Assembly: GCA_963695555.1 (NCBI GenBank)
Contig: CAVOGR010000001.1
Span: 224,001 to 288,000, forward strand
Source: an uncultured Gemmatimonadales bacterium
Lineage (GTDB): Bacteria; Gemmatimonadota; Gemmatimonadetes; Gemmatimonadales; GWC2-71-9
Length of the DNA stretch: 64,000 nt
Direction: 5' to 3'
This document shows positions 1 through 64,000 of the stretch, piece after piece (the first letter of the stretch is position 1; every line of letters begins with the position of its first letter). A program made the translations under genes and the position numbers. The notes below the pieces were generated by a model. The model worked only from the letters and a program-made list of their open reading frames with translations. It did no database searches and had not been told where the DNA came from.

Positions 1-285
1 GCGCCCTCGGAGCTCCGGACGCGCGAGTGTCTCACTCGCGATCACATCGTGCCGATGTCTCGTGGCGGGGACAATGAGTGGACCAACGTGGTTACCGCCT
101 GCAGCTCCTGCAACACCCGCAAGGGCAACCGCCTCCCTGAAGAGTGCGGCATGAGCCCGTTGGTCCCTCCCACCGAGCCGCATTTCGTGCACCTCTCCTG
201 GGCCGTGCGCCGGCTCACCGTCACCCAGTCGAAGTACATCAAGATGTTCTACGGCGAGGACGCGCTGCGGGCCATTGCGGGTTAG
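1..285 (+). CDS. HNH endonuclease (McrA-like), 5'-truncated by window edge
   Basis: Frame 1 is open from base 1: ...LTRDHIVPMSRGGDNEWTNVVTACSSCNTRKGN, matching the DH-x-x-P...GG...N...C-x-x-CN-x-x-K HNH motif. Confidence 0.85.
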   Translation, partial: APSELRTRECLTRDHIVPMSRGGDNEWTNVVTACSSCNTRKGNRLPEECGMSPLVPPTEPHFVHLSWAVRRLTVTQSKYIKMFYGEDALRAIAG

Positions 286-316
286 CTCGACCTCCCGTCC
301 GGCAACCCCCATTCAA

Positions 317-1033
317 TTATTCGGGTCCCGCGAGCTCCGGCGACCTCGCCTCCAGTCGGAGGCGAGGCAGGCCGGCGAGGCGAAGCAGCAGACGCGTTAC
401 CCGGCGCCCGAGCACGCCCCCGGCATCGGCGCCGCCCGTCTGGCCCTCGTCGCGTTCCCCCTGAAGAAAACGCTCGAGTTCTTCGATGTCCGAGTCCGAT
501 AGCGTCGAGATCGCGAGGCTGCCGACGTAGTAGTGGGTTCCCGCTGTCGTCGGACCGAGCGCGATTCGATACCTGGCACCGAGGGCCGTGGCCAGGGCTT
601 CCCTCGTGGCGTAGCGCCGCTCCCGCATGCCGGACCCGGTGATCGTTCTCACCGAGAATTCAAGCAGCACTGGCTCCCAGCGCACCACCACGTCCCACTC
701 CACGAGCCGCTGGAGTTGGTCGAACCACACGCTCTTCGATTTCCACAGCTCGAGCCGGTAGCTGAGTCGGACGGGGAGTCCTTCCTGCAACGTGGCGATC
801 CATCGGCCGTCCCCGAGGAGGTCGACGGCGCGAACCATCGGGTCTCCGGCCTGGCCTCGGGCAACGTCACCGGTCAGTGAGATTTCGAGCCGCGGTTCCG
901 GTGGCGAGCCGCCCTGGGCGCTCGCGACGGCCACCGGCGCGAGCAGGGCGGAGACGAGGGCAAGCCCCCGCCCCAGCTCCCGCCCCCGCCCCCGACGCGG
1001 CCTCGTCGCCGCTCGTCTCACCGGTCGCTCCAC
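317..1033 (-). CDS. Exported DUF4390-like protein
   Basis: Signal peptide (LLAPVAVASA/Q); LQEGLPVRLSYRLELW..WFD motif resembles DUF4390; lies next to an NtrY/NtrX-like pair. Confidence 0.6.
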   Translation of the reverse strand: MERPVRRAATRPRRGRGRELGRGLALVSALLAPVAVASAQGGSPPEPRLEISLTGDVARGQAGDPMVRAVDLLGDGRWIATLQEGLPVRLSYRLELWKSKSVWFDQLQRLVEWDVVVRWEPVLLEFSVRTITGSGMRERRYATREALATALGARYRIALGPTTAGTHYYVGSLAISTLSDSDIEELERFLQGERDEGQTGGADAGGVLGRRVTRLLLRLAGLPRLRLEARSPELAGPE

Positions 1034-1051
1034 GCCCCGTGTCCGGACGAC

Positions 1052-2779
1052 CTAGAACCGATGCTCGAGCCGGGCGGTCAGGCGAACGGGCTCGCCATCG
1101 GTGAGGGCCTTGGCCAGGTACACGCCCAGCCCGCCGAGATCCAGTCCAACGCCCACGTCGGCCTTCCAGAGGTCCAGCGACGGCAGCCGGTCGTGTGGGA
1201 CGCGTCCCGGTCCGTCGCCCGAGAGCCATGCCATCCCCATATCGGTGAAGAACACCAGGTCCGCTTCATCGAGGCCAATCATTCGCTGCACCCCGAGATG
1301 GGCCCGCTCCAGGATTCGGCTCGCGGCTCCGAGCCGGAGCCGGGTCCGAAACTCCCCTTGTACCAGCGCCATGCGGTCGCAGAAGGCCGTGCGGCCCGGA
1401 TTCGGCACCCCTGACGGTGCACAGGTCAGGTGGCGGAATCGGTATCCGGGAAGAAGCCCGGGGCCGCCGAGCGAGTAGCGTCGTTGGATCGGGAGCGGGT
1501 CGCCCCCGAGCCATCCCGCTGCGAGCAGGCGAACGCGCACCCGGCTCCCGGGGGAGAGGCGGAAGTAACGTCGCGCATCCACCTGCAGCCGACTGAAGGC
1601 ATAGGATCCATCGATCGGGATGGGGGAGCGGATGGTGGTCGGCAGCGTGATCGGCGCGACGTCCTCGCTCTCACCGTACTGATAAACAGCTTGCACCCAC
1701 CACCCGGACGCGCCCGAGTCGCGACTGTGGCGCGTGTCCAGACTCAGCGTCACGTCGGCGGTCAGGAAGTGTCCATCGTCGATGAGCGGGTTGGCGCGCC
1801 AGCGGTCGCTGTTTCGGAACAGCGACCAGGGGTCGCTCTCGCGAACCGATCGCTCTTTGTCGCGGTGGAGCCCGACATCGATTCGGAATCCGCGAGTGGG
1901 CTGCAGGTATCCATATCCACCGAATCCCTGGGCCTCGAACAGATCACGGTGGTCCCGTTGCAGGAGAAACGCCGACCAGCCCGATTCGACGGCCGACAGC
2001 GGCTGCTCCTCGATCGCCCGCATCTCGCTTTGGGCGGTGACGCCGATCCCGATGATGGGCAGGGCGCTCCGGCGCCACTCGAGTTGTGTCGCATAGCCGA
2101 AGTCGCGCCGCAGGTTGGATTCATCGGGTGCGGTCCGGAGGATGCCGCGGAGATCGAGCTCCACCCTGGCACCGGGAGACGGACGCCACTCGAACAGCGG
2201 TCCGAACTGGATCGGCAACCCCTCCACGCGGTTGTACGTGTGACCGGTGGTGAGCCGGAGCGTGGTTCGGAGGTCGCCCGATTGGAATGATGCGGACGCC
2301 TGGGGTATCGACCGTCCGCGGGACCGGATCGCGAGCAACCCGGACAGGTCCCGCGTGACCGGGGCCGATTCGGCAAAGGAGCGCGCGGTGCCTGAGTGAA
2401 CGCCGCCCGGCCGGACTAGGAGTATGCCTCCGACGATGAGCGCATCGCCATGCACGGCGCCGCCAGGCTCGACGATGAGATCGCCGTTCAGGACGGTTAC
2501 GGGTCCGTCGATCGTGCCATGGACCCGCATGGTGCCGCGGAAGAGGCCGAACCGGCCACGGAGCGCCGTGCCGTGTGGTACGACGACGTCGCCGGCAAAC
2601 CGGATGGTCGCCGAGTCGTTGTAGGCGGCGACGGCCTCTTCGAGGACGGCCTGGGGTGGGCCGGCCTGGCGTCCAGGCTCGCCGAACGGCACCGTCGGAT
2701 CGATGACGATGACACTGTCTTGGGCGGCCAGCGCGGCCGGTGCCCAGAGGATGGCGAGCGCGAGCATCAAGGGCTTCAT
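1052..2779 (-). CDS. Omp85/BamA-TamA-like outer-membrane beta-barrel with N-terminal bactofilin-like beta-helix repeats
   Basis: Signal peptide MKPLMLALAILWAPAALAAQ; G-rich VxG repeats; YNRVEG; SLGGPGLLPGYRF; FTDMGMAW; C-terminal Phe (RLEHRF). Start moved to the internal ATG. Confidence 0.75.
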   Translation of the reverse strand: MKPLMLALAILWAPAALAAQDSVIVIDPTVPFGEPGRQAGPPQAVLEEAVAAYNDSATIRFAGDVVVPHGTALRGRFGLFRGTMRVHGTIDGPVTVLNGDLIVEPGGAVHGDALIVGGILLVRPGGVHSGTARSFAESAPVTRDLSGLLAIRSRGRSIPQASASFQSGDLRTTLRLTTGHTYNRVEGLPIQFGPLFEWRPSPGARVELDLRGILRTAPDESNLRRDFGYATQLEWRRSALPIIGIGVTAQSEMRAIEEQPLSAVESGWSAFLLQRDHRDLFEAQGFGGYGYLQPTRGFRIDVGLHRDKERSVRESDPWSLFRNSDRWRANPLIDDGHFLTADVTLSLDTRHSRDSGASGWWVQAVYQYGESEDVAPITLPTTIRSPIPIDGSYAFSRLQVDARRYFRLSPGSRVRVRLLAAGWLGGDPLPIQRRYSLGGPGLLPGYRFRHLTCAPSGVPNPGRTAFCDRMALVQGEFRTRLRLGAASRILERAHLGVQRMIGLDEADLVFFTDMGMAWLSGDGPGRVPHDRLPSLDLWKADVGVGLDLGGLGVYLAKALTDGEPVRLTARLEHRF

Positions 2780-2850
2780 CCCCGACTCCCATGCAGGCTG
2801 TGGGTAACGTGATGCGGGCACTGGGTGGTGCTCCGCTGGTGCTCAGGTGG

Positions 2851-4212
2851 TTAGGTCCCCGGCGAGATGCCGAGGCGCCTCATGCGACGATAGAGATTAG
2901 CCCGGTCCGTGTCGAGCGCGCGTGCCGCTTCGGACACGTTGCCCGACGCGTGATCGAGGGCCGACTGGATGAGCGATCGCTCGAAGTCCGCCAGCGCGTC
3001 GTGCATCGACGCGCGCGGCCTCGAGATTGACGGGGTTGGAAGAGCTGTCTTCGTGGCGGGTTGGAGGACCCGGCGGATGTCCGGCTCGTCGATCTCTGGC
3101 CCAGCCAGGATAGTGGCGCGCTCGACGACGTTGGCGAGTTCCCGGACGTTGCCGGGCCACACATAGTTGGCCAGGCGGTTGAGGGCGCCGTTGGTGAAGG
3201 TCGGCGGTGTGCGCGGGCGGATGCGCCGGGCCAAGTGAGCGACCAGGGCCGGCAGATCTTCGAGCCGCTCCCGGAGCGGGGGGATGGGGATCAGGAACAC
3301 CGCCAGCCGGAAGAAGAGATCTTCGCGGAAAGACTTCGACTCAACCGCGAGTTCCAGCCGGTGGTTGGTTGCGGCAATGATCCGGACGTCAACCGTGGTG
3401 CTGGTCTCCGATCCGATGCGGTCGAGCTGGCCGGTTTCCAGGGTACGCAACACCTTCGCTTGGGCCTCGAGGCCGAGATCGCCCACCTCGTCGAGAAGCA
3501 GCGTGCCCCGATCCGCCAGCTCGAACCGCCCCAAGCGGCGATCGACCGCGCCGGTGAAGGCGCCTCGCTCGTGTCCGAACAGCTCCGATTCGATGAGGTC
3601 ACGCGGGATTGCCGCACAGTTGACCGGCACGAAGGGGTGATCATGCCGGAGACTCTGCCGGTGGATGGCGGCCGCGACCAGTTCCTTGCCGGTGCCGGAC
3701 TCGCCGGTGATCAGCACGCGCGCCTCGGTTGGTGCCACCTGCGCGATCAGCTCCCGAACGCCGCGCATGGCGGGGCTATCGCCCACCAGGTCCGCCGCCG
3801 GAGACAACGCCCGGCGCAGGGCGCGATTCTCAACCCGGGTGCGGTGGAGCTGGAGGGCTGCGCGCAGGGTCGTCAACACGGAGTCCGGGCTGAGCGGCTT
3901 CTCCAGGAATTGGAATGCGCCGAGCTGGGTTGCCCGAACAGCGTCCTGAAGGCCCGCCTTTCCGCTCATCATGATGACCGGGACATCGCTCGCGTTGGCC
4001 TGAAGCTCGGCGAGCACCGCGAGCCCGTCGGGGCCGGGTGGTGGCATGAGGAGGTCGAGCAACACGGCATCGGGCAGGTGCTCTTGCACTGCCTGAAGCG
4101 CTGCGTGCCCGTTGGCCGCCTGATCGACCACGAAGCCCTCGGCCCGGAGCAGGGCGCCGAGCATCCGGAGGATGTTGGCCTCATCATCGACGAGCAGTAC
4201 GCGTGGGGCCAT
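2851..4212 (-). CDS. Sigma54-dependent response regulator (NtrC/NtrX family; REC-AAA+-HTH)
   Basis: VDDE receiver domain, GESGTGKE Walker A, intact GAFTGA, WPGNVREL, C-terminal Fis-type HTH. Confidence 0.95.
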   Translation of the reverse strand: MAPRVLLVDDEANILRMLGALLRAEGFVVDQAANGHAALQAVQEHLPDAVLLDLLMPPPGPDGLAVLAELQANASDVPVIMMSGKAGLQDAVRATQLGAFQFLEKPLSPDSVLTTLRAALQLHRTRVENRALRRALSPAADLVGDSPAMRGVRELIAQVAPTEARVLITGESGTGKELVAAAIHRQSLRHDHPFVPVNCAAIPRDLIESELFGHERGAFTGAVDRRLGRFELADRGTLLLDEVGDLGLEAQAKVLRTLETGQLDRIGSETSTTVDVRIIAATNHRLELAVESKSFREDLFFRLAVFLIPIPPLRERLEDLPALVAHLARRIRPRTPPTFTNGALNRLANYVWPGNVRELANVVERATILAGPEIDEPDIRRVLQPATKTALPTPSISRPRASMHDALADFERSLIQSALDHASGNVSEAARALDTDRANLYRRMRRLGISPGT

Positions 4213-4221
4213 GGCGTGGTG

Positions 4222-5439
4222 TTAGGGGGTGTCCCCTGAGTCTGGTGTCATGCCATCGACCGGGAGTGTCACGATGGCGGTGGTCCCGCCACCGTCGGAC
4301 GGGCGGAGTTCGAGCGAGCCCTGATGGTGTTCGATTGTTTGTTTCGCGAGAGCGAGGCCGAGTCCCGTGCCCGAGTGTTTCCGGGTGAAGTAGGGCTCGA
4401 AGACGCGGGCCTGGTCCTCGGGCCGAATGCCGGGGCCGTGGTCGCGGATTTGGATCTGCACCTGGGCCCGCCCGGCTTCAGCCAAGTGCACTTCGATGGA
4501 CCCGGCTCCCTCCATGGCTTCGGCGGCGTTGGTGATCAGGTTGCCGAATGCGCGCCGAAGCGGGTCGTACTGACCGTGGATCGTGGGCAGGGTCGGGGAG
4601 ACCTGGAGCGTGTGGCTCACTCGAGGCGACAGCGTGGTGCGTGCCAGCTCGGTCAGCAATTCGGCCAGGTCGATTTCGGCCCGGGGGCCCTGGGGCAGGC
4701 GGCCGAACTCGCTGAATTCCTGGGCCATGTGCTCCAGTCGCGCCGACTCGGTCTCGAGGACGTCGAGGGTTTCCGTTGGCACCGTACCCTGAGTGGTGCG
4801 GAGTTGGGCGACCGCCAGTCGGATTGGAGTGAGCGGGTTCTTCATCTCGTGCGCCACCCGCCGCGCTACCTCCTGGAAGGCGCGGAGCCGCTCCGCCTCG
4901 AGTTCCTTGGCGCGTCCCGCCTCGAGCCCGGCTGCCATCTCCTGGAGCCCGGCCCGGAGTGCGGCAAACTCCGGAGCGCCCTTTTGCGGCGGTCCATCGG
5001 GGAGCGGTTCGTGACGGCGGATGTGCTCGGTCCAGCCAATGAGTTCGTCGATGGGGCGGCTCAGTTGCCGGGCGAGGTGTCCCGACAGCCGGACGGACGC
5101 ATAGACCAGGAGCGCTCCGGCGGAGAGGAGGGCGAGGGCGAAGCCCGCGGCGTAGTAGCGGCTGAAGGCGGCGGCTTGCCGTGCTTGGCCCAATGCCGCG
5201 TTCAGCTCCTCGGTGTGGGCCGCGAGCGCCTTACGGCCGGCCTGATCCAATCGCGTGGTGTCGATGGTACCGACCAGTGCGCGCCCCGAGGTGCCCAGCC
5301 GGCTGATGGTCGACTCGGCGCTGGCCACGGGATTGCTCTGCCGGACGGTCATGGCCCAACCCACGACCAGGACCGCGGTGGGCAGGGCGCCGAGGGCGAT
5401 CAGGATGAGCAGGATGCGCTTTCGGAACGGCAGGGCCAT
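4222..5439 (-). CDS. Sensor histidine kinase (NtrY-like; 2 TM, HAMP, HisKA, HATPase)
   Basis: VARRVAHEMKNPLTPI H-box, NLITNA N-box, DHGPGI, GTGLGL. Confidence 0.93.
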   Translation of the reverse strand: MALPFRKRILLILIALGALPTAVLVVGWAMTVRQSNPVASAESTISRLGTSGRALVGTIDTTRLDQAGRKALAAHTEELNAALGQARQAAAFSRYYAAGFALALLSAGALLVYASVRLSGHLARQLSRPIDELIGWTEHIRRHEPLPDGPPQKGAPEFAALRAGLQEMAAGLEAGRAKELEAERLRAFQEVARRVAHEMKNPLTPIRLAVAQLRTTQGTVPTETLDVLETESARLEHMAQEFSEFGRLPQGPRAEIDLAELLTELARTTLSPRVSHTLQVSPTLPTIHGQYDPLRRAFGNLITNAAEAMEGAGSIEVHLAEAGRAQVQIQIRDHGPGIRPEDQARVFEPYFTRKHSGTGLGLALAKQTIEHHQGSLELRPSDGGGTTAIVTLPVDGMTPDSGDTP

Positions 5440-5515
5440 GGGTGGGAAGATAGCGCACGGTCGCGGAGCGTAGGAATCGCCCGAAGCCAACGCCTCATAT
5501 CGAAGTGGCGCCCGC

Positions 5516-6754
5516 TCATTCCGATCTGGATGGTGTCACACGGATCTGCCCTGTCGCCATTATCCCCAATGCGATCGCGATACCGCCGGCGAGCCACTCG
5601 GACCAATGGCCAATGTGCAGGCCGAAGGCCGCGGGAATAACCCCAAGCGCAAGCGGTAGGAGAATCCCGACCCAGATGATCGCCGACCTTCTGTGGGACA
5701 GGGCTGCCCAGTAGGCCAAGGGGAGGATCAGGGCTACCAGCCAGAGACCGTTGATGACCCGTGCCTCGGGACCCAGGCCCCACCCGAATGGAAGCAACAA
5801 GGCCCACCCGAGTGAAGTGGAGAGGGCGAGACGTCGATTCCGCCACCGCTCGTCCACGAGCGCGCCCGCATAGAGCTGCCCGTTGTCTAGTCCGCCCCAC
5901 GCAACAACGGTATTGCCGGGGCCCTTGGGAACTACTCCACCGAGCCTGATCCGTGGCGACCTGAGTCGCCAGGCGCTGGCCCTGAGACGAACTCCGACGG
6001 CTACATCGTTGCCGCGTTGGGCCACGACAGCCAGGCTCCGGTTGTCGGATGACGTGAGCGCGGCAATTGGCGCAACGCTACCTGGCGTTGCGTTACCCGT
6101 GATGAACTTGACGAGAACGGGCGCCCCCGAGAGGAGCGCCGTACGGTACTCGGCGGGCCGCGGCGCCGCATCGTGTGGGATTGCACGGCCCCCGACCCGA
6201 GCCTGGAGCACGGTTCCCCCAAACGCCTCATGTCCGGGCCAAGCTGGCGACACGATGCCGTACCATGGCCCGGCCGGCAGATCTGGCTGCAGCAGGGCTG
6301 CCGTGGTCAGGAACACCGTGAGCACCGCCACCATCCCGCCCAAGAAGAGCCGGCCGGCATGTCGAGGGGAAGGGAACACCAGCCCGCGCCAGTGGTGAGC
6401 CAGGAATCCCCCGAGGATTCCCCCCGAGGTGTTGGTGATGAGGTCGCTCACGCTGGCGTCGCGCCCCGCGATCGTGATGATCTGAAGTGATTCGACTGCG
6501 AGACTGGTAAGGAAACAGGCTATCGCGATGCGGGTGATCGACCATCCCATCCGTTCGAGCCCCACCCCAAGCGGGAGGAACAGAGCCACGTTGAGAATGA
6601 CGTCGATCGAGCCCAGGGAGCCGCACACGAGGCACCAGAACGGGGTCTCGGCGGCCCGGTATTCATTCAGTGGCAACGGCGTTAGGGTCGCGGCGGCTAT
6701 GACGAGCAGCCCCACGGCGATGACAATACCCCCCAGGCGCTTTTGTCGCGTCAA
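5516..6754 (-). CDS. VanZ-family membrane protein with an extended extracytoplasmic domain
   Basis: DVILNVALFLPLG, SLAVESLQ, GRDASVSDLITNTSG VanZ motifs. Confidence 0.8.
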   Translation of the reverse strand: MTRQKRLGGIVIAVGLLVIAAATLTPLPLNEYRAAETPFWCLVCGSLGSIDVILNVALFLPLGVGLERMGWSITRIAIACFLTSLAVESLQIITIAGRDASVSDLITNTSGGILGGFLAHHWRGLVFPSPRHAGRLFLGGMVAVLTVFLTTAALLQPDLPAGPWYGIVSPAWPGHEAFGGTVLQARVGGRAIPHDAAPRPAEYRTALLSGAPVLVKFITGNATPGSVAPIAALTSSDNRSLAVVAQRGNDVAVGVRLRASAWRLRSPRIRLGGVVPKGPGNTVVAWGGLDNGQLYAGALVDERWRNRRLALSTSLGWALLLPFGWGLGPEARVINGLWLVALILPLAYWAALSHRRSAIIWVGILLPLALGVIPAAFGLHIGHWSEWLAGGIAIALGIMATGQIRVTPSRSE

Positions 6755-6801
6755 CCCAACACTCCACTAAGGCCGTGGTGGAGAGTAGCTTACCACCTCG
6801 C

Positions 6802-6817
6802 TGGCACCAATAGTGCA
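6802..6817 (+). promoter_or_regulatory. Putative sigma54 -24/-12 promoter
   Basis: TGGCACCAATAGTGCA (GG-N10-GC), 130 bp upstream of the epimerase operon. Confidence 0.6.
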
Positions 6818-6946
6818 TATTGAGAACGGTTGCCCTGGAGTGCCGCTGCCCAGTGTGGTCAGCCGGGTACGCCTCACGCACTGCTTCCTCGCCTCACCCA
6901 ACCTCGACGGCTGTCGGCGCGGGGTGAAGGCTCGCTCGGAGGTTGA

Positions 6947-7930
6947 ATGACGGACCGTCAATTCAGGTGCCTGGTAACTGGAGGAGCCGGCTTCGTGGGA
7001 TCCCACGTCGCCGAGCGACTCTCCGGGCTCGGGCATCCCACCACCGTGGTGGACAATCTCTCGACCGGAAACGTCCGGAACCTCGACTCGTTCCGGGACC
7101 GCGTGACATTCGTCCAGGGAGATTTGACCGATCCGGCAGTGTGTCGCCGCGTGGCGGAGGAGGCCGACGTGGTGTTCCACCTGGCTGCCCTGCCGAGTGT
7201 GCCCCGCTCCATGGCCGATCCGTGGGCATCGCATGAGCACAACGTCAACGCCACCGTGCGGCTCCTGCTGGCGTGCCGGGATGCGGGGGTTCGTCGCTTT
7301 GTCTACTCGAGCTCCAGCTCGGTGTACGGTGACACGCCGACCCTTCCAAAGGTCGAGAGCATGGAACTCGAGCCGCGATCGCCGTACGCTGCTGCGAAGC
7401 TGTCGGGCGAGCAGTACATCCTCGCCTTTGCGCGCGCCGGCATGATCGAGGGCGTCGCGCTTCGCTACTTCAACGTCTTTGGCCCGCGCCAGGATCCCAG
7501 TTCGGCATATGCAGCGGTCATCCCGGCCTTCCTGACGGCACTGATCGAGGGTCGTCCGGTGACCGTGTATGGCGATGGGCACCAGACGAGGGATTTCACG
7601 TATGTGGACAATGTGGTCGACGCGAATGTACTCGCCGCGACACTTCCGGCGGATCGGGTGAACGGACAGGTCGTGAATATTGGGGCCGGGCAACGGACCT
7701 CGCTCAGGGAGTTGGTAGGGATCATAGAATCCGTCACCGGGCAGTCGCTTCCTATCGAGGAAATGCCGGCTAGGGTCGGGGATGTCCGCGACTCGCTGGC
7801 GAGCCTCGACCGGGCCCAGGCGGTGCTCGGGTTTGTGCCCTCCGTGCCGCTCGAGGATGGGCTTCATCGGACGTGGGCGTGGGTGCAGGCCGATCGTGAA
7901 ACAGCATCTCCCGGCCGGAAGGCGGGCTGA
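6947..7930 (+). CDS. NAD-dependent nucleotide-sugar 4-epimerase (WbpP/GalE-like SDR)
   Basis: GGAGFVGS, SSSSVYG, YAAAK, LRYFNVFGPRQDP, GDGHQTRDF. Confidence 0.92.
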   Translation: MTDRQFRCLVTGGAGFVGSHVAERLSGLGHPTTVVDNLSTGNVRNLDSFRDRVTFVQGDLTDPAVCRRVAEEADVVFHLAALPSVPRSMADPWASHEHNVNATVRLLLACRDAGVRRFVYSSSSSVYGDTPTLPKVESMELEPRSPYAAAKLSGEQYILAFARAGMIEGVALRYFNVFGPRQDPSSAYAAVIPAFLTALIEGRPVTVYGDGHQTRDFTYVDNVVDANVLAATLPADRVNGQVVNIGAGQRTSLRELVGIIESVTGQSLPIEEMPARVGDVRDSLASLDRAQAVLGFVPSVPLEDGLHRTWAWVQADRETASPGRKAG

Positions 7931-7993
7931 TGATCCCATGCTCGTCCTATTACACCGTTTGATCTCGGGTTTCGCAGATCGTCCGGATTCGGT

Positions 7994-9114
7994 GTGAGCA
8001 AGATCCGGGTCGTGTTCTGCCTCGACAACATGCGGATTGGGGGTACCGAGCTCAATGCCGTTCGCACGGCGGAGCGGCTCGACAGAGCGCGGTTCGACCT
8101 TCGGGTCGCGGCGCTCCAGAAGGACGGGCCGTTGCTCGCGAGGTACGAGAGCGCCGGGATACCGGTGACACATTTTCCGATTCCGAGCTTATACGGTCCG
8201 AAAACGCTCTATCAGGGGGCGAGGTTGGCCCGATGGCTTCGGTCGGAAGAGATCCAGATCTTTCACAGTCACGATGTCTACTGCAACATCTTCGGCGGTC
8301 CGTGGGCCAGGCTGTCGGGGGTGGCCGTTATCGAGAGCCGCCGCTGGTGGGATTCACTCCCGCGCCCGGGCCTGAGATTCGCCAACCGGATTGCGTACCG
8401 GTTTGCCGACTGCGTCGTAGCCAACAGTCCGTCGGTGGCCCGGCTGGTCGAACAGGGGGATGGCGTTCCGCCCAGTCGAGTCCAGGTGATCCCGAATTTC
8501 GTTGAAGAGAGTGCGTTCGAGCCGCTTGGGGAAGCCGAGCGTTCGAGGCTTCTTGGGAAATTCGGCATCCCCGCGGATGGGATTATTGTTGGAGTGATTG
8601 CCAGGCTCGCCCCGGTCAAGGACCATGCGACGCTGCTCCAGGCGGCCGCACTGCTACGCGAGCGGTGGCCGGACGTGTGGTACCTGCTGGTGGGCGACGG
8701 TGCGAGCCGGGGAGATCTCATGGCGAAGGCGAGGGACCTGGGACTCGGGATAGGGTGGTCTTTGCCGGACAGCAGCCACATGAACCCAACTTGCATCAAC
8801 TGTTCGACGTGTCGGTGCTCTGCTCGCGGAACGAAGCCTTTCCCAACACCGTCATCGAGGCCATGGCGGCCGGTACCCCCGTCGTCGCGACCGCGGTAGG
8901 CGGAGTGCCTGACGCCATCGAGGATGGTGTGACGGGGCGGCTGGTCCGTGTGTCGGATCCGGGCCACCTTGCTACAGTATTGGAGGAATTGCTGCTAAGC
9001 CCCGATGTGCGGGAAGCCTTGGGGGCGGCGGGTCGGGCGCGTGCGAGGGAGCGTTACATGCCAAACCGGGCGTTGTCCGAGCTCGAGACGCTGTACCAAA
9101 GGCTCGTCGCATAA
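7994..9114 (+). CDS. GT4 glycosyltransferase (one frameshift at ~8750, probable missing G)
   Basis: GGTE, IARLAPVKDH, then EAFPNTVIEAMAAG in the next frame; shift lies in a GGG run. Confidence 0.85.
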
Positions 9115-10527
9115 TGGCCCGTCGTAGGGAGGGGTGGCGGAGCGCGGGGACTCAGGCCGTGCCCGACGTCCGGCCTCCGGTGAGCGCGGCCGCGGCGCCT
9201 CGAGGAACTTCCAGCGCACTCCCGGGCGGGTTCAACCTGCGGAACGACATTCGGCGGGAATTCGCCGATCTCAAGGCGATCGAATGGTCGTTGGTCTTCG
9301 TTGGGTTCCTGGGCTACATCTTCGTCTTTACGACTTACAAGCTCCCGATCGGTGATGTGTCCATTGGTATCGCGCTATTTGGGACTCTTGGTGCAGCGGC
9401 ACCGGTTCCGGTTTACCCGTCTTCAGGTATGGTTCGGGTTGTTCATTCTGTGGGCCGCCTTGGGGTATTTCACCACAATCTATCCAGACTACGTATCGCA
9501 ACAGCTCACCGACCTGGTCAAGATTTGGCTGATCGTTCTGGTTGCGACCAACGCCCTCCGCTCGCCCGAGCAGATTCGTTTCTTTACCGTCTTCTTCGTT
9601 GGGTGGTTTGCCTTCTACCCGGCGCGCGGTGCCATTCTCAACCACTTGAGCGGCGATCCGTACTATGCCCGGGCGGCATGGAACAACTTGTTCGAGAATT
9701 CCAACGATCTGGCGGCCCTGTCTATCCTGCAGCTTTCCATGGCTGCCGGGCTGATCGCGACAGAGCGTAAGGGTCTGGTGCGCCTCGGAGCGATGGTGGC
9801 CGTGGTCACACTCCCTGTTCTGGTGTTTTTCACAAAGTCTCGTGGTGCAATTATTGCCCTGGTGCTCTTCGCTCTCTTCACCCTTCGAGGTAAGCTCAGT
9901 TTGAAGACCATCCTGCCCCTAGTTCTAGTTGGGGCAATTGCGGTTGCCCTTGCCCCTTCGGACTTGTGGACCAGGTTGTCCGGGCTCTCGAAATTCTCCA
10001 CTGCGACCGGCGCCGATCTCAGGCAGGTCGACCCCGAGGGCTCTGCCGAGGCGCGCTGGTACATACTGGTCATCGCCTCCCAGATCGTCCGGGACCACCC
10101 CACGGTGGGTGTCGGCGTCGGGGCGTACCCGTGGGCCCACTGGGCCTATTCGCCCCGGAACGCCAACTTGCCGTGGTTCGCGCGCGGGCCCAAGGATACC
10201 CATAACACCTACATGAACCTTGCGGCGGAAACCGGTCTTGCCGGTCTCGCGCTCTTCCTCGGGTTGATCGGCGCAATTGTCGCTCGCGTCGAGCACGTCC
10301 GTCGACGAGTGCGCCGATCGTTGCCCGCGGCCTCCCGACAGCTGGTCTATCTCGAAGCGGGGTTGGCCGCTTATCTACTTGCCGGGGTGTTCGGTTCCTT
10401 CGCGAAGCTCCCATTTCTCTACATCCATCTCGCCCTCATGCTTGCCGTGAGCAGCACCATCATGCGAAACGCTGCGCAGCTGAGCCAATCCGCCAGTGGT
10501 GGCTCGCCGGACCAGCGCAGAGCATGA
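9114..10527 (+). CDS. O-antigen ligase / Wzy polymerase family membrane protein (frameshift at ~9380)
   Basis: Multiple TM helices, NSNDLA, TKSRGA, GVGVGAY, THNTYMNLAAETGLAG. Confidence 0.85.
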
Positions 10528-11954
10528 CGCGCCTGGATTCGCTCGGGCACCTTGCCGTCCGTATGCGAGACGGCCTGTCGGCCGGGATCTTGGTGCCGCT
10601 TTACCAACTGCAGCGACGTATACGGCCCTCCACGCGCGCAGCGTTGTTGCGTTTTCGCGAGGGGATGCGATTCCGGAACGCTGCACTCGGATGGACCGAA
10701 ACCGAGAAACAGCAGTGGACGCTAACACGATTGCGCATGGTGGTACGGCACGCCAACCAGAACACCACGTATTATCGAGATCTTTTTCAGCGCATTGGCT
10801 TCGATCCGGCGCGCGATTTTGGGTTCGAGGACTATGCCCAGCTTCCGGTGCTCGAACGAGAAGATGTGCAGCAAGCCGGCCTCACACTCGTTTCGACTGA
10901 CATACCACCCCGGCAGCTTCGCAAGGACGCGACCGGGGGTTCGAGTGGCAAGCCGGTCGAGATTTGGCTGGGGCCCGAAGAACGGGGGTGGCGAGAGAGC
11001 GGCATCGACTGGTTCATGCTCCGCATCGGAGTACCCCGGGGAAGCCGGGTGGCCTATCTCTGGGGGCACAACCTTGATCCTGTTGCGAGCGATCGTTTCA
11101 GCGACCGAATGCGCGATTTCGTCCAGAACGCCACCTGGTTGGATTGTTTTCGTCTCTCGGCTGCAGAACTCGAACGATACCATAGGCTACTCACGACACG
11201 GCCACCCAAGTGTATCGTCGCCTACGCGAAGGCGCTGGCCGACCTTGCAGTGGTGATTCGCGAGAGGGACGAACGGCCCAATTATCCCACACGCTGCCTG
11301 GTGACCGGTGCCGAGAAACTCCTGCCGCATCATCGGCAAGTGGTGGAACAAGTGTTCAACTGCCGAGTTCATGAGCGCTACGGGAGTCGTGATGTTGGTT
11401 TAATAGGGTTTCAAGTTGGCGTGGCGGCCGGGGGAGGATTTGAAGTTGATTGGGCCAACGTCATGGTAGAAGCCGAGCACGAAGGACCTGAGTCCTCCAT
11501 TCTCATCACGAAGCTGCACGGTGACGGAATGCCCATGCTGCGCTATCGGCTCGGAGACGTGGGGCGGTTCCCGGTCGGAGCCCAGCCCGGTCACCCCAAC
11601 TTTGTCTTGCATGAGGTGCTGGGACGTGAGACGGATCGGATCTTCCTTCCACATGGAGGCTGGATTGACGGGATCGAATTTCCCCACCTAATGAAAGATC
11701 ACCCGGTGCTGGATTTCCAGGTCGTGCAGCGCCAGGACTTGAGCCTCGAAGTGGAATACGTGCCGAGTGGAAGTTTCACTGAGGATAACTATCGACGCAT
11801 CCTCGAAACGCTGCGGGTAAATGTGACCGGAGTCGGCATTACCTTACGGGAAGTACATGAGATACCTCGGGCTGCCTCCAACAAGTGGCGGCCGGTTCGG
11901 ACGGAGGCAGTGCAACCGACCCCGATTCCAGGGAACGACCGTGAACGGCCCTAA
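10524..11954 (+). CDS. CapK-like adenylate-forming enzyme (phenylacetate-CoA ligase family)
   Basis: TGGSSGKP, YGSRD, MPMLRYRLGDVG, GRETD, K-W-R terminal motif. Confidence 0.85.
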   Translation: MTRLDSLGHLAVRMRDGLSAGILVPLYQLQRRIRPSTRAALLRFREGMRFRNAALGWTETEKQQWTLTRLRMVVRHANQNTTYYRDLFQRIGFDPARDFGFEDYAQLPVLEREDVQQAGLTLVSTDIPPRQLRKDATGGSSGKPVEIWLGPEERGWRESGIDWFMLRIGVPRGSRVAYLWGHNLDPVASDRFSDRMRDFVQNATWLDCFRLSAAELERYHRLLTTRPPKCIVAYAKALADLAVVIRERDERPNYPTRCLVTGAEKLLPHHRQVVEQVFNCRVHERYGSRDVGLIGFQVGVAAGGGFEVDWANVMVEAEHEGPESSILITKLHGDGMPMLRYRLGDVGRFPVGAQPGHPNFVLHEVLGRETDRIFLPHGGWIDGIEFPHLMKDHPVLDFQVVQRQDLSLEVEYVPSGSFTEDNYRRILETLRVNVTGVGITLREVHEIPRAASNKWRPVRTEAVQPTPIPGNDRERP

Positions 11955-13341
11955 CGATCCCCGTGTTGCCATCGTGGAAGTCGTAGAAGGGCAGTATGAC
12001 GACGACGGAACGCGAGCGCTCCGCAAGGCGCTGCAACGGCTCGCCGAGTTGCTCGATTGGGACACTGGCACGTCGGTACTTGGCGAGGTCATCCCGTCGG
12101 GGGCCCGCGTCCTGGTGAAACCCAATTGGGTGTCCCACGCCAATCAGGGGCCATGGGGGCTCGATCCCCTAATCACCAACAGTGCCCTCATCCGGGACAC
12201 GGTCCAGGCTGTGCTGCAGACCAAGGCTGCCGAGGTCGTGGTTGGGGATGCTCCACTCCAGCTGTGCGACTTCGAGCGGCTGGTACGAGACAGCGGTGTC
12301 CGCCAATGGGCGGAGCCCCTGAGTGGCAGCGACCCCCGTTTCAAGGGGGTCCAGGATTTCCGGCGGACCACCTGCGAGGTTCAGGATGGCCGGCGCGTCG
12401 CGTCCGAAGATCGCGTGGCCCGCGAACACTTTGTGCTGTACGACCTCGGCACCGACAGCCTGCTCGAACCCATAACCGATGGGAATGGTTCGTTCCGCGT
12501 TACCCAGTACAACCCCACCCACATGATACGGACCCATGCTCCCGGGCGCCATCAATATTTGGTCGCTCGCGCCGTTATCGAGGCGGACGTCGTCGTGAAT
12601 CTGCCGAAGCTCAAGACCCACAAGAAGGCCGGCGTAACCTGTGCCCTCAAGAACCTGATCGGAATCAACGGAAACAAGGAATACCTGCCCCATCACCGGG
12701 TTGGCGGAGCCGAGTCCGGCGGGGATTGCTATCCGGGCGGCAGCCGAGTGAAGCGAGCGCAAGAATACGCCCTGGACCGGATGAACCTGACCCAGTCCCG
12801 TTTGGGTCAGGGTCTTTGGCGGGATGCAGCCCGATGGTTGGATCGTATTGCTCGGCTCGGCGGGGATCGATTGGGTGTCGAAGGATCCTGGGCCGGCAAC
12901 GACACCATTTGGCGCACGTGTCTGGATCTCAACAGGTTGTTGCACTATGGCCGGGCGGATGGCTCCCTTGCCGACCAGCCGCAGCGGGAAGTGATTCACG
13001 TGGTGGACGCCGTGATTGCCGGCCATGGCGATGGCCCGCTGGCTCCGGAACCCCTGCCCCTTCGGCTCCTGCTGGCCGGCCGCAATGCCGCCGCCATCGA
13101 CTGGGTTGGTGCCATGCTTCTGGGCTACGACCCGCTCAAGATCCCCATTGTCCGTGAAGCCTTCGGCTCCTTCCGATGGCCCATCGCCCCGTTCGCGCCG
13201 GAGGATATCAGGGTGCTGGGCGACCACGGTTCCGGCTCTCCAGCCCGGGTGCTTGGCTCCTACCGCAGGCCGCTCGTGCCCAGTTACCCCATTGGTTGGA
13301 GGGAAGCCGTAGTGCGAACCGATTCCGAATCTGAGGCCTGA
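11941..13341 (+). CDS. DUF362 domain protein
   Basis: VLVKPNWV, VNLPKLKTHKKAGVTCALKNLIG, GDGP motifs; GTG start at 11941 overlaps the capK-like gene end. Confidence 0.8.
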   Translation: MNGPNDPRVAIVEVVEGQYDDDGTRALRKALQRLAELLDWDTGTSVLGEVIPSGARVLVKPNWVSHANQGPWGLDPLITNSALIRDTVQAVLQTKAAEVVVGDAPLQLCDFERLVRDSGVRQWAEPLSGSDPRFKGVQDFRRTTCEVQDGRRVASEDRVAREHFVLYDLGTDSLLEPITDGNGSFRVTQYNPTHMIRTHAPGRHQYLVARAVIEADVVVNLPKLKTHKKAGVTCALKNLIGINGNKEYLPHHRVGGAESGGDCYPGGSRVKRAQEYALDRMNLTQSRLGQGLWRDAARWLDRIARLGGDRLGVEGSWAGNDTIWRTCLDLNRLLHYGRADGSLADQPQREVIHVVDAVIAGHGDGPLAPEPLPLRLLLAGRNAAAIDWVGAMLLGYDPLKIPIVREAFGSFRWPIAPFAPEDIRVLGDHGSGSPARVLGSYRRPLVPSYPIGWREAVVRTDSESEA

Positions 13342-13490
13342 GTGCCAATGGCGGTAGACGACCCAACGGACGAGAAATCCCCGATTGGAATGCGACGAGG
13401 GGACAATCTCCCCGCTGTGGAAGTAGGGTTGTTTTGCGAGAAGTTTCCCAACCATCACAAAATCAATGAATTCCAGCCGCGGTCCCCACC

Positions 13491-13506
13491 TGGAACGAAC
13501 TCTGCA
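13491..13506 (+). promoter_or_regulatory. Putative sigma54 promoter
   Basis: TGGAACGAACTCTGCA (GG-N10-GC) in the intergenic region ~290 bp before the beta-helix lipoprotein gene. Confidence 0.45.
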
Positions 13507-13795
13507 TAGCAGGGGGCGCTGCCTGCTCACCACCGGTATCGGCATGCACGAGGCAAGATGGCCGAATTGACACTCAGGTCCGGCTCGATTCTGACAAATG
13601 CAAAATCTAGCATAGCAAGACATTAACCCCATGTTTTATAAGATATTAAGTGGTCTTTCCTCGCTGTCCTGAATCTCCTAGTGCATAATTTTACGATACC
13701 GTCCGGTCCTTGACGATGGTATCGACCGCCTCCTTGTCCCATTGTCTTAACAATCGAAGCTCTGCAACAACCACCGGAACCAACGGGATGGCGGT

Positions 13796-15478
13796 ATGAC
13801 GCTCGCTCGAAGAATCGTTTCTTGGCTGGCAGTGATGTTCGTGTGTGTGTCGGTTGCGGCCGCCTGCGATCCGGGAGCCTTGAAGGACGGCTTTGCCCCG
13901 GAAGATCCCTCGAGCCCGCCTCCCACATTCCCCCCGACACCCGCTGGCCCTGCCGAGCTACCCCGGCAGTACATCAACAGTGACTACGTGGCGGCGACAG
14001 GGGCGACGATTACGGTGCCGGCGGGGGGCGATTTCCAGGCGGCGCTCGATCAGGCGCAGCCGGGGGACGAGATCGTGCTGGCGGCGGGCGCGACCTACAC
14101 CGGGAACTTCGTGCTGTCGGCCAAGCAGGGGACCGGCTGGATTGTCATTCGGTCGTCCGAGTTGAGCCAGCTGCCGGCGCCGGGGCGGCGGGTGAGCCCG
14201 AGCGATGCGGCCCGGATGCCGAAGCTGGTGTCAGACAACGCGGCACCGGCGCTCACGGCGGCGGAGCGGGTGCACCACTACCGCGTGGTGGGGGTCGAGA
14301 TCACCAGCGCGCCCAGCACGACCTTGACCTACAACATCGTGTCCCTGGGGGGAAACCAGGAGGCGCCGGCGGACATGCCGCACGATCTGATCTTCGATCG
14401 GGTGTACGTGCACGGCCATCCGAGCCTCGACACCCAGCGGTGCTTCGCGGTGAACGGCGGGGCTACGGCGATCGTGGATTCCTACGTGAGCGAGTGCCAC
14501 ATGGTGGGGTTCGACAGCCAGGCCATCGGGGGCTGGCGGGGCACGGGCCCCTACAAGGTGGTGAACAACTATCTGGAGGGGGCCGGGGAGAACCTGATGT
14601 TCGGCGGAGCGGGGTTTTCGCCGGCGTGGGATGTGGCGGCGGACGTGGAGATCCGGGGGAATTACTTCTTCAAGCCGCTGTCGTGGAACCGGAACCATCC
14701 GACCTATGCGGGGACGCGCTGGTCGGTCAAGAACCTGTTCGAGATCAAGGACGGCCAGCGCTGGCTGGTGGAGGCGAACATCTTCGAGAACAACTGGGTG
14801 GACGGGCAGAACGGGTTCGCCATTCTGTACCAGGCGGTCGACGGGGTGAACGCGAAGATCACGGACATCACCTTCCGGTACAACATCGTGCGGTACAGCC
14901 CGGGCGGCATCAACTGCTGCGCCCGGCACGACAATACCGGGACGCGGGGACTCCCGAGCGAGCCGCTGCAGCGGATCGCCTTCGAGCACAACCTGTTCTA
15001 CGATATCGGGGTCGATGCCGGGGTGCTGGGGAGCAACGGCCGGGCGGTGCAACTGCTGGGCGATCACCGGGACACGTCGGTGCGGCACAACACGTTCTTC
15101 GCCCCCTACAGCGCGATGGTGCTCGACGGAGGGGCCGGCACCGCCCAGCGTACCAGCGTCATGGACAACATCTTCGAGCGCGGGCAGTACGGGGTGACCG
15201 GCAACGGCACCGGCGAGGGCCTGCTGGCGCTCGACGTCTACCTCCCTGGCGCGCCGTTCGTGGGCAACGTCCTCTGGGGCAACGCCTCGGTGGCCTCCCG
15301 GTATCCGGCGGGGAACTTCTTCCCGGCCGGCCTCGGCGGAGTAGGCTTCGTCGGCGGCGGCGACTTCCGCCTGGCGCCGTCCAGCCCCTATATCGGTGCG
15401 GCCAGTGACGGCACCAACCCCGGGGCTGATTTCGGCGCCATCCAGGCACGGACAACCACCGCCCGCACCGGCCAGTGA
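13796..15478 (+). CDS. Lipoprotein with right-handed parallel beta-helix (pectin-lyase-like) glycan-active domain, copy A
   Basis: Lipobox VAAAC, Pro-rich linker, ALDQAQPGDEIVL cap helix, repeated IRGNYF/VEANIFENN/FRYNIV/FEHNLF rungs. Confidence 0.8.
   Translation: MTLARRIVSWLAVMFVCVSVAAACDPGALKDGFAPEDPSSPPPTFPPTPAGPAELPRQYINSDYVAATGATITVPAGGDFQAALDQAQPGDEIVLAAGATYTGNFVLSAKQGTGWIVIRSSELSQLPAPGRRVSPSDAARMPKLVSDNAAPALTAAERVHHYRVVGVEITSAPSTTLTYNIVSLGGNQEAPADMPHDLIFDRVYVHGHPSLDTQRCFAVNGGATAIVDSYVSECHMVGFDSQAIGGWRGTGPYKVVNNYLEGAGENLMFGGAGFSPAWDVAADVEIRGNYFFKPLSWNRNHPTYAGTRWSVKNLFEIKDGQRWLVEANIFENNWVDGQNGFAILYQAVDGVNAKITDITFRYNIVRYSPGGINCCARHDNTGTRGLPSEPLQRIAFEHNLFYDIGVDAGVLGSNGRAVQLLGDHRDTSVRHNTFFAPYSAMVLDGGAGTAQRTSVMDNIFERGQYGVTGNGTGEGLLALDVYLPGAPFVGNVLWGNASVASRYPAGNFFPAGLGGVGFVGGGDFRLAPSSPYIGAASDGTNPGADFGAIQARTTTARTGQ
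13992..15099 (+). repeat. Direct repeat of the beta-helix core (copy A)
   Basis: Aligns by eye to 15858-16967 at offset 1866-1868, with long identical stretches. Confidence 0.9.
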
Positions 15479-15688
15479 TACGGGCCAAGCATTAGCGAGA
15501 CCAAATCCGCGACTTGCTAGCCCGAGGGCTAGCCCACAGTCCTGAGTTGAACGAGTGCCTCGTTGTCCCGTGCGGCAGCGGACGGAACAGCGGGGCATTC
15601 GTCTTTCCAGTTGGTCTCACTTCCACCGGTGCCCGGGTATTCTTAGACTCTCTTATTCGAAGTCTGCCATGCGACGGCGCCATGCATC

Positions 15689-17340
15689 TTGCAATTCGGC
15701 TCACTCGCCGTGAGACTTCATGCGGATCATGCCTCTGCCGAGATTCACCATCCACAGACTGTGACCGCTCTGGCGCCCGCAGGCATCGCTCTGCCGATGC
15801 AATCAGTGTCCATGCCGCCAGAACTACCGCGGGTGTTGCTGAGCACCGACTACATACCGGCGACGGGGGCGACGCTGACGGTGCCGGCGGGCGGGGACTT
15901 CCAGGCGGCGCTCAACCAGGCCCAGCCAGGGGACGAGATCGTGCTGGCGGCGGGGGCGACCTACGCCGGGAATTTTGTGCTGCCGACCAAACAGGGGACG
16001 GGGTGGATCGTCATCCGGTCGTCCGAGTTGAGCCAGCTGCCGGCCCCTGGGCGGCGGGTCACGCCGAGTGAAGCGGTCCGGATGCCGAAACTCGCAGACG
16101 GATAACTGCAAGACCGGCCCTTACGGTGCCGGAACGGGCCCACCATTACCGCGTGGTGGGCGTCGAGATCACGAGCGCGCCAAGCACCACGCTGACCTAC
16201 AACATCGTGTACGTCGGGGGGGGCCAGGAGGCGCCGACGGACATGCCCCACGATATCATTTTCGATCGGGTGTACGTGCACGGTCATCCAAGCCTCGACA
16301 CCCAGCGGTGCTTCGCGGTGAACGGCGGGGCCACGGCGATCGTGGATTCCTACGTGAGTGAGTGCCATATCGTGGGGTTCGACAGCCAGGCCATCGGGGG
16401 CTGGCGGGGCACGGGCCCCTACAAGGTGGTGAACAACTATCTGGAGGGGGCGGGGGAGAACCTGATGTTCGGCGGGGCGGGATTCTCGCCGGCGTGGGAC
16501 GTGGCGGCGGATGTGGAGATCCGAGGGAATTACTTCTTCAAGCCGCTGTCGTGGAACCGGAACCATCCGACCTACGCAGGGCGGCGCTGGGCGGTCAAGA
16601 ACCTGTTCGAGATCAAGGACGGCCAGCGCTGGCTGGTAGAGGGGAACATCTTCGAGAACAACTGGGTGGATGGGCAGAACGGGTTCGCCATTCTGTACCA
16701 GGCGGTCGACGGGGTGAACGCGAAGATCACGGACATCACCTTTCGGTACAACATCGTGCGGTACAGCCCGGGCGGCATCAACTGCTGTGGCCGGCATGAC
16801 AATACCGGGACCCGGGGGTTGCCGCGGGAGCCGCTGCAGCGGATCGCCTTCGAGCACAACCTGTTCTACGATATCGGGGTCGATGCCGGGGTGCTGGGGA
16901 GCAACGGCCGGGCGGTGCAGCTTCTCGGCGACCACCGGGACACTTCGCTCAGACACAACACTTTCTTTGGGTCACGAGTCGCCATGGTGTTGACGGGAGG
17001 AGGAGCGGAGCGGACGGTTATAACCGACAACATCTTCGAGCGTGGGCGGTACGGCTTCTTGGGCGACAAAAGCTCGGAAGGCCAAGTTGCTCTCCATCGC
17101 TATATCACTAATTTTGTGTTTGTAGGGAATGTGATTTGGGGAAATTCGTCGGTGAGAGATCGATATCCCGCGGGGAACTACTTTCCGAGCAGCTTTAATG
17201 ACGTCGGGTTCCTCGGGCCTGCTGATTTCGAACTTCGTGCCACGAGCCAGTACGCCAAGGCAGCGTCCGATGGCACTGCACCTGGGCCTGATTTTGCTCC
17301 CCTGAAGCAGGCGACGGCGCGCTCCCGGCTAGGGAGATGA
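15689..17340 (+). CDS. Beta-helix protein copy B; frameshifted at ~16095-16113, start uncertain (possible pseudogene)
   Basis: ORFs 15689-16105 and 16126-17340 together match copy A; net +2 nt relative to copy A; no clear lipobox. Confidence 0.7.
15858..16967 (+). repeat. Direct repeat of the beta-helix core (copy B)
   Basis: Near-identical to 13992-15099. Confidence 0.9.
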
Positions 17341-18423
17341 CCCCAGCTCAGAGTCGCTGCTTACGAGCGCACGAACGGCTGCCCGATGCAACGCCGGTCG
17401 CAGCGTAGGTTCTACTTCATCGTCCCGCAGTCGATAATCTAACAGCGTAGTGTCTACGAAATACCGCCCTAGCGGTGTGTTGGACTTCAGCCACGTGCGA
17501 GAAGCGAACCTGGCACGATACAGCACACGCGCTGTTCTCTCGACGATATTAACCGAGCGTTCTCTTGGGGAGGTTGCCAGCTCAAAACCCATTTCTGAAA
17601 GCTGATGTCCAATCAAGGATTCGATGAGCGTCAGCTCCCTCTCAGAGTAGGCCTTTCTCCAGCGATCTACCGGCTGAAAGTGACCCCCTTGCAGTTCAGC
17701 GTTGAAGGAAGTATTTGGCTTGCTCACCGATCCAATACCGGCAGATAAGATGCGTGCATAATCCATTGGGTGGTCTATGAAGTGGCCTATTGTCGTAAGG
17801 GTTTCTTTCGGATTGGTTGCTAGGTCTCCGAACTGCACTTCCATATAGCGCGGTCCGAGCATGGCTGCATGTGCTCTCCCTTTTTCTGTCATCCACTCCC
17901 AGTATGACGCAGCCGCCACGAGGTCACGACTTTGCCCCACAGGCAGTGGACGGATGGAACGCTGCTTAGCGAGCGAGGCTGCGACATCGCGGCCATCTCG
18001 CACGATGTGGATGAAGAGAGCGTCAGGAAAGTGTGTTTGGATCTCTGGTATGTATAGAATGCTCTCAGGCGTACACTCGGCCCAGCGCCAAGCACCCTGA
18101 TCTATTGCGATGCCCTCCATCAAGAGACGCAGAAAGTCACCCGACGTGCGGCAATGTTCGCGGATTGTGTTTGAGAAGCTGGTTTCGTCGAGCCCCGAAC
18201 GGAGGAAGTACTCGCTCTTCAACCACCGACGGAGGAATGCTTCACGGTCCTTCCTCCGCTTGAATCCGCCACATCGAGGCCCTAATGTATTGAAGACATG
18301 AGACTCGAAGCGATAAATGGCGAAGCCGCCCGCCGAAAGAAGCAAATGGTACAGCCACGTTGTACCAGAGCGGGGGCTTCCTATGATGAATACAGGAGAT
18401 CTATTCATCGGCGACTCTGACAC
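17329..18423 (-). CDS. PAPS-dependent sulfotransferase (Sulfotransfer_3-like)
   Basis: VFIIGSPRSGTTWL 5'-PSB loop; IHIVRDGRDVAAS 3'-PB motif. Confidence 0.9.
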   Translation of the reverse strand: MSESPMNRSPVFIIGSPRSGTTWLYHLLLSAGGFAIYRFESHVFNTLGPRCGGFKRRKDREAFLRRWLKSEYFLRSGLDETSFSNTIREHCRTSGDFLRLLMEGIAIDQGAWRWAECTPESILYIPEIQTHFPDALFIHIVRDGRDVAASLAKQRSIRPLPVGQSRDLVAAASYWEWMTEKGRAHAAMLGPRYMEVQFGDLATNPKETLTTIGHFIDHPMDYARILSAGIGSVSKPNTSFNAELQGGHFQPVDRWRKAYSERELTLIESLIGHQLSEMGFELATSPRERSVNIVERTARVLYRARFASRTWLKSNTPLGRYFVDTTLLDYRLRDDEVEPTLRPALHRAAVRALVSSDSELGSSP

Positions 18424-18580
18424 CTCGCGTTGTTGTCATGTGAGTAATCAATGCTTCAACGTACTTGCCACGCCGTGCACCTTGAGGCTGAATCATATCC
18501 AACGCCGTCGCTGCGCCAGTGACACATCCGAGATACGATCTTGCCTCGCGCCCTGCTCCAGCAGCGCAGCTGGCAGAAAC

Positions 18581-19357
18581 TTAGCGAAGCAAACGGGAGC
18601 GAAGACGCAGGTAGTGAGTTCCCCCAAGCACTTTCGCCACCTTCTTTGCTTTCCATGTTGCCGCTTGAGCAAGTCGCGGGCCAAGACGCCCTTTTGCCAG
18701 CGCAGCGACGTAGTCAGCAGTCGCATCACTCCGGAGGGTGTAACGACCAATGATGCTACAGGTTCTGACCGTGTGCCAACGAGCCGTTGGCTCTGATGTG
18801 AAGAGCGCCTCGATGCCGGCTGCTGCCGCGGCCTCGCCGACTCGGCGAGCATAATAGCCTCCAGGCACCGACGCGGTAATGACAGGTTCACCAAGGATAT
18901 CGGCCAGACATCCAGTGCTTCGTGTCCACTCGTGCGCCAGTTCGTCATCACCACACGCAGCCATTCTTACTGGGTGCGAACAAGAATGCGATCCAACAAC
19001 ATGTCCCTGACTTCGAATGTGTCGGATGTGAGGTGCCGTGACGAAGCCAGGTGTGCCAATCCTGTCGGTCGTAACAAAGAAATGCCCCACCCATTCCCGA
19101 GCAGCCAAGAGCTCAGCGATGATCACCGCACTGATGCCACCATCGTCGAAGGTCAGCAATGTTGCCTCGAGGTCAACCTTCTTCGCATCCAACACGCTCG
19201 TTGGCCGTGGACAAGTCCTCGAATGGATCGCGTCGAGGTGCGCTTCAAACAAAGATCGCTCGAGTTTGTACGTGGCTGCATCACGGCCGGGAAACCCGGT
19301 GGCGTCTGCATGCCCCGTCTCAATGATGTCGTGGTACTCAAGAGCGATGGTGTGCAT
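18581..19357 (-). CDS. Polysaccharide deacetylase (CE4/NodB)
   Basis: YHD, LTFDDGG, GSHSCSHP, SVPGGY; start set at MHTIAL. Confidence 0.88.
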   Translation of the reverse strand: MHTIALEYHDIIETGHADATGFPGRDAATYKLERSLFEAHLDAIHSRTCPRPTSVLDAKKVDLEATLLTFDDGGISAVIIAELLAAREWVGHFFVTTDRIGTPGFVTAPHIRHIRSQGHVVGSHSCSHPVRMAACGDDELAHEWTRSTGCLADILGEPVITASVPGGYYARRVGEAAAAAGIEALFTSEPTARWHTVRTCSIIGRYTLRSDATADYVAALAKGRLGPRLAQAATWKAKKVAKVLGGTHYLRLRSRLLR

Positions 19358-20150
19358 ATGCTCGACGGGCGGTGTGTTTCCACCGCAGGTGCTTGGTGAG
19401 CTGCGGCTGCCCCCACATGGCGGACACACGGCCGGCGGTGTCGAGTGGGTGCGCTTCACCGTGATAGACAGCCTTGAGCCTTCTCATCAGAGGGTCGAGG
19501 TTCTCTAGCACGACCCGATGTTGAATCACAACATGCGACTCGCGTTGTTCATCAAACGCATAGCTGAAGTATCCATAGACGGGGCCGGTATCGACTCCCT
19601 CATCAATGCGTAAGAGCGTCATGCCGACTCGCTCAGTGTCGCGATTCACGAGGGCCCAGAAGCAGCCATGGGCATTGCGGTACTCTGGGCAGACCCCCGG
19701 GTGAAATACGTATGTGCCGTGGGTTGGCTGTGAGAAAATATTCGGTTTCAGTATGACCTTGCACAGGGCGATCATGACATGTGGTCTGCACGCGGCTATG
19801 AACTGCTCGGTTTCCGGCGTGTTTGGGCTTGGAGTACGCAAGATAGGGATGGAAGGTGGAACCGCTGGATAGCGAGCGCGAAGTCCGTCGAGGGCCCCGC
19901 TGAGCCACGCATCGTCCTTTCGTGCAACGAAGACGTGGTAGTAGAGCCGAAACGCGAGCACATCGAGCAGTCCCAGAAGTCCACTCCGCTTGTATTCACG
20001 GCGCATACGTCGCCATACGGCCTTGTGCGGCTCGTTGATGATGACAATGCCGGCAAGCGTGGATTCTGCAGCCAGCCATCGCGCGATGCCGTCTCGGTGC
20101 AACGGGCTTCCCTCATGGCACATGAGCAGCGTCACCATCGCACTGGTCAC
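19338..20150 (-). CDS. Formyltransferase-family protein
   Basis: HPGVCPEYRNAHGCFW, IDEGVDTGPV; GTG start overlaps the upstream TGA. Confidence 0.8.
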   Translation of the reverse strand: MTSAMVTLLMCHEGSPLHRDGIARWLAAESTLAGIVIINEPHKAVWRRMRREYKRSGLLGLLDVLAFRLYYHVFVARKDDAWLSGALDGLRARYPAVPPSIPILRTPSPNTPETEQFIAACRPHVMIALCKVILKPNIFSQPTHGTYVFHPGVCPEYRNAHGCFWALVNRDTERVGMTLLRIDEGVDTGPVYGYFSYAFDEQRESHVVIQHRVVLENLDPLMRRLKAVYHGEAHPLDTAGRVSAMWGQPQLTKHLRWKHTARRAYAHHRS

Positions 20151-21466
20151 CAACAGATGCCTTGGTACTTAGGGCCCGAGGCACGGGGGCCGAATGACCG
20201 GTCAAGGTCGATGACGAGCTGATCGTCCCGGATAGCGCTCGCGACGGCCTGCGTGTCGGGACCGTTGTTGCCGATCACGATGACGTCAGCTTCGGCGATC
20301 GCCTCGGTAGGTGTCGATGCCATGAGCGACCAAATGTGCGGTATTTCTCGTTCAACGAACTCACGGTTTGCTCCGAGAATACGAGCCTCCGACACATCGC
20401 GATCGTAAATGCGGAGTTGCAAGCCTTTACCGATCAACATCTCGATGAGGGCCACCATCGGAGATTCGCGCAAGTCATCTGTGCCTGCTTTGAAACTGAG
20501 GCCGAGGACGCCTACTCGCTTCTTACCCGTAGCGAGCACCATGTTGAACGCGCGGGTAACCTGGGTCTTGTTACCATCAAGCACGGCGCGCAGGATCGGA
20601 ACACCAACATCGAGTTGTTGAGCGCGATGTGCCAAGGCACGAATATCCTTGGGCAAGCACGATCCACCGAATGCAAAGCCCGGCTTGAGATAGCGACAAG
20701 AAATATTGAGCTTCTTATCCTCGCAGACGAGTCGCATCACCTCATGGCTGTCGACGCCAAGAGCCTTGGACACATTGCCGATTTCGTTTGCGAAGCCGAT
20801 CTTGAGGGCATGGAAAGCGTTACATGCGTACTTGACCATCTCTGCAATGCGAAGAGGCACGATGTGCACGTTGGCTTCGATGCCCTCATAGAGAGTGGCG
20901 ACCTGCGCCGCGGTAGCAGAATTCTCAGCCCCGATCAGGGTAAACGGCGGCGCATAGAAATCCTCTATCGACGTGCCTTCGCGAAGAAACTCCGGATTGC
21001 TGCAGACATCAATGCCGTGGCCGATGGACTTGCCGGACGCTGCCTCCAAGGTTGGGATCACGAGGTCTTCCAACGATCCTGGTAGCACGGTGCTTCGGAT
21101 CACCACGACGTGAGGCTTGTGCTCTCCTCGCAGTGCCGTCCCGATGTCATGGCATACTCGTGTGAGGTAGGTAAGATCAATGCTTCCGTTTGGCTGACTC
21201 GGAGTCCCCACGCACACAAGCGAGATGGAGGATGCCTGAACGGCCTCGAGCGGGTCCAGCGTGGCCCGGAGTCGGCCCGCGCCGACCATCTCACGGACAA
21301 GATCGCCAATACCGGTCTCGACGATCGTGCTGTCCCCACGATTGATGAGGTCGACTTTTGCGGGATTGACATCGACGCCGATAACGCTATGCCCCTGCTT
21401 CGCGAAGCAGGCGGCCGACACGCACCCAACATAGCCAAGGCCAAATACGCTAACGGAGGTTGTCAT
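20147..21466 (-). CDS. algD: GDP-mannose/UDP-glucose 6-dehydrogenase (AlgD-like)
   Basis: GLGYVG, CVGTPS, NPEFLREG, FGGSCLPKD, FKAGTDDLRESP; C-terminal GICW as in AlgD. Confidence 0.88.
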   Translation of the reverse strand: MTTSVSVFGLGYVGCVSAACFAKQGHSVIGVDVNPAKVDLINRGDSTIVETGIGDLVREMVGAGRLRATLDPLEAVQASSISLVCVGTPSQPNGSIDLTYLTRVCHDIGTALRGEHKPHVVVIRSTVLPGSLEDLVIPTLEAASGKSIGHGIDVCSNPEFLREGTSIEDFYAPPFTLIGAENSATAAQVATLYEGIEANVHIVPLRIAEMVKYACNAFHALKIGFANEIGNVSKALGVDSHEVMRLVCEDKKLNISCRYLKPGFAFGGSCLPKDIRALAHRAQQLDVGVPILRAVLDGNKTQVTRAFNMVLATGKKRVGVLGLSFKAGTDDLRESPMVALIEMLIGKGLQLRIYDRDVSEARILGANREFVEREIPHIWSLMASTPTEAIAEADVIVIGNNGPDTQAVASAIRDDQLVIDLDRSFGPRASGPKYQGICW

Positions 21467-22695
21467 GGCGCCTCTATAACAGAGAAAGGTGTTGCCGTGG
21501 AAACCTTGTCACAAATATCGGCAAAGTTGTGTGCTGCAACGTCCCACCCAAAGGTGCTGCAAACATATGACGCAGCCTGAGCGCCAATGCGCCGCGCTAG
21601 CTCCGGATTCCGAAGGAGCCGTACACAGGCCTGCGCAAACTCGTCTGCAGAGTCGGCGATCAAGAGATGGGTTCCATGAGTCACCGGGAGTCCCTCCGCC
21701 CCGACGGAAGTCGAGACAACGGCGCACCCCATGGCCATGGCCTCGAATATCTTTAGCCGGGTACCACCACCAATCCTCAGCGGAACAATCACCACCGACG
21801 CTCGCGCGAGGAAGGGCCGAATATCGGGCACCCGCCCCGTCACGTCGATACGAGAATCTCGCTCGGCCAGACCCAACGTTGCCTTGGTGGGTTGACGACC
21901 GACGATGGTGAGGGCCGCCTCAGGTATCTCTTGGCGCACTCGTGGGAGAATCGTGCCAACAAAGGATGTTATCCCATCCTCGTTTGGAAGCCAGTCCATT
22001 GAGCCTGTGAATACGAGGAGATTCTGCACGCGTTCCGTATTGGCCACCGGATAAAAGAATGACGTATCAACGCCGGTCGGAACGGCAGACACGGCGTCGA
22101 CGTGGTAGTCCTGTTGCAGGCGCGCGCGATCCTGGTCTGATACGGCGACGACATGGTCGACGTTGTGACATGCAGTCCGCTCAAATGCTACCATGCGCCG
22201 CCATTGAGACCGAAGATAGGCTCGCGTTACGGGATGAGATGCAACTTCCCAGTGTCGACGCCAGATGTCAGCTTCGATATTGTGTTGAAAGAGCACGGTC
22301 GGATGGTGCAACTGAGCCGGAAGGTTGACGGCCGGGAAGAGGAAATCACACACGGCCACATCGATGTGCGTTGTTGTGAGGAGACGTTCACACTCCTGAC
22401 GGAACGCTCGAGAGCGATACTTCCAGACAGCGTACGGAAGGGGTGAGAGCAGGTTATAACAGAGTTCCCTGTAGAAGGCGAACGATTTCTTTTGGCTCGT
22501 CCGAAATGGCACCGTCACTAGCTCTGAGCAGTATTCGTGAGCCTGTTCACGCGACTCTGGGCTCGCCCCGTCGTCCAGTGTCAGGTATGTCACATGATGA
22601 AGGCGATTGAGCACCCGCAGCATGTGGTAGGTCCGGATGCGGCCGCCTTTGTCGAGCGGGTGCAATAGCTCCGTCTTGAGCCACAGGATCCGCAT
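21463..22695 (-). CDS. GT4 glycosyltransferase
   Basis: HPLDKGGRIR, FTGSMDWLPNEDG, GGGTRLKIFEAMAMG. Confidence 0.92.
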   Translation of the reverse strand: MRILWLKTELLHPLDKGGRIRTYHMLRVLNRLHHVTYLTLDDGASPESREQAHEYCSELVTVPFRTSQKKSFAFYRELCYNLLSPLPYAVWKYRSRAFRQECERLLTTTHIDVAVCDFLFPAVNLPAQLHHPTVLFQHNIEADIWRRHWEVASHPVTRAYLRSQWRRMVAFERTACHNVDHVVAVSDQDRARLQQDYHVDAVSAVPTGVDTSFFYPVANTERVQNLLVFTGSMDWLPNEDGITSFVGTILPRVRQEIPEAALTIVGRQPTKATLGLAERDSRIDVTGRVPDIRPFLARASVVIVPLRIGGGTRLKIFEAMAMGCAVVSTSVGAEGLPVTHGTHLLIADSADEFAQACVRLLRNPELARRIGAQAASYVCSTFGWDVAAHNFADICDKVSTATPFSVIEAP

Positions 22696-22697
22696 AC

Positions 22698-24658
22698 CTA
22701 GCTGTGTACCTGTGCCGTTGACTTGAGCTCGAGGCCCGGCTGCAGCGGGCTCTCACCATCGAGAAACGTCCGTTGCCACATCTCCAGGTTGATGAGCGAC
22801 CAGAGCCGCTCATCGTGCCCCGGAACCCCGCGGCGATGTTCCGAGATCATTTCCTTAATCAGGCTCTCGTCGAAGAGACCGCGCGACAAAGCCCGTTCGC
22901 CTGCTACGTACTCGTCGAGCAGGTGGGTGAACGGCCCGCGGAGCCACGCGCCCACCGGCACGGGGAATCCCATCTTCCGGCGCTTCAGTATTTCCGGTGG
23001 CAGGAGTCCTTGCATGGCCTTCCGCAGCACTACCTTCGTGGTGAAGCCGCGAAGCTTGAGCCGCGTCGGGAGGGCTGCGGCAAACTCGGCGAGGTGGTGA
23101 TCGAGGAACGGTACCCGGCTCTCGATCGAGGCCGCCATGCTCATCTGGTCCTGCTTCATCAGGAGCTCATGCAGATAGGTCTTCGCGTCGACGTAGAGCA
23201 GCCGGTTCAGGAGGCTGCGAGCCGCCGGTGCCTTCGAGATAGCCATGCATCGCCGCGTACGGATCGATACCGTCAACGTGGGCCCGCACTCGAGGGGCAA
23301 GCAGTCGTTGCTGCATCGCTCGTGGAAAGACGGCGAAATTGTCGAAGTACAGTGCGTCAAGTGTAGCCGGGAGGCACAGAAATGTTCGCTGGAGCCGTCG
23401 CGATAAGGTGGTGGTCTGCCGGCAGCCGCTCGATGGCGCTTTGGACAAAGCTACGAACTCCCGAGGGCACGCCGCGCTCGATACCGCTCGCCAGCCGACA
23501 GCAGGAAGAGCAGTTTGCTGTAGCGGCCGTACCCGGCCAGCATCTCGTCGCTGCCCTCTCCGGTCAGCACGACCTTCACGTGCTGAGCGGCCAATCGCGA
23601 CACGAAGTTCAAGGCCACGCTCGATGGATGGGCGATCGGCTCATCCTCGTGCCAGATCAGGTGTGGGAAGCGCGTCGAAGAACTCGCCGGGACTGACGAC
23701 GACTTCATGGTGGTCGGTACCGAAAGCGCTGCGGCCACGAGCCGGGCGTAGTGAAGCTCGTTGGCCTCTCGCTCCGCAAAGGCCACGGAAAAGGTCTTGA
23801 TCGGCTCATCGACCAGAGTGCTCATCGTGGCGGTGATCGCCGCCGAGTCGATGCCACCGGATAGGAACATGCCGAGCGGCACGTCGGCCATCAGCCGCAG
23901 CCGGACGGCTTCCCGAAATCGTTCGTGGAACTGCGTCGACCAGGTCGGCGTCCGTGCCAGAGAGGACGAGGGAGTCGGGGCGCAGGTCCCAATACTGCGC
24001 GATCTGGATGGTTCCCTCATGCCAGAGGAGCGTGTGCCCCGCCGGAAGACGATAGATGCCGGCAAACAGCGTCTCGTGGCCCGAAGGGGCATGGTTGGCC
24101 AGGTAATCCGGCAGCGCATTGAGATTCAGGCTGGGGCGGACTGCCCCGGCCTCGAGCAGCGCCTTGATCTCGGAGGCAAAGAAGATGGTGCCGTCGTCCG
24201 CCTGGGCATAGTACAGCGGCTTGATGCCGAACCGATCGCGGGCCAGAAACAGTTCACGAGTGCGCCGATTCCAGATAGCGTAGGCAAACATGCCTCGGAG
24301 GCGCTCGGGTGATCGCGGTTCCGTCCTCCTGGTACAGCCGGAGGACGGTCTCGGTGTCGCAGCGCGTTCGGTAGGCATGGCCCCGGCGCTCAAGCTCAGC
24401 CCGGATATCGAGGTGATTGTAGACTTCGCCATTGTACACCATCTGGAGGGATCCATCATCGCTAGCCATGGGCTGATGGCCCCCAGCCACATCGACGATG
24501 CTCAAGCGGCGGTGTCCCAACCCAATGCCCTGCTCGATGAAGAGCCCGCAATCATCCGGCCCGCGGTGGGCGAGGGTGTCGCGCATGCGCTCCAGCACCC
24601 GCGGGTCGATGGACCGCGAGGCCGTTCGAGGGATGGCGATGCCGCAAATACCGCACAT
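22698..24658 (-). CDS. asnB: Asparagine synthase (glutamine-hydrolysing)-family amidotransferase, multiply frameshifted
   Basis: MCGICG N-terminus, HRGPD, NGEVYN, RDRFGIKPLYY, FLSGGIDS, LTGEGSDE, ESRVPFLD, KMGF spread over several frames. Confidence 0.85.
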
Positions 24659-24662
24659 AGAA

Positions 24663-27045
24663 TCAGGATTCCCTGTCGCTCGGGCTGGACTCGACCTGCC
24701 ACGCCCCATCGGCCACCCGGGCGCCACAAACATCCGCGGAACTGGAATGCCCGAAGACTCTGGTCCCTTCGATCGTCATGGCGCTTCCCTGGAGCATCAG
24801 GAACTCCACGGGCGAACCATCCGGCTCTCGGCGGACCCACGCCCAGGCCGCGTCGGTTTCGATGTGGGATGCGGCCACCGCGTCGCCGTTCCCGATCAAG
24901 ATATCATGGTGGCCCTCTGGGCCGGTGATGTGGAACGCTCTCCCGCCAAGGCATTCGAGCTGCTCCGCTTGGTAGCGTTCCGGATCGTGGCGGCAGGAGA
25001 TCAACGTGGTGATGATGTCGGCAGAGCGACTGTTCGGAACGAGATACGTCAATACGGGTGCCTGAATCCGGTGGCCATAACTCGGCGCTACCCACTCGTC
25101 CGACTGGACCAGGGCGCCGTCCCCGGCAAACACGGAGAGCAGGAGTCCGGTACCGGAACCGTCGGTCAACCTCGCCGAGCGGTCTGCGTTCACTATCCGC
25201 AGCCCCGGGGCTGAGTGAAAGTGCACCCGGATGGCGTGACGATCCGTCGACTCCACCCGATCTCGCATGATCCATCCCAAACGCTTGATAAAGAGGACGG
25301 AGCGGATGTGTCGCGCAGTCGGGTCAAGCCGTTGGAACCCGTCGTGAGATCCTTCGAAGAAATCAAAGCGCGGATGGGTCTTCCATGCATGTAGGGCTGG
25401 CCGGGCAACATGCCCCCATCGGAAGGGCCCAGTGGAGCAGGATGAGGAGACCGTATCTAGGGTTACCGTATTGTGGGCGGCCGAGCCGCGAAAGTACTCC
25501 CGCCACCGTGGCTCGGACGTGTAGCAATACGTCCCTGGATCGATCAGGACGGGGCTTCCTTGTGCGGCCAGATCAAAGCTCAACATGTCCGCATGGGCAT
25601 GGCCCCCGGTAGCTGAGCCATGGATCCCACAGTCGATAATCATGTAGTCTGCACGCTCGCCCCACCCGTCGCGCATGACGTAGTAGCCGCCCTCAGAGAA
25701 TGCCTGTGAGGTACGGCCCGGGGGGGACTTGGGTGACGCAGAGAACCGCTCTATGCCGCCCCGACCCAGGAGCCACACGACCTCGGCGCTCGGGGCGCCA
25801 GCGACAAAGCAATAATCAGGCCGTTCAAAGACAATGCCCGCCGTTGCAAGCGTGCCCCGGAAGTCGTTGGGCTCGGTATCCGACAATGTCACGAGCCTGC
25901 CACCATCGTCATCGCCGATCAAAGGGGATGTACCGTCCGGCCGCTGGATGAACATCAGGTGGTCCAATAGGGCTTCGAGCCGGCTACGTGTGGTGTCCCG
26001 GACCGGGAGGGTGTTGGCCTCCGCGAGAATCAGGAAATGCAGGTAGAAGTCGGCGGTGTAACGCTGGTAGTAGGTCGCTTGCTCGAAGTAGACTCCGTCC
26101 TCAAACACCTGGCTCGTGATTTCGCGCTCGAGAATCTCCTGACCCAAGGCCCGCCAGTGTTCGGCCCGCCGCAATTCCGGTAGCAATAGGCCCAGGTAGA
26201 ACAGCCCCAGCGCCTCGCCCGTGAGGTGCGTGTTGGGGCTGAAGAAGGTGGAGAGGTACCGTTCGATGTGGCGTCCATGGAGGTATAGCATCCCCACCAT
26301 GCGCCGATACACCTCCGGGGTCAGTGCTGGAGACAGGCGGAAGTACTGCACCGCCCACAGCCAGGACATGGCACGAAAGGCAACCTCCAGGCTACTGGCC
26401 CAGTTGATTCCCATGCTTGGTGGATTCGCATCCATCCAAGCAGTGAGATGGGCCACCCACGTGCGTGCGTAGCGCTCCTCGCCAGTGAGCCAATAGGCCT
26501 GGCCGAGCGTGGCGAAGTATTGATGGCGGTTGAGCTCCCAGATGACCTTGTGGTCGCCGACTCGGGCCGCATCGAGATACGGGATCCGGCTCCAGTGGAC
26601 CAGCGGGCCTGTCTTTCCGCTCACCGGGTCGAGGTGCCAGTCGATTGGATTGCCGAACGAGAGGCCGCGATATCCCAGAAGATCGAATGCACCGGCCGCG
26701 ATACGCTCCGCCTTTGCTACAATCGCAGCTGCTTGATCGGGAAACCGCTCTCGAACAGCGGCGAGCGTGCCGTCCTTATCGTCGAACGCCGGGAAGAAGC
26801 GGGTTGGCCGAAAGGTGTGGCGCGCACCTGGATAAACCTCGTCGAGTGAGCCGACGCCCGGGTGCAGTCGTTGCCTGACGGCGCGGGTGGACAGCTCGCG
26901 ACCGGAAGAGTTGAATCCCAATCGTTCCAAACGGACGTGTGCGGCTTGGGTGCCGCGCACCCGGATCTCTTCGCAGGCTGGTACGGCGCAGTCTTCGAGC
27001 GATGTGGAGCAACCGTTGCGATGGACTGGTCGATGGGGCTGACAT
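24663..27045 (-). CDS. Heparinase II/III-family protein (frameshift near 26965)
   Basis: WELNRHQ, NWASSLEVAFR, SPNTH, IGDDDGG, HAHADMLSF, DPGTYCY, AHNTV; the N-terminal MSAPS...RRLRR lies in another frame. Confidence 0.85.
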
Positions 27046-27053
27046 CTCGGTGG

Positions 27054-28115
27054 CTACTGTGCCATCCACGAGTTGTTCATACACTCGAAGCACCGCTTCC
27101 AGGTTTGCCGTTCCAACCGCCTGTGGCACGTGAGGAGCAGAGGGTGGGCGGTTCAGCACCTCAGCCACCATCGCGCGGAGTGCTTCAGGATTCGATGGGG
27201 AATGAGGTGCACACCTTCCGGGCGCATCCCGTTGTCTGTTGCGATGACCGGCGTACCGAGCTGGAGCGCCTCTCGCACGGAGAGTGAGTCGCCGTCATAG
27301 TGTGTCGTCCGGAGAACGACATCGCACCCCGCAATGGTCCGAAGCGTGGATTGGTGCGGCACATCGCCACAAAGGAGTATGTGCGGAGCACTTGTGCTGC
27401 CGGCGATGCGCTCGCGGAGCTGCGCTTCGAGCGATCCTGAGCCAATGATGAGCAGGCCGGCGCCGGGAAACTGCGAACGAATACTCTCCATGCAGTCGAT
27501 CTGGAGTTCCAGATCGTATTCAGGCTCCAGCAGGCCTACGGTCACGAGCACGGGGTTGTGTGAGTCGTAGAATGCCTGGAGGCCCTGGGGAAGCGGGGCA
27601 TCCGCGGGAGCCTGGGCAACGAGTGACGATCCCATCGCATGCGGGGACACAAGGCTGACTCGTTCGGCATCACATCCGAATCGACGAAATAGGTCTACGA
27701 GCTCCTGATTGACCGCGATGAGGTGGTCCACTCTCCGTAGTACGAACCCCCGGAGGGTCCATGGGCTGGCTCGCCGCCCCGCAGCCGTCGTGGGATATCC
27801 ACCCGAGTGGAATGTCAAGACGGACTTTGCCCACGGGAGGAGCGAGCAGACCTGGCTGAGGCCCAGGAGCCGAAGAGTGAGATTTCCGCCAATGTGAAGA
27901 TGGAGGATCTCGGACCGGTGCCGAACCAAGAGTCGCACAAGCTCCCACGCGGAGTTCGGGTAGTACACGTTGTTGCTATCGGCTTGACGGTGACGGGTCA
28001 GGTTGACAACCCCGCACTCGATGTTGCGCTGTCGGAGGAAGTCTCTGAGCGCAACGAGGTGGGTTTGTACGCCGCCATGTGGTGGGGGATAGGGACCGAG
28101 TAGCAACACCTTCAT
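27054..28115 (-). CDS. GT4 glycosyltransferase (frameshift at ~27200; 3' end uncertain)
   Basis: GPYPPPHGGV, DGDSLSVREALQLGTPVIATD. Confidence 0.82.
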
Positions 28116-28126
28116 GGAGCAGCCGC

Positions 28127-30302
28127 TCAGGAGAGAACCGTGGTCAGGTCGATGGCCGTGACGGCCCCCGTTTCAGCGGATTCGAGCATGCGGAGGCAGG
28201 CGATGGTTGCACGAGCGCCGTCCATTGCGGTCACGGCCGGCGCCTCCCCCCGACGAATCGCGTCGACAAAGGCCTCCATTTGGGGCAGGTATCCTTTGTC
28301 GGCAAAGAGCCTGGACTTGGCTCGCCGGAGGCGGCCGAATGTGACGAGCCGCTTGAAATCCTGCGTATGGACCGCGCCGCCAGGCCAGAAGGCCTCGAGG
28401 CGTTCACCGGCCGATGTGCCGGTCCCGACCGTCGTGTAGGTCAGGTTTGCGACGGACCCGTCGGCGAACTGAAAGCTCGCAGCGAGATTGTTGGAGCCGA
28501 CGGGCTCCACAACGTCGGTGGGCAAAGAGAATGAGGAAACGGCGAGGGGCTCGGCGTCCAGCAGCCAAGCGAATAGGTCGATAAAGTGCACCGCCTCTCC
28601 CAGGATCGCTCCCCCGATGGCCGGGTCTGCCATCCAATAGGATCCCGCGATGCCCGGTGAGTTCACGCGGCAGTTCAGGACGGCGGGGCTCGATCGTGCG
28701 GCCAGCCGCCGCTTCAGGCTCAGGTAGTCCGGGGCGAAACGACGATTGAAACCGACCGTGACGAACTTGCCGGCTTGGTGTTCGGCTGCAAGGATGGCGC
28801 GGCATTCGTCTTCGGTCAGGGCCATCGGCTTCTCGACGAATACGTGCTTCCCGGCTTCGAGAGCAGCCACGGCCTGGGCCGCGTGATGTTGATTGCGACT
28901 CGCGATGACGACGATGGCAATGTCGGGATCCCGCAGAATCTCCTGGTAGTCCGAGCAGCAGTAGGCTGCGCGAAACCGGGTTGCGTAGGTCCGGCCACGG
29001 GCGCCGCTGGTCGAGTACACGCCACGGAGACGGACGCCGGCGATCTTGGTGAGGCTGGGGAGGTGTTCCCACCGGGCGATGTTGCCGGCGCCGACCAGGC
29101 CAACGCCGAGCTCCCCGCGGAGTGGGGCCGCTTCGGAGATGGACACTCGTCGCTGGGGCCGGGTCGGAACGTCTTGTTGGCCGGCGCGGTCAGCCGCTGG
29201 GTATCGCAACAGAACCGCGAGACTTCGAGTCGAGGAATCCATGATCGTGTCATAGGCTCGACCGGCCTCTTCGAGGGCGAATTCGTGGCTGATGAGCGGC
29301 GCGACATCGATTCGGCCACCCTCGAGCTGCCTTAGGAATTCCTCCATGTTTCTCTGCTCGGTCCATCGCACGTATGGCAGTGGGTAGTCACGCCCCTGCT
29401 TCTCATAAGACGGGTCGTAGCTTCCCGGACCATAGGCACGCGCCATGAAGAGCTGAATCTCCTTGAGGTACATCTCCTCCCACGGAAAGTGCAGGTCCAC
29501 GGCTCCCACGACGACGATTCGCCCCCGGTCTCGACAGATGCGCAAGGCCTGTTGGCTCGGAGCAGCTGACTTGGCTGCGGCCGCCACGATCGCACAGTCC
29601 ACGCCGATGCCGTCGGTTAGGGCTGCGAGATCTTCTTCGTACCGTCTCCCCGCCGACCAGCGCGTGATCCGCTCCCAGTCGCAACGCGATTGCAACGCGA
29701 TCAGGCAGCAAGTCAATCCCGATCGTCTCGGCGCCTTGCAAGCGTGCGAGCTGCAGTGTCAGCTGTCCAACAACACCGAGTCCGATGACGGCAACGCGAT
29801 CGCCGAGTCCAATGTTGGCGATACGGACCGCATTCATGGCAATGCTGCCCAGCGTGGCGAAGCTCGCGTGATCGAAGCCGACTGACTCGGGAACCGGAGC
29901 GACGAGATTGCTACCGGTCACGATGTACTCGGCGTGGCCGGTGCCCTCGCCACCATAGGCAACCCGGGCGCCAACCGCGATATCCGTAACCGTGGGGTGG
30001 CGGTCGACGACGATACCGGCCCCGGAGTATCCCAGTACCGCATAGTCGCGGAACTTGGCGAGGACCTCGGCTGCGGTCCGAAGCGGGCCAGCGGCGCGTG
30101 CTACCCTCAAGACTGTCCGCAGATGGGAGGGGTTGTCTGCGACCTCACGCAAGATGCCGTCACGATGAATGCTCGCAGTCTCGGTCCCGGCGCTGATGAG
30201 CGAGTACTCCGGCCGGACGAGCACGTGATGTGGCTGCACGATAGGATCCGGGACATCTTCGACCACGATATCCTTGAGTCCTTTACGCAGAACCTGCTTC
30301 AT
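28127..30302 (-). CDS. Bi-domain oxidoreductase (Zn-ADH-like + Gfo/Idh/MocA), frameshift at ~29640
   Basis: SLISAGTE, LGYSGAG, GLGVVG, YGPGSYD..YE, VRWTEQRN, GAGNIA, VEKPMA, GFNRRF. Confidence 0.88.
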
Positions 30303-30371
30303 ATCTCGTCCTCAGGCAGCGTCCGGGGCGGCCGAGTCCTCATGACTAAGGCCGCCTGCGGCAAGATGGTG

Positions 30372-30396
30372 TAATACGTTGCAGTATAACGACTTT
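30372..30396. promoter_or_regulatory. Imperfect palindrome resembling paired IHF-like sites
   Basis: TAATACGTTG-CAGTA-TAACGACTTT upstream of the oxidoreductase operon; similar elements near 13624 and 52427. Confidence 0.35.
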
Positions 30397-30481
30397 GTTG
30401 GCCCATGCCCACCATCCGGTGCCTTGGCGACAAGCCCGCGCGTGCCTAACGAGTTCCAAGCGACGCGATGGACCTGATAAC

Positions 30482-31846
30482 TCACACCCGGGCCATGCCG
30501 ATTGCGGACGCTCCAAGGTCGGAGCCCCGTCGCGCCGGAGAATCGGTCGGTGCGGCACAGCCGAGGCTCGAGATGAGGTGCGCCATCTGCCTCGTCGCAG
30601 ACCATTCGAGGAGCAAGGCCTCGCTTTCCGGTGTTGGGACCAGCGGCTGTGCCTGAAGGGCGGTCTCGAGGGTGCTCTCGATGGCAGCCGGATCGGCTTC
30701 GGTGACCAGGAAATGCCCGCCGACCTGGGCCAGCATTTGCAAGGAGTCCCCGTCGGCGTCACCGAACGCGAGAATGGGCTTTCTCGCGCCGAGGTATTCA
30801 TAGAGTTTGTTGGCCACTTGATGTGGGTTTTTCTGTGCCAGGAGGAGAAGGAGATCTGCCGCAGCAATGACCCGCTGGCACTCTGCATGCGGGATCAAGT
30901 CGATGAATCGTACCAGCGATCCGATCCCGAGTCGGTCGGTGATTTCGTGGAGCGATTGCCCGCCGTAGTAGTGATTAGGGCCGATGAAGTCGACCTGGAC
31001 GTCGGACGCTGTCAGCCCACGTTTGCGTTGGAGTGTGGCCAAGGCACGAAAGAATGGACCCGGGTCCCGATCCTGGTACAAGCTTCCTGTGTGCACGATC
31101 CGAAACGGTCCCGGCCGCCGGGTCGACGCTCGCGGCCGCAGGTGATCGATACCATTCAGCGCCCGGATCACCTTCCTTCGCTGGGCGGATGGGAGCTTTG
31201 CGCGGAGCAGGTTCTGGGTTCCGGTGGTGACGGTGACCACGTGATCGGCTGCTCGAATGCAGCGATCCTCGAACCATCGATTCAGCCCATCCGCCTCCAC
31301 GCTTCGAGTGTGAGCCGGACGGTGCGGATTGTCGACCCACGGATCCCGGAACTCGGCTGCCCAGCGCACCCGAGTCACGGCCTTCACCGCTAAGCCCGCA
31401 AGGTGATCTGAGAATGGGGGAGCGGTGGTGTACAACAGGTCGGTCCGGGACCCGATCAAGTCGATCGCCCTTGCCGCCGCGGGAACGATGAATCCCTGGT
31501 AGTCATCGGGCAGGTAGAGCAGGGACAGGAGATGCCGCTTCCACCACGGGAGTGCCGTCGGCCCTTGGGCCTGGCCCCTCCAGGGCGTAGCGGCTTTGGC
31601 GCTGCGCTGAAGCCTTGTCTGGAGCCAGCTCAAGGCGTGCCGTGGATTCGTGATTGCCCTGACGGTGTGGACCTTGTAACCGGGCTCATCGACCCGCAGC
31701 CGAGCCGATTCTCCGGGTAGGCGAGCGGTAATCACCTGGACCCGGTGCCCAGCCGAGCGGAAGGCCTGGGCGACCTTCGCAGCGCGAAGCGACCCGACGA
31801 CGGGATCGGGCGGAAAGGCATACGCAATCAGGACTACGTCCGTCAC
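30482..31846 (-). CDS. GT4 glycosyltransferase
   Basis: AYAFPP, LPDDYQG, TAPPFS, EFRDPW, HTGSLY, KLYEYLGARKPILA. Confidence 0.9.
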   Translation of the reverse strand: MTDVVLIAYAFPPDPVVGSLRAAKVAQAFRSAGHRVQVITARLPGESARLRVDEPGYKVHTVRAITNPRHALSWLQTRLQRSAKAATPWRGQAQGPTALPWWKRHLLSLLYLPDDYQGFIVPAAARAIDLIGSRTDLLYTTAPPFSDHLAGLAVKAVTRVRWAAEFRDPWVDNPHRPAHTRSVEADGLNRWFEDRCIRAADHVVTVTTGTQNLLRAKLPSAQRRKVIRALNGIDHLRPRASTRRPGPFRIVHTGSLYQDRDPGPFFRALATLQRKRGLTASDVQVDFIGPNHYYGGQSLHEITDRLGIGSLVRFIDLIPHAECQRVIAAADLLLLLAQKNPHQVANKLYEYLGARKPILAFGDADGDSLQMLAQVGGHFLVTEADPAAIESTLETALQAQPLVPTPESEALLLEWSATRQMAHLISSLGCAAPTDSPARRGSDLGASAIGMARV

Positions 31847-31907
31847 CTAGCCAATCCGATCCTGTGCGTCCCTTGAGGGCTGAGTATTTTGCATCCTAGC
31901 CCCTGTG

Positions 31908-31923
31908 TGCATGTTCCAGGCCA
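31908..31923 (-). promoter_or_regulatory. Putative sigma54 promoter (leftward)
   Basis: Minus strand TGGCCTGGAACATGCA (GG-N10-GC), ~60 bp before the GT4 start. Confidence 0.55.
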
Positions 31924-32087
31924 CTTCACTCGAGGGGGAGCACCGGCTCGCTCCCTGCTGCGGGAGGTCGAGCCCCCGGCACCGGCTCCCTGGACGAGGC
32001 GGCTTCGACGAGGCGGCCGAGAGGCGAACGACATGGCCTTAGCTTAGCACTGAGGGGTCTCCCAGGCCAAATCCGGCCGTCAGAGCT

Positions 32088-32103
32088 TGGTACGCCCCAT
32101 GCG
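32088..32103 (+). promoter_or_regulatory. Putative sigma54 promoter (rightward)
   Basis: TGGTACGCCCCATGCG (GG-N10-GC), ~120 bp before the GT2 start. Confidence 0.5.
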
Positions 32104-32219
32104 TAGCGCGGTCCGAAGATCGGTGGGACGGTAAATGATGAAGGTGCTAGGTACCGTTCAACTCGACCGGTCTCGCTCGGATTCGAACATGAAGGTGGCC
32201 GAGGAGGTACAGAGGCGCA

Positions 32220-33333
32220 TTGGTTCTCATCTCTGTTGTGGCACTCGTGATCTTGCTGATCGGTTGGGTCGGATATCCGGTCATCATCAATCTGTTGGCC
32301 AGGTGGCGCCCTCCTATTGGTGGCGGTCCGGGATCACCCACACCGATGGTCTCCGTGGTCGTTGCCACTCGGGACGATCCGTTAGTGGTCGCTCGACGGG
32401 CTACGAACATTCTCGAGACGGAATACCTGCTCGAAAGCCTCGAGCTCGTTGTGGCAGTCGACGCAGGTTCGTCGTGGCCGGTTGAGGAGTATCGTAAGGC
32501 TCTGCCAGAAGATGTCGTCGTGGTGCCAGGCGACGATCCGGGAGGCAAGGCAAGCGCGCTGAACGCCGGGGTACGTGCCGCGGGGGGAGAGGTGGTGGTG
32601 TTCGCAGATTCCCACCAGACCTTTGCCCCGGACACGATTCCGTTGCTGGTTCAGTACTTGGGTGATCGGCGGTTTGGGCGGTGTCCGGCACCCTCGCCTT
32701 GGATCGTGAGCATTACGGCCGGACAGTGCTCGGTCTGTGGTGGGAATTCGAGTTGTTTCTGCGTCGTTCAGAGGCAGCCATCCACAGCCTGGTGGGGGTG
32801 ACGGGGGCGGTTTATTGCATCCGCCGGTCGCTCTGGACCCCACTGCCAAGGGATCTCATTTGTGACGACCTCTTTGTTCCGTTCAATCTCGCCATGCACG
32901 GACATCGTGTCGGCCATTGCGAGCCGGCACACGCGTTCGATCCGAGGAAGTTGAGCCGGCCACGAGGAGTTCCGACGGCGGGTCCGGACGCTGACGGGAA
33001 TTCTGCAGCTGTGCGCTTGGTATCCCTCGATTCTCGTGCCCTGGAGGAATCCGGTCTGGGCCCAGTTCGTCTGTCACAAGCTGCTCCGGGTGGCGACCCC
33101 GTACCTGGTGCTGCTCGTGGTAATCGGCCTCATTCCGTGGCTAGCTCGGACGCCCGGAACGTGGCTTGCTGCAGCAAGTCTGGTACTGCTTATTGTGTCG
33201 CTCGGGTTGTTCATCGTCGCACCATCGAAGGCGAGGAAGTTGGGGTCACAGGTGTTGTGGGCGGCTCGCCTGCTCAGGTGCGCCGGTCAGGGCCAGCCTC
33301 AACGCTCTACGTGGGCGTTGGGACGTGTGGTAA
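32220..33333 (+). CDS. GT2 glycosyltransferase (PgaC/IcaA-like), about 3 frameshifts
   Basis: GYP after a TM helix, GKASALN, FADSHQ, VTGAVYCIRR, CDD, HKLLR, terminal LRGRWDVW*; GAGGAGG RBS before a TTG start. Confidence 0.8.
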
Positions 33334-33420
33334 GGCCGTGACCGAATCGGATCGTGGATGGGAATTTGGCGCTATTTTCTCGGACCAACTGTCGATTTCA
33401 GCGACGCAGGGAGATCGGTG

Positions 33421-35167
33421 ATGGAAAAGCCGCCCAGTGATTTCCAGTCCCGGCGTCCCCTTCGCGTCGGCGTTCTGATCGACGGTTTCGACCACCCACG
33501 GTGGGCGCTGTCAGTCCTTCAGGACATTCAATCGAGTTCCTGTGCCGACCTCGTCGTCGTCATCCGAAATATTGCTCCACATCCTTCGCTTTCCTTTCGT
33601 GAGCGCCTTTCGCGAAAATGGCGGTCACTGTTTTACAACCGCTATGTGGCCTGGGACAGCGCGAAGTACACCACATCGAATGACGCGCTAGCCATGGGCG
33701 ATGCCAAGCCGACACTCGGGACGTTACCCCTGATCGATGTCGTTCCCCGCATGACGCTTCATACCGATCGCTTTGAGGAGGATGACGTTCGCCGCGTTCG
33801 CGATTTCGACCTGGACGTTATCCTGCGCTTTGGGTTTCGCCTCCTCCGCGGCCCAATCTTGGATAGCGCTCGATACGGAGTGTGGTCCTATCACCATGGT
33901 GATAATCGATCGTATCGAGGAGGACCTCCGTGCTTCTGGGAGGTTGCTGAAGGGAACAGTGTCACTGGGGTCATCCTTCAGGTGATCACGGATGAACTTG
34001 ACGCAGGACACGTGTTGTATCGCTCGGTGGGGCGAACGGATCCCCTATCCGTTCGAAAGACCCGACAGGAGTGTTATGGAACAGCGCAGCAATTCGTCAT
34101 CAGGAAACTGCAGGACGTATTTCAGCGTGGGCGCGCCGGTCTCAATACCCACACCAACGATCAGCCGTCCTGGGCACCTTACAGCAATCGCCTCTTCATG
34201 GCTCCGACTAACCGGGAAATGCTCCAGTACCTGTTGGTGCTGTTTCGAAGGCGGATCGAGGCGCGGTGGGCGTCGATGTTTCGTCCCAGCCGCTGGATCC
34301 TGGCCTATCGCTTTTCCTCGCCGTCACCCGAGGCCTCCGTCGAGGCACTTCCTGCGCCAGGGACCTCTGTGTTCCATCGACTCAAGCCCATCCTCCCGCC
34401 GAGCGGTCAGCAGTGGGCCGATCCCTTCCCGGCCAAGGTGGATGGACGATTCTACGTGTTCTTCGAGAACTGGCCATTGGGCGGTGGGAAGGGTCGCATC
34501 GAGGTGATGGAATGGCTGGGAGACGATCGGTGGAGTACTCCAGCCGTCGCGTTGGAACGCCCCTACCACCTCTCGTATCCGTATCTGTTCGAGTGGGAGG
34601 GGGAGCGCTACATGGTGGTGGAGAGCGAGGCGAATTCTTCTGTGGAGGTCTATCGGACCACATCGTTTCCAGTCGGGTGGGAGCTCGATCGAGTATTGCT
34701 CAGCGACATTGCCGCCGTCGATCCAACCATCGTTGAGCTCAACGGCCGGTGGTGGATGTTTGTGACGATGGTGAACCCAGGGGGGTCGCCCTCGACCGAG
34801 CTGCGATGTCTACCATGCGGAGAGCCCACTCGGCCCCTGGCTACCTCACGCACTGAATCCTGTCAAATCCGATATTCGGAGCGCGCGCCCGGCAGGACGC
34901 CCATTCATGGTCGACGGCGCCATCTATCGTCCGGCCCAGGATTGCTCGCTGCGCTACGGCGGCGCAATCGTTCTCAATCGCATCGACCTGCTGAGTGACA
35001 CCGAGTATCGCGAAGTGGTCGTTGACCGAATCGACCCACGTTGGGCACCCGGTCTGGTGGGAACCCACACCATCAACTCACACTCTGAGTTGACGGTAGT
35101 GGACGCCCTGGCCCAGGGGTCCCGGTTCGAGAAATGGGCACGGAAGAAGGCGAAACACCGTCCCTGA
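33421..35167 (+). CDS. Formyltransferase-like N-domain fused to a GINT1/GH43-like beta-propeller (frameshift at ~34810)
   Basis: YHHGDNRSYRGGPPCFW, LDAGHV; WADPF, HLSYPYLF, VDPT, RPAQDC..RYG, GTHTIN. Confidence 0.75.
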
Positions 35168-35182
35168 CCCCGGCTTGGCCCT

Positions 35183-35278
35183 CCCATGCCTGGCATGGGC
35201 AGTGCCTTTTGACAGTCGCACGTCGGTTTGCACCTCAGGCCCCCCGGTGAGCGCAGAAGCAGGGGAGATCTCTCCCCT
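35183..35278. terminator. Two palindromic hairpins between convergent genes
   Basis: CCCATGCC-T-GGCATGGG (35183-35199) and AGGGGAGA-TC-TCTCCCCT (35261-35278); no U-tract. Confidence 0.35.
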
Positions 35279-35294
35279 CCGGCAATCGCGGCGC

Positions 35295-36869
35295 TCAATC
35301 ACGGCCACCCGTCTGCCGGATCCACTGCAGGAGAAGGGCGCGGTATCGTTGCCGCTCGTCCCTGGTCAAGCAGAGGAACCACGCCCCAACTGCTGCCACC
35401 GGGAGCGCCAGCGCTACCTGGGCAAAGAACACCACGAGGTTGGAGGCCGGCCACTGCCGTTGTATCCCGTATGTGGCGAGGGCAAACGGCATCATCGACA
35501 CCAGCGGCCGGACCCAGGCGTTGAACCAGAAGGCCGTCACCGGGATGCCGAGCACGTGCCTGAGGTACCATGGCATGGCGACCAGGGCGACGACGACTCT
35601 CGGTAGGGTCGTGCCCCACGCCACTCCTTGGATCCCGATGGCCTGGACCAACCAGATGCTCAAGCCGAGGTTGACGGCCGCTTCCGTTCCGAAGATCGGG
35701 ACCAGTCCACGGTGCCGATTCAGTCCGAACATGGTGGAGCCGATGCTGGCAACGCCGCCTTGGCAGGCCAGCGCGATGGAGAGGATCCACAGGATTTCCC
35801 CGGAACGCTCGGCGTAGCTGGGTCCCATCCAGAGGCCGATGAACGTCCCACCCCGGATCATGAACGTCACAATGATCGGGAGGATCACGAGGGTCGCGAA
35901 CCGGGCGCTCTTCAAGACAATGTGCCGCAACTCATCGCTCCGGCCCTGGGCTTGGAGCGCGCTCGTTGTCGGCGTGATGGTGAATGAAATACCGCTGACG
36001 ATTGCCCGCGCGTAGTTCGTCAAATTGACCGCGATGGCAAAGAAGGTCAGGAGCGCGACGGGAAGAAACGCGCTGATCACGATGGAATCGGTGTACGAAA
36101 TGATCTGAGCCGACGCCTGGATCAGAATGGTGTAGATGCTCCAGGAGAAGATGAGCCGAACGGCGCGAGGGTCCCAGTGCAGCCATCGTATTTGGGCTTC
36201 GGGATAGAGCCGCCGGTCGAGGCCGTACGCGATGCCGGCACGAAGGAGTGTCACGGCCAACTGAATGATGGCCAGGGCGATCAGACCCTCTCCGGCACTG
36301 AGCGCCACGACCACCAGCGCCGCCCGCAGGCTCTCGATGGCAATGTTGAGCTTGCTGGTGTAGTCGAATCGTTGTCGGCCGACGAGGATCCCCTCGAAGA
36401 CGCCGTTGATGAGCGTCACCCCGATCGTGACCCCGCCGATGATCGTGACGACCTGGGCCTCGAAGACGAGGGCGGGGGGTATCCGAAACCGGGGAACGAC
36501 AAAGATGGCGAGGATTACGGCCGCCACGATGGCCAGCAGCCCGGTCATGCAGTAGATGATGAATGCCGACGACGCCAATCGGCTCGATTGGAGATGGTCC
36601 CCCTCGGCATGGAACTTGGCGATGAACCGCGTCACCGCACCGCGGACCCCCAGGTCCAGGAGTCCCATGTAGCCCACCAGCGAGCCGAGCAGTACCCATG
36701 CGCCGTACTCGGTGTTGCCGAGGCTTCGGACCACGAACGGTGACAGGAAGAATGCCACCACGGCCGTGAAGAGGAACGAGGTCCAGTTGGCGAAGACATT
36801 CCGCGCCATCCGTGGCTTGGCGTCTACTGCGCGAGGAGTGGGCCGCTCGGGTTGATTGTGGTCTGGCAT
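35295..36869 (-). CDS. wzx: Wzx-type oligosaccharide flippase (MOP family)
   Basis: RNVFANW, SPFVVRSLGNTEYGAW, LLDLG, many TM helices; start could also be 36809. Confidence 0.88.
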   Translation of the reverse strand: MPDHNQPERPTPRAVDAKPRMARNVFANWTSFLFTAVVAFFLSPFVVRSLGNTEYGAWVLLGSLVGYMGLLDLGVRGAVTRFIAKFHAEGDHLQSSRLASSAFIIYCMTGLLAIVAAVILAIFVVPRFRIPPALVFEAQVVTIIGGVTIGVTLINGVFEGILVGRQRFDYTSKLNIAIESLRAALVVVALSAGEGLIALAIIQLAVTLLRAGIAYGLDRRLYPEAQIRWLHWDPRAVRLIFSWSIYTILIQASAQIISYTDSIVISAFLPVALLTFFAIAVNLTNYARAIVSGISFTITPTTSALQAQGRSDELRHIVLKSARFATLVILPIIVTFMIRGGTFIGLWMGPSYAERSGEILWILSIALACQGGVASIGSTMFGLNRHRGLVPIFGTEAAVNLGLSIWLVQAIGIQGVAWGTTLPRVVVALVAMPWYLRHVLGIPVTAFWFNAWVRPLVSMMPFALATYGIQRQWPASNLVVFFAQVALALPVAAVGAWFLCLTRDERQRYRALLLQWIRQTGGRD

Positions 36870-37157
36870 GAAGTGTGGAGACGCCTCCGGGCGGCACCGC
36901 GCGGGAGAAGCAACAGGCTTTGGGTCTCCCCAGTGGCCTGAAGTCGAAGTTGTTGGGCAGGGAATAAAGAGGACAAGGATTCTGTGAGGCAAGCCTCAGC
37001 GGGACTGACGTTGAGGGAGCGGGCTGTCGGGAGGCGCTCCGGCGCGCGAGGAGGTGCCGGGGGAAGGCCGGCGGGACCAGCGGGGAGTGGCGTCGGCAAG
37101 GTGCTGCGGACTGGCCTGTTTCCTCGCATGGTTGTTGCATCCTCCCACTTAGATTGC

Positions 37158-38858
37158 ATGCCTCGTAGTGGTATCCGGGCATATGGCCGCAGAATCGAGG
37201 GGCATTTGGACCAACCGCAGGCCGCAGGGAGTTGGTTGGACGGGTTCTGGGACTCGCGCCGGCATGACCGTTGGGTGTTCGCGGCAGCCGGGTGCCTGCT
37301 GTTGGTGTACGTCTCCCTCACCTGGTACCTCCGCATTCCCGCGGTGACGACCGGGAATGACGATGCCACGTACCTCCACCTTGCCCGCGCCGTATCTCAC
37401 TTCAACTACCGGGAACTCTGGATAGTCGGCGAGCCGGTCCACTCGCACTACCCCCCGTTCTATCCGATTCTTCTCGCCGCCGTCGGCTTCTTCTCGGGCT
37501 ACCGCCTGGACGCCCTGCTCGTCGTGAACCACCTGTTGGTGATGGCCGCGCTCTGGCTGATGTTCGATGCCGTTCGCCGGTTGTGGTCCCCCGGCCTGGC
37601 GCTCTTGATGCTCGCGATGCTGGTGGTCAATCCCGGGCTGGTTCTGCTCGGTGGCCGTATCATGTCCGAGGCCCCATATCTGGCCCTCTCCTGCCTGGTG
37701 TTGTGGATACCGACGCGAACATCGACTCGTAGGACATGGGTCGGGGTGGCGTTTTGCGCGGCCGCCATCCTGGCCGCGCTGACCCGAAGCGCGGGGATTA
37801 CGCTCCTCGCCGCCGTGTTCGTGCTTTGGGCCCTGGACCGACGGTGGCGGGCACTCGGCGCCTTTACCCTCGCTTCCTCGATTCTGGTCGGATCGTGGCT
37901 GACGATGACCGCTCTCGCTCCGCACACGGTACACGGGTCGCTCTCCTACGTCGCGGACGCGGTACGAGGCCCGGCCGATCGCGGCATGCTCTTCACCCTC
38001 GTGCAACGGCTGGCCACACGGCTGCCGGACTATCTCGCCCGGGTCGTTGCCTGGGAGCTACCCCTGCCGGTGACCTCGAGCACGGTCCTCGACAACATCG
38101 CCTGGGCTCTGCTCCTCGTTGGACTGGGTGGGCTGGGCCTCGTGAGCACGTGGCGGCGTTGGAGGATCCTCCCGCTGTACCTTGGCGCCTATGGCGGGCT
38201 CTTGGCCGTATGGACCTGGGTGATCGGGCGGTTTCTCGCGCCGATCATCCCGATCATCGTCATCACGTTGCTGGCCGGAGCCGATGTGATCCGCCGCCGC
38301 TACGGTGCGCGGCTGGGTACCGCTCTCGCGGTCGGGTTGGCCGCCGTGGTTGTATTCACCGGAATCCGTGCCGATTGGGACGAGATCCGCGCGTTCCGCG
38401 GCTGTGACCGGACGGCGCCGCTCGAATCACCGGGCTGCTTCGATGCCGATCAGCGCAGTCTCTTTGCCGCGAGCCGCTTCGTCGCCGCCAATACGCCGGA
38501 TTCCTCAGTGGTGCTCACCGCGAAAGACGCGGTCTTTGCCCTCTACAGCGGCCGAAAGGTCGTCCGGCCGCGAGCCATCCTGGCGGCTGACCCGGCCGTG
38601 TTCATCGCCCAATTGGCGGAGAGCGGTGCGGACTACGTCTTCCTCGGCAGCACCGTTGGCATCGAACTCAAACCGTACTCCAAATCGCTCTTGCCGGCCT
38701 GTACTGCTCTGGATCTCGTGGAGTCGTTTCCCCCTCGATCCTTCCTTTTCCGGCCGGCTGCGACGATCACCTCCGACACGACGTCGGCGGCATGCCGTGT
38801 CCTGTCCGAGTATCGCGCCTGGGTGCGTGGCGGCGTGAATGAGGACTCCGAGCCCTAG
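37158..38858 (+). CDS. GT-C (ArnT/PMT-like) membrane glycosyltransferase
   Basis: NDDATYLHLA after TM1, YPPFYP, MSEAP, LTRSAG, RFLAP; C-terminal soluble domain. Confidence 0.82.
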   Translation: MPRSGIRAYGRRIEGHLDQPQAAGSWLDGFWDSRRHDRWVFAAAGCLLLVYVSLTWYLRIPAVTTGNDDATYLHLARAVSHFNYRELWIVGEPVHSHYPPFYPILLAAVGFFSGYRLDALLVVNHLLVMAALWLMFDAVRRLWSPGLALLMLAMLVVNPGLVLLGGRIMSEAPYLALSCLVLWIPTRTSTRRTWVGVAFCAAAILAALTRSAGITLLAAVFVLWALDRRWRALGAFTLASSILVGSWLTMTALAPHTVHGSLSYVADAVRGPADRGMLFTLVQRLATRLPDYLARVVAWELPLPVTSSTVLDNIAWALLLVGLGGLGLVSTWRRWRILPLYLGAYGGLLAVWTWVIGRFLAPIIPIIVITLLAGADVIRRRYGARLGTALAVGLAAVVVFTGIRADWDEIRAFRGCDRTAPLESPGCFDADQRSLFAASRFVAANTPDSSVVLTAKDAVFALYSGRKVVRPRAILAADPAVFIAQLAESGADYVFLGSTVGIELKPYSKSLLPACTALDLVESFPPRSFLFRPAATITSDTTSAACRVLSEYRAWVRGGVNEDSEP

Positions 38859-38901
38859 GGGTCTGAGGCCGCTCCTCACTATACGATCCCGCCGCCCACG
38901 A

Positions 38902-38917
38902 GGGCGCACTATTTGCT
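38902..38917 (+). promoter_or_regulatory. Putative sigma54 promoter
   Basis: GGGCGCACTATTTGCT (GG-N10-GC with TTGCT), 265 bp before the GT2 operon. Confidence 0.55.
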
Positions 38918-39182
38918 ACGTCCCAGGCCGTGGCCCTCGAGCCTGTGCCGGGGCCTGCTCTTCGCGTGGTTCGCACGTCCCTTAACCAGTGCTTTTCCCG
39001 CCCACTTTCGTTATTTGTTCGGGACGGCAACAATACCGAGAGGGATCGTTAGTGACTCAGGAGACTCCGAGTCGGACAAAGTTGTGGCGGGACCCCTACA
39101 ATAGGGGGTTCCCAGCCACTCACCTGCGGCGGCGCCACTCCCGGCCTGAGCCAGGGCTGCCTCGGCGGAACGGCGCGGCCGC

Positions 39183-40076
39183 ATGACGGCGTCGCTCTCG
39201 GTCATCATCCCCTCCGTCAACGGATGGGATGATCTTGCAGGTTGCCTGGAGGCACTCGAAGCCGAGCGCAGCAACCTCGAAATCGAAGCAGTGGTGATAG
39301 ACCGGGTTGGTGAGCCGCTCCGGGCCAAGGTGCGGGCGCGGTTTCCATGGGTGGTGGTGCTCGACGCCCCGCGCGGAACCACCATTCCGGACCTTCGGGC
39401 GATGGGCTTCGCTCGGGCCGAGGCCGAGGCGGTGGCGGTGATCGAGGACCACATCGTGGTCCCACCCGGGTGGGGCCGTCAGATGCTCGAGGCCCAAATG
39501 GCGGGAGCCGACGTGGTGGGAGGAGCCGTCGAGAACCTGGCGACGGAGCGGTTGATCGACCGCGCGGCGTTCTTATGCGAGTACAGCCATCTGCTGCCGC
39601 CTCTCCCCGAGGGCCCGGTCGGGAGCCTCGCGGGCAACAACGTGGTCTACCGTCGCAGCATTCTCGAACGCTACCGGGAGGTCGTCACTGCGGGCCGATG
39701 GGAGAACTACCTACACGACGCGATGAGAGCTGACGGTCTCGAGCTGATCAGCAGGCCCGATATTCGGGTCGGCCATAAGAAGCACTATACCATGCGAGAG
39801 TACGTGTCCCAACGTTTTCTGTATAGCCGTTCCTACGCGGGAGGGCGCACCGAGTCCTGGCCGTGGTTGCGCCGCATGGTATATGGTACGGCGGCGCTTG
39901 GACTTCCGGCGTTGCTCCTTTGGCGGGTCGTGTCCACCGTGTGGCGAAAAGGGGTGAACCGGGTCGAGATCATCCGGGCCCTCCCCTTGCTCCTGGTGTT
40001 TGTGGTGTCCTGGGGAGTTGGCGAGACCGTTGGCGCATGGGCCGGTCAGGGCGATGCCCTGAGCCGGGTCTGCTAG
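39183..40076 (+). CDS. GT2 glycosyltransferase with C-terminal TM helices
   Basis: LSVIIPS, VIEDH, VVGGAV, GNNVVYRR. Confidence 0.85.
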   Translation: MTASLSVIIPSVNGWDDLAGCLEALEAERSNLEIEAVVIDRVGEPLRAKVRARFPWVVVLDAPRGTTIPDLRAMGFARAEAEAVAVIEDHIVVPPGWGRQMLEAQMAGADVVGGAVENLATERLIDRAAFLCEYSHLLPPLPEGPVGSLAGNNVVYRRSILERYREVVTAGRWENYLHDAMRADGLELISRPDIRVGHKKHYTMREYVSQRFLYSRSYAGGRTESWPWLRRMVYGTAALGLPALLLWRVVSTVWRKGVNRVEIIRALPLLLVFVVSWGVGETVGAWAGQGDALSRVC

Positions 40077-40086
40077 GTTACGGCGC

Positions 40087-41580
40087 ATGTTCGCCTCCGC
40101 GCAGCCGAGTAGTCGGCCGGTCACCCAGCTCGCTCCCGACGAACACGTCGTGGTCGTTGGTGCCGGCCCGGCTGGTCTGACCGCGGCCTATCTCCTGACC
40201 AAGCAAGGGCATCGGGTGACGGTGCTCGAGGGCGATGAGGTGGTCGGGGGTATTTCGCGAACCGCCCAGTACAAGAACTACCGTTTTGACATCGGCGGCC
40301 ACCGGTTCTTCACCAAAATCGAACCGGTCGAGGCGCTGTGGCACGAGATCCTGGGAGAGGACTTCATCTCCGTGCCGCGGCTTTCCCGCATTCATTACAA
40401 CGGCAAATACTTCAACTATCCGCTCAAGGCCTCGAATGCCCTGATGGGGCTGGGCATCTGGAACGCGGCGCTCATCCTCGTGAGCTACATCCGGGCCAAA
40501 ATCTGGCCGTCGAAGATCGAAGAGAATTTCGAGCAGTGGGTGACCAACCGGTTTGGTCGCCGGCTCTACGAGACGTTCTTCAAGACGTATACCGAAAAGG
40601 TGTGGGGTATCCCGTGCACGGAGATCCGGGCGGAGTGGGCGGCTCAGCGCATTCAAGGGCTTTCGCTGGCGCGCGCTATTCTCTCGGCTGCTTCGCTCAA
40701 CAAGCGATCCACCAAGATCAAGACCCTCATCAACGAGTTTCAGTATCCACGCCTCGGGCCGGGGCAGATGTGGGAGGCCTGTCGCGACCGGATCGTTGCA
40801 GCCGGCAACCAGGTCCTCATGCAGCACTACGCGACGGCCCTGGAGTTGGTCGATGGCAACGTCGTTGCGGTTCGTGCCCAGACCCCGACCGGGGAGATCC
40901 GCCTCGAGGCGGATCACGTGATCTCCACGATGCCGGTTCGTTCGTTGGTGCGATCGTTCGACCCGCCGGTGCCGCCGCAAATCCGTGAAGCCGCCGAGGG
41001 ATTGAAGTACCGTGATTTCCTGGTGGTGGCGCTCATGCTGGACCGGCCGGATCTGTTTCCCGATAATTGGATCTACATTCACACGCCGGGCGTCAAGGTA
41101 GGCCGTATCCAGAATTTCAATAATTGGAGTGCGGCCATGGTCCCCGAGCCGGGTCGGACCTGCCTGGGACTCGAGTATTTCTGTTTCAAAGGGGATGGGC
41201 TCTGGACCACGTCGGACGACGACCTGATCGCTCTGGCTACTCGGGAGCTCGAACAGCTCGGCCTCGCAGAAGCTGCGGGCGTGGTCGATGGCGCCGTGAT
41301 CCGGATGCCCAAGGCGTACCCCATCTACGATTCACAGTACGCCGACCATCTCCAGATCGTGCGCGAGTTCATCGACCCCATTCCGAACCTGCACACGGTG
41401 GGACGGAACGGCATGCACAAGTACAACAACCAAGATCATTCGATGCTCACGGCCATGATGGCGGTGCAGAACATGAACGGTGCTGAATACGACATCTGGG
41501 CGGTGAACACCGATTTCGAATACCACGAGGAGCAGCGGGTCGAAACGCAGGAGCGAGAACCCGTCGCCACCGGCAGCTGA
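40087..41580 (+). CDS. FAD-dependent oxidoreductase (protoporphyrinogen oxidase / UDP-galactopyranose mutase-like family)
   Basis: GAGPAGL, GGISRT, DIGGHRFF, YTEKVWG, WIYIH, AYPIY, GRNGMHKYNNQDHSM. Confidence 0.88.
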   Translation: MFASAQPSSRPVTQLAPDEHVVVVGAGPAGLTAAYLLTKQGHRVTVLEGDEVVGGISRTAQYKNYRFDIGGHRFFTKIEPVEALWHEILGEDFISVPRLSRIHYNGKYFNYPLKASNALMGLGIWNAALILVSYIRAKIWPSKIEENFEQWVTNRFGRRLYETFFKTYTEKVWGIPCTEIRAEWAAQRIQGLSLARAILSAASLNKRSTKIKTLINEFQYPRLGPGQMWEACRDRIVAAGNQVLMQHYATALELVDGNVVAVRAQTPTGEIRLEADHVISTMPVRSLVRSFDPPVPPQIREAAEGLKYRDFLVVALMLDRPDLFPDNWIYIHTPGVKVGRIQNFNNWSAAMVPEPGRTCLGLEYFCFKGDGLWTTSDDDLIALATRELEQLGLAEAAGVVDGAVIRMPKAYPIYDSQYADHLQIVREFIDPIPNLHTVGRNGMHKYNNQDHSMLTAMMAVQNMNGAEYDIWAVNTDFEYHEEQRVETQEREPVATGS

Positions 41581-41583
41581 GTC

Positions 41584-42762
41584 ATGCGGATTGGAGTGGA
41601 TGTCACCTGTTGGGCAAACGAACGTGGGTACGGGCGCTTCACCCGTGAGCTGGTGCCGGCCATGGCGGAGATTGCGGCGGATGACACGTTTCTCTGCTTC
41701 GCAGACCGGCGGGCCGCGGAGCGCTTCGGGTTATCGGCACCCAACGTCGAGCTGATCGAGGTGCCCCTCAAGGCGTCTCCGACGACCGCGGCCGCGGCAG
41801 AGGGCTATCGTTCTCCCGTTGATATGCTCCGGCTCACCCGGGCGGTCTGGCGGTCGGCTCCGGATGTATTTTTCAGTCCGTCCGTGTACACCTATTTTCC
41901 GTTGCCACCGGGCATGCGCGCCGTCGTGACCGTGCACGACACCATCGCCGAGCGCTATCCCGCCCTGACCCTGCCGACGCGTCGCGACCGGCTGTTTTGG
42001 AAACTCAAAGTCGGGCTCGCCTTGAAACAGGCACGGCTCATCCTGACGGTGTCCGATTTTGCCGCACGGGAAATCACCGCCATGCTGGGCGTCGCGCCGG
42101 AACGGCTACGGGTAGCGGTTGAAGCGCCGGCAAGGGCATTTCAGAAGAGCGATTCCCCGGAGCGCGAGGCGGAAGCCGCCGCCCGCGCCGGCCTCCCGAC
42201 GGGTGCCCGCTGGTTCACCTACGTCGGCGGTTTCAACCCCCACAAGCGAGTCGATGTGCTGATCCGCGCGCATGCCGAGGTCGTTCGCCAGTGTGGGAGT
42301 TCTTCCCCCTACCTATTGCTGGTGGGAACCCGGACAGCGGACGTTTTCCATCAATCGGTTACGGATTTGGATCGCCTGGTGACGGACCTCGGGACGAGCG
42401 ACCGGGTCAAGTGGACGGGGTTCGTCGACGACGCGGAGCTCCGGTACCTCCATGCCGGTGCCGTTGCCGCGGTGCTGCCGTCGGAATGCGAGGGATTCGG
42501 CCTGCCCGCCGTGGAAGCGGCCGCATGCGGCACCCCGGTCATTGCCACTCGTGCCAGCCCGCTGCCCGATCTGCTCGAGGGTGGGGGCATCTTTGTGGCA
42601 CCAGGTGAGGCCGAGCCGTTGGCGCGGGCCATGGTGGCCTTGCTGTCCGACTCCGAGCTACGCCGGAGGTTAGGCACGCGTGCCCGGGAACGGGCAGCGG
42701 CACTCGACTGGACCGATGGCGCGCGAGTGGCGGTTGGCGCGCTCCACGAGGCGGCGGAATGA
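41584..42762 (+). CDS. GT4 glycosyltransferase (MtfB-like)
   Basis: GYGRF, TVHD, YVGGFNPHK, EGFGLPAVEAAACG. Confidence 0.92.
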   Translation: MRIGVDVTCWANERGYGRFTRELVPAMAEIAADDTFLCFADRRAAERFGLSAPNVELIEVPLKASPTTAAAAEGYRSPVDMLRLTRAVWRSAPDVFFSPSVYTYFPLPPGMRAVVTVHDTIAERYPALTLPTRRDRLFWKLKVGLALKQARLILTVSDFAAREITAMLGVAPERLRVAVEAPARAFQKSDSPEREAEAAARAGLPTGARWFTYVGGFNPHKRVDVLIRAHAEVVRQCGSSSPYLLLVGTRTADVFHQSVTDLDRLVTDLGTSDRVKWTGFVDDAELRYLHAGAVAAVLPSECEGFGLPAVEAAACGTPVIATRASPLPDLLEGGGIFVAPGEAEPLARAMVALLSDSELRRRLGTRARERAAALDWTDGARVAVGALHEAAE

Positions 42763-44024
42763 AGCCGCTTCGGTTTTGCTTCCTGACCACCTTCTACCCG
42801 CCATACCATTTCGGTGGCGACGCGATCGGGATTCAGCGATTCGCGCGCGGTCTCGTCGCCCGGGGGCATGAGGTGACGGTGGTGCATGATGTCGATGCGC
42901 ATGCGACCCTGTCCAGCACTCAGCCGGCTGGCACTGAGCCTGAGGCGGACGGGGTTGCCACCATTCCGCTTCGGAGCGGCGCCGGCCCGCTCTCCTCCTT
43001 GCTTACCCAGCAGGTTGGGCGTCCCGTGCTCACCGGGCGGCGAATTCGCCGAATCCTCGACGATGGGCAGTTCGACGTCGTAAACTTTCATAACATTTCG
43101 CTGGTGGGCGGCCCCGGATTACTCTCATACGGCGAGCGGTCGGTTCGCCTCTACATGGCCCATGAGCACTGGCTGGTGTGTCCGAGCCATGTACTGTGGC
43201 GCCACGGCCGCGAGCTCTGCACCGGGCGAGAGTGTCTTCGATGTGTGCTTCACTATCGGCGTCCACCCCAGGCCTGGCGCTACACCGGCTACCTCGAGCG
43301 GCAGCTCGCCAATGTCGACGCGTTCATTGCCATGAGCGAATTCAGCCGACGCAAACACCAGGAGTTCGGCTTCCCGAGGGACATGGAAGTGCTGCCCTAT
43401 TTCCTGCCCGACGATGAGCCCGAGCGGCCCCAGAGCGGGGCTCGGCCGCATCCGAGGCCGTATTTTCTGTTCGTGGGCCGGCTCGAGAAGATCAAGGGGC
43501 TCGATGACGTTATCCCGCTCTTTCGCGACTACCCGGGCGCGGACCTCCTCGTCGCCGGGGACGGGGACTACGCCGAGACCCTGCGCGCTCAGGCCGCCGG
43601 CATCGACCGGGTCCGTTTCCTGGGCCGGATGCCCATGGATACGTTACGATCCTACTATGCGCATGCCTTGGCGTTGATCGTGCCGTCGGTTTGCTTCGAG
43701 ACATTCGGTATCATTCTGATCGAAGCATTTCGGCATACCACGCCGGTCCTGGCTCGGCGACTGGGTCCGTTTCCGGAAATCGTCGAACAGGCGGGCGGGG
43801 GCGAGTTGTTCGAGACGCAAGCGCAGCTCCTCGACGCAATGCGGCGCATGCAGGAGGACCGAGGGTATCGTGACCGGTTGGCCAGTGCGGGCCGCCGGGC
43901 GTTCGAGTCGTATTGGTCGGAAGAGGCGGTCATGCCTCGATATCTCGACATCGTGAGACGGGCGGCTGAGCGACGCCAGCGGCACGATATCATTGAGTCC
44001 CTGGCGCCGGTGGAGGTGGCATGA
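42759..44024 (+). CDS. GT4 glycosyltransferase
   Basis: FYPPYHFGG, HEHWLVCP, VGRLEKIKG, ETFGIILIEA. Confidence 0.92.
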   Translation: MKPLRFCFLTTFYPPYHFGGDAIGIQRFARGLVARGHEVTVVHDVDAHATLSSTQPAGTEPEADGVATIPLRSGAGPLSSLLTQQVGRPVLTGRRIRRILDDGQFDVVNFHNISLVGGPGLLSYGERSVRLYMAHEHWLVCPSHVLWRHGRELCTGRECLRCVLHYRRPPQAWRYTGYLERQLANVDAFIAMSEFSRRKHQEFGFPRDMEVLPYFLPDDEPERPQSGARPHPRPYFLFVGRLEKIKGLDDVIPLFRDYPGADLLVAGDGDYAETLRAQAAGIDRVRFLGRMPMDTLRSYYAHALALIVPSVCFETFGIILIEAFRHTTPVLARRLGPFPEIVEQAGGGELFETQAQLLDAMRRMQEDRGYRDRLASAGRRAFESYWSEEAVMPRYLDIVRRAAERRQRHDIIESLAPVEVA

Positions 44025-44995
44025 AGGTCTTTATTACTGGAGGGGCCGGGTTCATCGGCTCCCACTTGGCGGAAGCATTACTCGATCGCGGCGACGCGGT
44101 GTTGATGCTGGATGACCTCTCAACCGGCCGCATGGGGAATATCGAGCACCTCATGGGCCGCCAGGGGTTCGAGCACCGCATCGGCTCCGCCACCGATGCG
44201 CCGTTGGTCACGGAATTGGTGGACCGCTGCGACCTGACGGTGCACCTGGCTGCGGCAGTTGGAGTGAAGCTCATCGTGGATCAGCCGGTCCGCACCATCG
44301 AAACCAATGTTCGTGGGACGGAAGTAGTCCTGACCGCGGCGGCGCGGAAGCAGAAGCTCACCGTCATTGCCTCGACCTCGGAAGTCTACGGCAAGGGTAT
44401 CAAGATCCCGTTCAGCGAGGACGACGACCTGCGGCTTGGCCCCACCGCTAACTCGCGCTGGGCCTATGCCTGCTCCAAGGCCTTGGACGAGTGGCTCGCG
44501 CTGGCGTACTGGCGGGAGAAAGGCGTGCCGGTCATCATCCCGCGCTTCTTCAATACGGTGGGCCCGCGCCAGACCGGCCGCTATGGCATGGTGCTCCCGA
44601 CGCTCGTGGCCCAGGCGCTCCGCGGCGAGCCCTTGACCGTGTACGGCACGGGCGAGCAGTCGCGCTGCTTCAGTCATGTACGCGATGTCGTGAAAGCGGT
44701 GTTGGCCCTGATCGAAACTCCGGCAGCCGTTGGCCAAGTGGTCAATGTGGGGAGCGAAGAAGAGGTCAGCATGCTCCGGCTGGCTGAATTGGTTCGGGAA
44801 TTGACCGGGACCAAGTCCGACATCGTGCTGGTCCCGTACACCGAAGCCTATGCGGAGGGCTTCGAGGACATGCAGCGTCGCGTTCCCGATGTGAGCAAGT
44901 TGGAGCGGATGATCGGGTTTCGGCCTCGTACGCCCCTCGAAGAAATCGTCCGCGACGTCATCGTCTACGAGCGCTCACGCCTGGTCGCGACCTGA
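44021..44995 (+). CDS. NAD-dependent nucleotide-sugar epimerase/dehydratase (SDR)
   Basis: GGAGFIGSH, ASTSEVYGK, YACSK, RFFNTVGPRQ. Confidence 0.92.
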   Translation: MKVFITGGAGFIGSHLAEALLDRGDAVLMLDDLSTGRMGNIEHLMGRQGFEHRIGSATDAPLVTELVDRCDLTVHLAAAVGVKLIVDQPVRTIETNVRGTEVVLTAAARKQKLTVIASTSEVYGKGIKIPFSEDDDLRLGPTANSRWAYACSKALDEWLALAYWREKGVPVIIPRFFNTVGPRQTGRYGMVLPTLVAQALRGEPLTVYGTGEQSRCFSHVRDVVKAVLALIETPAAVGQVVNVGSEEEVSMLRLAELVRELTGTKSDIVLVPYTEAYAEGFEDMQRRVPDVSKLERMIGFRPRTPLEEIVRDVIVYERSRLVAT

Positions 44996-45002
44996 CGAAC
45001 AG

Positions 45003-45752
45003 ATGCGAGCCATCCTGACCTACCACTCGATCGATTCATCCGGGTCGCCGATTTCGGTGGATGCTGACGCATTCAGCCGGCACGTGGAATGGCTGGTCAC
45101 CGGGCCCGTCCGGGTCGTGGCCCTCGACGCCTTGCTCGACCTGCCGCCTGCGACGGATGCGGTGGCCCTCACGTTCGATGACGGCTTCGAGAATTTCCAG
45201 AGCGTTGCGGCCCCGCTCCTCGCCGCGCGAAACCTGCCGACCACGCTATTTGTGGTCAGCGGACACGTGGGTGGCACCAATGCCTGGGGCGGCAAGTCCC
45301 AACCAGGTATTCCGACACTTCCGCTGTTGGATTGGGATGCCCTCGGACGAGTGGCAGAGCGGGGCGTGTCCCTCGGGGTGCATACCCACACCCACCGACC
45401 GCTCCCCGACCTATCGCCCCAGCAGGTCGAGGAGGAAGTCGAAGAGTGCCGCGAGGCCATCCGCACACATACGGGGCACACGCCGACCACGTTTGCCTAC
45501 CCCTACGGAGCCGTGGACCGCGGCTCCGCCGAGGTCGTGGGGCGCTTGTTCCGACTTGGCTGCACTACGGAGCACCGCACCCTGGAACCCAGCGAGGATT
45601 CCTCGCGCCTGCCGCGGGTGGATATGTACTATTTCCGTCACCAGCCTGGCTTGCCGGGATGGGGTACTCCCGCATTTCGCCGCCGGCTCTGGACCCGCCG
45701 CGCGGCTCGGCGTTTGAGAGGTGCCTTGAGCCAGGCGGGGCTTGGACGATGA
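45003..45752 (+). CDS. Polysaccharide deacetylase (CE4)
   Basis: TYHSID, LTFDDGF, HTHTH, FAYPYG. Confidence 0.9.
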   Translation: MRAILTYHSIDSSGSPISVDADAFSRHVEWLVTGPVRVVALDALLDLPPATDAVALTFDDGFENFQSVAAPLLAARNLPTTLFVVSGHVGGTNAWGGKSQPGIPTLPLLDWDALGRVAERGVSLGVHTHTHRPLPDLSPQQVEEEVEECREAIRTHTGHTPTTFAYPYGAVDRGSAEVVGRLFRLGCTTEHRTLEPSEDSSRLPRVDMYYFRHQPGLPGWGTPAFRRRLWTRRAARRLRGALSQAGLGR

Positions 45753-46897
45753 CGGCACTTCCCTTCCGTCTTTCGGTCATCGTGCCGGTGCATCAAGGAG
45801 CGGTAGTCCTCCCGAAGTCGCTCGGCGCTTTGGTCGAGAGCGATCTGCCTCGGGATGAATGGGAACTCATCGTGGTAGATGATGCCAGCACGGATGGCAC
45901 GGCGGCAGTCGCCGCCCGCTATGCGGATACCGTGGTTACCCTGGGACGCAAGCCGCAGGGGCCTTCCTATGCCAGGAACAGGGGTGTGGAAGCGGCGCGG
46001 GGGGATGTCGTCGTCTTCATCGATGCAGACGTATGCGTGCATCGCGAAACCCTCCGACGATTTGCGAGTGTCTTCGCCGAGAATCCCGGCTTCAGCGCGG
46101 TCTTTGGGTCCTACGATGCGGCGCCGCCGGCTCCCGGGCTGGTCTCCCAATATCGGAATCTTCTCCACCACTGGGTCCACCAACAGAATGGGGGAGAGGC
46201 GGAGACATTCTGGGCAGGATGTGGAGCGATCCGGCGTAACGTGTTCTTCGAAGCCGGCATGTACGACGAATGGCATTTTTCACGCCCGCAGATCGAGGAT
46301 ATCGAACTCGGCCACCGGCTCAAAGAACTTGGGCACCGTATCACCTTGGCACCCGAGATTCAGGCTACCCATCTGAAGCATTGGACGCTCCGCAACATGC
46401 TTACGACCGATCTCAGGGATCGTGGCGTCCCGTGGACCCGGCTCCTCATCCAACGCGGCATCGTATCGAAATCGCAATCGCTCAATCTCCGCTTGATTGA
46501 GCGGGTCAATACGGTACTGGTGTGGACCGCAGCCTTGTTTGCGATCGTTGCGCTGGGCTTCCGGGATGCGCGGTGGCTTCTTCTCAGCGTTGCGTGTGGG
46601 CTACCGGTGCTGTGGTTTAACCGGCACTTGTATGCGTTCTTCCGGCGGGAACGCGGCCTTTGGTTTGCCGTCCGAGCGATTCCCTTGCACTTGATCTACT
46701 ACTTCCTCAACGGTATTGCCGTGGGGTGGGGGTGGTTGGTGCATCACGCGGTCGGTGAACCTCAGCCTGCGGTCGCCGTCGAGGCGTTCTCCGAAGTTGG
46801 GCTTCAGAGCTGGCCCCCGGTTCCACGAAAGGCGCCCGATCGCTCGGCGGACAACGAGGGGCGCGTATCCAGTCAGCGGAGAACCGATGTCACCTGA
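45749..46897 (+). CDS. GT2 glycosyltransferase with C-terminal TM region
   Basis: SVIVPV, VVDDASTD, ARNRG, FIDAD, IEDIELG; ATGA overlap with the previous gene. Confidence 0.9.
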   Translation: MTALPFRLSVIVPVHQGAVVLPKSLGALVESDLPRDEWELIVVDDASTDGTAAVAARYADTVVTLGRKPQGPSYARNRGVEAARGDVVVFIDADVCVHRETLRRFASVFAENPGFSAVFGSYDAAPPAPGLVSQYRNLLHHWVHQQNGGEAETFWAGCGAIRRNVFFEAGMYDEWHFSRPQIEDIELGHRLKELGHRITLAPEIQATHLKHWTLRNMLTTDLRDRGVPWTRLLIQRGIVSKSQSLNLRLIERVNTVLVWTAALFAIVALGFRDARWLLLSVACGLPVLWFNRHLYAFFRRERGLWFAVRAIPLHLIYYFLNGIAVGWGWLVHHAVGEPQPAVAVEAFSEVGLQSWPPVPRKAPDRSADNEGRVSSQRRTDVT

Positions 46898-46915
46898 TCT
46901 TGGGAAGATGTCGCC

Positions 46916-47725
46916 GTGGCGTTGAGGGCAAGGATCGGGCGGGCCATCGAGGCATTCCACCTGCTCTCGATGTATGCCGCGGACTGGGAATCACGCCGTG
47001 CTCTGGCCGCTGCCTATCGCCGCACCCTCAGCACCACAACAGACCCAACCGAGATCGTCGTCCGGCTGCGTGTTGCCGATCTCGTGATTCCATTTCATAT
47101 GAGAATGTGTGATATCTACACCCTGGGCGAGATCCTTCATGAACGGCAATATCAGGTGCGTTCCCCCCTCCCGGAGCGCCCAACGATTATCGATGCCGGC
47201 GCGAATATCGGAGTAGCGACCCTCTGGTTCTTGGGCCAATATCCTGGTGCGAAGCTGGTTTGCGTTGAACCCGACCTCGGCAATTTCCAGTTGCTGCAGG
47301 CAAATTTTGATGCACATGCTGACGTGACCCTCGAGCAGGTTGCCCTCGGCGCGGCTGATGAATCCGTGACACTTCATCTGGCCGCGCATGGTGCGATGCA
47401 TTCAGTGGTAGATACCGAGCCAGCGGTGGGGATGCTCTCAGTTTCCCAGATCAGGCTCGACACCCTCATGGATCGTCATTGTATCAAACAGATTGATCTT
47501 TTAAAGCTCGATGTTGAAGGCAGCGAATTTGACTGCGTCCGGGGGCTCGGCGACCGTCTGGTCAACGTCAAGGTTATTGTGGGAGAGTTTCATGAGCGCC
47601 TCGTAGATGAAGACGCGTTCTACAGCTACCTTGAAGGGTGCGGCTTTCATCAAGTCCACAAGACATATTTCGGAACAGGACGTTCCGACGGCGTTCACGC
47701 ATTCGAAGTAGTCCGTGAAGAATGA
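46916..47725 (+). CDS. FkbM-family SAM methyltransferase
   Basis: IDAGANIG, VEP, LLKLDVEGSE. Confidence 0.9.
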   Translation: MALRARIGRAIEAFHLLSMYAADWESRRALAAAYRRTLSTTTDPTEIVVRLRVADLVIPFHMRMCDIYTLGEILHERQYQVRSPLPERPTIIDAGANIGVATLWFLGQYPGAKLVCVEPDLGNFQLLQANFDAHADVTLEQVALGAADESVTLHLAAHGAMHSVVDTEPAVGMLSVSQIRLDTLMDRHCIKQIDLLKLDVEGSEFDCVRGLGDRLVNVKVIVGEFHERLVDEDAFYSYLEGCGFHQVHKTYFGTGRSDGVHAFEVVREE

Positions 47726-47794
47726 CATGGGTCGTGAACGTCCTAAACGCGTGCACCCGGTGATCGCCGGGGCCGAGCGTCGAGGAGAGGTCTG

Positions 47795-48169
47795 ATGCCC
47801 AACGTCACTCCCAGCGGAGCGGGTGCCACACCGGCACCTCTGGCGTATGCCTTTGCGCCGCTCCACAAGCGTGCCTTCGGCGTCGCGATAGGACTCGCGA
47901 CGGGATTGCTGGTTGCTGGTGCAACAGCTCTGTACGTCCTTCGTGGCCCGGATGTGGGCCCCGGCCTCGCGCTCCTGAGGCACTATTTCGCCGGCTATAC
48001 CGTTTCGTGGGAAGGTGCCATCGTTGGCTTCGGATGGGGATTCCTCTCCGGATTCGTCGCCGGGTGGTTCTTCGCATTTATTCGAAACCTCACGATAGGG
48101 GTCTTGATATTCTTCGTCCGGGTGAGGTCGGAGCTGTTACAGACTCGTGACTTCCTGGACCACATCTGA
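47795..48169 (+). CDS. Small membrane protein of unknown function (paralog 1)
   Basis: GAGG RBS; 2-3 Gly-rich TM helices; similar to the next gene. Confidence 0.75.
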   Translation: MPNVTPSGAGATPAPLAYAFAPLHKRAFGVAIGLATGLLVAGATALYVLRGPDVGPGLALLRHYFAGYTVSWEGAIVGFGWGFLSGFVAGWFFAFIRNLTIGVLIFFVRVRSELLQTRDFLDHI

Positions 48170-48204
48170 TCGACTGATCCACTTCGAGACGCGGGCGGTG
48201 ACCG

Positions 48205-48498
48205 ATGGCAAATGACGAAGACGAGATTCTCCAACACGCGCTGCTGCGGCTCAATGCCCGAGCCTGGGGGATCGCATTTGGGCTGCTCCTGGGCGGAGGG
48301 CTCTTCATCGCGACCAATGTGCTGGTGCTCAAGGGCGGGCCGAATGTGGGCCAGCACCTTCAGCTCTTGGCCGTCTTCTTCCCCGGCTTCCAGGTCACCT
48401 TCCTGGGCAGCATTATCGGGTTCATCTACGCATTCGTGGTCGGTTATGCACTCGGCCGCCTCGTCGGCCTGGTGTACAACCGATTGGCAGGCCCCTAA
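48205..48498 (+). CDS. Small membrane protein of unknown function (paralog 2)
   Basis: AWGIAFG...VG..L.LL...FPGFQVT..G.I.G pattern shared with paralog 1. Confidence 0.75.
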   Translation: MANDEDEILQHALLRLNARAWGIAFGLLLGGGLFIATNVLVLKGGPNVGQHLQLLAVFFPGFQVTFLGSIIGFIYAFVVGYALGRLVGLVYNRLAGP

Positions 48499-48501
48499 CA
48501 C

Positions 48502-48527
48502 AGCAGCCGGCTCGGCGGCCGGCTGCT
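48502..48527. terminator. Hairpin between convergent genes, probable bidirectional terminator
   Basis: AGCAGCCGGC-tcggcg-GCCGGCTGCT, perfect 10-bp stem. Confidence 0.6.
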
Positions 48528-48545
48528 TGTCCCCCTAGCATCGAG

Positions 48546-49862
48546 CCGTCCTACTGGGCGGCGATGGTGAGGACTCCGGTCGCGGGGATGCTGGTGACGA
48601 GGGGCTGGCCGGCGCCGAGGGTCACCGCGGGCCGGGCGGTGCGGAGCTCGGCGGCGGTGGTATAGGTCACGATGTAGCTGCCGGCCGGGAGGCCGGTCAC
48701 GCTGAACGAGCCCCCGGCGCCGGCCTTGACCACGACTGTCCAGCGGCCGGTGGTGTTCTTGAAGGCCAGGGGCGCAAAGGTGCCGCTGGTGCTGGTGGCC
48801 TGATAGCGGACCGCGCCGAGCCGCACATCCCGGAAATATTGTTGCAGGTAGCGGGTCCGGCTGTCGGGCCGGATCACCGGCGCCGTCGGGCTGCTCACGT
48901 CGACGTGATAGTACGCCCCCCCACCGTCATCGGTGTTGTTACACCAGCCCAGGATGAACTGCTGCCAGGCCGAGTTGCGCGCCAGGGTCAGATCCTGGTG
49001 CAGGTCCTGATAGCCGCTCCCGATGTGCTCCAGCATGCTGGTGCGGATCCCGGAGGCCTGGGCCCGCGCGCCGATGGTCTGCAGGTTCCCGGTGCTGACC
49101 CCGCCGTAGCGATGGTAGGCCAGGTCGGTGAGGTATTGGGTGGCCCGGGGCACCGCGATCAGCTGGTCGAAATAGGTGATGGCTCCGCCCATGTTGGCGT
49201 TGGAGGGGGCAATGAAATCGGGCCGGTACCCGGCCGCCGCCAGCCGGTCGCCCGCGGCCACCAAGGCCTGGCCGATCTGGGTCCCGGTCCACTGGGCATT
49301 GTCGGGCTCGAGCACGAGCTCCACGGCATCGGGGGTCCAGCCGTACCGGCTGGCCAGATGCTGAAACGCGACGAGGAGGAACTCGGCATACTCGGCCGGG
49401 GCCGTCTTGTGGAACAGGGTGCCCGCCCCTTGGGTGCTGAAATCGGTGTAGTTCAGGTTCACGTAGAGCTGCTCGCCCTGGGCCAAGAGCCGGGTCCGGA
49501 TCGGGGTGACCACGTTGTCGATGTAGTAGTCGAGCTCGGTGAAGTGGAAGCCGGCCGCGTTGGCGGTGGTGGGGCTGGTGTTATCGTTGATCGTGGCATA
49601 GCGCACGGTCCGCCACTCGGCGCGGGTGATCCGCCCCGCCTGGAGATCGGCATAGTAGTCGGTCGGATTCTCGACGCCGCTCCGGACCGGGAGCCGGAGC
49701 CGGTTGATCCCCAGCTCGGTCACCACCCGGTCGTACAGCGGGTTCCGGTAATTGGCGAAGGCGACCGGATCACACTCGTCCTGCCCCGCCTGGGCCGTCG
49801 CCTCCCAGCCCGTCATCGTCTGCAGCGCCGCCGTCGGCACCACCGTGATTACCGGCCCGCTG
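48546..49862 (-). repeat. ~1.3 kb near-identical repeat (GH core), copy 1
   Basis: Offset 2039 to copy 2 and 4200 to copy 3; 17 mismatches to copy 3 counted by eye. Confidence 0.95.
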
Positions 49863-50527
49863 ATTGGCGTTGTGATTCTGATGGTGGCAGACCCTGACGA
49901 TTGAGTGCCGGCATGGGTTGCGGTGGCGGCGTAGCTGCCGGACGTCGAGCCGGCAGTGTAATAGCCGCCTGGATCGATGGTGCCGCCGGTCGCGTTCCAA
50001 CTCACGCCTACTGGCACCGTCGACCCGTCGCTCAGGCGACCCTCGGCACTGAACTGTCGTGATTCAGAGGCGTTCAGGGTCGTGGAAGAGGGTGATACGA
50101 TGATTGCTTCCAAATCGGGTGGAGGCGGAGGCACCACCTCGACACCCGAGCTGTCCTTCTTTGCCCTCCCTTTGGCTTTGCCCCGGCCGTTGCCGCTACC
50201 TCGTACCTTCGCCGCGCCGATTGCGGATGAGACGAAGAGCCCGTTGGCGCTGATGTCGCCGTTTTCCGCGCTCCACTCCATGTCAACAGCAACCGAATCG
50301 CCAGTGCCCGTCAATCCGTAGGCCTGGAATTGCAGGGGTTGGTTGACTTCGGCTACAGCTGTTCTGGGGATGATGACGAGTGTGGCGATGTCGGTACTAG
50401 GATCTTCGGGGCCGAGTCCTTCTCGGAGCTCACCAGGAGCGCAGGAGGCCAGGAGGAGCGGGCAGAGCATCCACCCCGCTATTCGAGAAGCGGCCAGCCT
50501 GCGAGACAGCTTGAAGGTATAGGTCAC
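48551..50527 (-). CDS. Lipoprotein: two Ig-like (Big_2) domains + GH30-like clan GH-A glycoside hydrolase domain (copy 1)
   Basis: Lipobox LLASC; WSAENG/WNATGG Ig motifs; QTMTGW, LGINRLR, VLEPDN, YHRY, SMLEH, QYFRDVRLGAVR, AFKNTTG. Confidence 0.8.
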   Translation of the reverse strand: MTYTFKLSRRLAASRIAGWMLCPLLLASCAPGELREGLGPEDPSTDIATLVIIPRTAVAEVNQPLQFQAYGLTGTGDSVAVDMEWSAENGDISANGLFVSSAIGAAKVRGSGNGRGKAKGRAKKDSSGVEVVPPPPPDLEAIIVSPSSTTLNASESRQFSAEGRLSDGSTVPVGVSWNATGGTIDPGGYYTAGSTSGSYAATATHAGTQSSGSATIRITTPISGPVITVVPTAALQTMTGWEATAQAGQDECDPVAFANYRNPLYDRVVTELGINRLRLPVRSGVENPTDYYADLQAGRITRAEWRTVRYATINDNTSPTTANAAGFHFTELDYYIDNVVTPIRTRLLAQGEQLYVNLNYTDFSTQGAGTLFHKTAPAEYAEFLLVAFQHLASRYGWTPDAVELVLEPDNAQWTGTQIGQALVAAGDRLAAAGYRPDFIAPSNANMGGAITYFDQLIAVPRATQYLTDLAYHRYGGVSTGNLQTIGARAQASGIRTSMLEHIGSGYQDLHQDLTLARNSAWQQFILGWCNNTDDGGGAYYHVDVSSPTAPVIRPDSRTRYLQQYFRDVRLGAVRYQATSTSGTFAPLAFKNTTGRWTVVVKAGAGGSFSVTGLPAGSYIVTYTTAAELRTARPAVTLGAGQPLVTSIPATGVLTIAAQ

Positions 50528-50556
50528 GAGTGCTTCTCCTGCGGCTGGTGGAGTCA

Positions 50557-50579
50557 GGAGGCCCTGGGGGAGGGCCTCC
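50557..50579. promoter_or_regulatory. Intergenic hairpin between GH copies 2 and 1
   Basis: GGAGGCCCT-ggggg-AGGGCCTCC, 9-bp stem, no U-tract. Confidence 0.4.
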
Positions 50580-50592
50580 CGGGGTGAGGTAC

Positions 50593-52311
50593 TTATTGGC
50601 TAATGGTGAGGACCCCGGTCGCGGGGATGCTGGTGACGAGGGGCTGGCCGGCGCCGAGGGTCACCGCGGGCCGGGCGGTGCGGAGCTCGGCGGCGGTGGT
50701 ATAGGTCACGATGTAGCTGCCGGCCGGGAGGCCGGTCACGCTGAACGAGCCCCCGGCGCCGGCCTTGACCACGACTGTCCAGCGGCCGGTGGTGTTCTTG
50801 AAGGCCAGGGGCGCAAAGGTGCCGCTGGTGCTGGTGGCCTGATAGCGGACCGCGCCGAGCCGCACATCCCGGAAATATTGTTGCAGGTAGCGGGTCCGGC
50901 TGTCGGGCCGGATCACCGGCGCCGTCGGGCTGCTCACGTCGACGTGATAGTACGCCCCCCCACCGTCATCGGTGTTGTTACACCAGCCCAGGATGAACTG
51001 CTGCCAGGCCGAGTTGCGCGCCAGGGTCAGATCCTGGTGCAGGTCCTGATAGCCGCTCCCGATGTGCTCCAGCATGCTGGTGCGGATCCCGTAGGCCTGG
51101 GCTCGCGTCCCGATGGTCTGCAGGTTCCCGGTGCTGACCCCGCCGTAGCGATGGTAGGCCAGATCGGTGAGGTATTGGGTGGCCCGGGGCACCGCGACCA
51201 GCTGGTCGAAATAGGTGATGGCTCCGCCCATGTTGGCGTTGGAGGGCGCGATGAAGGCGGGCCGGTACCCGGCCGCCGCCAGCCGGTCGCCCGCGGCCAC
51301 CAAGGCCTGCCCGATCTGGGTCCCGGTCCACTGGGCGTTGTCGGGCTCGAGCACGAGCTCCACGGCATCGGGGGTCCAGCCGTACCGGCTGGCGAGATGC
51401 TGAAACGTGACGAGGAGGAACTCGGCATACTCGGCCGGGGCCGTCTTGTGGAACAGGGTGCCCGCCCCTTGGGTGCTGAAATCGGTGTAGTTCAGGTTCA
51501 CGTAGAGCTGCTCGCCCTGGGCCAAGAGCCGGGTCCGGATCGGGGTGACCACGTTGTCGATGTAGTAGTCGAGCTCGGTGAAGTGGAAGCCGGCCGCGTT
51601 GGCGGTGGTGGGGCTGGTGTTATCGTTGATCGTGGCATAGCGCACGGTCCGCCACTCGGCGCGGGTGATCCGCCCCGCCTGGAGATCGGCATAGTAGTCG
51701 GTCGGATTCTCGACGCCGCTCCGGACCGGGAGCCGGAGCCGGTTGATCCCCAGCTCGGTCACCACCCGGTCGTACAGCGGGTTCCGGTAATTGGCGAAGG
51801 CGACCGGATCACACTCGTCCTGCCCCGCCTGGGCCGTCGCCTCCCAGCCCGTCATCGTCTGCAGCGCCGCCGTCGGCACCACCGCGATCACCGGCCCGCT
51901 GCCCGGCGCGACGACGGCCACCGTAGCTGACGTCGTGACAGTGCCGTTTGCCACTACGGCTGTGACCTGGAAGTTTCCAACCGCCGGGCCCGCGGTATAG
52001 GTACCGGCAGCGTCGATGGCCCCGCCGGTCGCACTCCAGTCGACAGTGACGCCGACCGAGTCGCCGTTCTGGGTGCGCCCGTATGCTGCGAACGGGATTG
52101 CTTGGTTGGCCTCGACGGTAGCCGAACTCGGCGTCACCACGAGGGCCGAGAGGCCACTCGAATCGGGTCCAATGCCTTCCTTCAAATCTCCCGACGCACA
52201 GGCAGCGAGCAGGCTCAGGAGCGGTCCAATGACGAGCGGGCGTAGTGCCCGTCTTCGTCCGGCCAATTCACTGGGCAACTTCATGGTCACACTTGCTGAA
52301 CCTCGACTCAT
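50593..52311 (-). CDS. Lipoprotein: Ig-like domain + GH30-like domain (copy 2)
   Basis: Lipobox LLAAC; same catalytic core as copy 1; start may be 52284 (MKLPS). Confidence 0.8.
   Translation of the reverse strand: MSRGSASVTMKLPSELAGRRRALRPLVIGPLLSLLAACASGDLKEGIGPDSSGLSALVVTPSSATVEANQAIPFAAYGRTQNGDSVGVTVDWSATGGAIDAAGTYTAGPAVGNFQVTAVVANGTVTTSATVAVVAPGSGPVIAVVPTAALQTMTGWEATAQAGQDECDPVAFANYRNPLYDRVVTELGINRLRLPVRSGVENPTDYYADLQAGRITRAEWRTVRYATINDNTSPTTANAAGFHFTELDYYIDNVVTPIRTRLLAQGEQLYVNLNYTDFSTQGAGTLFHKTAPAEYAEFLLVTFQHLASRYGWTPDAVELVLEPDNAQWTGTQIGQALVAAGDRLAAAGYRPAFIAPSNANMGGAITYFDQLVAVPRATQYLTDLAYHRYGGVSTGNLQTIGTRAQAYGIRTSMLEHIGSGYQDLHQDLTLARNSAWQQFILGWCNNTDDGGGAYYHVDVSSPTAPVIRPDSRTRYLQQYFRDVRLGAVRYQATSTSGTFAPLAFKNTTGRWTVVVKAGAGGSFSVTGLPAGSYIVTYTTAAELRTARPAVTLGAGQPLVTSIPATGVLTISQ
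50603..51901 (-). repeat. ~1.3 kb near-identical repeat (GH core), copy 2
   Basis: Direct alignment with copies 1 and 3. Confidence 0.95.
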
Positions 52312-52572
52312 TCGCGAACTCCTGTCCTTGTTCGACTCAATCTCACGAATGATGTCGAAGGCGATATGTCATTACAACTTCCAATTATTCAACAGTAGCT
52401 ACAGCAGTCACGGTCACAAGATCATACAAACAATTATCTCATATGATCTTAGCTTGTCCTGCAGTCGTGCCACTCATTGTTAAGAATTAAGACGACCACT
52501 GTCGTCTAGCTCTGCCGGTTTTGCCGCCTGGGTCGTTTCCCGTGCGAACGGCGGAGCTTCTGAATAGCTCTA

Positions 52573-52588
52573 TGCACTGATCATTCCA
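52573..52588 (-). promoter_or_regulatory. Putative sigma54 promoter
   Basis: Minus strand TGGAATGATCAGTGCA (GG-N10-GC), ~260 bp before GH copy 2. Confidence 0.45.
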
Positions 52589-52745
52589 GACTGGTCAAGA
52601 GACGATAAATATATGATTTGTATACGGTTATCGGTTGGCTCCCGGTCAACTGGGGGCGTCGGAGATTGCCGGATTCCAGGAGTTTTTCCCGGTTTGAGAC
52701 CAAGTCGGAGGGAAACTTGTTCAGGTTCGGAGTCAGGCAGGCATT

Positions 52746-54062
52746 CCGTCCTACTGGGCGGCGATGGTGAGGACTCCGGTCGCGGGGATGCTGGTGACGA
52801 GGGGCTGGCCGGCGCCGAGGGTCACCGCGGGCCGGGCGGTGCGGAGCTCGGTGGCGGTGGTGTAGGTCACGATGTAGCTGCCGGCCGGGAGGCCGGTCAC
52901 GCTGAACGAGCCCCCGGCGCCGGCCTTGACCACGACTGTCCAGCGGCCGGTGGTGTTCTTGAAGGCCAGGGGCGCGAAGGTGCCGCTGGTGCTGGTGGCC
53001 TGATAGCGGACCGCGCCGAGCCGCACATCCCGGAAATATTGTTGCAGGTAGCGGGTCCGGCTGTCGGGCCGGATCACCGGCGCCGTCGGGCTGCTCACGT
53101 CGACGTGATAGTACGCCCCCCCGCCGTCATCGGTGTTGTTACACCAGCCCAGGATGAACTGCTGCCAGGCCGAGTTGCGCGCCAGGGTCAGATCCTGGTG
53201 CAGGTCCTGATAGCCACTGCCGATATGCTCCAGCATGCTGGTGCGGATCCCGGAGGCCTGGGCCCGCGCGCCGATGGTCTGCAGGTTCCCGGTGCTGACC
53301 CCGCCGTAGCGATGGTAGGCCAGGTCGGTGAGGTATTGGGTGGCCCGGGGCACCGCGATCAGCTGGTCGAAATAGGTGATGGCTCCGCCCATGTTGGCGT
53401 TGGAGGGGGCAATGAAATCGGGCCGGTACCCGGCCGCCGCCAGCCGGTCGCCCGCGGCCACCAAGGCCTGGCCGATCTGGGTCCCGGTCCACTGGGCATT
53501 GTCGGGCTCGAGCACGAGCTCCACGGCATCGGGGGTCCAGCCGTACCGGCTGGCCAGATGCTGAAACGCGACGAGGAGGAACTCGGCATACTCGGCCGGG
53601 GCCGTCTTGTGGAACAGGGTGCCCGCCCCTTGGGTGCTGAAATCGGTGTAGTTCAGGTTCACGTAGAGCTGCTCGCCCTGGGCCAAGAGCCGGGTCCGGA
53701 TCGGGGTGACCACGTTGTCGATGTAGTAGTCGAGCTCGGTGAAGTGGAAGCCGGCCGCGTTGGCGGTGGTGGGGCTGGTGTTGTCGTTGATCGTGGCGTA
53801 GCGCACGGTCCGCCACTCGGCGCGGGTGATCCGCCCCGCCTGGAGATCGGCGTAGTGGTCGGTCGGATTCTCGACGCCGCTCCGGATCGGGAGCCGCAGC
53901 CGGTTGATCCCCAGCTCGGTCACCACCCGGTCGTACAGCGGATTCCGGTAATTGGCGAAGGCGACCGGATCACACTCGTCCTGCCCCGCCTGGGCCGTCG
54001 CCTCCCAGCCCGTCATCGTCTGCAGCGCCGCCGTCGGCACCACCGCGACCACCGGCCCGCTG
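52746..54062 (-). repeat. ~1.3 kb near-identical repeat (GH core), copy 3
   Basis: Direct alignment with copies 1 and 2. Confidence 0.95.
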
Positions 54063-54433
54063 CCGGGCGGCACCACGACAACCGTCGCCGAGCCGAGCAG
54101 TCCGTCGGCGCTGGCGGTTACGGAGAAGTTGCCGGCGGTGGCCCCGGCGGTGAAGCTGCCGGACGCATTAATGGCGCCACCGGTGGCCGTCCAGGCCAGT
54201 GTTGGGCAGGCAACGGTCTTCCCGGTCGAGTCCAGGCAATCCGCGACGAAGCTCCGGGATTGACCTGGCTCCATTGCAGCTGCCTCGGGTGAGATCAGGA
54301 TGTGCGCCACGCTCGGACTGGGGCCGTTCAGGCCCGGGGCACCATCGCCGCAGCCGCCGCACGCTCCGATTCCACAGATGAGCGCGGCCAAACTGGCGCG
54401 GAATCTGCTGGTCTTACCACCCGTGAATGACAT
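52751..54433 (-). CDS. Lipoprotein: Ig-like domain + GH30-like domain (copy 3)
   Basis: Lipobox IGAC; WTATGG Ig motif; same catalytic core. Confidence 0.8.
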   Translation of the reverse strand: MSFTGGKTSRFRASLAALICGIGACGGCGDGAPGLNGPSPSVAHILISPEAAAMEPGQSRSFVADCLDSTGKTVACPTLAWTATGGAINASGSFTAGATAGNFSVTASADGLLGSATVVVVPPGSGPVVAVVPTAALQTMTGWEATAQAGQDECDPVAFANYRNPLYDRVVTELGINRLRLPIRSGVENPTDHYADLQAGRITRAEWRTVRYATINDNTSPTTANAAGFHFTELDYYIDNVVTPIRTRLLAQGEQLYVNLNYTDFSTQGAGTLFHKTAPAEYAEFLLVAFQHLASRYGWTPDAVELVLEPDNAQWTGTQIGQALVAAGDRLAAAGYRPDFIAPSNANMGGAITYFDQLIAVPRATQYLTDLAYHRYGGVSTGNLQTIGARAQASGIRTSMLEHIGSGYQDLHQDLTLARNSAWQQFILGWCNNTDDGGGAYYHVDVSSPTAPVIRPDSRTRYLQQYFRDVRLGAVRYQATSTSGTFAPLAFKNTTGRWTVVVKAGAGGSFSVTGLPAGSYIVTYTTATELRTARPAVTLGAGQPLVTSIPATGVLTIAAQ

Positions 54434-54529
54434 CGAACTTCCTTGTTTCTCGACCTGAAGAGCCGTAAGCTTGGCTCCCAGATGGCCTCAAGTCAATCCC
54501 AGTTTTCACGGCAACGTCATGGAGATTCG

Positions 54530-55429
54530 GTGAACGAGCTAGCACGCGAGAGGTCCACTTGGCGTGACGTGATTCTGCTGGCACGACCGCAGCAGTGGGT
54601 CAAGAACGGCTTCGTTCTGGCGCCGCTCTTGTTCTCGGGGCGAGTCCGGGAGCCGGAGGCAATCGGACTCGCGAGCGGAGCCCTCCTCGCCTTCTGTCTC
54701 GCGGCCAGTTCGGTGTACATGGTCAACGACGTAGTCGACCGCGTCACGGATCAGGCCCACCCCGCCAAACGACATCGGCCCGTAGCTGCGGGCCGTATTT
54801 CGACTCACACTGCACTCGGTATCGGGCTGGCACTGGCGCTCGCCGCGATCTTCCTGGCCTGGGCCGTGCACCCCACCCTGGTCGTGGTGGTCGCGTCGTA
54901 CCTCGGCCTGAACGTGCTGTACACCTTTCGACTCAAACAGGTGGTCATCCTCGACGTCTTTGCGATTGCCGTGTTCTTCCTGCTGCGGCTCCTGGCCGGC
55001 TCTGTTGCCATCGACGTCAGGCCGTCGATCTGGCTCATCCTGTGTGGCGGGCTGCTCGCCCTCTTTCTTGGCTTCGCCAAACGTCGCCACGAGTTGTTGC
55101 TGCTGGGCGATGAGTCGACCGATCACCGGAGCGTTCTCTCGGAATACAGCACCGCATTCCTGGATCAGATGTCCACCGTGCTCCTGGCGGTGACCGTTGT
55201 CACCTACATCATGTACACCGTGTCCACGGAAAAGGTGGGGGAAATTGGCTCCTACGCGCTGGTGTACAGCACCGGCTTCGTCCTCTATGGCGTATTCCGA
55301 TATCTGTATCTCGTCCATCAACGGGATGGCGGCAGTCCCACCGAAACCTTGCTCACCGATCGTGCGTTGCTTGCGGATGTGGTCCTCTGGGTGCTCTACT
55401 GCGGCTGGGTGATCTATCGGCCGGTCTGA
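54530..55429 (+). CDS. UbiA-family polyprenyl-phosphate phosphoribosyltransferase (DPPR synthase-like)
   Basis: RPQQWVKN, YMVNDVVD..D..HPAKRHRPVAAG, LFLGFAKRRHE, YGVFRY, SPTE..LTD; GGAG RBS before a GTG start. Confidence 0.88.
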   Translation: MNELARERSTWRDVILLARPQQWVKNGFVLAPLLFSGRVREPEAIGLASGALLAFCLAASSVYMVNDVVDRVTDQAHPAKRHRPVAAGRISTHTALGIGLALALAAIFLAWAVHPTLVVVVASYLGLNVLYTFRLKQVVILDVFAIAVFFLLRLLAGSVAIDVRPSIWLILCGGLLALFLGFAKRRHELLLLGDESTDHRSVLSEYSTAFLDQMSTVLLAVTVVTYIMYTVSTEKVGEIGSYALVYSTGFVLYGVFRYLYLVHQRDGGSPTETLLTDRALLADVVLWVLYCGWVIYRPV

Positions 55430-55430
55430 C

Positions 55431-56825
55431 ACGCTCGTCGGGCGGAATTTTTTCGCCCTGGGGCTCGGCGACGCGCTGGCGCGCGGTATTGCCTTCGGCG
55501 CAACAATCTACCTGGCGCGCGTTCTCGGCGTCGGGGGATACGGGGTCGTTGCTTTAGCGGCTGCTGTCACGCTCTATCTGGCACAACTTGCCGACTTCGG
55601 GGTCGAGACCCTCGGTATCCGTGAAGTCGCCGAAGACCCCAACGCCATCGATGAGCGCGCCCCACCCATTCTCCTAGCTCGAATCCTGATCGCCGCGGGG
55701 TTGATCGTGATCACCCTGCCGGTCGCGCTGCTCGTATTGCCGCAACCGGAAGGCGCCGTGATCGCGGCCTACAGCCTGACGCTCATTCCGATCGCCGCCA
55801 GCACCCGATGGGTCCATCTTGGCCTGGAATCGGCCCGCCCGGTCGGCATAGCGCGCACCATCGGCGAGTCGGTGATGATCGTTCTGGTGCTGATCCTGGT
55901 GCAACGAACTGGCGACATCTGGTCGGTGCCGTTGGCGCAGTTTGCGGGAGAGTCGGCGGCGGCCCTCCTGCTCCTGGGCTTACTCGCGCGCCGAGGCTTT
56001 CGACTTCGAGCCGTCTGGGCCCCCGAACGGGTGCGGCCTGTGTTCCGCCGTGCCTGGCCGCTCGTAGCCCATGGGTTGCTCGGCCTTCTCATCTTCAATT
56101 CGGATCTCGTGTTCCTGCGGCTGTTTCGCGACCTCGCGAGCGTCGGGTACTACGCCGCGGGTTATACCCTCATCAGCTTTCTGTTGAACCTGGGTGTGGC
56201 CTATGGCATGGCCTTGCTGCCGACCTTGACTCGGCTCGGGGCCAGGACGACCGAGGAGCGGAATCTCTACCACACGGCCCAGGCCCAGGTATTCACGACC
56301 GGCCTTCCCGTCGCCTTGGGGGGGGCGCTTCTTGCCGTCGAACTCATGCAGCAGGTGTTCGGCCTGAGCTACTTGCCGGCAGGTGCTGCACTGAAGGTGT
56401 TGATTTGGTCGGTTCCGGTCTCGCTCTTCCGCAATGTCGCCATTTCCGCGCTGGTCGCGCGCGGCCGCCAGGACCAGGTGCTCCGGACCACCACCGGCTC
56501 CACGGTGCTGAACGTGGTGCTGAATGTTCTCCTCATCCCGCGGTACGGGATCATGGGCGCTGCGTGGGCGACTGTGGTCACGGAGCTCCTCCGCACGATC
56601 CTGGCACTCCGATTCGCGGCAGAGGAGGGCCTGGTGGTCCTGCCACTTCGCCGGCTGGGGCGGGCCACGGTGTCGGGGCTAGCCATGGTTGCGCTCCTGA
56701 TTGTGTTCCGCCCAGCGAACCTCTGGGCGGCGATTGCCTTTGGTGGGAGCGCCTACCTCGGCGTCCTGACACTGGTGGGCGGGGTGCAGTTCCGTCGCGG
56801 CCAGCTGCCAGCCCTCCGGGTCTAG
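55431..56825 (+). CDS. wzx: Wzx/RfbX-type flippase; no canonical start codon found
   Basis: Frame open from 55413 reading ..VGRNFFALGLGDALARGIAFGATIYLARVLG...ADFG; VGYYAAGY, LIPRYGIMGAAWAT. Confidence 0.85.
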   Translation, partial: TLVGRNFFALGLGDALARGIAFGATIYLARVLGVGGYGVVALAAAVTLYLAQLADFGVETLGIREVAEDPNAIDERAPPILLARILIAAGLIVITLPVALLVLPQPEGAVIAAYSLTLIPIAASTRWVHLGLESARPVGIARTIGESVMIVLVLILVQRTGDIWSVPLAQFAGESAAALLLLGLLARRGFRLRAVWAPERVRPVFRRAWPLVAHGLLGLLIFNSDLVFLRLFRDLASVGYYAAGYTLISFLLNLGVAYGMALLPTLTRLGARTTEERNLYHTAQAQVFTTGLPVALGGALLAVELMQQVFGLSYLPAGAALKVLIWSVPVSLFRNVAISALVARGRQDQVLRTTTGSTVLNVVLNVLLIPRYGIMGAAWATVVTELLRTILALRFAAEEGLVVLPLRRLGRATVSGLAMVALLIVFRPANLWAAIAFGGSAYLGVLTLVGGVQFRRGQLPALRV

Positions 56826-56932
56826 GGTACCCCTGGCGCGCCCTTGTGGCGTCAATGCTACATAACGCTTGGCGACTGGTTGCCCTGAGGTCGATTGAGC
56901 ATCGGCGGTGTGCGGTGAATGAGGCCTACACG

Positions 56933-56948
56933 TGGTATGGCATTTGCA
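56933..56948 (+). promoter_or_regulatory. Putative sigma54 promoter (best match in the window)
   Basis: TGGTATGGCATTTGCA matches TGGYAYR-N4-TTGCW; upstream of the small ORF-sulfatase-cys operon. Confidence 0.7.
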
Positions 56949-57078
56949 AATCGTTTGTTGACCTGTGACATTTGACGGCCTGATCGAGGGCTCGAAAGCT
57001 GTTGTCACGCTGCCCCGCTCGGAGTGTTCCGTTAATGAGCCATCACCCGCATCCTTTCGCTGACGCCTCGAGGTAACC

Positions 57079-57243
57079 GTGGGATTGAATCTGTTGAACC
57101 TTGGACTCTTCTATGTCGGGCCTGAGACCCTTCTCCCCCTCACGTCGGTCCTGGGGGCTATTGGCGGTCTCCTCATGATCTTCTGGCGTCAGGTCACGGG
57201 AGCCGTCCGTCGGGTAGTGGGTCTCTTCAGCCGGAAAACCTGA
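57079..57243 (+). CDS. 54-aa single-TM small protein (YVGPE motif), missed by the ORF track
   Basis: GAGGT RBS, GTG start; MGLNLLNLGLFYVGPETLLPLTSVLGAIGGLLMIFWRQVTGAVRRVVGLFSRKT*. Confidence 0.75.
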   Translation: MGLNLLNLGLFYVGPETLLPLTSVLGAIGGLLMIFWRQVTGAVRRVVGLFSRKT

Positions 57244-57395
57244 CTGCTCGTAGTGCGAATCTGGCCCTACGGTGACTCTCTTCCTGCCTGTTTGATTTCA
57301 CCTCACCAACCCAAGCGGTGTGGTGAGCGTGGGTTCGTCGTCTCGGGTCTGTTCGGGATACCGAGAGAGCGACCGATCCAACGCGGGACCGAGCT

Positions 57396-59222
57396 GTGAC
57401 AGGCGCTGTCGGGGCACGTGAGCCTCGTCAAAGCGGTGTGCGTCCGTCACACCTCTTGGCTCTTGGCGCATGGCTGGGTTTGGCCTACGGCTTTCTGGAG
57501 GCACTCGAGTTCTTCGTTCTGGGCCTGGTGCCCGGTGCCCTTGCCTGGCGCAACGGGAACTCCGCGCCCGTCTTCCTCGTCGCGCCAGCATTCTACATGG
57601 CGCTTTATGCGTTCCTTGGCCTCCTGACAGCACTGCTTTCACGAGCGAGGCCCCAGTGGCGGTGGGACATCATCCTGGCCGCCGCGCTCGTCACGCTGTC
57701 GGGATACCTGGGCGCGAGCCTGCAGGGCCAGCTGTTCTCGCCTATGGTGTCCGTCATCTTGGGTGTTGGCATGGGCGCGGTGACCATTCGGACACTGCGC
57801 CGCCACGCGGCTCTGCTTCCCCGGGTGATTCGGTCCCTTCCATGGCTCACGGCAGGGGTCTTGGGCATCGGCGTCCTGGCGGTGGGCAGTGGTGTGGCAC
57901 GGGAACGATTGGCCCTCAGCTCACTCCCAGATCGCGCACCCGACGGGCCCAATGTGCTGGTCCTGGTCCTGGATACCCAGCGGGCCGATCATTTGGGTTT
58001 CCAGGGCTACCGCCGGCCCACGTCGCCCGCCATGGATTCCTTTGCGGCGCAGGGGACCATTTTCACGAATGCAATCAGCAACTCATCGTGGACGCTGCCA
58101 TCGCACGCTTCGCTGTTTACCGGTCGTCCGGTCAGCGAGCATCGGGCGGGTCAATTGCGCCGTCCGTTTCTCGGGCGCGCCTTTCCGACTGTGGCGGAAG
58201 CATTCACGAGGGCAGGTTATGTCACAGCGGGATTCACGGCGAATACGTTTTGGGCGGGACGCCAGACCCGGCTCAATCGCGGATTTGTCCACTGGGAGGA
58301 TTTCTATCGCAAGCCGGGTGACGCGTTGGTTCGCACCGTCCTCGGCCGGAAGATCGCCTACGAGTTCCTTCCCAAGTTCGGCCAGATCGACATTCCTGGC
58401 CGAATGCGCGCCGAGGACATCAATAATCGGCTCTTCCGATGGCTCGATCGAACCAAGCGCCGTCCGTTCTTCGCATTCCTGAACTATATGGACGTACACG
58501 GCCCGTACCTGCCACCAGCCTCCTACGCGGGACGATTTGGCGGGCCGCGCACCCACGTCGGAAAGACCATTGAACTTGGGGCCGTCACAGACGAAACAGC
58601 CCTGCCACCGCCCGAACTCCTACGGGATTGGGTCAATCAGTACGATGAGTCGATCCTGGCGCTCGATGCCGGTGTCGGCGCCTTGCTTCATGGCCTCGAG
58701 AGACGCGGCATCCTGGATAACACGGTAATCGTGCTGACCTCGGATCACGGCGAGAGTTTTGGCGAGCATGGCATGATTTATCATGGGAACGGGCTTCACC
58801 GGGATCAGGTGCATGTGCCGCTCGTTATCCGGTACCGGCCGGCCGTGGCAGCCGGTGTCCGTGAATCGCGCGCCGTGGGAATTCATCAGATCCCGGCGAC
58901 GGTCATGGAACTCGCCGGACTGCCGACGACAGCCTTTCCCGGACCCTCGCTCTTCACCGAGAGCGACGCTCCTGTCTTGGCGGAAGTCGGCTTCCGGCCG
59001 CAAGTACCAACGTCGTGGCCGACGGCACATGGGTGGGTCAAGTCACTGACGACCCGGCGCTGGCATTTTATCCTTCTCGAGAGTGGCCAGGTGGAACTCT
59101 ATGATCTCGCCGTGGACCCGGAGGAGACGACCGACTTGGCTGCTCGCCCCGAGCTTGCGGAGACGGTCGAGGAACTACGGACCCTGGTGGAACGCCGTGC
59201 GCCGGCGGATTTTCGGCCATGA
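57396..59222 (+). CDS. Membrane-anchored alkaline-phosphatase-superfamily (sulfatase-like) hydrolase/transferase
   Basis: ~5 N-terminal TM helices; [55 protein letters not shown]. Confidence 0.88.
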
Positions 59223-61099
59223 AGAAAGACGGAGCGACGGGAAGAATGAAGGCTGAGCCTCGGGAAGAGACGCCATCGGTTGCCACACGCGGGGCGACCG
59301 ACACGACTCCGCTGGAGCGAATGCCCATAGTCATTGCCGGGCATGTCGATCACGGGAAGAGCACCATCATTGGTCGCCTGCTCGCGGATACGGGCTCGCT
59401 GCCCGAGGGCAAGCTCGACCAGGTGCGAGCCTCGTGCGAGCGGAATGCGAGGCCCTTCGAGTACGCATTTCTCCTGGATGCGCTCAAGGACGAACAGGCC
59501 CAAGGCATCACCATCGACTCGGCACGCGTTTTCTTTAAGTCGGACCGGCGCTACTACATCATCATCGACGCCCCAGGCCACATCGAATTCCTCAAGAACA
59601 TGGTGACTGGTGCGGCACGGGCCGAGGCCGGATTGCTCGTGATCGATGCCCAGGAGGGCGTGAAGGAAAATTCACGCCGCCATGGTTACATGATGTCGAT
59701 GCTCGGCATCCCGCAGATTGCCGTGCTGGTAAACAAGATGGACTTGGTGAAGTACGACCGCCGGGTGTTTGATGAGATCGTCGCCGAGTACGGCGCATTC
59801 CTGCAGCAGATCGACCTGCGGCCGACCTATTTCATTCCGGTCAGTGGCCGGGAGGGAGAGAATGTCGCCCACGCGGGGGCTCACATGCCTTGGTACGAGG
59901 GCTCCACGGTGCTGCAGGCGCTCGACGAATTCGCAGCCCCTCAGCCTCCGGTAGACGGGCCATTCCGGATGGCGGTCCAGGGCGTCTACAAGTTCACCCA
60001 GCACGGTGATGACCGGCGGATCGTGGCCGGGACCGTCCAGAGCGGCACCGTGCATGTCGGGGACGAGGTGGTGTTCTATCCCTCCGGCAAGAAGAGCCAC
60101 GTCCGGTCGATCGAGGCGTTTCACCGGCCCGAGCAGCACGCGGCGAGGGCCGGACAGGCAACCGGCTTCACCCTCTCGGAGCAGATCTTCGTTTCCCGCG
60201 GCGAAATCGTGGCGCGGGCGTCCGAGGCACACCCGAAGGTGACCAGCCTCATCCGGGCAAATCTGTTTTGGTTGGGGAAGGATTCGCTGATCAAGAACAG
60301 GGACTACACTCTGAAGCTGGGCACGACTCGCGTGCCGATGCGCCTGGAACAGGTCCATCGGGTAATCGACGCCTCGGATTTGAGTGCCATGGCAGACACG
60401 GACCGGATCAACCGCCACGACGTCGCGGATTGTACCCTCAAACTGAAGCGGGACATCGCGTTCGATCTCGCAGAAGATATCGCAGCCACCAGTCGGTTTG
60501 TCGTGGTGGACGGCTACGAAATCCGCGGCGGCGGCATCATCCGGGAAGCGCTCGAGGATCAGCAGGCTTGGGTGCGCGAGAAGGTGCTCCTGAGGAACTA
60601 CAAGTGGGAGCCCAGCATCATCGCGCCGGAGCATCGTGCGGAAAAATATAATCAACGCTCGACACTCATGCTCATCACCGGCGCCCAGGAAGCCGACCGG
60701 AAGTCGGTCGCCAAGGGCCTCGAGTCACGGCTCTTCGATGATGGCCGGGTGGTGTATTTCCTGGGCATCGGCAACGTGCTCTACGGCGTGGACGCCGATA
60801 TCGAGCGGACGGTCGAGAACCGGCAGGAGCATCTCCGGCGGCTGGGCGAGATTGCCAACCTGATGCTCGATGCGGGCGTCATCCTGGTTGTCACTGCCGC
60901 CGAGCTCACGCACCAGGAGCTGCAGCTGATCCGGACGTCCGTCGGCTCGGACCGGATCGAGACGGTGTGGGTCGGGGAGAACGTGACGACCGACCTTGCC
61001 TACGATATTCTTCTGTCCGAGCATGAAACCGTGGACGAGCAGGTGTTCCGTCTCAAGAGCCACCTGCAGGAAGCGGGCATCATTTACCGGCCATGGTGA
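59219..61099 (+). CDS. cysN: Sulfate adenylyltransferase subunit 1 with a degenerate C-terminal APS-kinase-like domain
   Basis: [27 protein letters not shown]; the C-domain has [10 protein letters not shown] in place of the P-loop. Confidence 0.9.
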
Positions 61100-61884
61100 A
61101 ACCATTGGATGCGGGAGCGATGATCGAGATCTCTCACGAGAGCCTCCAGCGGCTCGACGCAATTGCCCGGGAGGCAGGCGCCGCGACGTTGCGGCACTAC
61201 CATTCCGATACCGTGGTGGAGGAGAAGGCGGACCGTTCCCCGGTGACGGCGGCGGACCGGGAGGCACATCGAATCATACAGGCTGCGCTCATCGCGTGGG
61301 ACCCGGCGGTCCCGGTGGTGTCCGAAGAGGGAACAATTCCGGACTACAGCGTGCGCCAAGGCTGGGAACGGTTCTGGCTGGTGGATCCGCTCGACGGCAC
61401 CAAGGAGTTCTTGAAGGGGAATGGCGAGTTCACCGTGAATATCGCCCTGATCGAGCAAGGGGTTCCCGTTCTGGGCGTCGTGTTCGCACCGGCACGGGGG
61501 CTCATGTACACGGCGGGTCGGGGGCTCGGGGCGTGGAAGCGTGACGGCCAGGCAGTCGCCAGCCGAATCCAATCTCAACCACCTGAGCCTGGCACACCGC
61601 TCACGGTGGTGGAAAGCCGCTCGCATCCGTCCGACGCCCTCGAGGCCTATCTCAAGACTATCGCGGTCGGCCGCCGCGTCCAGGCGGGCAGTTCACTCAA
61701 GTTCTGTTGGGTCGCCGAGGGCAAGGCCCATGTGTACCCGAGGCTTGGGCCGACCATGGAGTGGGATGTCGCCGCTGGGGATTGTGTCTTCCGGAATTCG
61801 GCGCCCTCAGGCGAGCGTACTTCGCCGCTACGATACAACATGCCCGATCTCCGTAACCCCTCGTTCGTGATAGGGATCGACTGA
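61093..61884 (+). CDS. cysQ: 3'(2'),5'-bisphosphate nucleotidase
   Basis: [37 protein letters not shown]. Confidence 0.93.
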
Positions 61885-61914
61885 CGACATGCGCACACCA
61901 ATCCGGCGCCGCCG

Positions 61915-62643
61915 ATGACGGGACCGTACCGTGAATCGCATGCGCGTGCGATCGCCAAGACCATCTCGTGGCGGATTCTCGCCACGTTCACCACCACGCT
62001 CCTGGTCTGGCTGTTCACGCACGAGATCGGCCTGGCTGCCACCGTTGGAGGGTTGGAAGCGATCTCGAAGCTGGTGCTGTACTACGCCCACGAGCGTGGC
62101 TGGGATCACATCCGCTTTGGGCGGCGCGAGATCGAGCCGGCCGTCCTCTGGTTCACCGGCCTCTCGGGCTCGGGCAAGAGCACCATCGCGGAGGAGGTAT
62201 TTGCCCAGCTCAAGCGCCGCGGGTACAAGACGGAGCGCCTGGACGGCGACACGATCCGAAGCATCTTCCCGCAAACGGGGTTCACCCGCGACGAGCGTGA
62301 TGCGCACATCCGCCGGGTGGGCTATCTCGCGAGCAAGTTGGAACAGAACGGCGTGTTCGTCGTGGCATCGTTGGTATCACCGTATCAGGATTCTCGAGAC
62401 TTCGTCCGCAGCCTCTGCCGGAACTTTATCGAGGTGTATATCTCCACGCCGCTCGACGAATGCGAGCGACGTGATGTCAAGGGATTGTATGCTCGCGCTC
62501 GCCGGGGCGAGATCAAGAACTTCACCGGCATCGACGATCCGTATGAATCGCCGTCCGATGCCGAGGTCGTGATCGACACGACCAACGTCAGCGTGGACGT
62601 CGCAGCTGCGCAGGTGTTGTCACAAATACAGATACGCGGTTAG
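61915..62643 (+). CDS. cysC: Adenylyl-sulfate kinase with an N-terminal DUF2061-like membrane domain
   Basis: KTISWR...YYAHERGW N-domain; [32 protein letters not shown]. Confidence 0.92.
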
Positions 62644-62651
62644 AGGGCTCC

Positions 62652-63533
62652 ATGGATCATTTGGATCAACTGGAAAACACGAGTGTTCAGATTCTTCGCG
62701 AGGCGTACGCGAATTTCAAACACCTGGGCATGCTGTGGTCGATCGGCAAGGACAGCACGGTGCTCTGTGGCTAAGCCGGAAGGCCTTCTTCGGCCACGTG
62801 CCGTTTCCGCTCATTCACATCGATACGTCATTCAAGATCCCGGAAATGATCGAGTACCGGGACCGGCTCGTCGCGGAGTGGCACCTCAACTTGATCTATG
62901 GGCAGAACCAGGTCGCGCTCGCCGAGAAGCGTACCTTTCCCGATGGCGCCGTCGACCGGCTCACCTGCTGCGGTCTGCTCAAGACCGAAGCGCTCAAGAA
63001 CACCTTGAGCGGGGCAGTGGCCCCGGTATCGCTTCAATCACGTGAAGAAGACCTACGAACTGGACAGCAATACCGAGCCGTTCACGGGGGTTATCGTTGG
63101 AGCCCGGGCGGACGAAGAGGGCAGCCGGTCGAAGGAACGATATTTCTCTGCGCGGACGGACCAGAACGAGTGGGACGTTGCCGACCAGCCGCCGGAATTC
63201 TGGAATCAGTACAAGACCGAGTTTGCCCCGGGGACCCACGTGCGGATCCACCCCTTGTTGGATTGGACGGAGCTCAATATCTGGGAGTACATCGAGCGGG
63301 AGCAAATCCCAACGGTGTCGTTGTACTACGATCAGGGCGAAGGCAAGCGCTACCGCTCGCTCGGATGCTGGCCGTGCACCAATCCGGTCGATTCCTCAGC
63401 GTCGGATGTTGAACAGATCATCGAGGAGCTCCGCACGGGCAAGTTCGCCAACATCGCCGAGCGATCCGGCCGGGCGCAGGACAAGGACGACGGCGGCGGG
63501 CTGGAAACGCTCCGGCGTGACGGATATATGTAG
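62652..63533 (+). CDS. cysD: Sulfate adenylyltransferase subunit 2 (two frameshifts, ~62765 and ~63015)
   Basis: [39 protein letters not shown], terminal GYM*. Confidence 0.9.
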
Positions 63534-63740
63534 TCCCAGCCGATCACTTCACCGCGAGCAATGCGACACGAGCGCGTGGAGGATCGGATCCAGGCCCATG
63601 GAGTCCGATGGCGCTCTCGCATGCCGGGAACCATGACCCATCGTGACCCCGTGCCGGCCTCTCTTGGCCCAGGTCACATCGTGTGCTGACGGCCGCTCCC
63701 GCGGGCCGGATCCAGAGCACATTCCTGCCCCAGCATCCGG

Positions 63741-64000
63741 TCATGGAGCAGGAGGGAAGGAGTCAGGGCGGGATTCGCCTCCGGGCAGCAATTGGTAAAT
63801 GTCGATGTCCCCAAACCTTTCCACCTGCCGGTATTTCTGCTGTAACAGGGCGGCAAAAGCGGGAAAGTCCGTGACCGAGTACTCGGCACCCAGGATCATC
63901 TCGCTGAGCTGCCCCACCACGATGATTGCCGGGGGCGAAGCTTTCAGATCGTCCATGAATTCCGTCCGATAGGCCTCACGAATCTTCGTTCCCTCGCCCA
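63741..64000 (-). CDS. C-terminal end of a protein truncated by the window edge, possibly a GT-C membrane glycosyltransferase
   Basis: Frame open to the window end: ...REAYRTEFMDDLKASPPAIIVV...FPAFAALLQQKYRQVERFGDIDIY. Confidence 0.55.
   Translation of the reverse strand, partial: GEGTKIREAYRTEFMDDLKASPPAIIVVGQLSEMILGAEYSVTDFPAFAALLQQKYRQVERFGDIDIYQLLPGGESRPDSFPPAP

Follow-up and report, generated by a model that had tools for sequence, protein, structure and literature searches.

Enzymes of clan GH-A usually have Asn-Glu-Pro at the acid/base position, and PslG, a member of the same clan, is a barrel with a beta-sandwich. Homogenisation of only part of a gene is familiar from babA/babB of Helicobacter pylori, the opa genes of Neisseria and duplicated tuf genes, where gene conversion makes one part of the gene uniform while the other part differs, and where similarity within a genome exceeds that between species. 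Glycoside hydrolase genes are often found in exopolysaccharide clusters, at least as the accessible part of PMC9075953 has it, and the accessible part of bioRxiv 10.1101/032714 describes the hydrolases of exopolysaccharide loci as a class. As hydrolases inside such loci, PslG and others, are an already known class, the suggestion in an earlier note on the locus discussed here, that it might be a system for capsule remodelling or release not described before, is not supported in that form, and none of the findings below establishes a new kind of system.

The window, by which we mean the whole stretch of 64,000 nucleotides analysed, has three intact open reading frames in tandem, all on the minus strand: g1 (48551-50527, 658 aa, with a GTG start), g2 (50593-52311, 572 aa) and g3 (52751-54433, 560 aa). 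A repeat finder detects the three copies, whose starts are 2039 and 2161 nt apart. The genes share a segment of 1299 nt, running from 49862 to 48564 in g1, 51901 to 50603 in g2 and 54062 to 52764 in g3, with identities of 1282/1299 for both g1-g2 and g1-g3 and 1269/1299 for g2-g3 (97.7-98.7%), close to the 98-99% over about 1.3 kb that the earlier note had counted by eye. In the shared part of the proteins the figures are 428/435 (g1-g2), 431/436 (g1-g3) and 425/435 (g2-g3). The 5' boundary of identity is abrupt and falls at the S-G-P-V codons, as had been reported, and the 3' boundary is the stop codon, with g1 and g3 identical for a few bases further, to 48546, and g2 departing from the other copies about 12 nt ahead of it. 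The three heads, as we call the shared part, have 32 variable sites, 21 of them synonymous (433 codons), and no indels, and there are no copies in the 3.57-Mb source genome (G000) beyond these three. The spacer between g3 and g2 (52312-52750, minus strand) is A+T-rich and by consensus matches includes a terminator-like hairpin (52507-52490) and promoter-like sites (52460-52433 and 52411-52384); one foreign contig omits 271 nt of it, from 52395 to 52667.

Upstream of the boundary the three proteins are 31-43% identical, in line with the divergent signal peptides and stalks described before. Lipoboxes were read by eye in all three translations (L-A-S-C in g1, L-A-A-C in g2 and I-G-A-C in g3), which agrees with their proposed status as lipoproteins, and in the predicted models the N-terminal 36-45 residues are disordered. 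The family profile matches Big_2-type Ig domains (E 8e-8). The g1-type stalk (49863-50527) consists of the signal peptide, Ig-A, a Gly/Lys linker and Ig-B: the g2-type stalk (51902-52311), which has one Ig-like domain, matches it twice, at residues 4-98 and 130-221, and in the AlphaFold model of g1 the barrel is preceded by two beta modules, at 47-111 (pLDDT 51-70) and 139-219 (pLDDT about 90), connected by a disordered Gly/Lys linker. In the g3-type stalk (54063-54433) the model has a single Ig domain, at residues 44-120, and the earlier count of two Ig domains in g1 and one in g3 is borne out by stalk self-matches and models.

The stalks are orthologous across species. The start of g1 (M/VTYTFKLSRRLA) is common to the metagenome protein P0010 and one gene of genome G002, and the g1 stalk is 93% identical to that of P0010 and 66% identical to a G002 stalk that carries a beta-helix head. 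At the protein level the g2 stalk is 90% identical to the stalk on G004:C193 and 45% identical to that of G002b, and the g3 stalk is 93% identical to its G004 orthologue and 61% to that in G001. All three stalk types predate the genus and are conserved between species. G002 has g2-type and g3-type genes at the locus and its g1-type stalk elsewhere, on a different (beta-helix) head, so that stalks also shift between head families. A second tandem pair, of the beta-helix head family and partly homogenised, is present in the same window. It had been proposed that the stalks serve to display one activity at different heights or with different partners, and if a surface location is assumed their sequences are compatible with this.

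With regard to how the heads came to be so alike, the head tree groups by genome, with g1, g2 and g3 together (99), G002a with G002b (100) and P0009 with P0010 (100). The stalk tree groups by type: g3 with G004 g3 (99), Ig-A and Ig-B of g1 each with P0010 (100), and g2 inside a clade of 12 rows of g2-type stalks (SH-aLRT 97). AU tests, with groups named after inspection of both trees, reject the opposite arrangements, heads sorted by stalk type (p 1e-80, 3e-54 and 4e-49) as well as stalks sorted by genome (p 2e-10, 6e-52 and 4e-7). In comparison of G000 with G004, nucleotide identity is 95.7% for the UbiA gene and 96.2% for the g3 stalk, but only 91.9% for the g3 head, and the head of P0010 is 73% identical to that of g1. 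P0009 and P0010, a protein pair from different source collections for which a common genome is an assumption, have heads identical at 430/432 residues and stalks 45% identical. The two tandem copies in G002 have about 90% nucleotide identity (89% aa) with the same boundaries, and the G004 copies 94.9% over 663 nt. Trees, AU tests and segment identities thus all have the heads more alike within than between genomes while the flanking stalks keep their orthology, and the uniformity of the heads is due to concerted evolution, one of the possibilities raised earlier. The same pattern of homogenisation is seen in G002 and G004, both of the same genus, and in P0009/P0010.

The heads also form a mosaic. 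The g1 head (48564-49862) has only two private differences, at the 5' edge of the segment, and none past it. In the g2 head (50603-51901) the 15 private sites form a cluster within segment positions 493-809, with one more at 1287, and the g3 head (52764-54062) has 14, at positions 120-279 and 837-1210, a count that leaves out three 5'-edge sites, among which position 13 is also g3-private. The 29 sites (14 g3-private and 15 g2-private) fall into 4 alternating runs (P = 5e-6), and at positions 120-279 G004 g3 carries 6/7 of the g3-private alleles.

We suggest that these are three paralogous lipoproteins, each made up of a lipobox signal peptide, a stalk with either one or two Ig domains of Big_2-like type, and the GH30-fold head, and that the three ancient stalk types would have been inherited vertically, as separate genes. 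Homologous recombination between copies in the array, by gene conversion and perhaps unequal crossing-over as well, would overwrite the 1.3-kb head again and again, giving one head sequence on several stalks in each genome, and the sharp S-G-P-V boundary would mark the point past which the stalks are too unlike to pair, so that recombination tracts end there. Copy g1 appears to be the most recent recipient, its head being a patchwork of g2-like and g3-like tracts.

The earlier note called the head GH30-like, and structural comparison supports this. The AF2 model of g3 has a pLDDT of 88. Among the Foldseek matches listed, from ranks 1-50 with gaps, the best E is 1e-21, and all of them are GH30 entries apart from the GH30-like SrfJ and one exported protein of Bacteroides that has no annotation. 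VIA-align against the GH30 enzyme 1nof gives Z 35.9 with rmsd 2.6 Å over 348 aligned residues, and against GH30 subfamilies 7, 8 and 10 it gives Z 34-36 with g3 residues 125-560 covered; its rows with Z > 33 are GH30 xylanase-type entries. The head has the GH30 fold, with a (beta/alpha)8 TIM barrel and a side beta-sandwich. The family profile matches GH30 chains at E 3e-7 solely through the C-terminal sandwich, and the sandwich family PF17189 is present in 26/34 family members at E <= 1. In g1, g2 and g3 themselves the barrel families PF02055 and PF14587, like PF17189, have no match at E <= 0.1 (for g3 none at E <= 1), and a Pfam and NCBIfam search of the three proteins found no catalytic domain, leaving the barrel undetected.

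Residues E305, E309 and E402 (g3 numbering) are invariant in two alignments, and E309 and E402 in alignments of 34 and 36 sequences. Placed by position in the predicted model, E309 directly follows predicted strand 4 and E402 is at the end of predicted strand 7; the two are 93 residues apart, the catalytic Glu spacing in GH30-8 being 88-89, and the residue preceding E309 is Leu. The heads are probably retaining glycosidases with E309 and E402 as the putative catalytic pair. There are at least 923 related proteins at E <= 0.001 and 197 confirmed relatives in GTDB species genomes, the 78 loci kept being from several bacterial phyla and some archaeal MAGs, and the head is a member of a large uncharacterised clade related to GH30. 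Head identity across phyla is 44-55%, which is unusually high conservation for an enzyme presumed to follow a strain-specific polysaccharide and counts against such a role.

The flanking genes, for glycosyltransferases, an epimerase, a deacetylase, an FkbM methyltransferase, a UbiA-family protein, a flippase and sulfate activation, are on the plus strand, and the array therefore does lie antisense inside a glycan island, as had been stated. The island, which also encodes a sulfotransferase, is syntenic in G002, and the position of the array is syntenic in both G002 and G004. We scanned 12 distant loci, from relatives in other phyla, two further loci being dropped for size, and found glycan-assembly neighbours at 10/12; glycan-synthesis neighbours are absent at 2/12, both Planctomycetota. 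In 6/12 the next gene codes for a conserved protein of ~740 aa resembling GT-C glycosyltransferases, and the source genome has two homologues of it, 1.5 and 18 kb past the end of the window. The array is encoded within, and conserved with, a polysaccharide-assembly cluster, as would be looked for in a PslG-like role, and this context points to trimming of the cell's own polysaccharide as the likeliest role. The probable target of the heads is the glycan of the surrounding island, itself probably sulfated, and they would meet it outside the cytoplasm, a location and substrate that we infer. Their role would then be analogous to that of the hydrolases of other exopolysaccharide loci.

Several other explanations have to be considered. 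Assembly or polishing could have inflated one or two genes to three, or made diverged heads alike: the source assembly is in 14 contigs and 87% complete, source-sample reads were sought in public runs and not found (the best run holds 0.27 of the sampled words), and there are frameshift-like breaks in other genes, namely the island beta-helix copy B and G002 copy a. However the three stalks are different, each has its own junction, the reading frames are intact and the differences between copies are mostly synonymous and free of indels. Copy number in related genomes, to which the earlier note had pointed, also argues against an artefact, as G002 has its tandem pair with the same boundaries and the G004 contigs, broken inside the heads, are collinear with the window at all three gene positions. 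Foreign metagenome contigs display the g1 and g2 junctions: an X5 contig departs from the head at 51901, and the 30 nt that follow match the g1 stalk exactly, and X3 and X5 contigs span the g2 junction. We consider an artefact very improbable. Scarcely credible at all is an old duplication without recombination, in which very strong purifying selection kept the heads alike while the stalks were free to evolve. It would fit the conservation of heads across phyla, but synonymous sites are also near-identical, with only 21 synonymous differences in 433 codons, and orthologous heads differ from those of the window by 8% (nt) in G004 and about 31% (aa) in G002, as against 1-2% among the paralogues. 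The g3 head is moreover the more diverged from G004 than the g3 stalk, and the AU tests reject a grouping of heads by stalk type.

It is easier to imagine a single recent duplication or unequal crossover that put one head behind pre-existing stalks, with the differences arising later, and the gene set of G002, which has no g1-type gene at the locus, indicates that gene content does change by larger events. We nevertheless find it improbable, as g2-private and g3-private sites alternate in blocks, which needs several tracts, as in block 120-279 g1 and g2 share alleles absent from G004 g3 at 6/7 sites, which is expected if one copied the other, and as the varying degree of homogenisation in G002, G004 and P0009/P0010 calls for repeated events. 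There remains the function, for which the enzymes might scavenge foreign glycans as food, the island being incidental. Solved GH30 structures are mostly of degradative enzymes (xylanases, beta-1,6-glucanase, glucosylceramidase), the head is highly conserved across phyla and the two Planctomycetota loci are without biosynthetic neighbours. We rate this as unlikely, though the most plausible of the alternatives, since 10/12 distant loci are among glycan-assembly genes, the same GT-C-like gene is immediately downstream in 6/12, synteny at this position extends to G002 and G004, and a scan of flanking genes showed none for sugar uptake. For the account as a whole, of paralogous lipoproteins with GH30-fold heads homogenised by recombination and likely to be glycosidases for the cell's own glycan, we put the probability at about 0.72.

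The array is a clear instance of a known evolutionary process in an uncharacterised enzyme family. It is a natural example, well documented, of recombination that makes only the enzyme domain of tandem genes uniform and leaves their anchors old and distinct, and several related lineages show the same pattern. Short-read assemblies break at such arrays, as seen in G004, so enzyme copy numbers will be under-counted in metagenome-assembled genomes, and trees of the catalytic domain only would wrongly suggest recent, lineage-specific duplications. A GH30-related clade with no characterised members, usually beside glycan-assembly genes, is also a reasonable target for enzymology. A bolder reading, which we think improbable, more so than scavenging and less so than a single duplication, is of a modular stalk-and-head system with ancient stalks kept loaded with one recombination-synchronised head. 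Within the envelope each diverged lipoprotein stalk would then have a separate location or partner, and a change of head specificity tracking the cell's own (sulfated) glycan would reach all stalks at once. The stalks would be re-used on the second, beta-helix head family with the same tandem homogenisation, and homogenisation would be selected for and not a mere by-product of sequence similarity. The GH30-like head and its conserved neighbours (GT-C glycosyltransferase-like, FAD oxidase-like and LtaS-like) would mark an undescribed cross-phylum pathway for envelope glycan.

In comparison with known systems, the heads resemble GH30 enzymes such as XynA of Erwinia chrysanthemi (1nof), XynC of Bacillus subtilis (3kl0) and AcXbh30A (7n6h) in having the same barrel and tightly packed side beta-sandwich, made of an N-terminal strand and the C-terminal part (Z 34-36, rmsd 2.4-2.9 Å over 330-390 residues). 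In the predicted secondary structure their invariant Glu residues would come at the matching places, behind strand 4 and where strand 7 ends. They differ in being only 14-20% identical, with a barrel that Pfam and NCBIfam do not detect, in having Leu and not the usual Asn ahead of the putative acid/base Glu, and in being fused to a lipoprotein Ig stalk among biosynthetic and not degradative genes. With PslG, PelA, PgaB and BcsZ the array has in common a secreted or periplasmic glycosidase inside a polysaccharide-synthesis cluster; the likeness to the PslG type is one of gene arrangement, and the heads may cleave the polymer of their own cluster. However those are single-copy genes of other families, whereas the window has three copies with different stalks. 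The babA/babB, opa and tuf genes code for adhesins or for translation factors and often lie at dispersed loci, whereas in the array homogenisation affects an enzyme domain and the variable part is an anchoring stalk, a stalk that is also found on another enzyme family.

The earlier note described three tandem genes with a near-identical core on divergent lipoprotein stalks, and this description is correct on all points that can be checked. The genes g1 (48551-50527), g2 (50593-52311) and g3 (52751-54433) are on the minus strand and are intact ORFs for proteins of 658, 572 and 560 aa. The repeat finder gave three copies at spacings of 2039 and 2161 nt, and by three-way alignment the shared segment is 1299 nt (g1 49862-48564, g2 51901-50603 and g3 54062-52764, minus strand), in which 32 sites vary and indels are absent. 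The pairs g1-g2 and g1-g3 each agree at 1282/1299 positions, and g2-g3 at 1269/1299. The onset of the segment is abrupt, at the codons for S-G-P-V, and its 3' limit is the stop codon. Upstream of the S-G-P-V boundary the three proteins are 31-43% identical. We refer to the shared part as the head and to the upstream Ig part as the stalk. The source genome, G000 (3.57 Mb in 14 contigs, 87% complete), has head copies in these three genes only. The spacer between g3 and g2 (52312-52750) is 439 nt and A+T-rich in a G+C-rich genome, and one contig of the foreign metagenome run X5 lacks the 271 nt between 52395 and 52667, so that spacer length differs between populations.

No source reads were found, the best public run containing 0.27 of the sampled words, and the reality of the array in G000 is backed by three indirect lines. 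In the same-genus genome G004, contig C193 carries the g3 orthologue and then a g2-type stalk, ending 32 nt into the following head, while contig C37 is collinear with 47055-49209 of the window and stops mid-head at the g1 position. Short-read assembly usually breaks at near-identical repeats, and the end of C37 is the behaviour to be expected from it. The four metagenome runs compared are from foreign populations with short contigs, so that gaps in their cover carry no meaning and they give no depth, copy number or phasing for G000. Foreign sediment and estuary contigs among them have breakpoints at 50603 and 51901-51912. One X5 contig leaves the head for a stretch of 30 nt that matches the g1 stalk exactly, and the g2 junction is bridged by contigs of both X5 and X3, another of the foreign runs.

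Close homologues were cut at the S-G-P-V boundary and their head and stalk parts analysed apart. The head tree clusters by genome, with g1, g2 and g3 together (SH-aLRT 99) and the two tandem copies of G002, a second genome of the same genus, also together (100). The metagenome proteins P0009 and P0010, which come from different source collections and need not share a genome, likewise pair in the head tree (100), and have 430 of 432 head residues identical with stalks (g2-type and g1-type respectively) that are 45% identical. The stalk tree, on the other hand, clusters by stalk type: g3 is with its G004 orthologue (99), each g1 Ig domain is with its P0010 counterpart (100 apiece), and g2 is in a 12-row clade of g2-type stalks (97) that includes those of G004 and of G002 copy b. 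Trees with heads grouped by stalk type (AU p 1e-80, 3e-54 and 4e-49) and with stalks grouped by genome (2e-10, 6e-52 and 4e-7) were rejected, these p-values being somewhat weakened because the groups were named once the trees were known.

The pairwise comparisons have the same pattern. P0010 and g1 are 93% identical in the stalk and only 73% in the head. Between the two tandem copies in G002 the heads are 89% identical, against 68-70% with those of G000, and the nucleotide identity of these copies climbs to about 90% inside the same boundaries. G000 and G004 are collinear over 3697 nt, in which the UbiA gene is 95.7% and the g3 stalk 96.2% identical and the g3 head only 91.9%, which is what one would see if the heads took up differences from paralogues. 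In G002 copy a the g3-type stalk lies in two frames, changing near 9479 (about 9391-9664 of the G002 locus), either by a frameshift error or because the stalk is decaying, and the called protein of this copy, P0014, is 467 aa without a signal peptide.

The variable sites of the shared segment also fall in blocks. Leaving out three at its 5' edge, their order is 7 private to g3, 14 private to g2, 7 private to g3 and 1 private to g2, an alternation of 4 runs with P = 5e-6, and beyond the edge sites none is private to g1. In the first block G004 g3 has the g3 allele at 6 of the 7 sites, and the other allele there is thus common to g1 and g2. Synonymous sites make up 21 of the 32, which fits real genes under selection and not sequencing noise. 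We conclude that the uniformity of the heads is due to concerted evolution through recombination restricted to the head. Pairing would fail in the stalks, which are too diverged, and recombination would so stay within the head.

One stalk type is also found on another head. G002 has a g1-type stalk, 66% identical and with the same first 12 residues, that is not on a GH30 head: on contig C8 it precedes a domain resembling a right-handed beta-helix. The tandem partner of this gene has a head identical over 205 residues, as far as the contig end, and the locus is syntenic with 10-17 kb of the window. The window has there a second tandem pair on the plus strand, copy A (13796-15478) and copy B (about 15700-17340), which would encode secreted enzymes whose heads are beta-helix-like, the assignment being based on a weak Pfam match (E 1e-4) and repeats read by eye. 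Over about 650 nt in the middle (14410-15070 and 16278-16938) the two are 92-98% identical, with far greater divergence in the flanks. In copy B two single-base indels near 16040-16160 shift the frame and no signal peptide is recognisable, and its G002 orthologue bears the two-Ig lipoprotein stalk of g1 type. No remnant of such a stalk was found upstream of copy B in the G000 window, the sole similarity being to the signal peptide of copy A (13805-13906, E 2e-4). A family-wide stalk search gave Ig-stalk-like matches in 77 of the 151 genomes (the unpublished G152 counted), most of them generic Big_2 repeats.

With regard to the proteins themselves, the translations have by eye a lipobox closing the signal peptide, L-A-S-C in g1, L-A-A-C in g2 and I-G-A-C in g3. 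The AlphaFold model of g3 (pLDDT 88, pTM 0.77) has a disordered N-terminus, an Ig-like sandwich at 44-120 and, starting near residue 125, a (beta/alpha)8 barrel with a beta-sandwich at its side. That of g1 has a low-confidence beta module at 47-111 and a high-confidence one at 139-219, with a disordered Gly/Lys-rich linker between them, consistent with the g1 stalk matching the g2-type stalk twice. The Foldseek matches listed (best E 1e-21) are all GH30 entries except for the GH30-like SrfJ and a Bacteroides exported protein that has no annotation. VIA-align of the head with 1nof gave Z 35.9 and rmsd 2.6 Å over 348 residues, and with GH30 subfamilies 7, 8 and 10 Z was 34-36, with model residues 125-560 covered.

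The kinship to GH30 in sequence is faint. Pfam and NCBIfam scans found no catalytic family in the three proteins, and the best match of a single-sequence search of PDB sequences was 1nof, at E 0.11 only. A 34-member family profile matches GH30 chains via the C-terminal sandwich only (E 3e-7), its stalk part matches Big_2-type Ig domains (E 8e-8), and PF17189 is found in 26 of the 34 members at E <= 1. In the protein atlas the neighbours are GH30 and GH59 clusters. Neither of the two family alignments varies at E305, E309 or E402, and in the g3 model E309 is within the motif L-E-P-D-N just past strand 4 and E402 closes strand 7. In clan GH-A the acid/base is just after strand 4 and the nucleophile at the end of strand 7, and from the model E309 is the putative acid/base and E402 the putative nucleophile. 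The most fitting description of the head is a distant clade sharing the GH30 fold, rather than a demonstrated member of GH30.

The genes around the array on the plus strand include those for GT2 and GT4 glycosyltransferases, an NAD-dependent epimerase, a polysaccharide deacetylase, an FkbM methyltransferase, a UbiA-family prenyltransferase, a Wzx-like flippase, a sulfatase/LtaS-family membrane protein and an FAD amine-oxidase-like protein. There are also genes for a sulfotransferase (PF13469, E 2e-23) and for CysN/C-, CysQ-, CysC- (APS-kinase-) and CysD-like proteins, at 17329-18423 (minus strand) and 59219-63412 (plus strand). The gene set suggests that a sulfated polysaccharide is made, and on gene content the product is probably a sulfated glycan. 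The island is syntenic in G002. The flippase region (55430-56825, plus strand) has an ORF of 374 aa (55701-56825) that enters the Pfam model only at its position 112, the G002 counterpart being 487 aa, and it may have a mis-called start or a frameshifted 5' part. The deacetylase and GT2 are two overlapping ORFs at 45003-46897 (plus strand) and a single 633-aa fusion in G002 (L013:13831-15732); either the split is genuine or one assembly contains a frameshift here.

At E <= 1e-3 the head family counts at least 923 of the 8000 proteins scored, and of 318 candidate stretches in GTDB species genomes 197 were confirmed as relatives, at 44-55% identity, from several bacterial phyla and a small number of archaeal MAGs. 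Neighbours were scanned at 12 diverse loci, two further loci having been dropped for size, and glycan-assembly genes adjoin the head gene in 10 of the 12. In six (L030, L036, L038, L040, L052 and L058) the next gene encodes a conserved protein (676-751 aa) weakly similar to PMT_2 (GT-C) and 42-59% identical across phyla, and G000 has two homologues (C1:289511-291625 and C1:306268-308373), 1.5 and 18 kb beyond the end of the window. Genes for FAD amine-oxidase-like and sulfatase/LtaS-family proteins are repeatedly present around these loci as well, and the whole may form a glycan cassette shared across phyla.

Given the glycan-assembly neighbours and the GT-C-like gene, the likeliest role of the head would be extracytoplasmic processing of the cell's own glycan, and hydrolases encoded in polysaccharide loci are described as a class in PMC9075953 and bioRxiv 10.1101/032714. 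However some caution is needed, as the head is strongly conserved across phyla and the other two loci, both from Planctomycetota, are without glycan-assembly neighbours. Both points would suit heads that scavenge foreign glycans instead, which we think less likely but of appreciable probability, and we prefer processing of the cell's own glycan.

Narrow word searches on GH30 with exopolysaccharide clusters, gene conversion with tandem lipoprotein paralogues, and Gemmatimonadota with sulfated polysaccharides found no literature on the head clade or the array, which is not proof of absence. Gene conversion among bacterial paralogues and hydrolases in polysaccharide loci are both well known, and we liken the role proposed for the heads to that of PslG-type enzymes. 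What is new is the combination and not its separate processes: an uncharacterised clade with the GH30 fold, one synchronised head on three anciently distinct lipoprotein stalks, the recurrence of this pattern in several lineages, and the use of one stalk type with a second family of heads.

Follow-up and report, generated by a model that had tools for sequence, protein, structure and literature searches.

Within the 64,000-nucleotide stretch of DNA analysed here (the window), from an uncultured Gemmatimonadales bacterium, a gene for a 54-aa single-pass membrane microprotein stands first in a sigma54-type operon, itself part of a large exopolysaccharide locus. The operon is headed by a sigma54-type promoter element, TGGTATGGCATTTGCA (TGGTATG-GCAT-TTGCA; 56933..56948, + strand), whose GG and GC keep the -24/-12 spacing and which lies 131 nt ahead of the microprotein ORF, and neither a sigma70-like site nor a terminator was found between the two. 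The ORF (57079..57243, +) has a GTG start behind GAGG, an internal TTG could serve as an alternative start, and the translation reads as an N-terminal Y-V-G-P-E, an uncharged helix, a W and a basic tail. After 152 nt follows the gene of a 608-aa membrane enzyme (57396..59222, +; PF00884, E 6e-46) with five TM helices and then an S1-sulfatase-fold domain, and from this sulfatase-like gene through cysD the genes overlap or are separated by at most 30 nt. They encode CysN, the sulfate adenylyltransferase large subunit (59219..61099, +; TIGR02034, 336.7 bits, cut-off 336.1), whose start overlaps the sulfatase-like gene's stop by 4 nt and whose C-terminal domain is partial and APS-kinase-like (PF01583 profile positions 2-107 of 152 only, 43 bits); CysQ, the 3'(2'),5'-bisphosphate nucleotidase that removes PAP (61093..61884, +; TIGR01331, 270.8 bits, cut-off 228.8); the APS kinase CysC, which carries a DUF2061 membrane domain at its N-terminus (61915..62643, +; PF01583, E 1e-54, residues 75-221; PF09834, E 4e-17, residues 13-64; TIGR00455, 194.4 bits, cut-off 138.7); and CysD, the small subunit (62652..63533, +). 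In this assembly cysD falls into three frame pieces (0, +2, 0), with frame shifts near 62770 and 63040 and the last piece matching NF003587 (204.2 bits, cut-off 195), and its ortholog in a genome of the same genus (G002) is a single 296-aa frame. A sequence-only reading of the window had described this layout, from the sigma54 motif through the peptide and the sulfatase-fold protein to cysN, cysQ, cysC and cysD, and every element was recovered where it had been placed.

Upstream of the operon lie genes for a Wzx/MOP-type polysaccharide flippase (55701..56825, +; PF01943, PF03023, PF13440), whose true start is probably further upstream, and for a UbiA-family prenyltransferase resembling decaprenyl-phosphate phosphoribosyltransferase (54443..55429, +; NF008977, 262.7 bits, cut-off 234). 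A sigma54-dependent response regulator (2851..4212, -) and a histidine kinase (4222..5490, -), listed jointly as 2851..5490 with matches to PF00158, PF00072, PF02954, PF02518 and PF00512, are candidate regulators of the site at 56933-56948. Against TIGR02915, the PEP-CTERM-box regulator model, the response regulator scored 374.9 bits, under the cut-off of 502.6.

Conservation and topology of the microprotein

Profile searches assigned the microprotein to no Pfam or NCBIfam family, and annotations call it 'hypothetical protein' at most. By sequence it belongs to an undescribed, widespread family of single-pass membrane proteins: a profile search returned 1304 cluster representatives at E ≤ 0.001 (532 at E ≤ 1e-10), with lengths of 47-113 aa among the 150 matches listed, and within the phylum 56 of 401 genomes carried it at E ≤ 0.01, 45 of these matches being strong (E < 1e-9). 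The tally in relatives takes in the unpublished genome G018, on which no specific claim depends. Substitution patterns indicate purifying selection, since of 1045 usable pairs 1023 gave a dN/dS below 1, and against most copies from the same family the value was 0.08-0.30; 5% of the bases differ from the copy of the same genus, every difference being synonymous. Furthermore, an RNA-library contig of 1563 nt (98.6% identical) covers 56500-57848 with the ORF unchanged inside, which is evidence of its presence and not of its transcription.

The motif Y-x-G-P-[D/E] keeps its Tyr without exception, at each of the 48 genomic places as well as in 148 of 148 representatives among the matches listed; for most lineages this Tyr is residue 2 or 3. 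The N-terminal motif and the helix are better conserved than the tail. The mean net charge is -1.0 for the N-segment and +4.8 for the tail (195 sequences), with a tail charge of at least +3 in 170 of them, and because of this distribution the positive-inside rule predicts an N-out/C-in inner-membrane microprotein with the motif at the periplasmic face and the basic tail in the cytoplasm. The motif Tyr and the catalytic domain of the sulfatase-like enzyme are thus predicted to share one side of the membrane. An invariant Tyr so close to the N-terminus would exceed any obvious need for docking and leaves room for a chemical role.

The sulfatase-like enzyme

The AlphaFold2 model of the enzyme (mean pLDDT 91.2; helices 17-43, 59-84, 90-108, 116-136 and 148-175) has S1 sulfatases and phosphonate monoester hydrolases as top Foldseek matches and suggests a 5-TM, periplasm-facing protein of the S1-sulfatase fold. 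Where the formylglycine motif C/S-x-P-x-R is expected it carries W-T-L-P-S-H (T233-L-P-S-H237), and T233 falls on the formylglycine position in the alignment to 5g2v. With Thr and His standing in for the motif's Cys/Ser and Arg, the enzyme cannot form formylglycine. A Ser or Thr at this position should trap a covalent sulfo-enzyme instead of hydrolysing it, which would suit a transferase. The initial description of the protein as a Thr-type sulfatase is correct; D193, T233, L234, P235, H237, D450 and H451 are invariant in 62 sequences. In addition, a natural fusion (P0252) joins a TM helix, Sulfotransfer_1, five TM helices and a sulfatase-like domain with T-L-P-A-H, and a TM-anchored sulfotransferase of this type is found near the peptide at three places (L085, L087, L164), with a sulfatase-like gene adjacent or within a few kb. 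The peptide's motif was fused to the sulfatase-like enzyme in none of 122 long homologs.

The predicted complex of the microprotein with this enzyme scored 0.38 (runs 0.31, 0.42 and 0.38), with at least 34% of contacts shared between runs and a partner pLDDT of at least 62. Of 157 solved complexes 116 reached the mark, against 2 of 215 mismatched pairs; where the score was at most 0.60, passes were limited to 18 of the 157 solved complexes and both mismatches. The pairing of the peptide with 57396-59222, put forward from the sequence, rose above the best control (0.00) as a weak pass that lends weak support to binding.

PAPS supply and genomic context

The cys genes of the operon are the only PAPS pathway detected in the genome, comprising CysD/CysN and the membrane-anchored CysC together with the PAP-removing CysQ. 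In the assembled genome (87% complete) the cysH-type family PF01507 matched cysD alone above cut-off and the sulfite reductase family PF01077 matched nothing, so the lack of cysH and cysI remarked upon for the window extends to the assembly, and because no sulfate-reduction genes were detected there, the PAPS serves sulfation. Four Sulfotransfer_3 genes are present in the genome, one of them within the same polysaccharide locus (17329..18423, -; PF13469, E 2e-23), and the encoded cytoplasmic PAPS-dependent sulfotransferase is a conventional consumer of the locus PAPS. Among the phylum genomes, APS kinase was detected in 43 of 45 bearing the peptide and in 217 of 356 others, tallies that take in the unpublished G083 and G121, on which no specific claim depends; it was not found in the peptide-bearing G012 (97% complete) and G224 (95% complete).

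Neighbouring genes within 9 kb were tallied for 48 places in 45 genomes of 27 genera, and since related genomes are not independent the tallies overstate the count of independent associations: a T-x-P-x-H sulfatase-like gene was present at 35 places, a PF01663 enzyme at 15, one or the other of these alkaline-phosphatase-superfamily types at 38 (29 within 500 bp) and PAPS genes at 28 (17 within 500 bp), and two places (L074, L075) had none of these gene types. A second set of 83 places, overlapping the first in part, gave sulfatase-like or PF01663 genes at 64 and PAPS genes at 37 within 5 kb. The enrichment of sulfatase-like neighbours is large, because this 3.57 Mb genome has just five such paralogs, only one of them with the peptide upstream. 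Sigma54-like sites (at least 10 of 12) occur within 300 nt upstream of the microprotein gene at 15 of the 48 places, where shuffling predicts 0.58, and a UbiA-family homolog lies within 9 kb at 11, as well as in a KSB1 locus (L141). In another family the PAPS genes near the peptide encode a non-orthologous Sat-CysC fusion and not CysDN; the PAPS link thus holds across non-orthologous enzymes.

The gene just downstream of the microprotein may encode a sulfatase-like protein, a cytoplasmic PF01663 enzyme (at 13 places), CysN, CysQ-CysC, CysC or a GT-C glycosyltransferase, and is so variable that no single obligate partner is indicated. At five places in one genus the microprotein precedes a cysN/cys operon with no sulfatase-like gene within 9 kb, and the order peptide-PF01663-sulfatase recurs in one KSB1 and three Anaerolineae records. 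A GT-C gene is directly downstream at L049, L051, L075 and L087 and also at L096, L097, L105, L116 and L122; at L096, L105 and L122 the microprotein lies mid-operon, flanked by two GT-C genes, and some microprotein operons pair GT-C glycosyltransferases with no sulfation genes.

The sequence-only reading, which had raised the possibility of a Tyr-based carrier or partner for an extracytoplasmic sulfate or phospho transfer, thus stands in part. It had named lack of conservation, a variable Tyr or missing linkage as fatal to the idea, and none of these was seen: the peptide is conserved, its Tyr does not vary and its linkage to sulfatase-like and PAPS genes recurs. But it overlooked the ordinary sulfotransferases at 17329-18423 and elsewhere in the genome, and with these present the use of PAPS requires no new chemistry.

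Proposed role and alternatives

The explanation that we tentatively favour, at somewhat under even odds, casts the microprotein as a new accessory membrane subunit; it would belong to machinery that modifies the envelope from the periplasmic side and is tied to PAPS supply. With this PAPS, cytoplasmic sulfotransferases (one is encoded in the locus) would sulfate either the polysaccharide or a precursor linked to a lipid, and the microprotein would be a membrane-embedded accessory of periplasm-facing modifying enzymes, serving the Thr-type sulfatase-like protein here and a GT-C glycosyltransferase in other lineages. It may dock through the conserved N-terminal motif and helix, and its basic tail may keep cytosolic PAPS-pathway proteins at the membrane. 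The Thr-type enzyme would most likely form a covalent Thr intermediate and act outside the cytoplasm, by hydrolysis or transfer, on an envelope substrate that bears sulfate or phosphate. The basic tail can be likened to that of BcsF, which keeps BcsE at the membrane beside the phosphoethanolamine transferase BcsG. BcsF is a single-pass peptide encoded alongside BcsG, and besides an amphipathic extension it has a cytosolic tail by which BcsE is recruited (PMC11470070). A BcsF-like tail recruiter is a poor fit, however, because conservation of the microprotein peaks in the N-terminal motif and helix. The pairing of microprotein and operon recurs in many soil and sediment bacteria and points to an undescribed step of envelope decoration.

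Among the alternatives, each of them unlikely, that of a regulatory lead ORF survives best. The ORF would have mainly a cis or sensor role, its translation or the membrane insertion of its product tuning the downstream genes. The product may also act back on the sigma54 two-component system, much as some small membrane peptides modulate sensor kinases. It is nearly always first after a promoter-bearing spacer regardless of the following gene, at four places (L050, L061, L066, L086) its stop and the start of the following gene overlap, the sigma54 site upstream is conserved, and an activator and kinase of this type share the locus. However, protein-level conservation with invariant residues along the whole helix is unexpected for a simple attenuator, and it is the N-terminal part that is conserved, while in known arrest peptides it is the C-terminal end. 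The 152-nt gap in the window, a leader in which no Rfam element was found and the mid-operon position between GT-C genes likewise speak against it.

A shuttle in which the periplasm-side Tyr carries a covalent sulfuryl or phosphoryl group and passes it to the enzyme Thr, and from there to the glycan outside the cytoplasm, ranks next and is a minority possibility. It would parallel DltX, which carries D-Ala on an invariant terminal Tyr (PMC12148441). The invariance of the Tyr and its predicted position on the side of the catalytic domain are consistent with such chemistry, as are the S1-sulfatase fold and metal ligands that the enzyme retains with Thr at the formylglycine position, the link to PAPS genes (28 of 48 places), the fusion to a sulfotransferase in P0252 and the weak pass of the complex prediction. 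On the other hand, the 55 window ORFs scanned contained no MBOAT-like or comparable conduit, and among them no membrane enzyme was found that could transfer a group from cytoplasmic PAPS to a periplasmic Tyr. Moreover, the peptide also heads GT-C operons that lack sulfation genes, precedes cytoplasmic PF01663 enzymes, occurs in two genomes in which APS kinase was not detected and shares its genome with ordinary cytoplasmic sulfotransferases. Where the microprotein is missing from a DltX-type pathway, its enzyme bears the motif (PMC12148441), unlike the case here, with no motif-enzyme fusion in 122 long homologs.

More improbable still is a helper that presents or translocates polyprenyl-phosphate- or other lipid-linked donors to outer-face enzymes. 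Such a role would explain why the microprotein accompanies GT-C transferases as well as 5-TM alkaline-phosphatase-superfamily enzymes, and it accords with the adjoining GT-C genes, which have a GT2 polyprenyl-phosphate glycosyltransferase-like gene as partner, with the UbiA/DPPR-synthase-like genes at 11 of 48 places and with the Wzx-type flippase adjacent in the window. The gene is also first in its operon, like GtrA, the first gene of gtrABC operons. Nevertheless, a protein of one helix and about 50 aa would make an improbable translocator, the GT-C operons already have an LPG_synthase_TM flippase-like gene, and we know of no lipid-linked sulfate donor.

A stand-alone sorting-signal-like peptide, read by a sortase- or exosortase-type enzyme of the locus, is very improbable. 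Motif, helix and basic cluster resemble the three-part PEP-CTERM or LPXTG layout, in 2 of 37 members there was a faint match to an LPXTG anchor (E 0.07), and the sigma54 regulator and O-antigen-ligase-like genes of the locus resemble exosortase-system families, all under cut-off. The exosortase PF09721 was not found in the genome, PEP-CTERM and LPXTG family matches lacked a meaningful E-value, and the peptide has no cargo to sort because its motif sits at the N-terminus. Finally, a chance ORF in a GC-rich spacer ahead of a mere sulfatase gene and cys genes, conceivable in that spurious ORFs abound in high-GC DNA and annotations offer no other name, has a negligible probability and is contradicted by the phylum-wide matches, by residues invariant across families and phyla, by the 1304 representatives and by dN/dS values well under 1.

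Gene order and putative promoter of the microprotein operon

A conserved microprotein with an invariant Tyr that is predicted to face outward is firmly established, as is a Thr-type enzyme that is membrane-anchored, has the sulfatase fold and is likewise predicted to face outward. Equally firm is the tight and repeated linkage of the two to PAPS synthesis in polysaccharide loci, behind a conserved sigma54-type site. The operon lies just 3' of a Wzx-type flippase gene on the forward strand (ends at 56825). The 253-nt spacer between the flippase gene and the microprotein ORF holds TGGTATGGCATTTGCA at 56933-56948, a putative sigma54 -24/-12 element with GG and GC at the right spacing. The consensus of sigma54 promoters is TGGCAC-N5-TTGCW, with the GG and GC dinucleotides ten bases apart. 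Comparable sites were found at 15 of the 48 homologous places, against 0.58 expected. A promoter and terminator scan over 56500-64000 gave nothing useful.

The microprotein ORF (57079-57243, +, 54 aa) has a GTG start five bases after GAGG and is followed, 152 nt past its end, by the sulfatase-like gene (57396-59222, +, 608 aa, PF00884) and by cysN (59219-61099, +), cysQ (61093-61884, +), cysC (61915-62643, +) and cysD (62652-63533, +). From the sulfatase-like gene through cysD the genes overlap or sit within 30 nt of each other, thus forming one operon. All four cys products reach the curated cut-offs of their families: CysN, with a partial APS-kinase-like C-terminal domain, scored 336.7 bits (cut-off 336.1), CysQ 270.8 (228.8), CysC 194.4 (138.7) and a fragment of CysD 204.2 (195). 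Judged from their sequences, the PAPS genes of the window are ordinary members of their own families. The APS kinase (CysC) carries at its N-terminus DUF2061, a two-helix membrane domain, so that PAPS would be made at the membrane. At two other loci that carry the microprotein gene, L061 and L077, CysC is without DUF2061 and instead trails the microprotein, with overlapping stop and start codons.

cysD is present in three frame pieces, reading in frame 0, then in +2 from about 62770 and in frame 0 again at about 63040. Pseudogenisation was considered and assembly indels were rated likelier, as the same-genus ortholog is a single intact frame of 296 aa and other genes are split. Since genes elsewhere in the window and in the same-genus assembly are also broken, the cysD frame changes are probably assembly indels and not decay, which the mutual compensation of the two shifts also suggests. 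Further split or overlapping ORFs lie at 22698-24119 and 28127-30302 (-), the types being an asparagine-synthase-like gene in two ORFs and a dehydrogenase/oxidoreductase pair; in the same-genus genome, the ortholog of the sulfatase-like gene (locus L043, 7013-8836) was likewise matched in four pieces. The split genes fit indel-prone long-read assemblies.

A conserved family of membrane microproteins

The product of the window ORF reads MGLNLLNLGLF-YVGPE-TLLPLTSVLGAIGGLLMIFW-RQVTGAVRRVVGLFSRKT. At 48 of 48 places, and likewise in 148 of 148 representatives listed, the Y-x-G-P-[D/E] motif has its Tyr; the other invariant residues in a 37-row alignment are a Pro, a second Pro five residues on, a Ser and a Gly. 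Most lineages have ATG, GTG or CTG right before the Tyr codon, or a Met two residues ahead, so the mature protein begins M-Y or M-L-Y; the window's own family has 8-13 extra hydrophobic residues ahead of the Tyr. Averaged over 195 sequences, net charge is -1.0 for the first eight residues counted from the Tyr and +4.8 for the tail, with +3 or more in 170 sequences; the 17 residues that follow the first eight (the core) are essentially uncharged. The positive-inside rule is the established basis for membrane orientation, and by it this charge pattern predicts a periplasmic Tyr end and a cytoplasmic tail.

Searches with the single protein, whose tallies include one unpublished genome (G018) on which no specific claim depends, matched the same genus and other genera. 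A nine-sequence profile found matches in 56 of 401 sampled genomes of the phylum, strong ones (below E 1e-9) being located in 45 of these genomes at 48 places. Small membrane proteins are routinely overlooked by annotation, and this microprotein defines a large family: 1.84 billion cluster representatives, searched with a 37-sequence profile, yielded 1304 matches at E <= 0.001, among them 532 at E <= 1e-10, with lengths of 47-113 aa throughout the 150 matches listed. The family is seen mostly in Gemmatimonadota, with few records from other groups; contigs from one genome per species returned 78 loci, nearly all from Gemmatimonadota MAGs, the exceptions being one locus of candidate division KSB1, three of Anaerolineae and one of Rhodothermales. 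Pfam and NCBIfam have no family for the microprotein. The 37 aligned members searched against Pfam at E values up to 10 gave noise only, the best matches being unrelated families at E 0.05, and the nearest clusters in a protein atlas were unnamed 'hypothetical protein' sets (0.86-0.89), under the level that counts. In the clusters looked up, the source names were 'hypothetical protein' only, some from Gemmatimonadaceae MAGs, one plant record aside. This 510-aa record, named as a Golgi complex subunit and placed in the 90%-identity cluster of the close homolog P0004, probably stems from contamination or from a chimeric gene model in that assembly.

Of 1045 usable pairs compared across a 36-codon core, 1023 had dN/dS below 1, and between the window and most copies of its own family the ratio was 0.08-0.30; the same-genus copy differs at 5% of bases, every change being synonymous. 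A 1563-nt contig from one metatranscriptome library (run X1), 98.6% identical, bridges 56500-57848, with no change within the small ORF and with differences in both flanking spacers. Contigs of RNA libraries give neither transcription, strand nor ends, and because they can derive from DNA, this one is read as presence and sequence constraint, not as transcription.

A search for longer forms returned one 210-aa match on a 782-bp contig, which was rejected as a fused form, being probably an over-extended frame. Among 122 long proteins, none matched the motif or the peptide profile, which is weak evidence that the peptide stands alone. A few proteins (P0012, P0041) have a second partial motif in one chain. 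At three loci (L126, L127, L131) a second copy of the microprotein gene lies in tandem about 270 nt apart, and locus L064 has two copies, at 3894-4049 and 7836-7985, about 3.9 kb apart.

A sulfatase fold with Thr at the formylglycine position

The AlphaFold2 model of the sulfatase-like protein (mean pLDDT 91.2, pTM 0.90) has five N-terminal helices followed by a catalytic domain. All five predicted helices lie ahead of residue 176, and from the positive loops the N-terminus is predicted to lie within the cell and the catalytic domain outside it. PF00884 matched with E 6e-46 and SGSH_C remained sub-threshold (24.0 bits against a cut-off of 29.3). The nearest structure by sequence was 5g2v (E 1e-20), compared with just E 3e-9 for the best EptA-type structure, 6bne; the nearest by fold were 4uph, 7ptj and 9fo1 (E 3e-21 to 1e-19), and the best 50 Foldseek matches listed were all sulfatases or phosphonate monoester hydrolases, with probability 1.00. 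When aligned with 5g2v, T233 falls at the formylglycine position and H237 at the position of the motif Arg. D193, T233, L234, P235, H237, D450 and H451 are invariant in 62 homologs, and W-T-x-P-x-H occurs in 112 of 122 long proteins examined. With T-x-P-x-H in place of C/S-x-P-x-R, formylglycine cannot be made. The enzyme is thus a sulfatase fold without formylglycine chemistry on an EptA/LtaS-like membrane anchor.

The protein shares with S1 sulfatases and phosphonate monoester hydrolases the fold, the C-terminal subdomain and the positions of the Asp and His metal ligands. It differs from S1 sulfatases in its T-x-P-x-H motif and 5-TM anchor, and its family adjoins genes for PAPS synthesis rather than for glycan degradation. 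As modelled, it resembles LtaS, EptA and OpgB in having five N-terminal TM helices, an extracytoplasmic alkaline-phosphatase-superfamily domain and a Thr at the nucleophile position; Thr is the nucleophile in transferases of this type. In contrast to EptA and LtaS, sequence and fold are nearer to true sulfatases: the NCBIfam EptA/MCR models scored 17-48 bits against cut-offs of 500-1250, with EptA at about 35 bits against 560-660. The relatives are annotated by their sources as 'sulfatase' or 'arylsulfatase A-like', names that are probably wrong or misleading. This flags a broad class of 'sulfatases' that have no formylglycine, are membrane-anchored and are encoded with PAPS synthesis, not glycan breakdown.

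In the homologous protein P0252 (1005 aa), a natural fusion, an N-terminal TM helix is followed by Sulfotransfer_1, then by the five-helix anchor and finally by a sulfatase-like domain whose motif is T-L-P-A-H. Stand-alone TM-anchored sulfotransferases of the P0252 type are encoded near the peptide gene at L085, L087 and L164, directly adjoining the sulfatase-like gene at the first two of these loci. The fusion and the nearby sulfotransferase genes tie the enzyme to sulfation.

Linkage to PAPS synthesis and to other membrane enzymes

For each of the other 47 strong places we screened the flanking DNA, about 9 kb to either side, giving 48 places in 45 genomes and 27 genera; the queries were the proteins of the window together with Sat-CysC and PF01663 proteins from relatives. 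Unsupervised clustering of neighbouring ORFs had been dropped for these named-query searches, as antisense frames in GC-rich DNA muddied the groups. A sulfatase-like homolog was found within 9 kb of the peptide at 35 of the 48 places and within 500 bp at 17; a PF01663 enzyme at 15 and 13, respectively; either enzyme at 38 and 29; and PAPS genes at 28 and 17, all tallies counting related, non-independent genomes. Two places (L074, L075) had no linked gene type within 9 kb. The association of peptide and enzyme is far above chance, because the 3.57-Mb genome has just five sulfatase-like paralogs, of which only one has the peptide gene upstream. A second paralog, 36% identical, lies on contig C1 at 291795-293402, about 4 kb past the end of the window on the opposite strand, and three further ones elsewhere in the genome; none of these three has a microprotein gene. 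A second set of 83 places, partly overlapping the first and searched over 5 kb on each side, gave 64 with either enzyme and 37 with PAPS genes.

Several arrangements recur. The peptide gene may be followed by one to five tandem sulfatase-like genes, or by genes for two PF01663 enzymes, the first of 616 aa and lacking both a signal peptide and a TM helix, the second of 488 aa, and for a sulfatase-like protein, sometimes with cysN-Q-C-D thereafter. In another arrangement a UbiA-like gene precedes the peptide gene, and cysN and the remaining cys genes come after it. The order peptide, PF01663, sulfatase is kept in the KSB1 locus and in the three Anaerolineae loci. This module of the microprotein, two PF01663 proteins and a sulfatase-like protein is seen at L066 (3788-8948), L071, L073, L078, L082, L084, L086 and others, and its four genes include three for alkaline-phosphatase-superfamily proteins in a row. 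Elsewhere the peptide gene is directly followed by that of a CysQ-CysC fusion or of CysC, with overlapping stop and start codons, while in a sister family a divergent Sat-CysC fusion adjoins the peptide-enzyme pair, so that the PAPS link spans non-orthologous sulfate-activating enzymes. APS kinase was detected in 43 of 45 peptide-bearing genomes, compared with 217 of 356 others, tallies that include two unpublished genomes (G083, G121) on neither of which a specific claim depends; the two peptide-bearing genomes with no APS kinase detected are G012 and G224.

In one genus, at five places, the peptide gene comes first in a cys operon and a search over 9 kb found no sulfatase-like gene. At nine places a GT-C glycosyltransferase gene lies directly downstream of the peptide gene, of the GT87 type at L049 and L051 and of the PMT_2 type at L075 (one contig with L098), L087, L096, L097, L105, L116 and L122. 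The last five, all from the second set, have a GT2 gene after the GT-C gene and sulfation genes are absent; at L096, L105 and L122 a LPG_synthase_TM gene comes next. At these three loci (about 1400-9100) the whole order is GMC oxidoreductase, PMT-like GT-C, microprotein, PMT_2, GT2 and LPG_synthase_TM, and the microprotein sits among periplasmic glycosylation genes. The PMT-like gene ahead of it gave a faint PMT match in L096 only and no family match in L105 and L122.

Relation to known systems

The closest precedent in form is BcsF of the E. coli phosphoethanolamine-cellulose system, a peptide with one membrane pass whose gene accompanies that of the transferase BcsG. The tail of BcsF recruits the cytosolic BcsE, and according to the excerpted source BcsF makes no contact with BcsG (PMC11470070). 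As far as BcsF is described there, both are inner-membrane peptides of about 50-60 aa with a single pass, in an operon with a membrane-anchored, periplasm-facing alkaline-phosphatase-superfamily enzyme, and both have a helix followed by an amphipathic or basic cytosolic tail. BcsG modifies an exopolysaccharide in that account, and by analogy the paired enzyme here may be likened to it in role. The two peptides differ in having no sequence relation (the Pfam model of BcsF matched 0 of 37 members) and in that the conserved part here is the N-terminal Y-x-G-P-[D/E], not the tail. A BcsE-like family (GIL-domain c-di-GMP sensor) was not found among the window ORFs scanned; the enzyme, unlike the BcsG/EptA type, has the S1-sulfatase fold with Thr; and nothing in the Bcs system corresponds to the link with PAPS genes.

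DltX, in the portion of the source available (PMC12148441), carries its invariant Tyr at the extracellular end, within an 'acyl shuttle' motif, F-x-Y-x-x-F, that is C-terminal. On that description, the likeness lies in a membrane microprotein with an invariant Tyr near its extracytoplasmic terminus, a location predicted in our case, encoded with envelope-polymer modification genes and with an activated donor made in the cytoplasm. The family described here differs in that its Tyr is N-terminal, within Y-x-G-P-[D/E], and its C-terminus is a basic tail; the carried group would be sulfuryl, not acyl. The Pfam model of DltX matched none of the 37 aligned members at E values up to 10, and a Pfam scan of 55 window ORFs found neither an MBOAT (DltB) nor an SGNH (DltD) family.

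A second or dedicated cysNDC set stands beside sulfotransferase genes in a Vibrio capsule locus, and the combination of PAPS genes and sulfotransferases is a recognised hallmark of polysaccharide loci that make a sulfated product (PMC11641403, excerpts). Those excerpts mention no lead microprotein, and the term 'sulfatase' is absent from the paper; the PAPS operon here, unlike the Vibrio locus as described in them, carries a lead microprotein and a Thr-type membrane enzyme. The open-access literature searched, on small membrane proteins with a sulfatase and PAPS, on sulfated polysaccharide of Gemmatimonadota and on Thr-type membrane sulfatases or sulfotransferases, held nothing on this module. 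The new elements are the family of microproteins, the family of Thr-type membrane sulfatase-like enzymes and the recurrent coupling of the two. Synechan is reportedly a further case of a sulfated polysaccharide.

Role of the microprotein

The neighbours have in common polytopic enzymes that act on the outer side of the inner membrane, along with a cytosolic supply line for sulfate. As the neighbours share these features, we favour, tentatively and by analogy, the reading that the microprotein may be a small accessory membrane subunit in an envelope-modification operon. The BcsF precedent fits it imperfectly, because the N-terminal motif and not the tail is conserved here. A pairing dedicated to the sulfatase-like enzyme is opposed by the cys operons without the enzyme, the GT-C contexts, the presence of the peptide gene at only one of five paralogs and the absence of a fused motif. 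We also predicted the complex of the window peptide with the full sulfatase-like protein, each supplied as an alignment. The complex score was 0.38 (runs 0.31, 0.42 and 0.38) with 0.00 for the best control, which is weak support; the runs share at least 34% of contacts, with a partner pLDDT of at least 62. The mark for this score was reached by 116 of 157 solved complexes and by 2 of 215 mismatched pairs, and at values of 0.60 or less just 18 of the 157 solved complexes passed, as did both mismatches. The model thus raises the odds of peptide-enzyme contact a little and does not address the location of the Tyr. If the pair does move sulfate or another group onto polymers outside the cytoplasm, it would bring a new principle to the envelope chemistry of bacteria and a new way of making sulfated polysaccharides; the conservative reading as an accessory subunit still yields testable targets, namely a single Tyr, a single Thr and a single operon.

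The chance that the finding is something categorically new is real, though a minority one. The ORF leading the operon could be regulatory, which we consider unlikely; an Rfam search over the leader (56700-57500) matched no RNA element. Quite unlikely is the Tyr shuttle modelled on DltX as described in the excerpts of PMC12148441, in which a PAPS-derived sulfuryl group would pass to the outer-face Tyr, from there to the enzyme Thr at the formylglycine position and finally to an envelope glycan. Loading might proceed via the membrane-anchored sulfotransferase fused to or beside the enzyme, or via a lipid-linked intermediate. The shuttle survived each of the tests proposed in the sequence-only reading, in which the peptide might be a Tyr-based carrier or partner for an extracytoplasmic sulfate or phospho transfer onto the glycan, with a dedicated PAPS supply. 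Against the shuttle, no loading enzyme was found, and the GT-C contexts and the two peptide-bearing genomes that showed no APS kinase are difficult to reconcile with it. If true, it would do with sulfate what DltX does in its own Tyr shuttle, and would be, for bacteria, the first PAPS-fed route of sulfotransfer outside the cytoplasm.

Assistance to lipid-linked donors is improbable as the role of the peptide. A sorting-signal-like peptide is highly improbable: the exosortase family PF09721 was not found in the 87%-complete genome, the peptide had no PEP-CTERM match, and the regulator and ligase look-alikes of such a system scored below their family cut-offs. Finally, a chance ORF is hardly credible beside the constraint on its codons. 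These readings together leave a share of the probability unassigned. General background on the behaviour of formylglycine-position mutants, the order of GtrA operons and the features of arrest peptides was also used in weighing these readings.

The surrounding polysaccharide locus

Outside the operon, the window is taken up by a large exopolysaccharide locus with many GT2 and GT4 glycosyltransferases, a Wzy-like polymerase or ligase, a second flippase, UDP-glucose dehydrogenase, polysaccharide deacetylases, a heparinase II/III-like protein and an asparagine-synthase-like amidotransferase, and with a sigma54 activator and kinase at 2851-5490 (-). The sequence-only reading had held that the PAPS serves sulfation and not assimilation. 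For the assembled part of the genome this stands, since searches of the 87%-complete assembly found no PAPS/APS reductase beyond the cysD match, no sulfite reductase and four Sulfotransfer_3 genes. That reading had overlooked a consumer: a cytoplasmic Sulfotransfer_3 enzyme is encoded at 17329-18423 (-) within the same polysaccharide locus, and the PAPS operon therefore has an ordinary user. The set at 17329-30302 (-) comprises genes for this sulfotransferase, a polysaccharide deacetylase, a formyltransferase-like protein, UDP-glucose dehydrogenase and a heparinase II/III-like protein, a combination that, by its annotated content, is reminiscent of glycosaminoglycan-like sulfated polymers.
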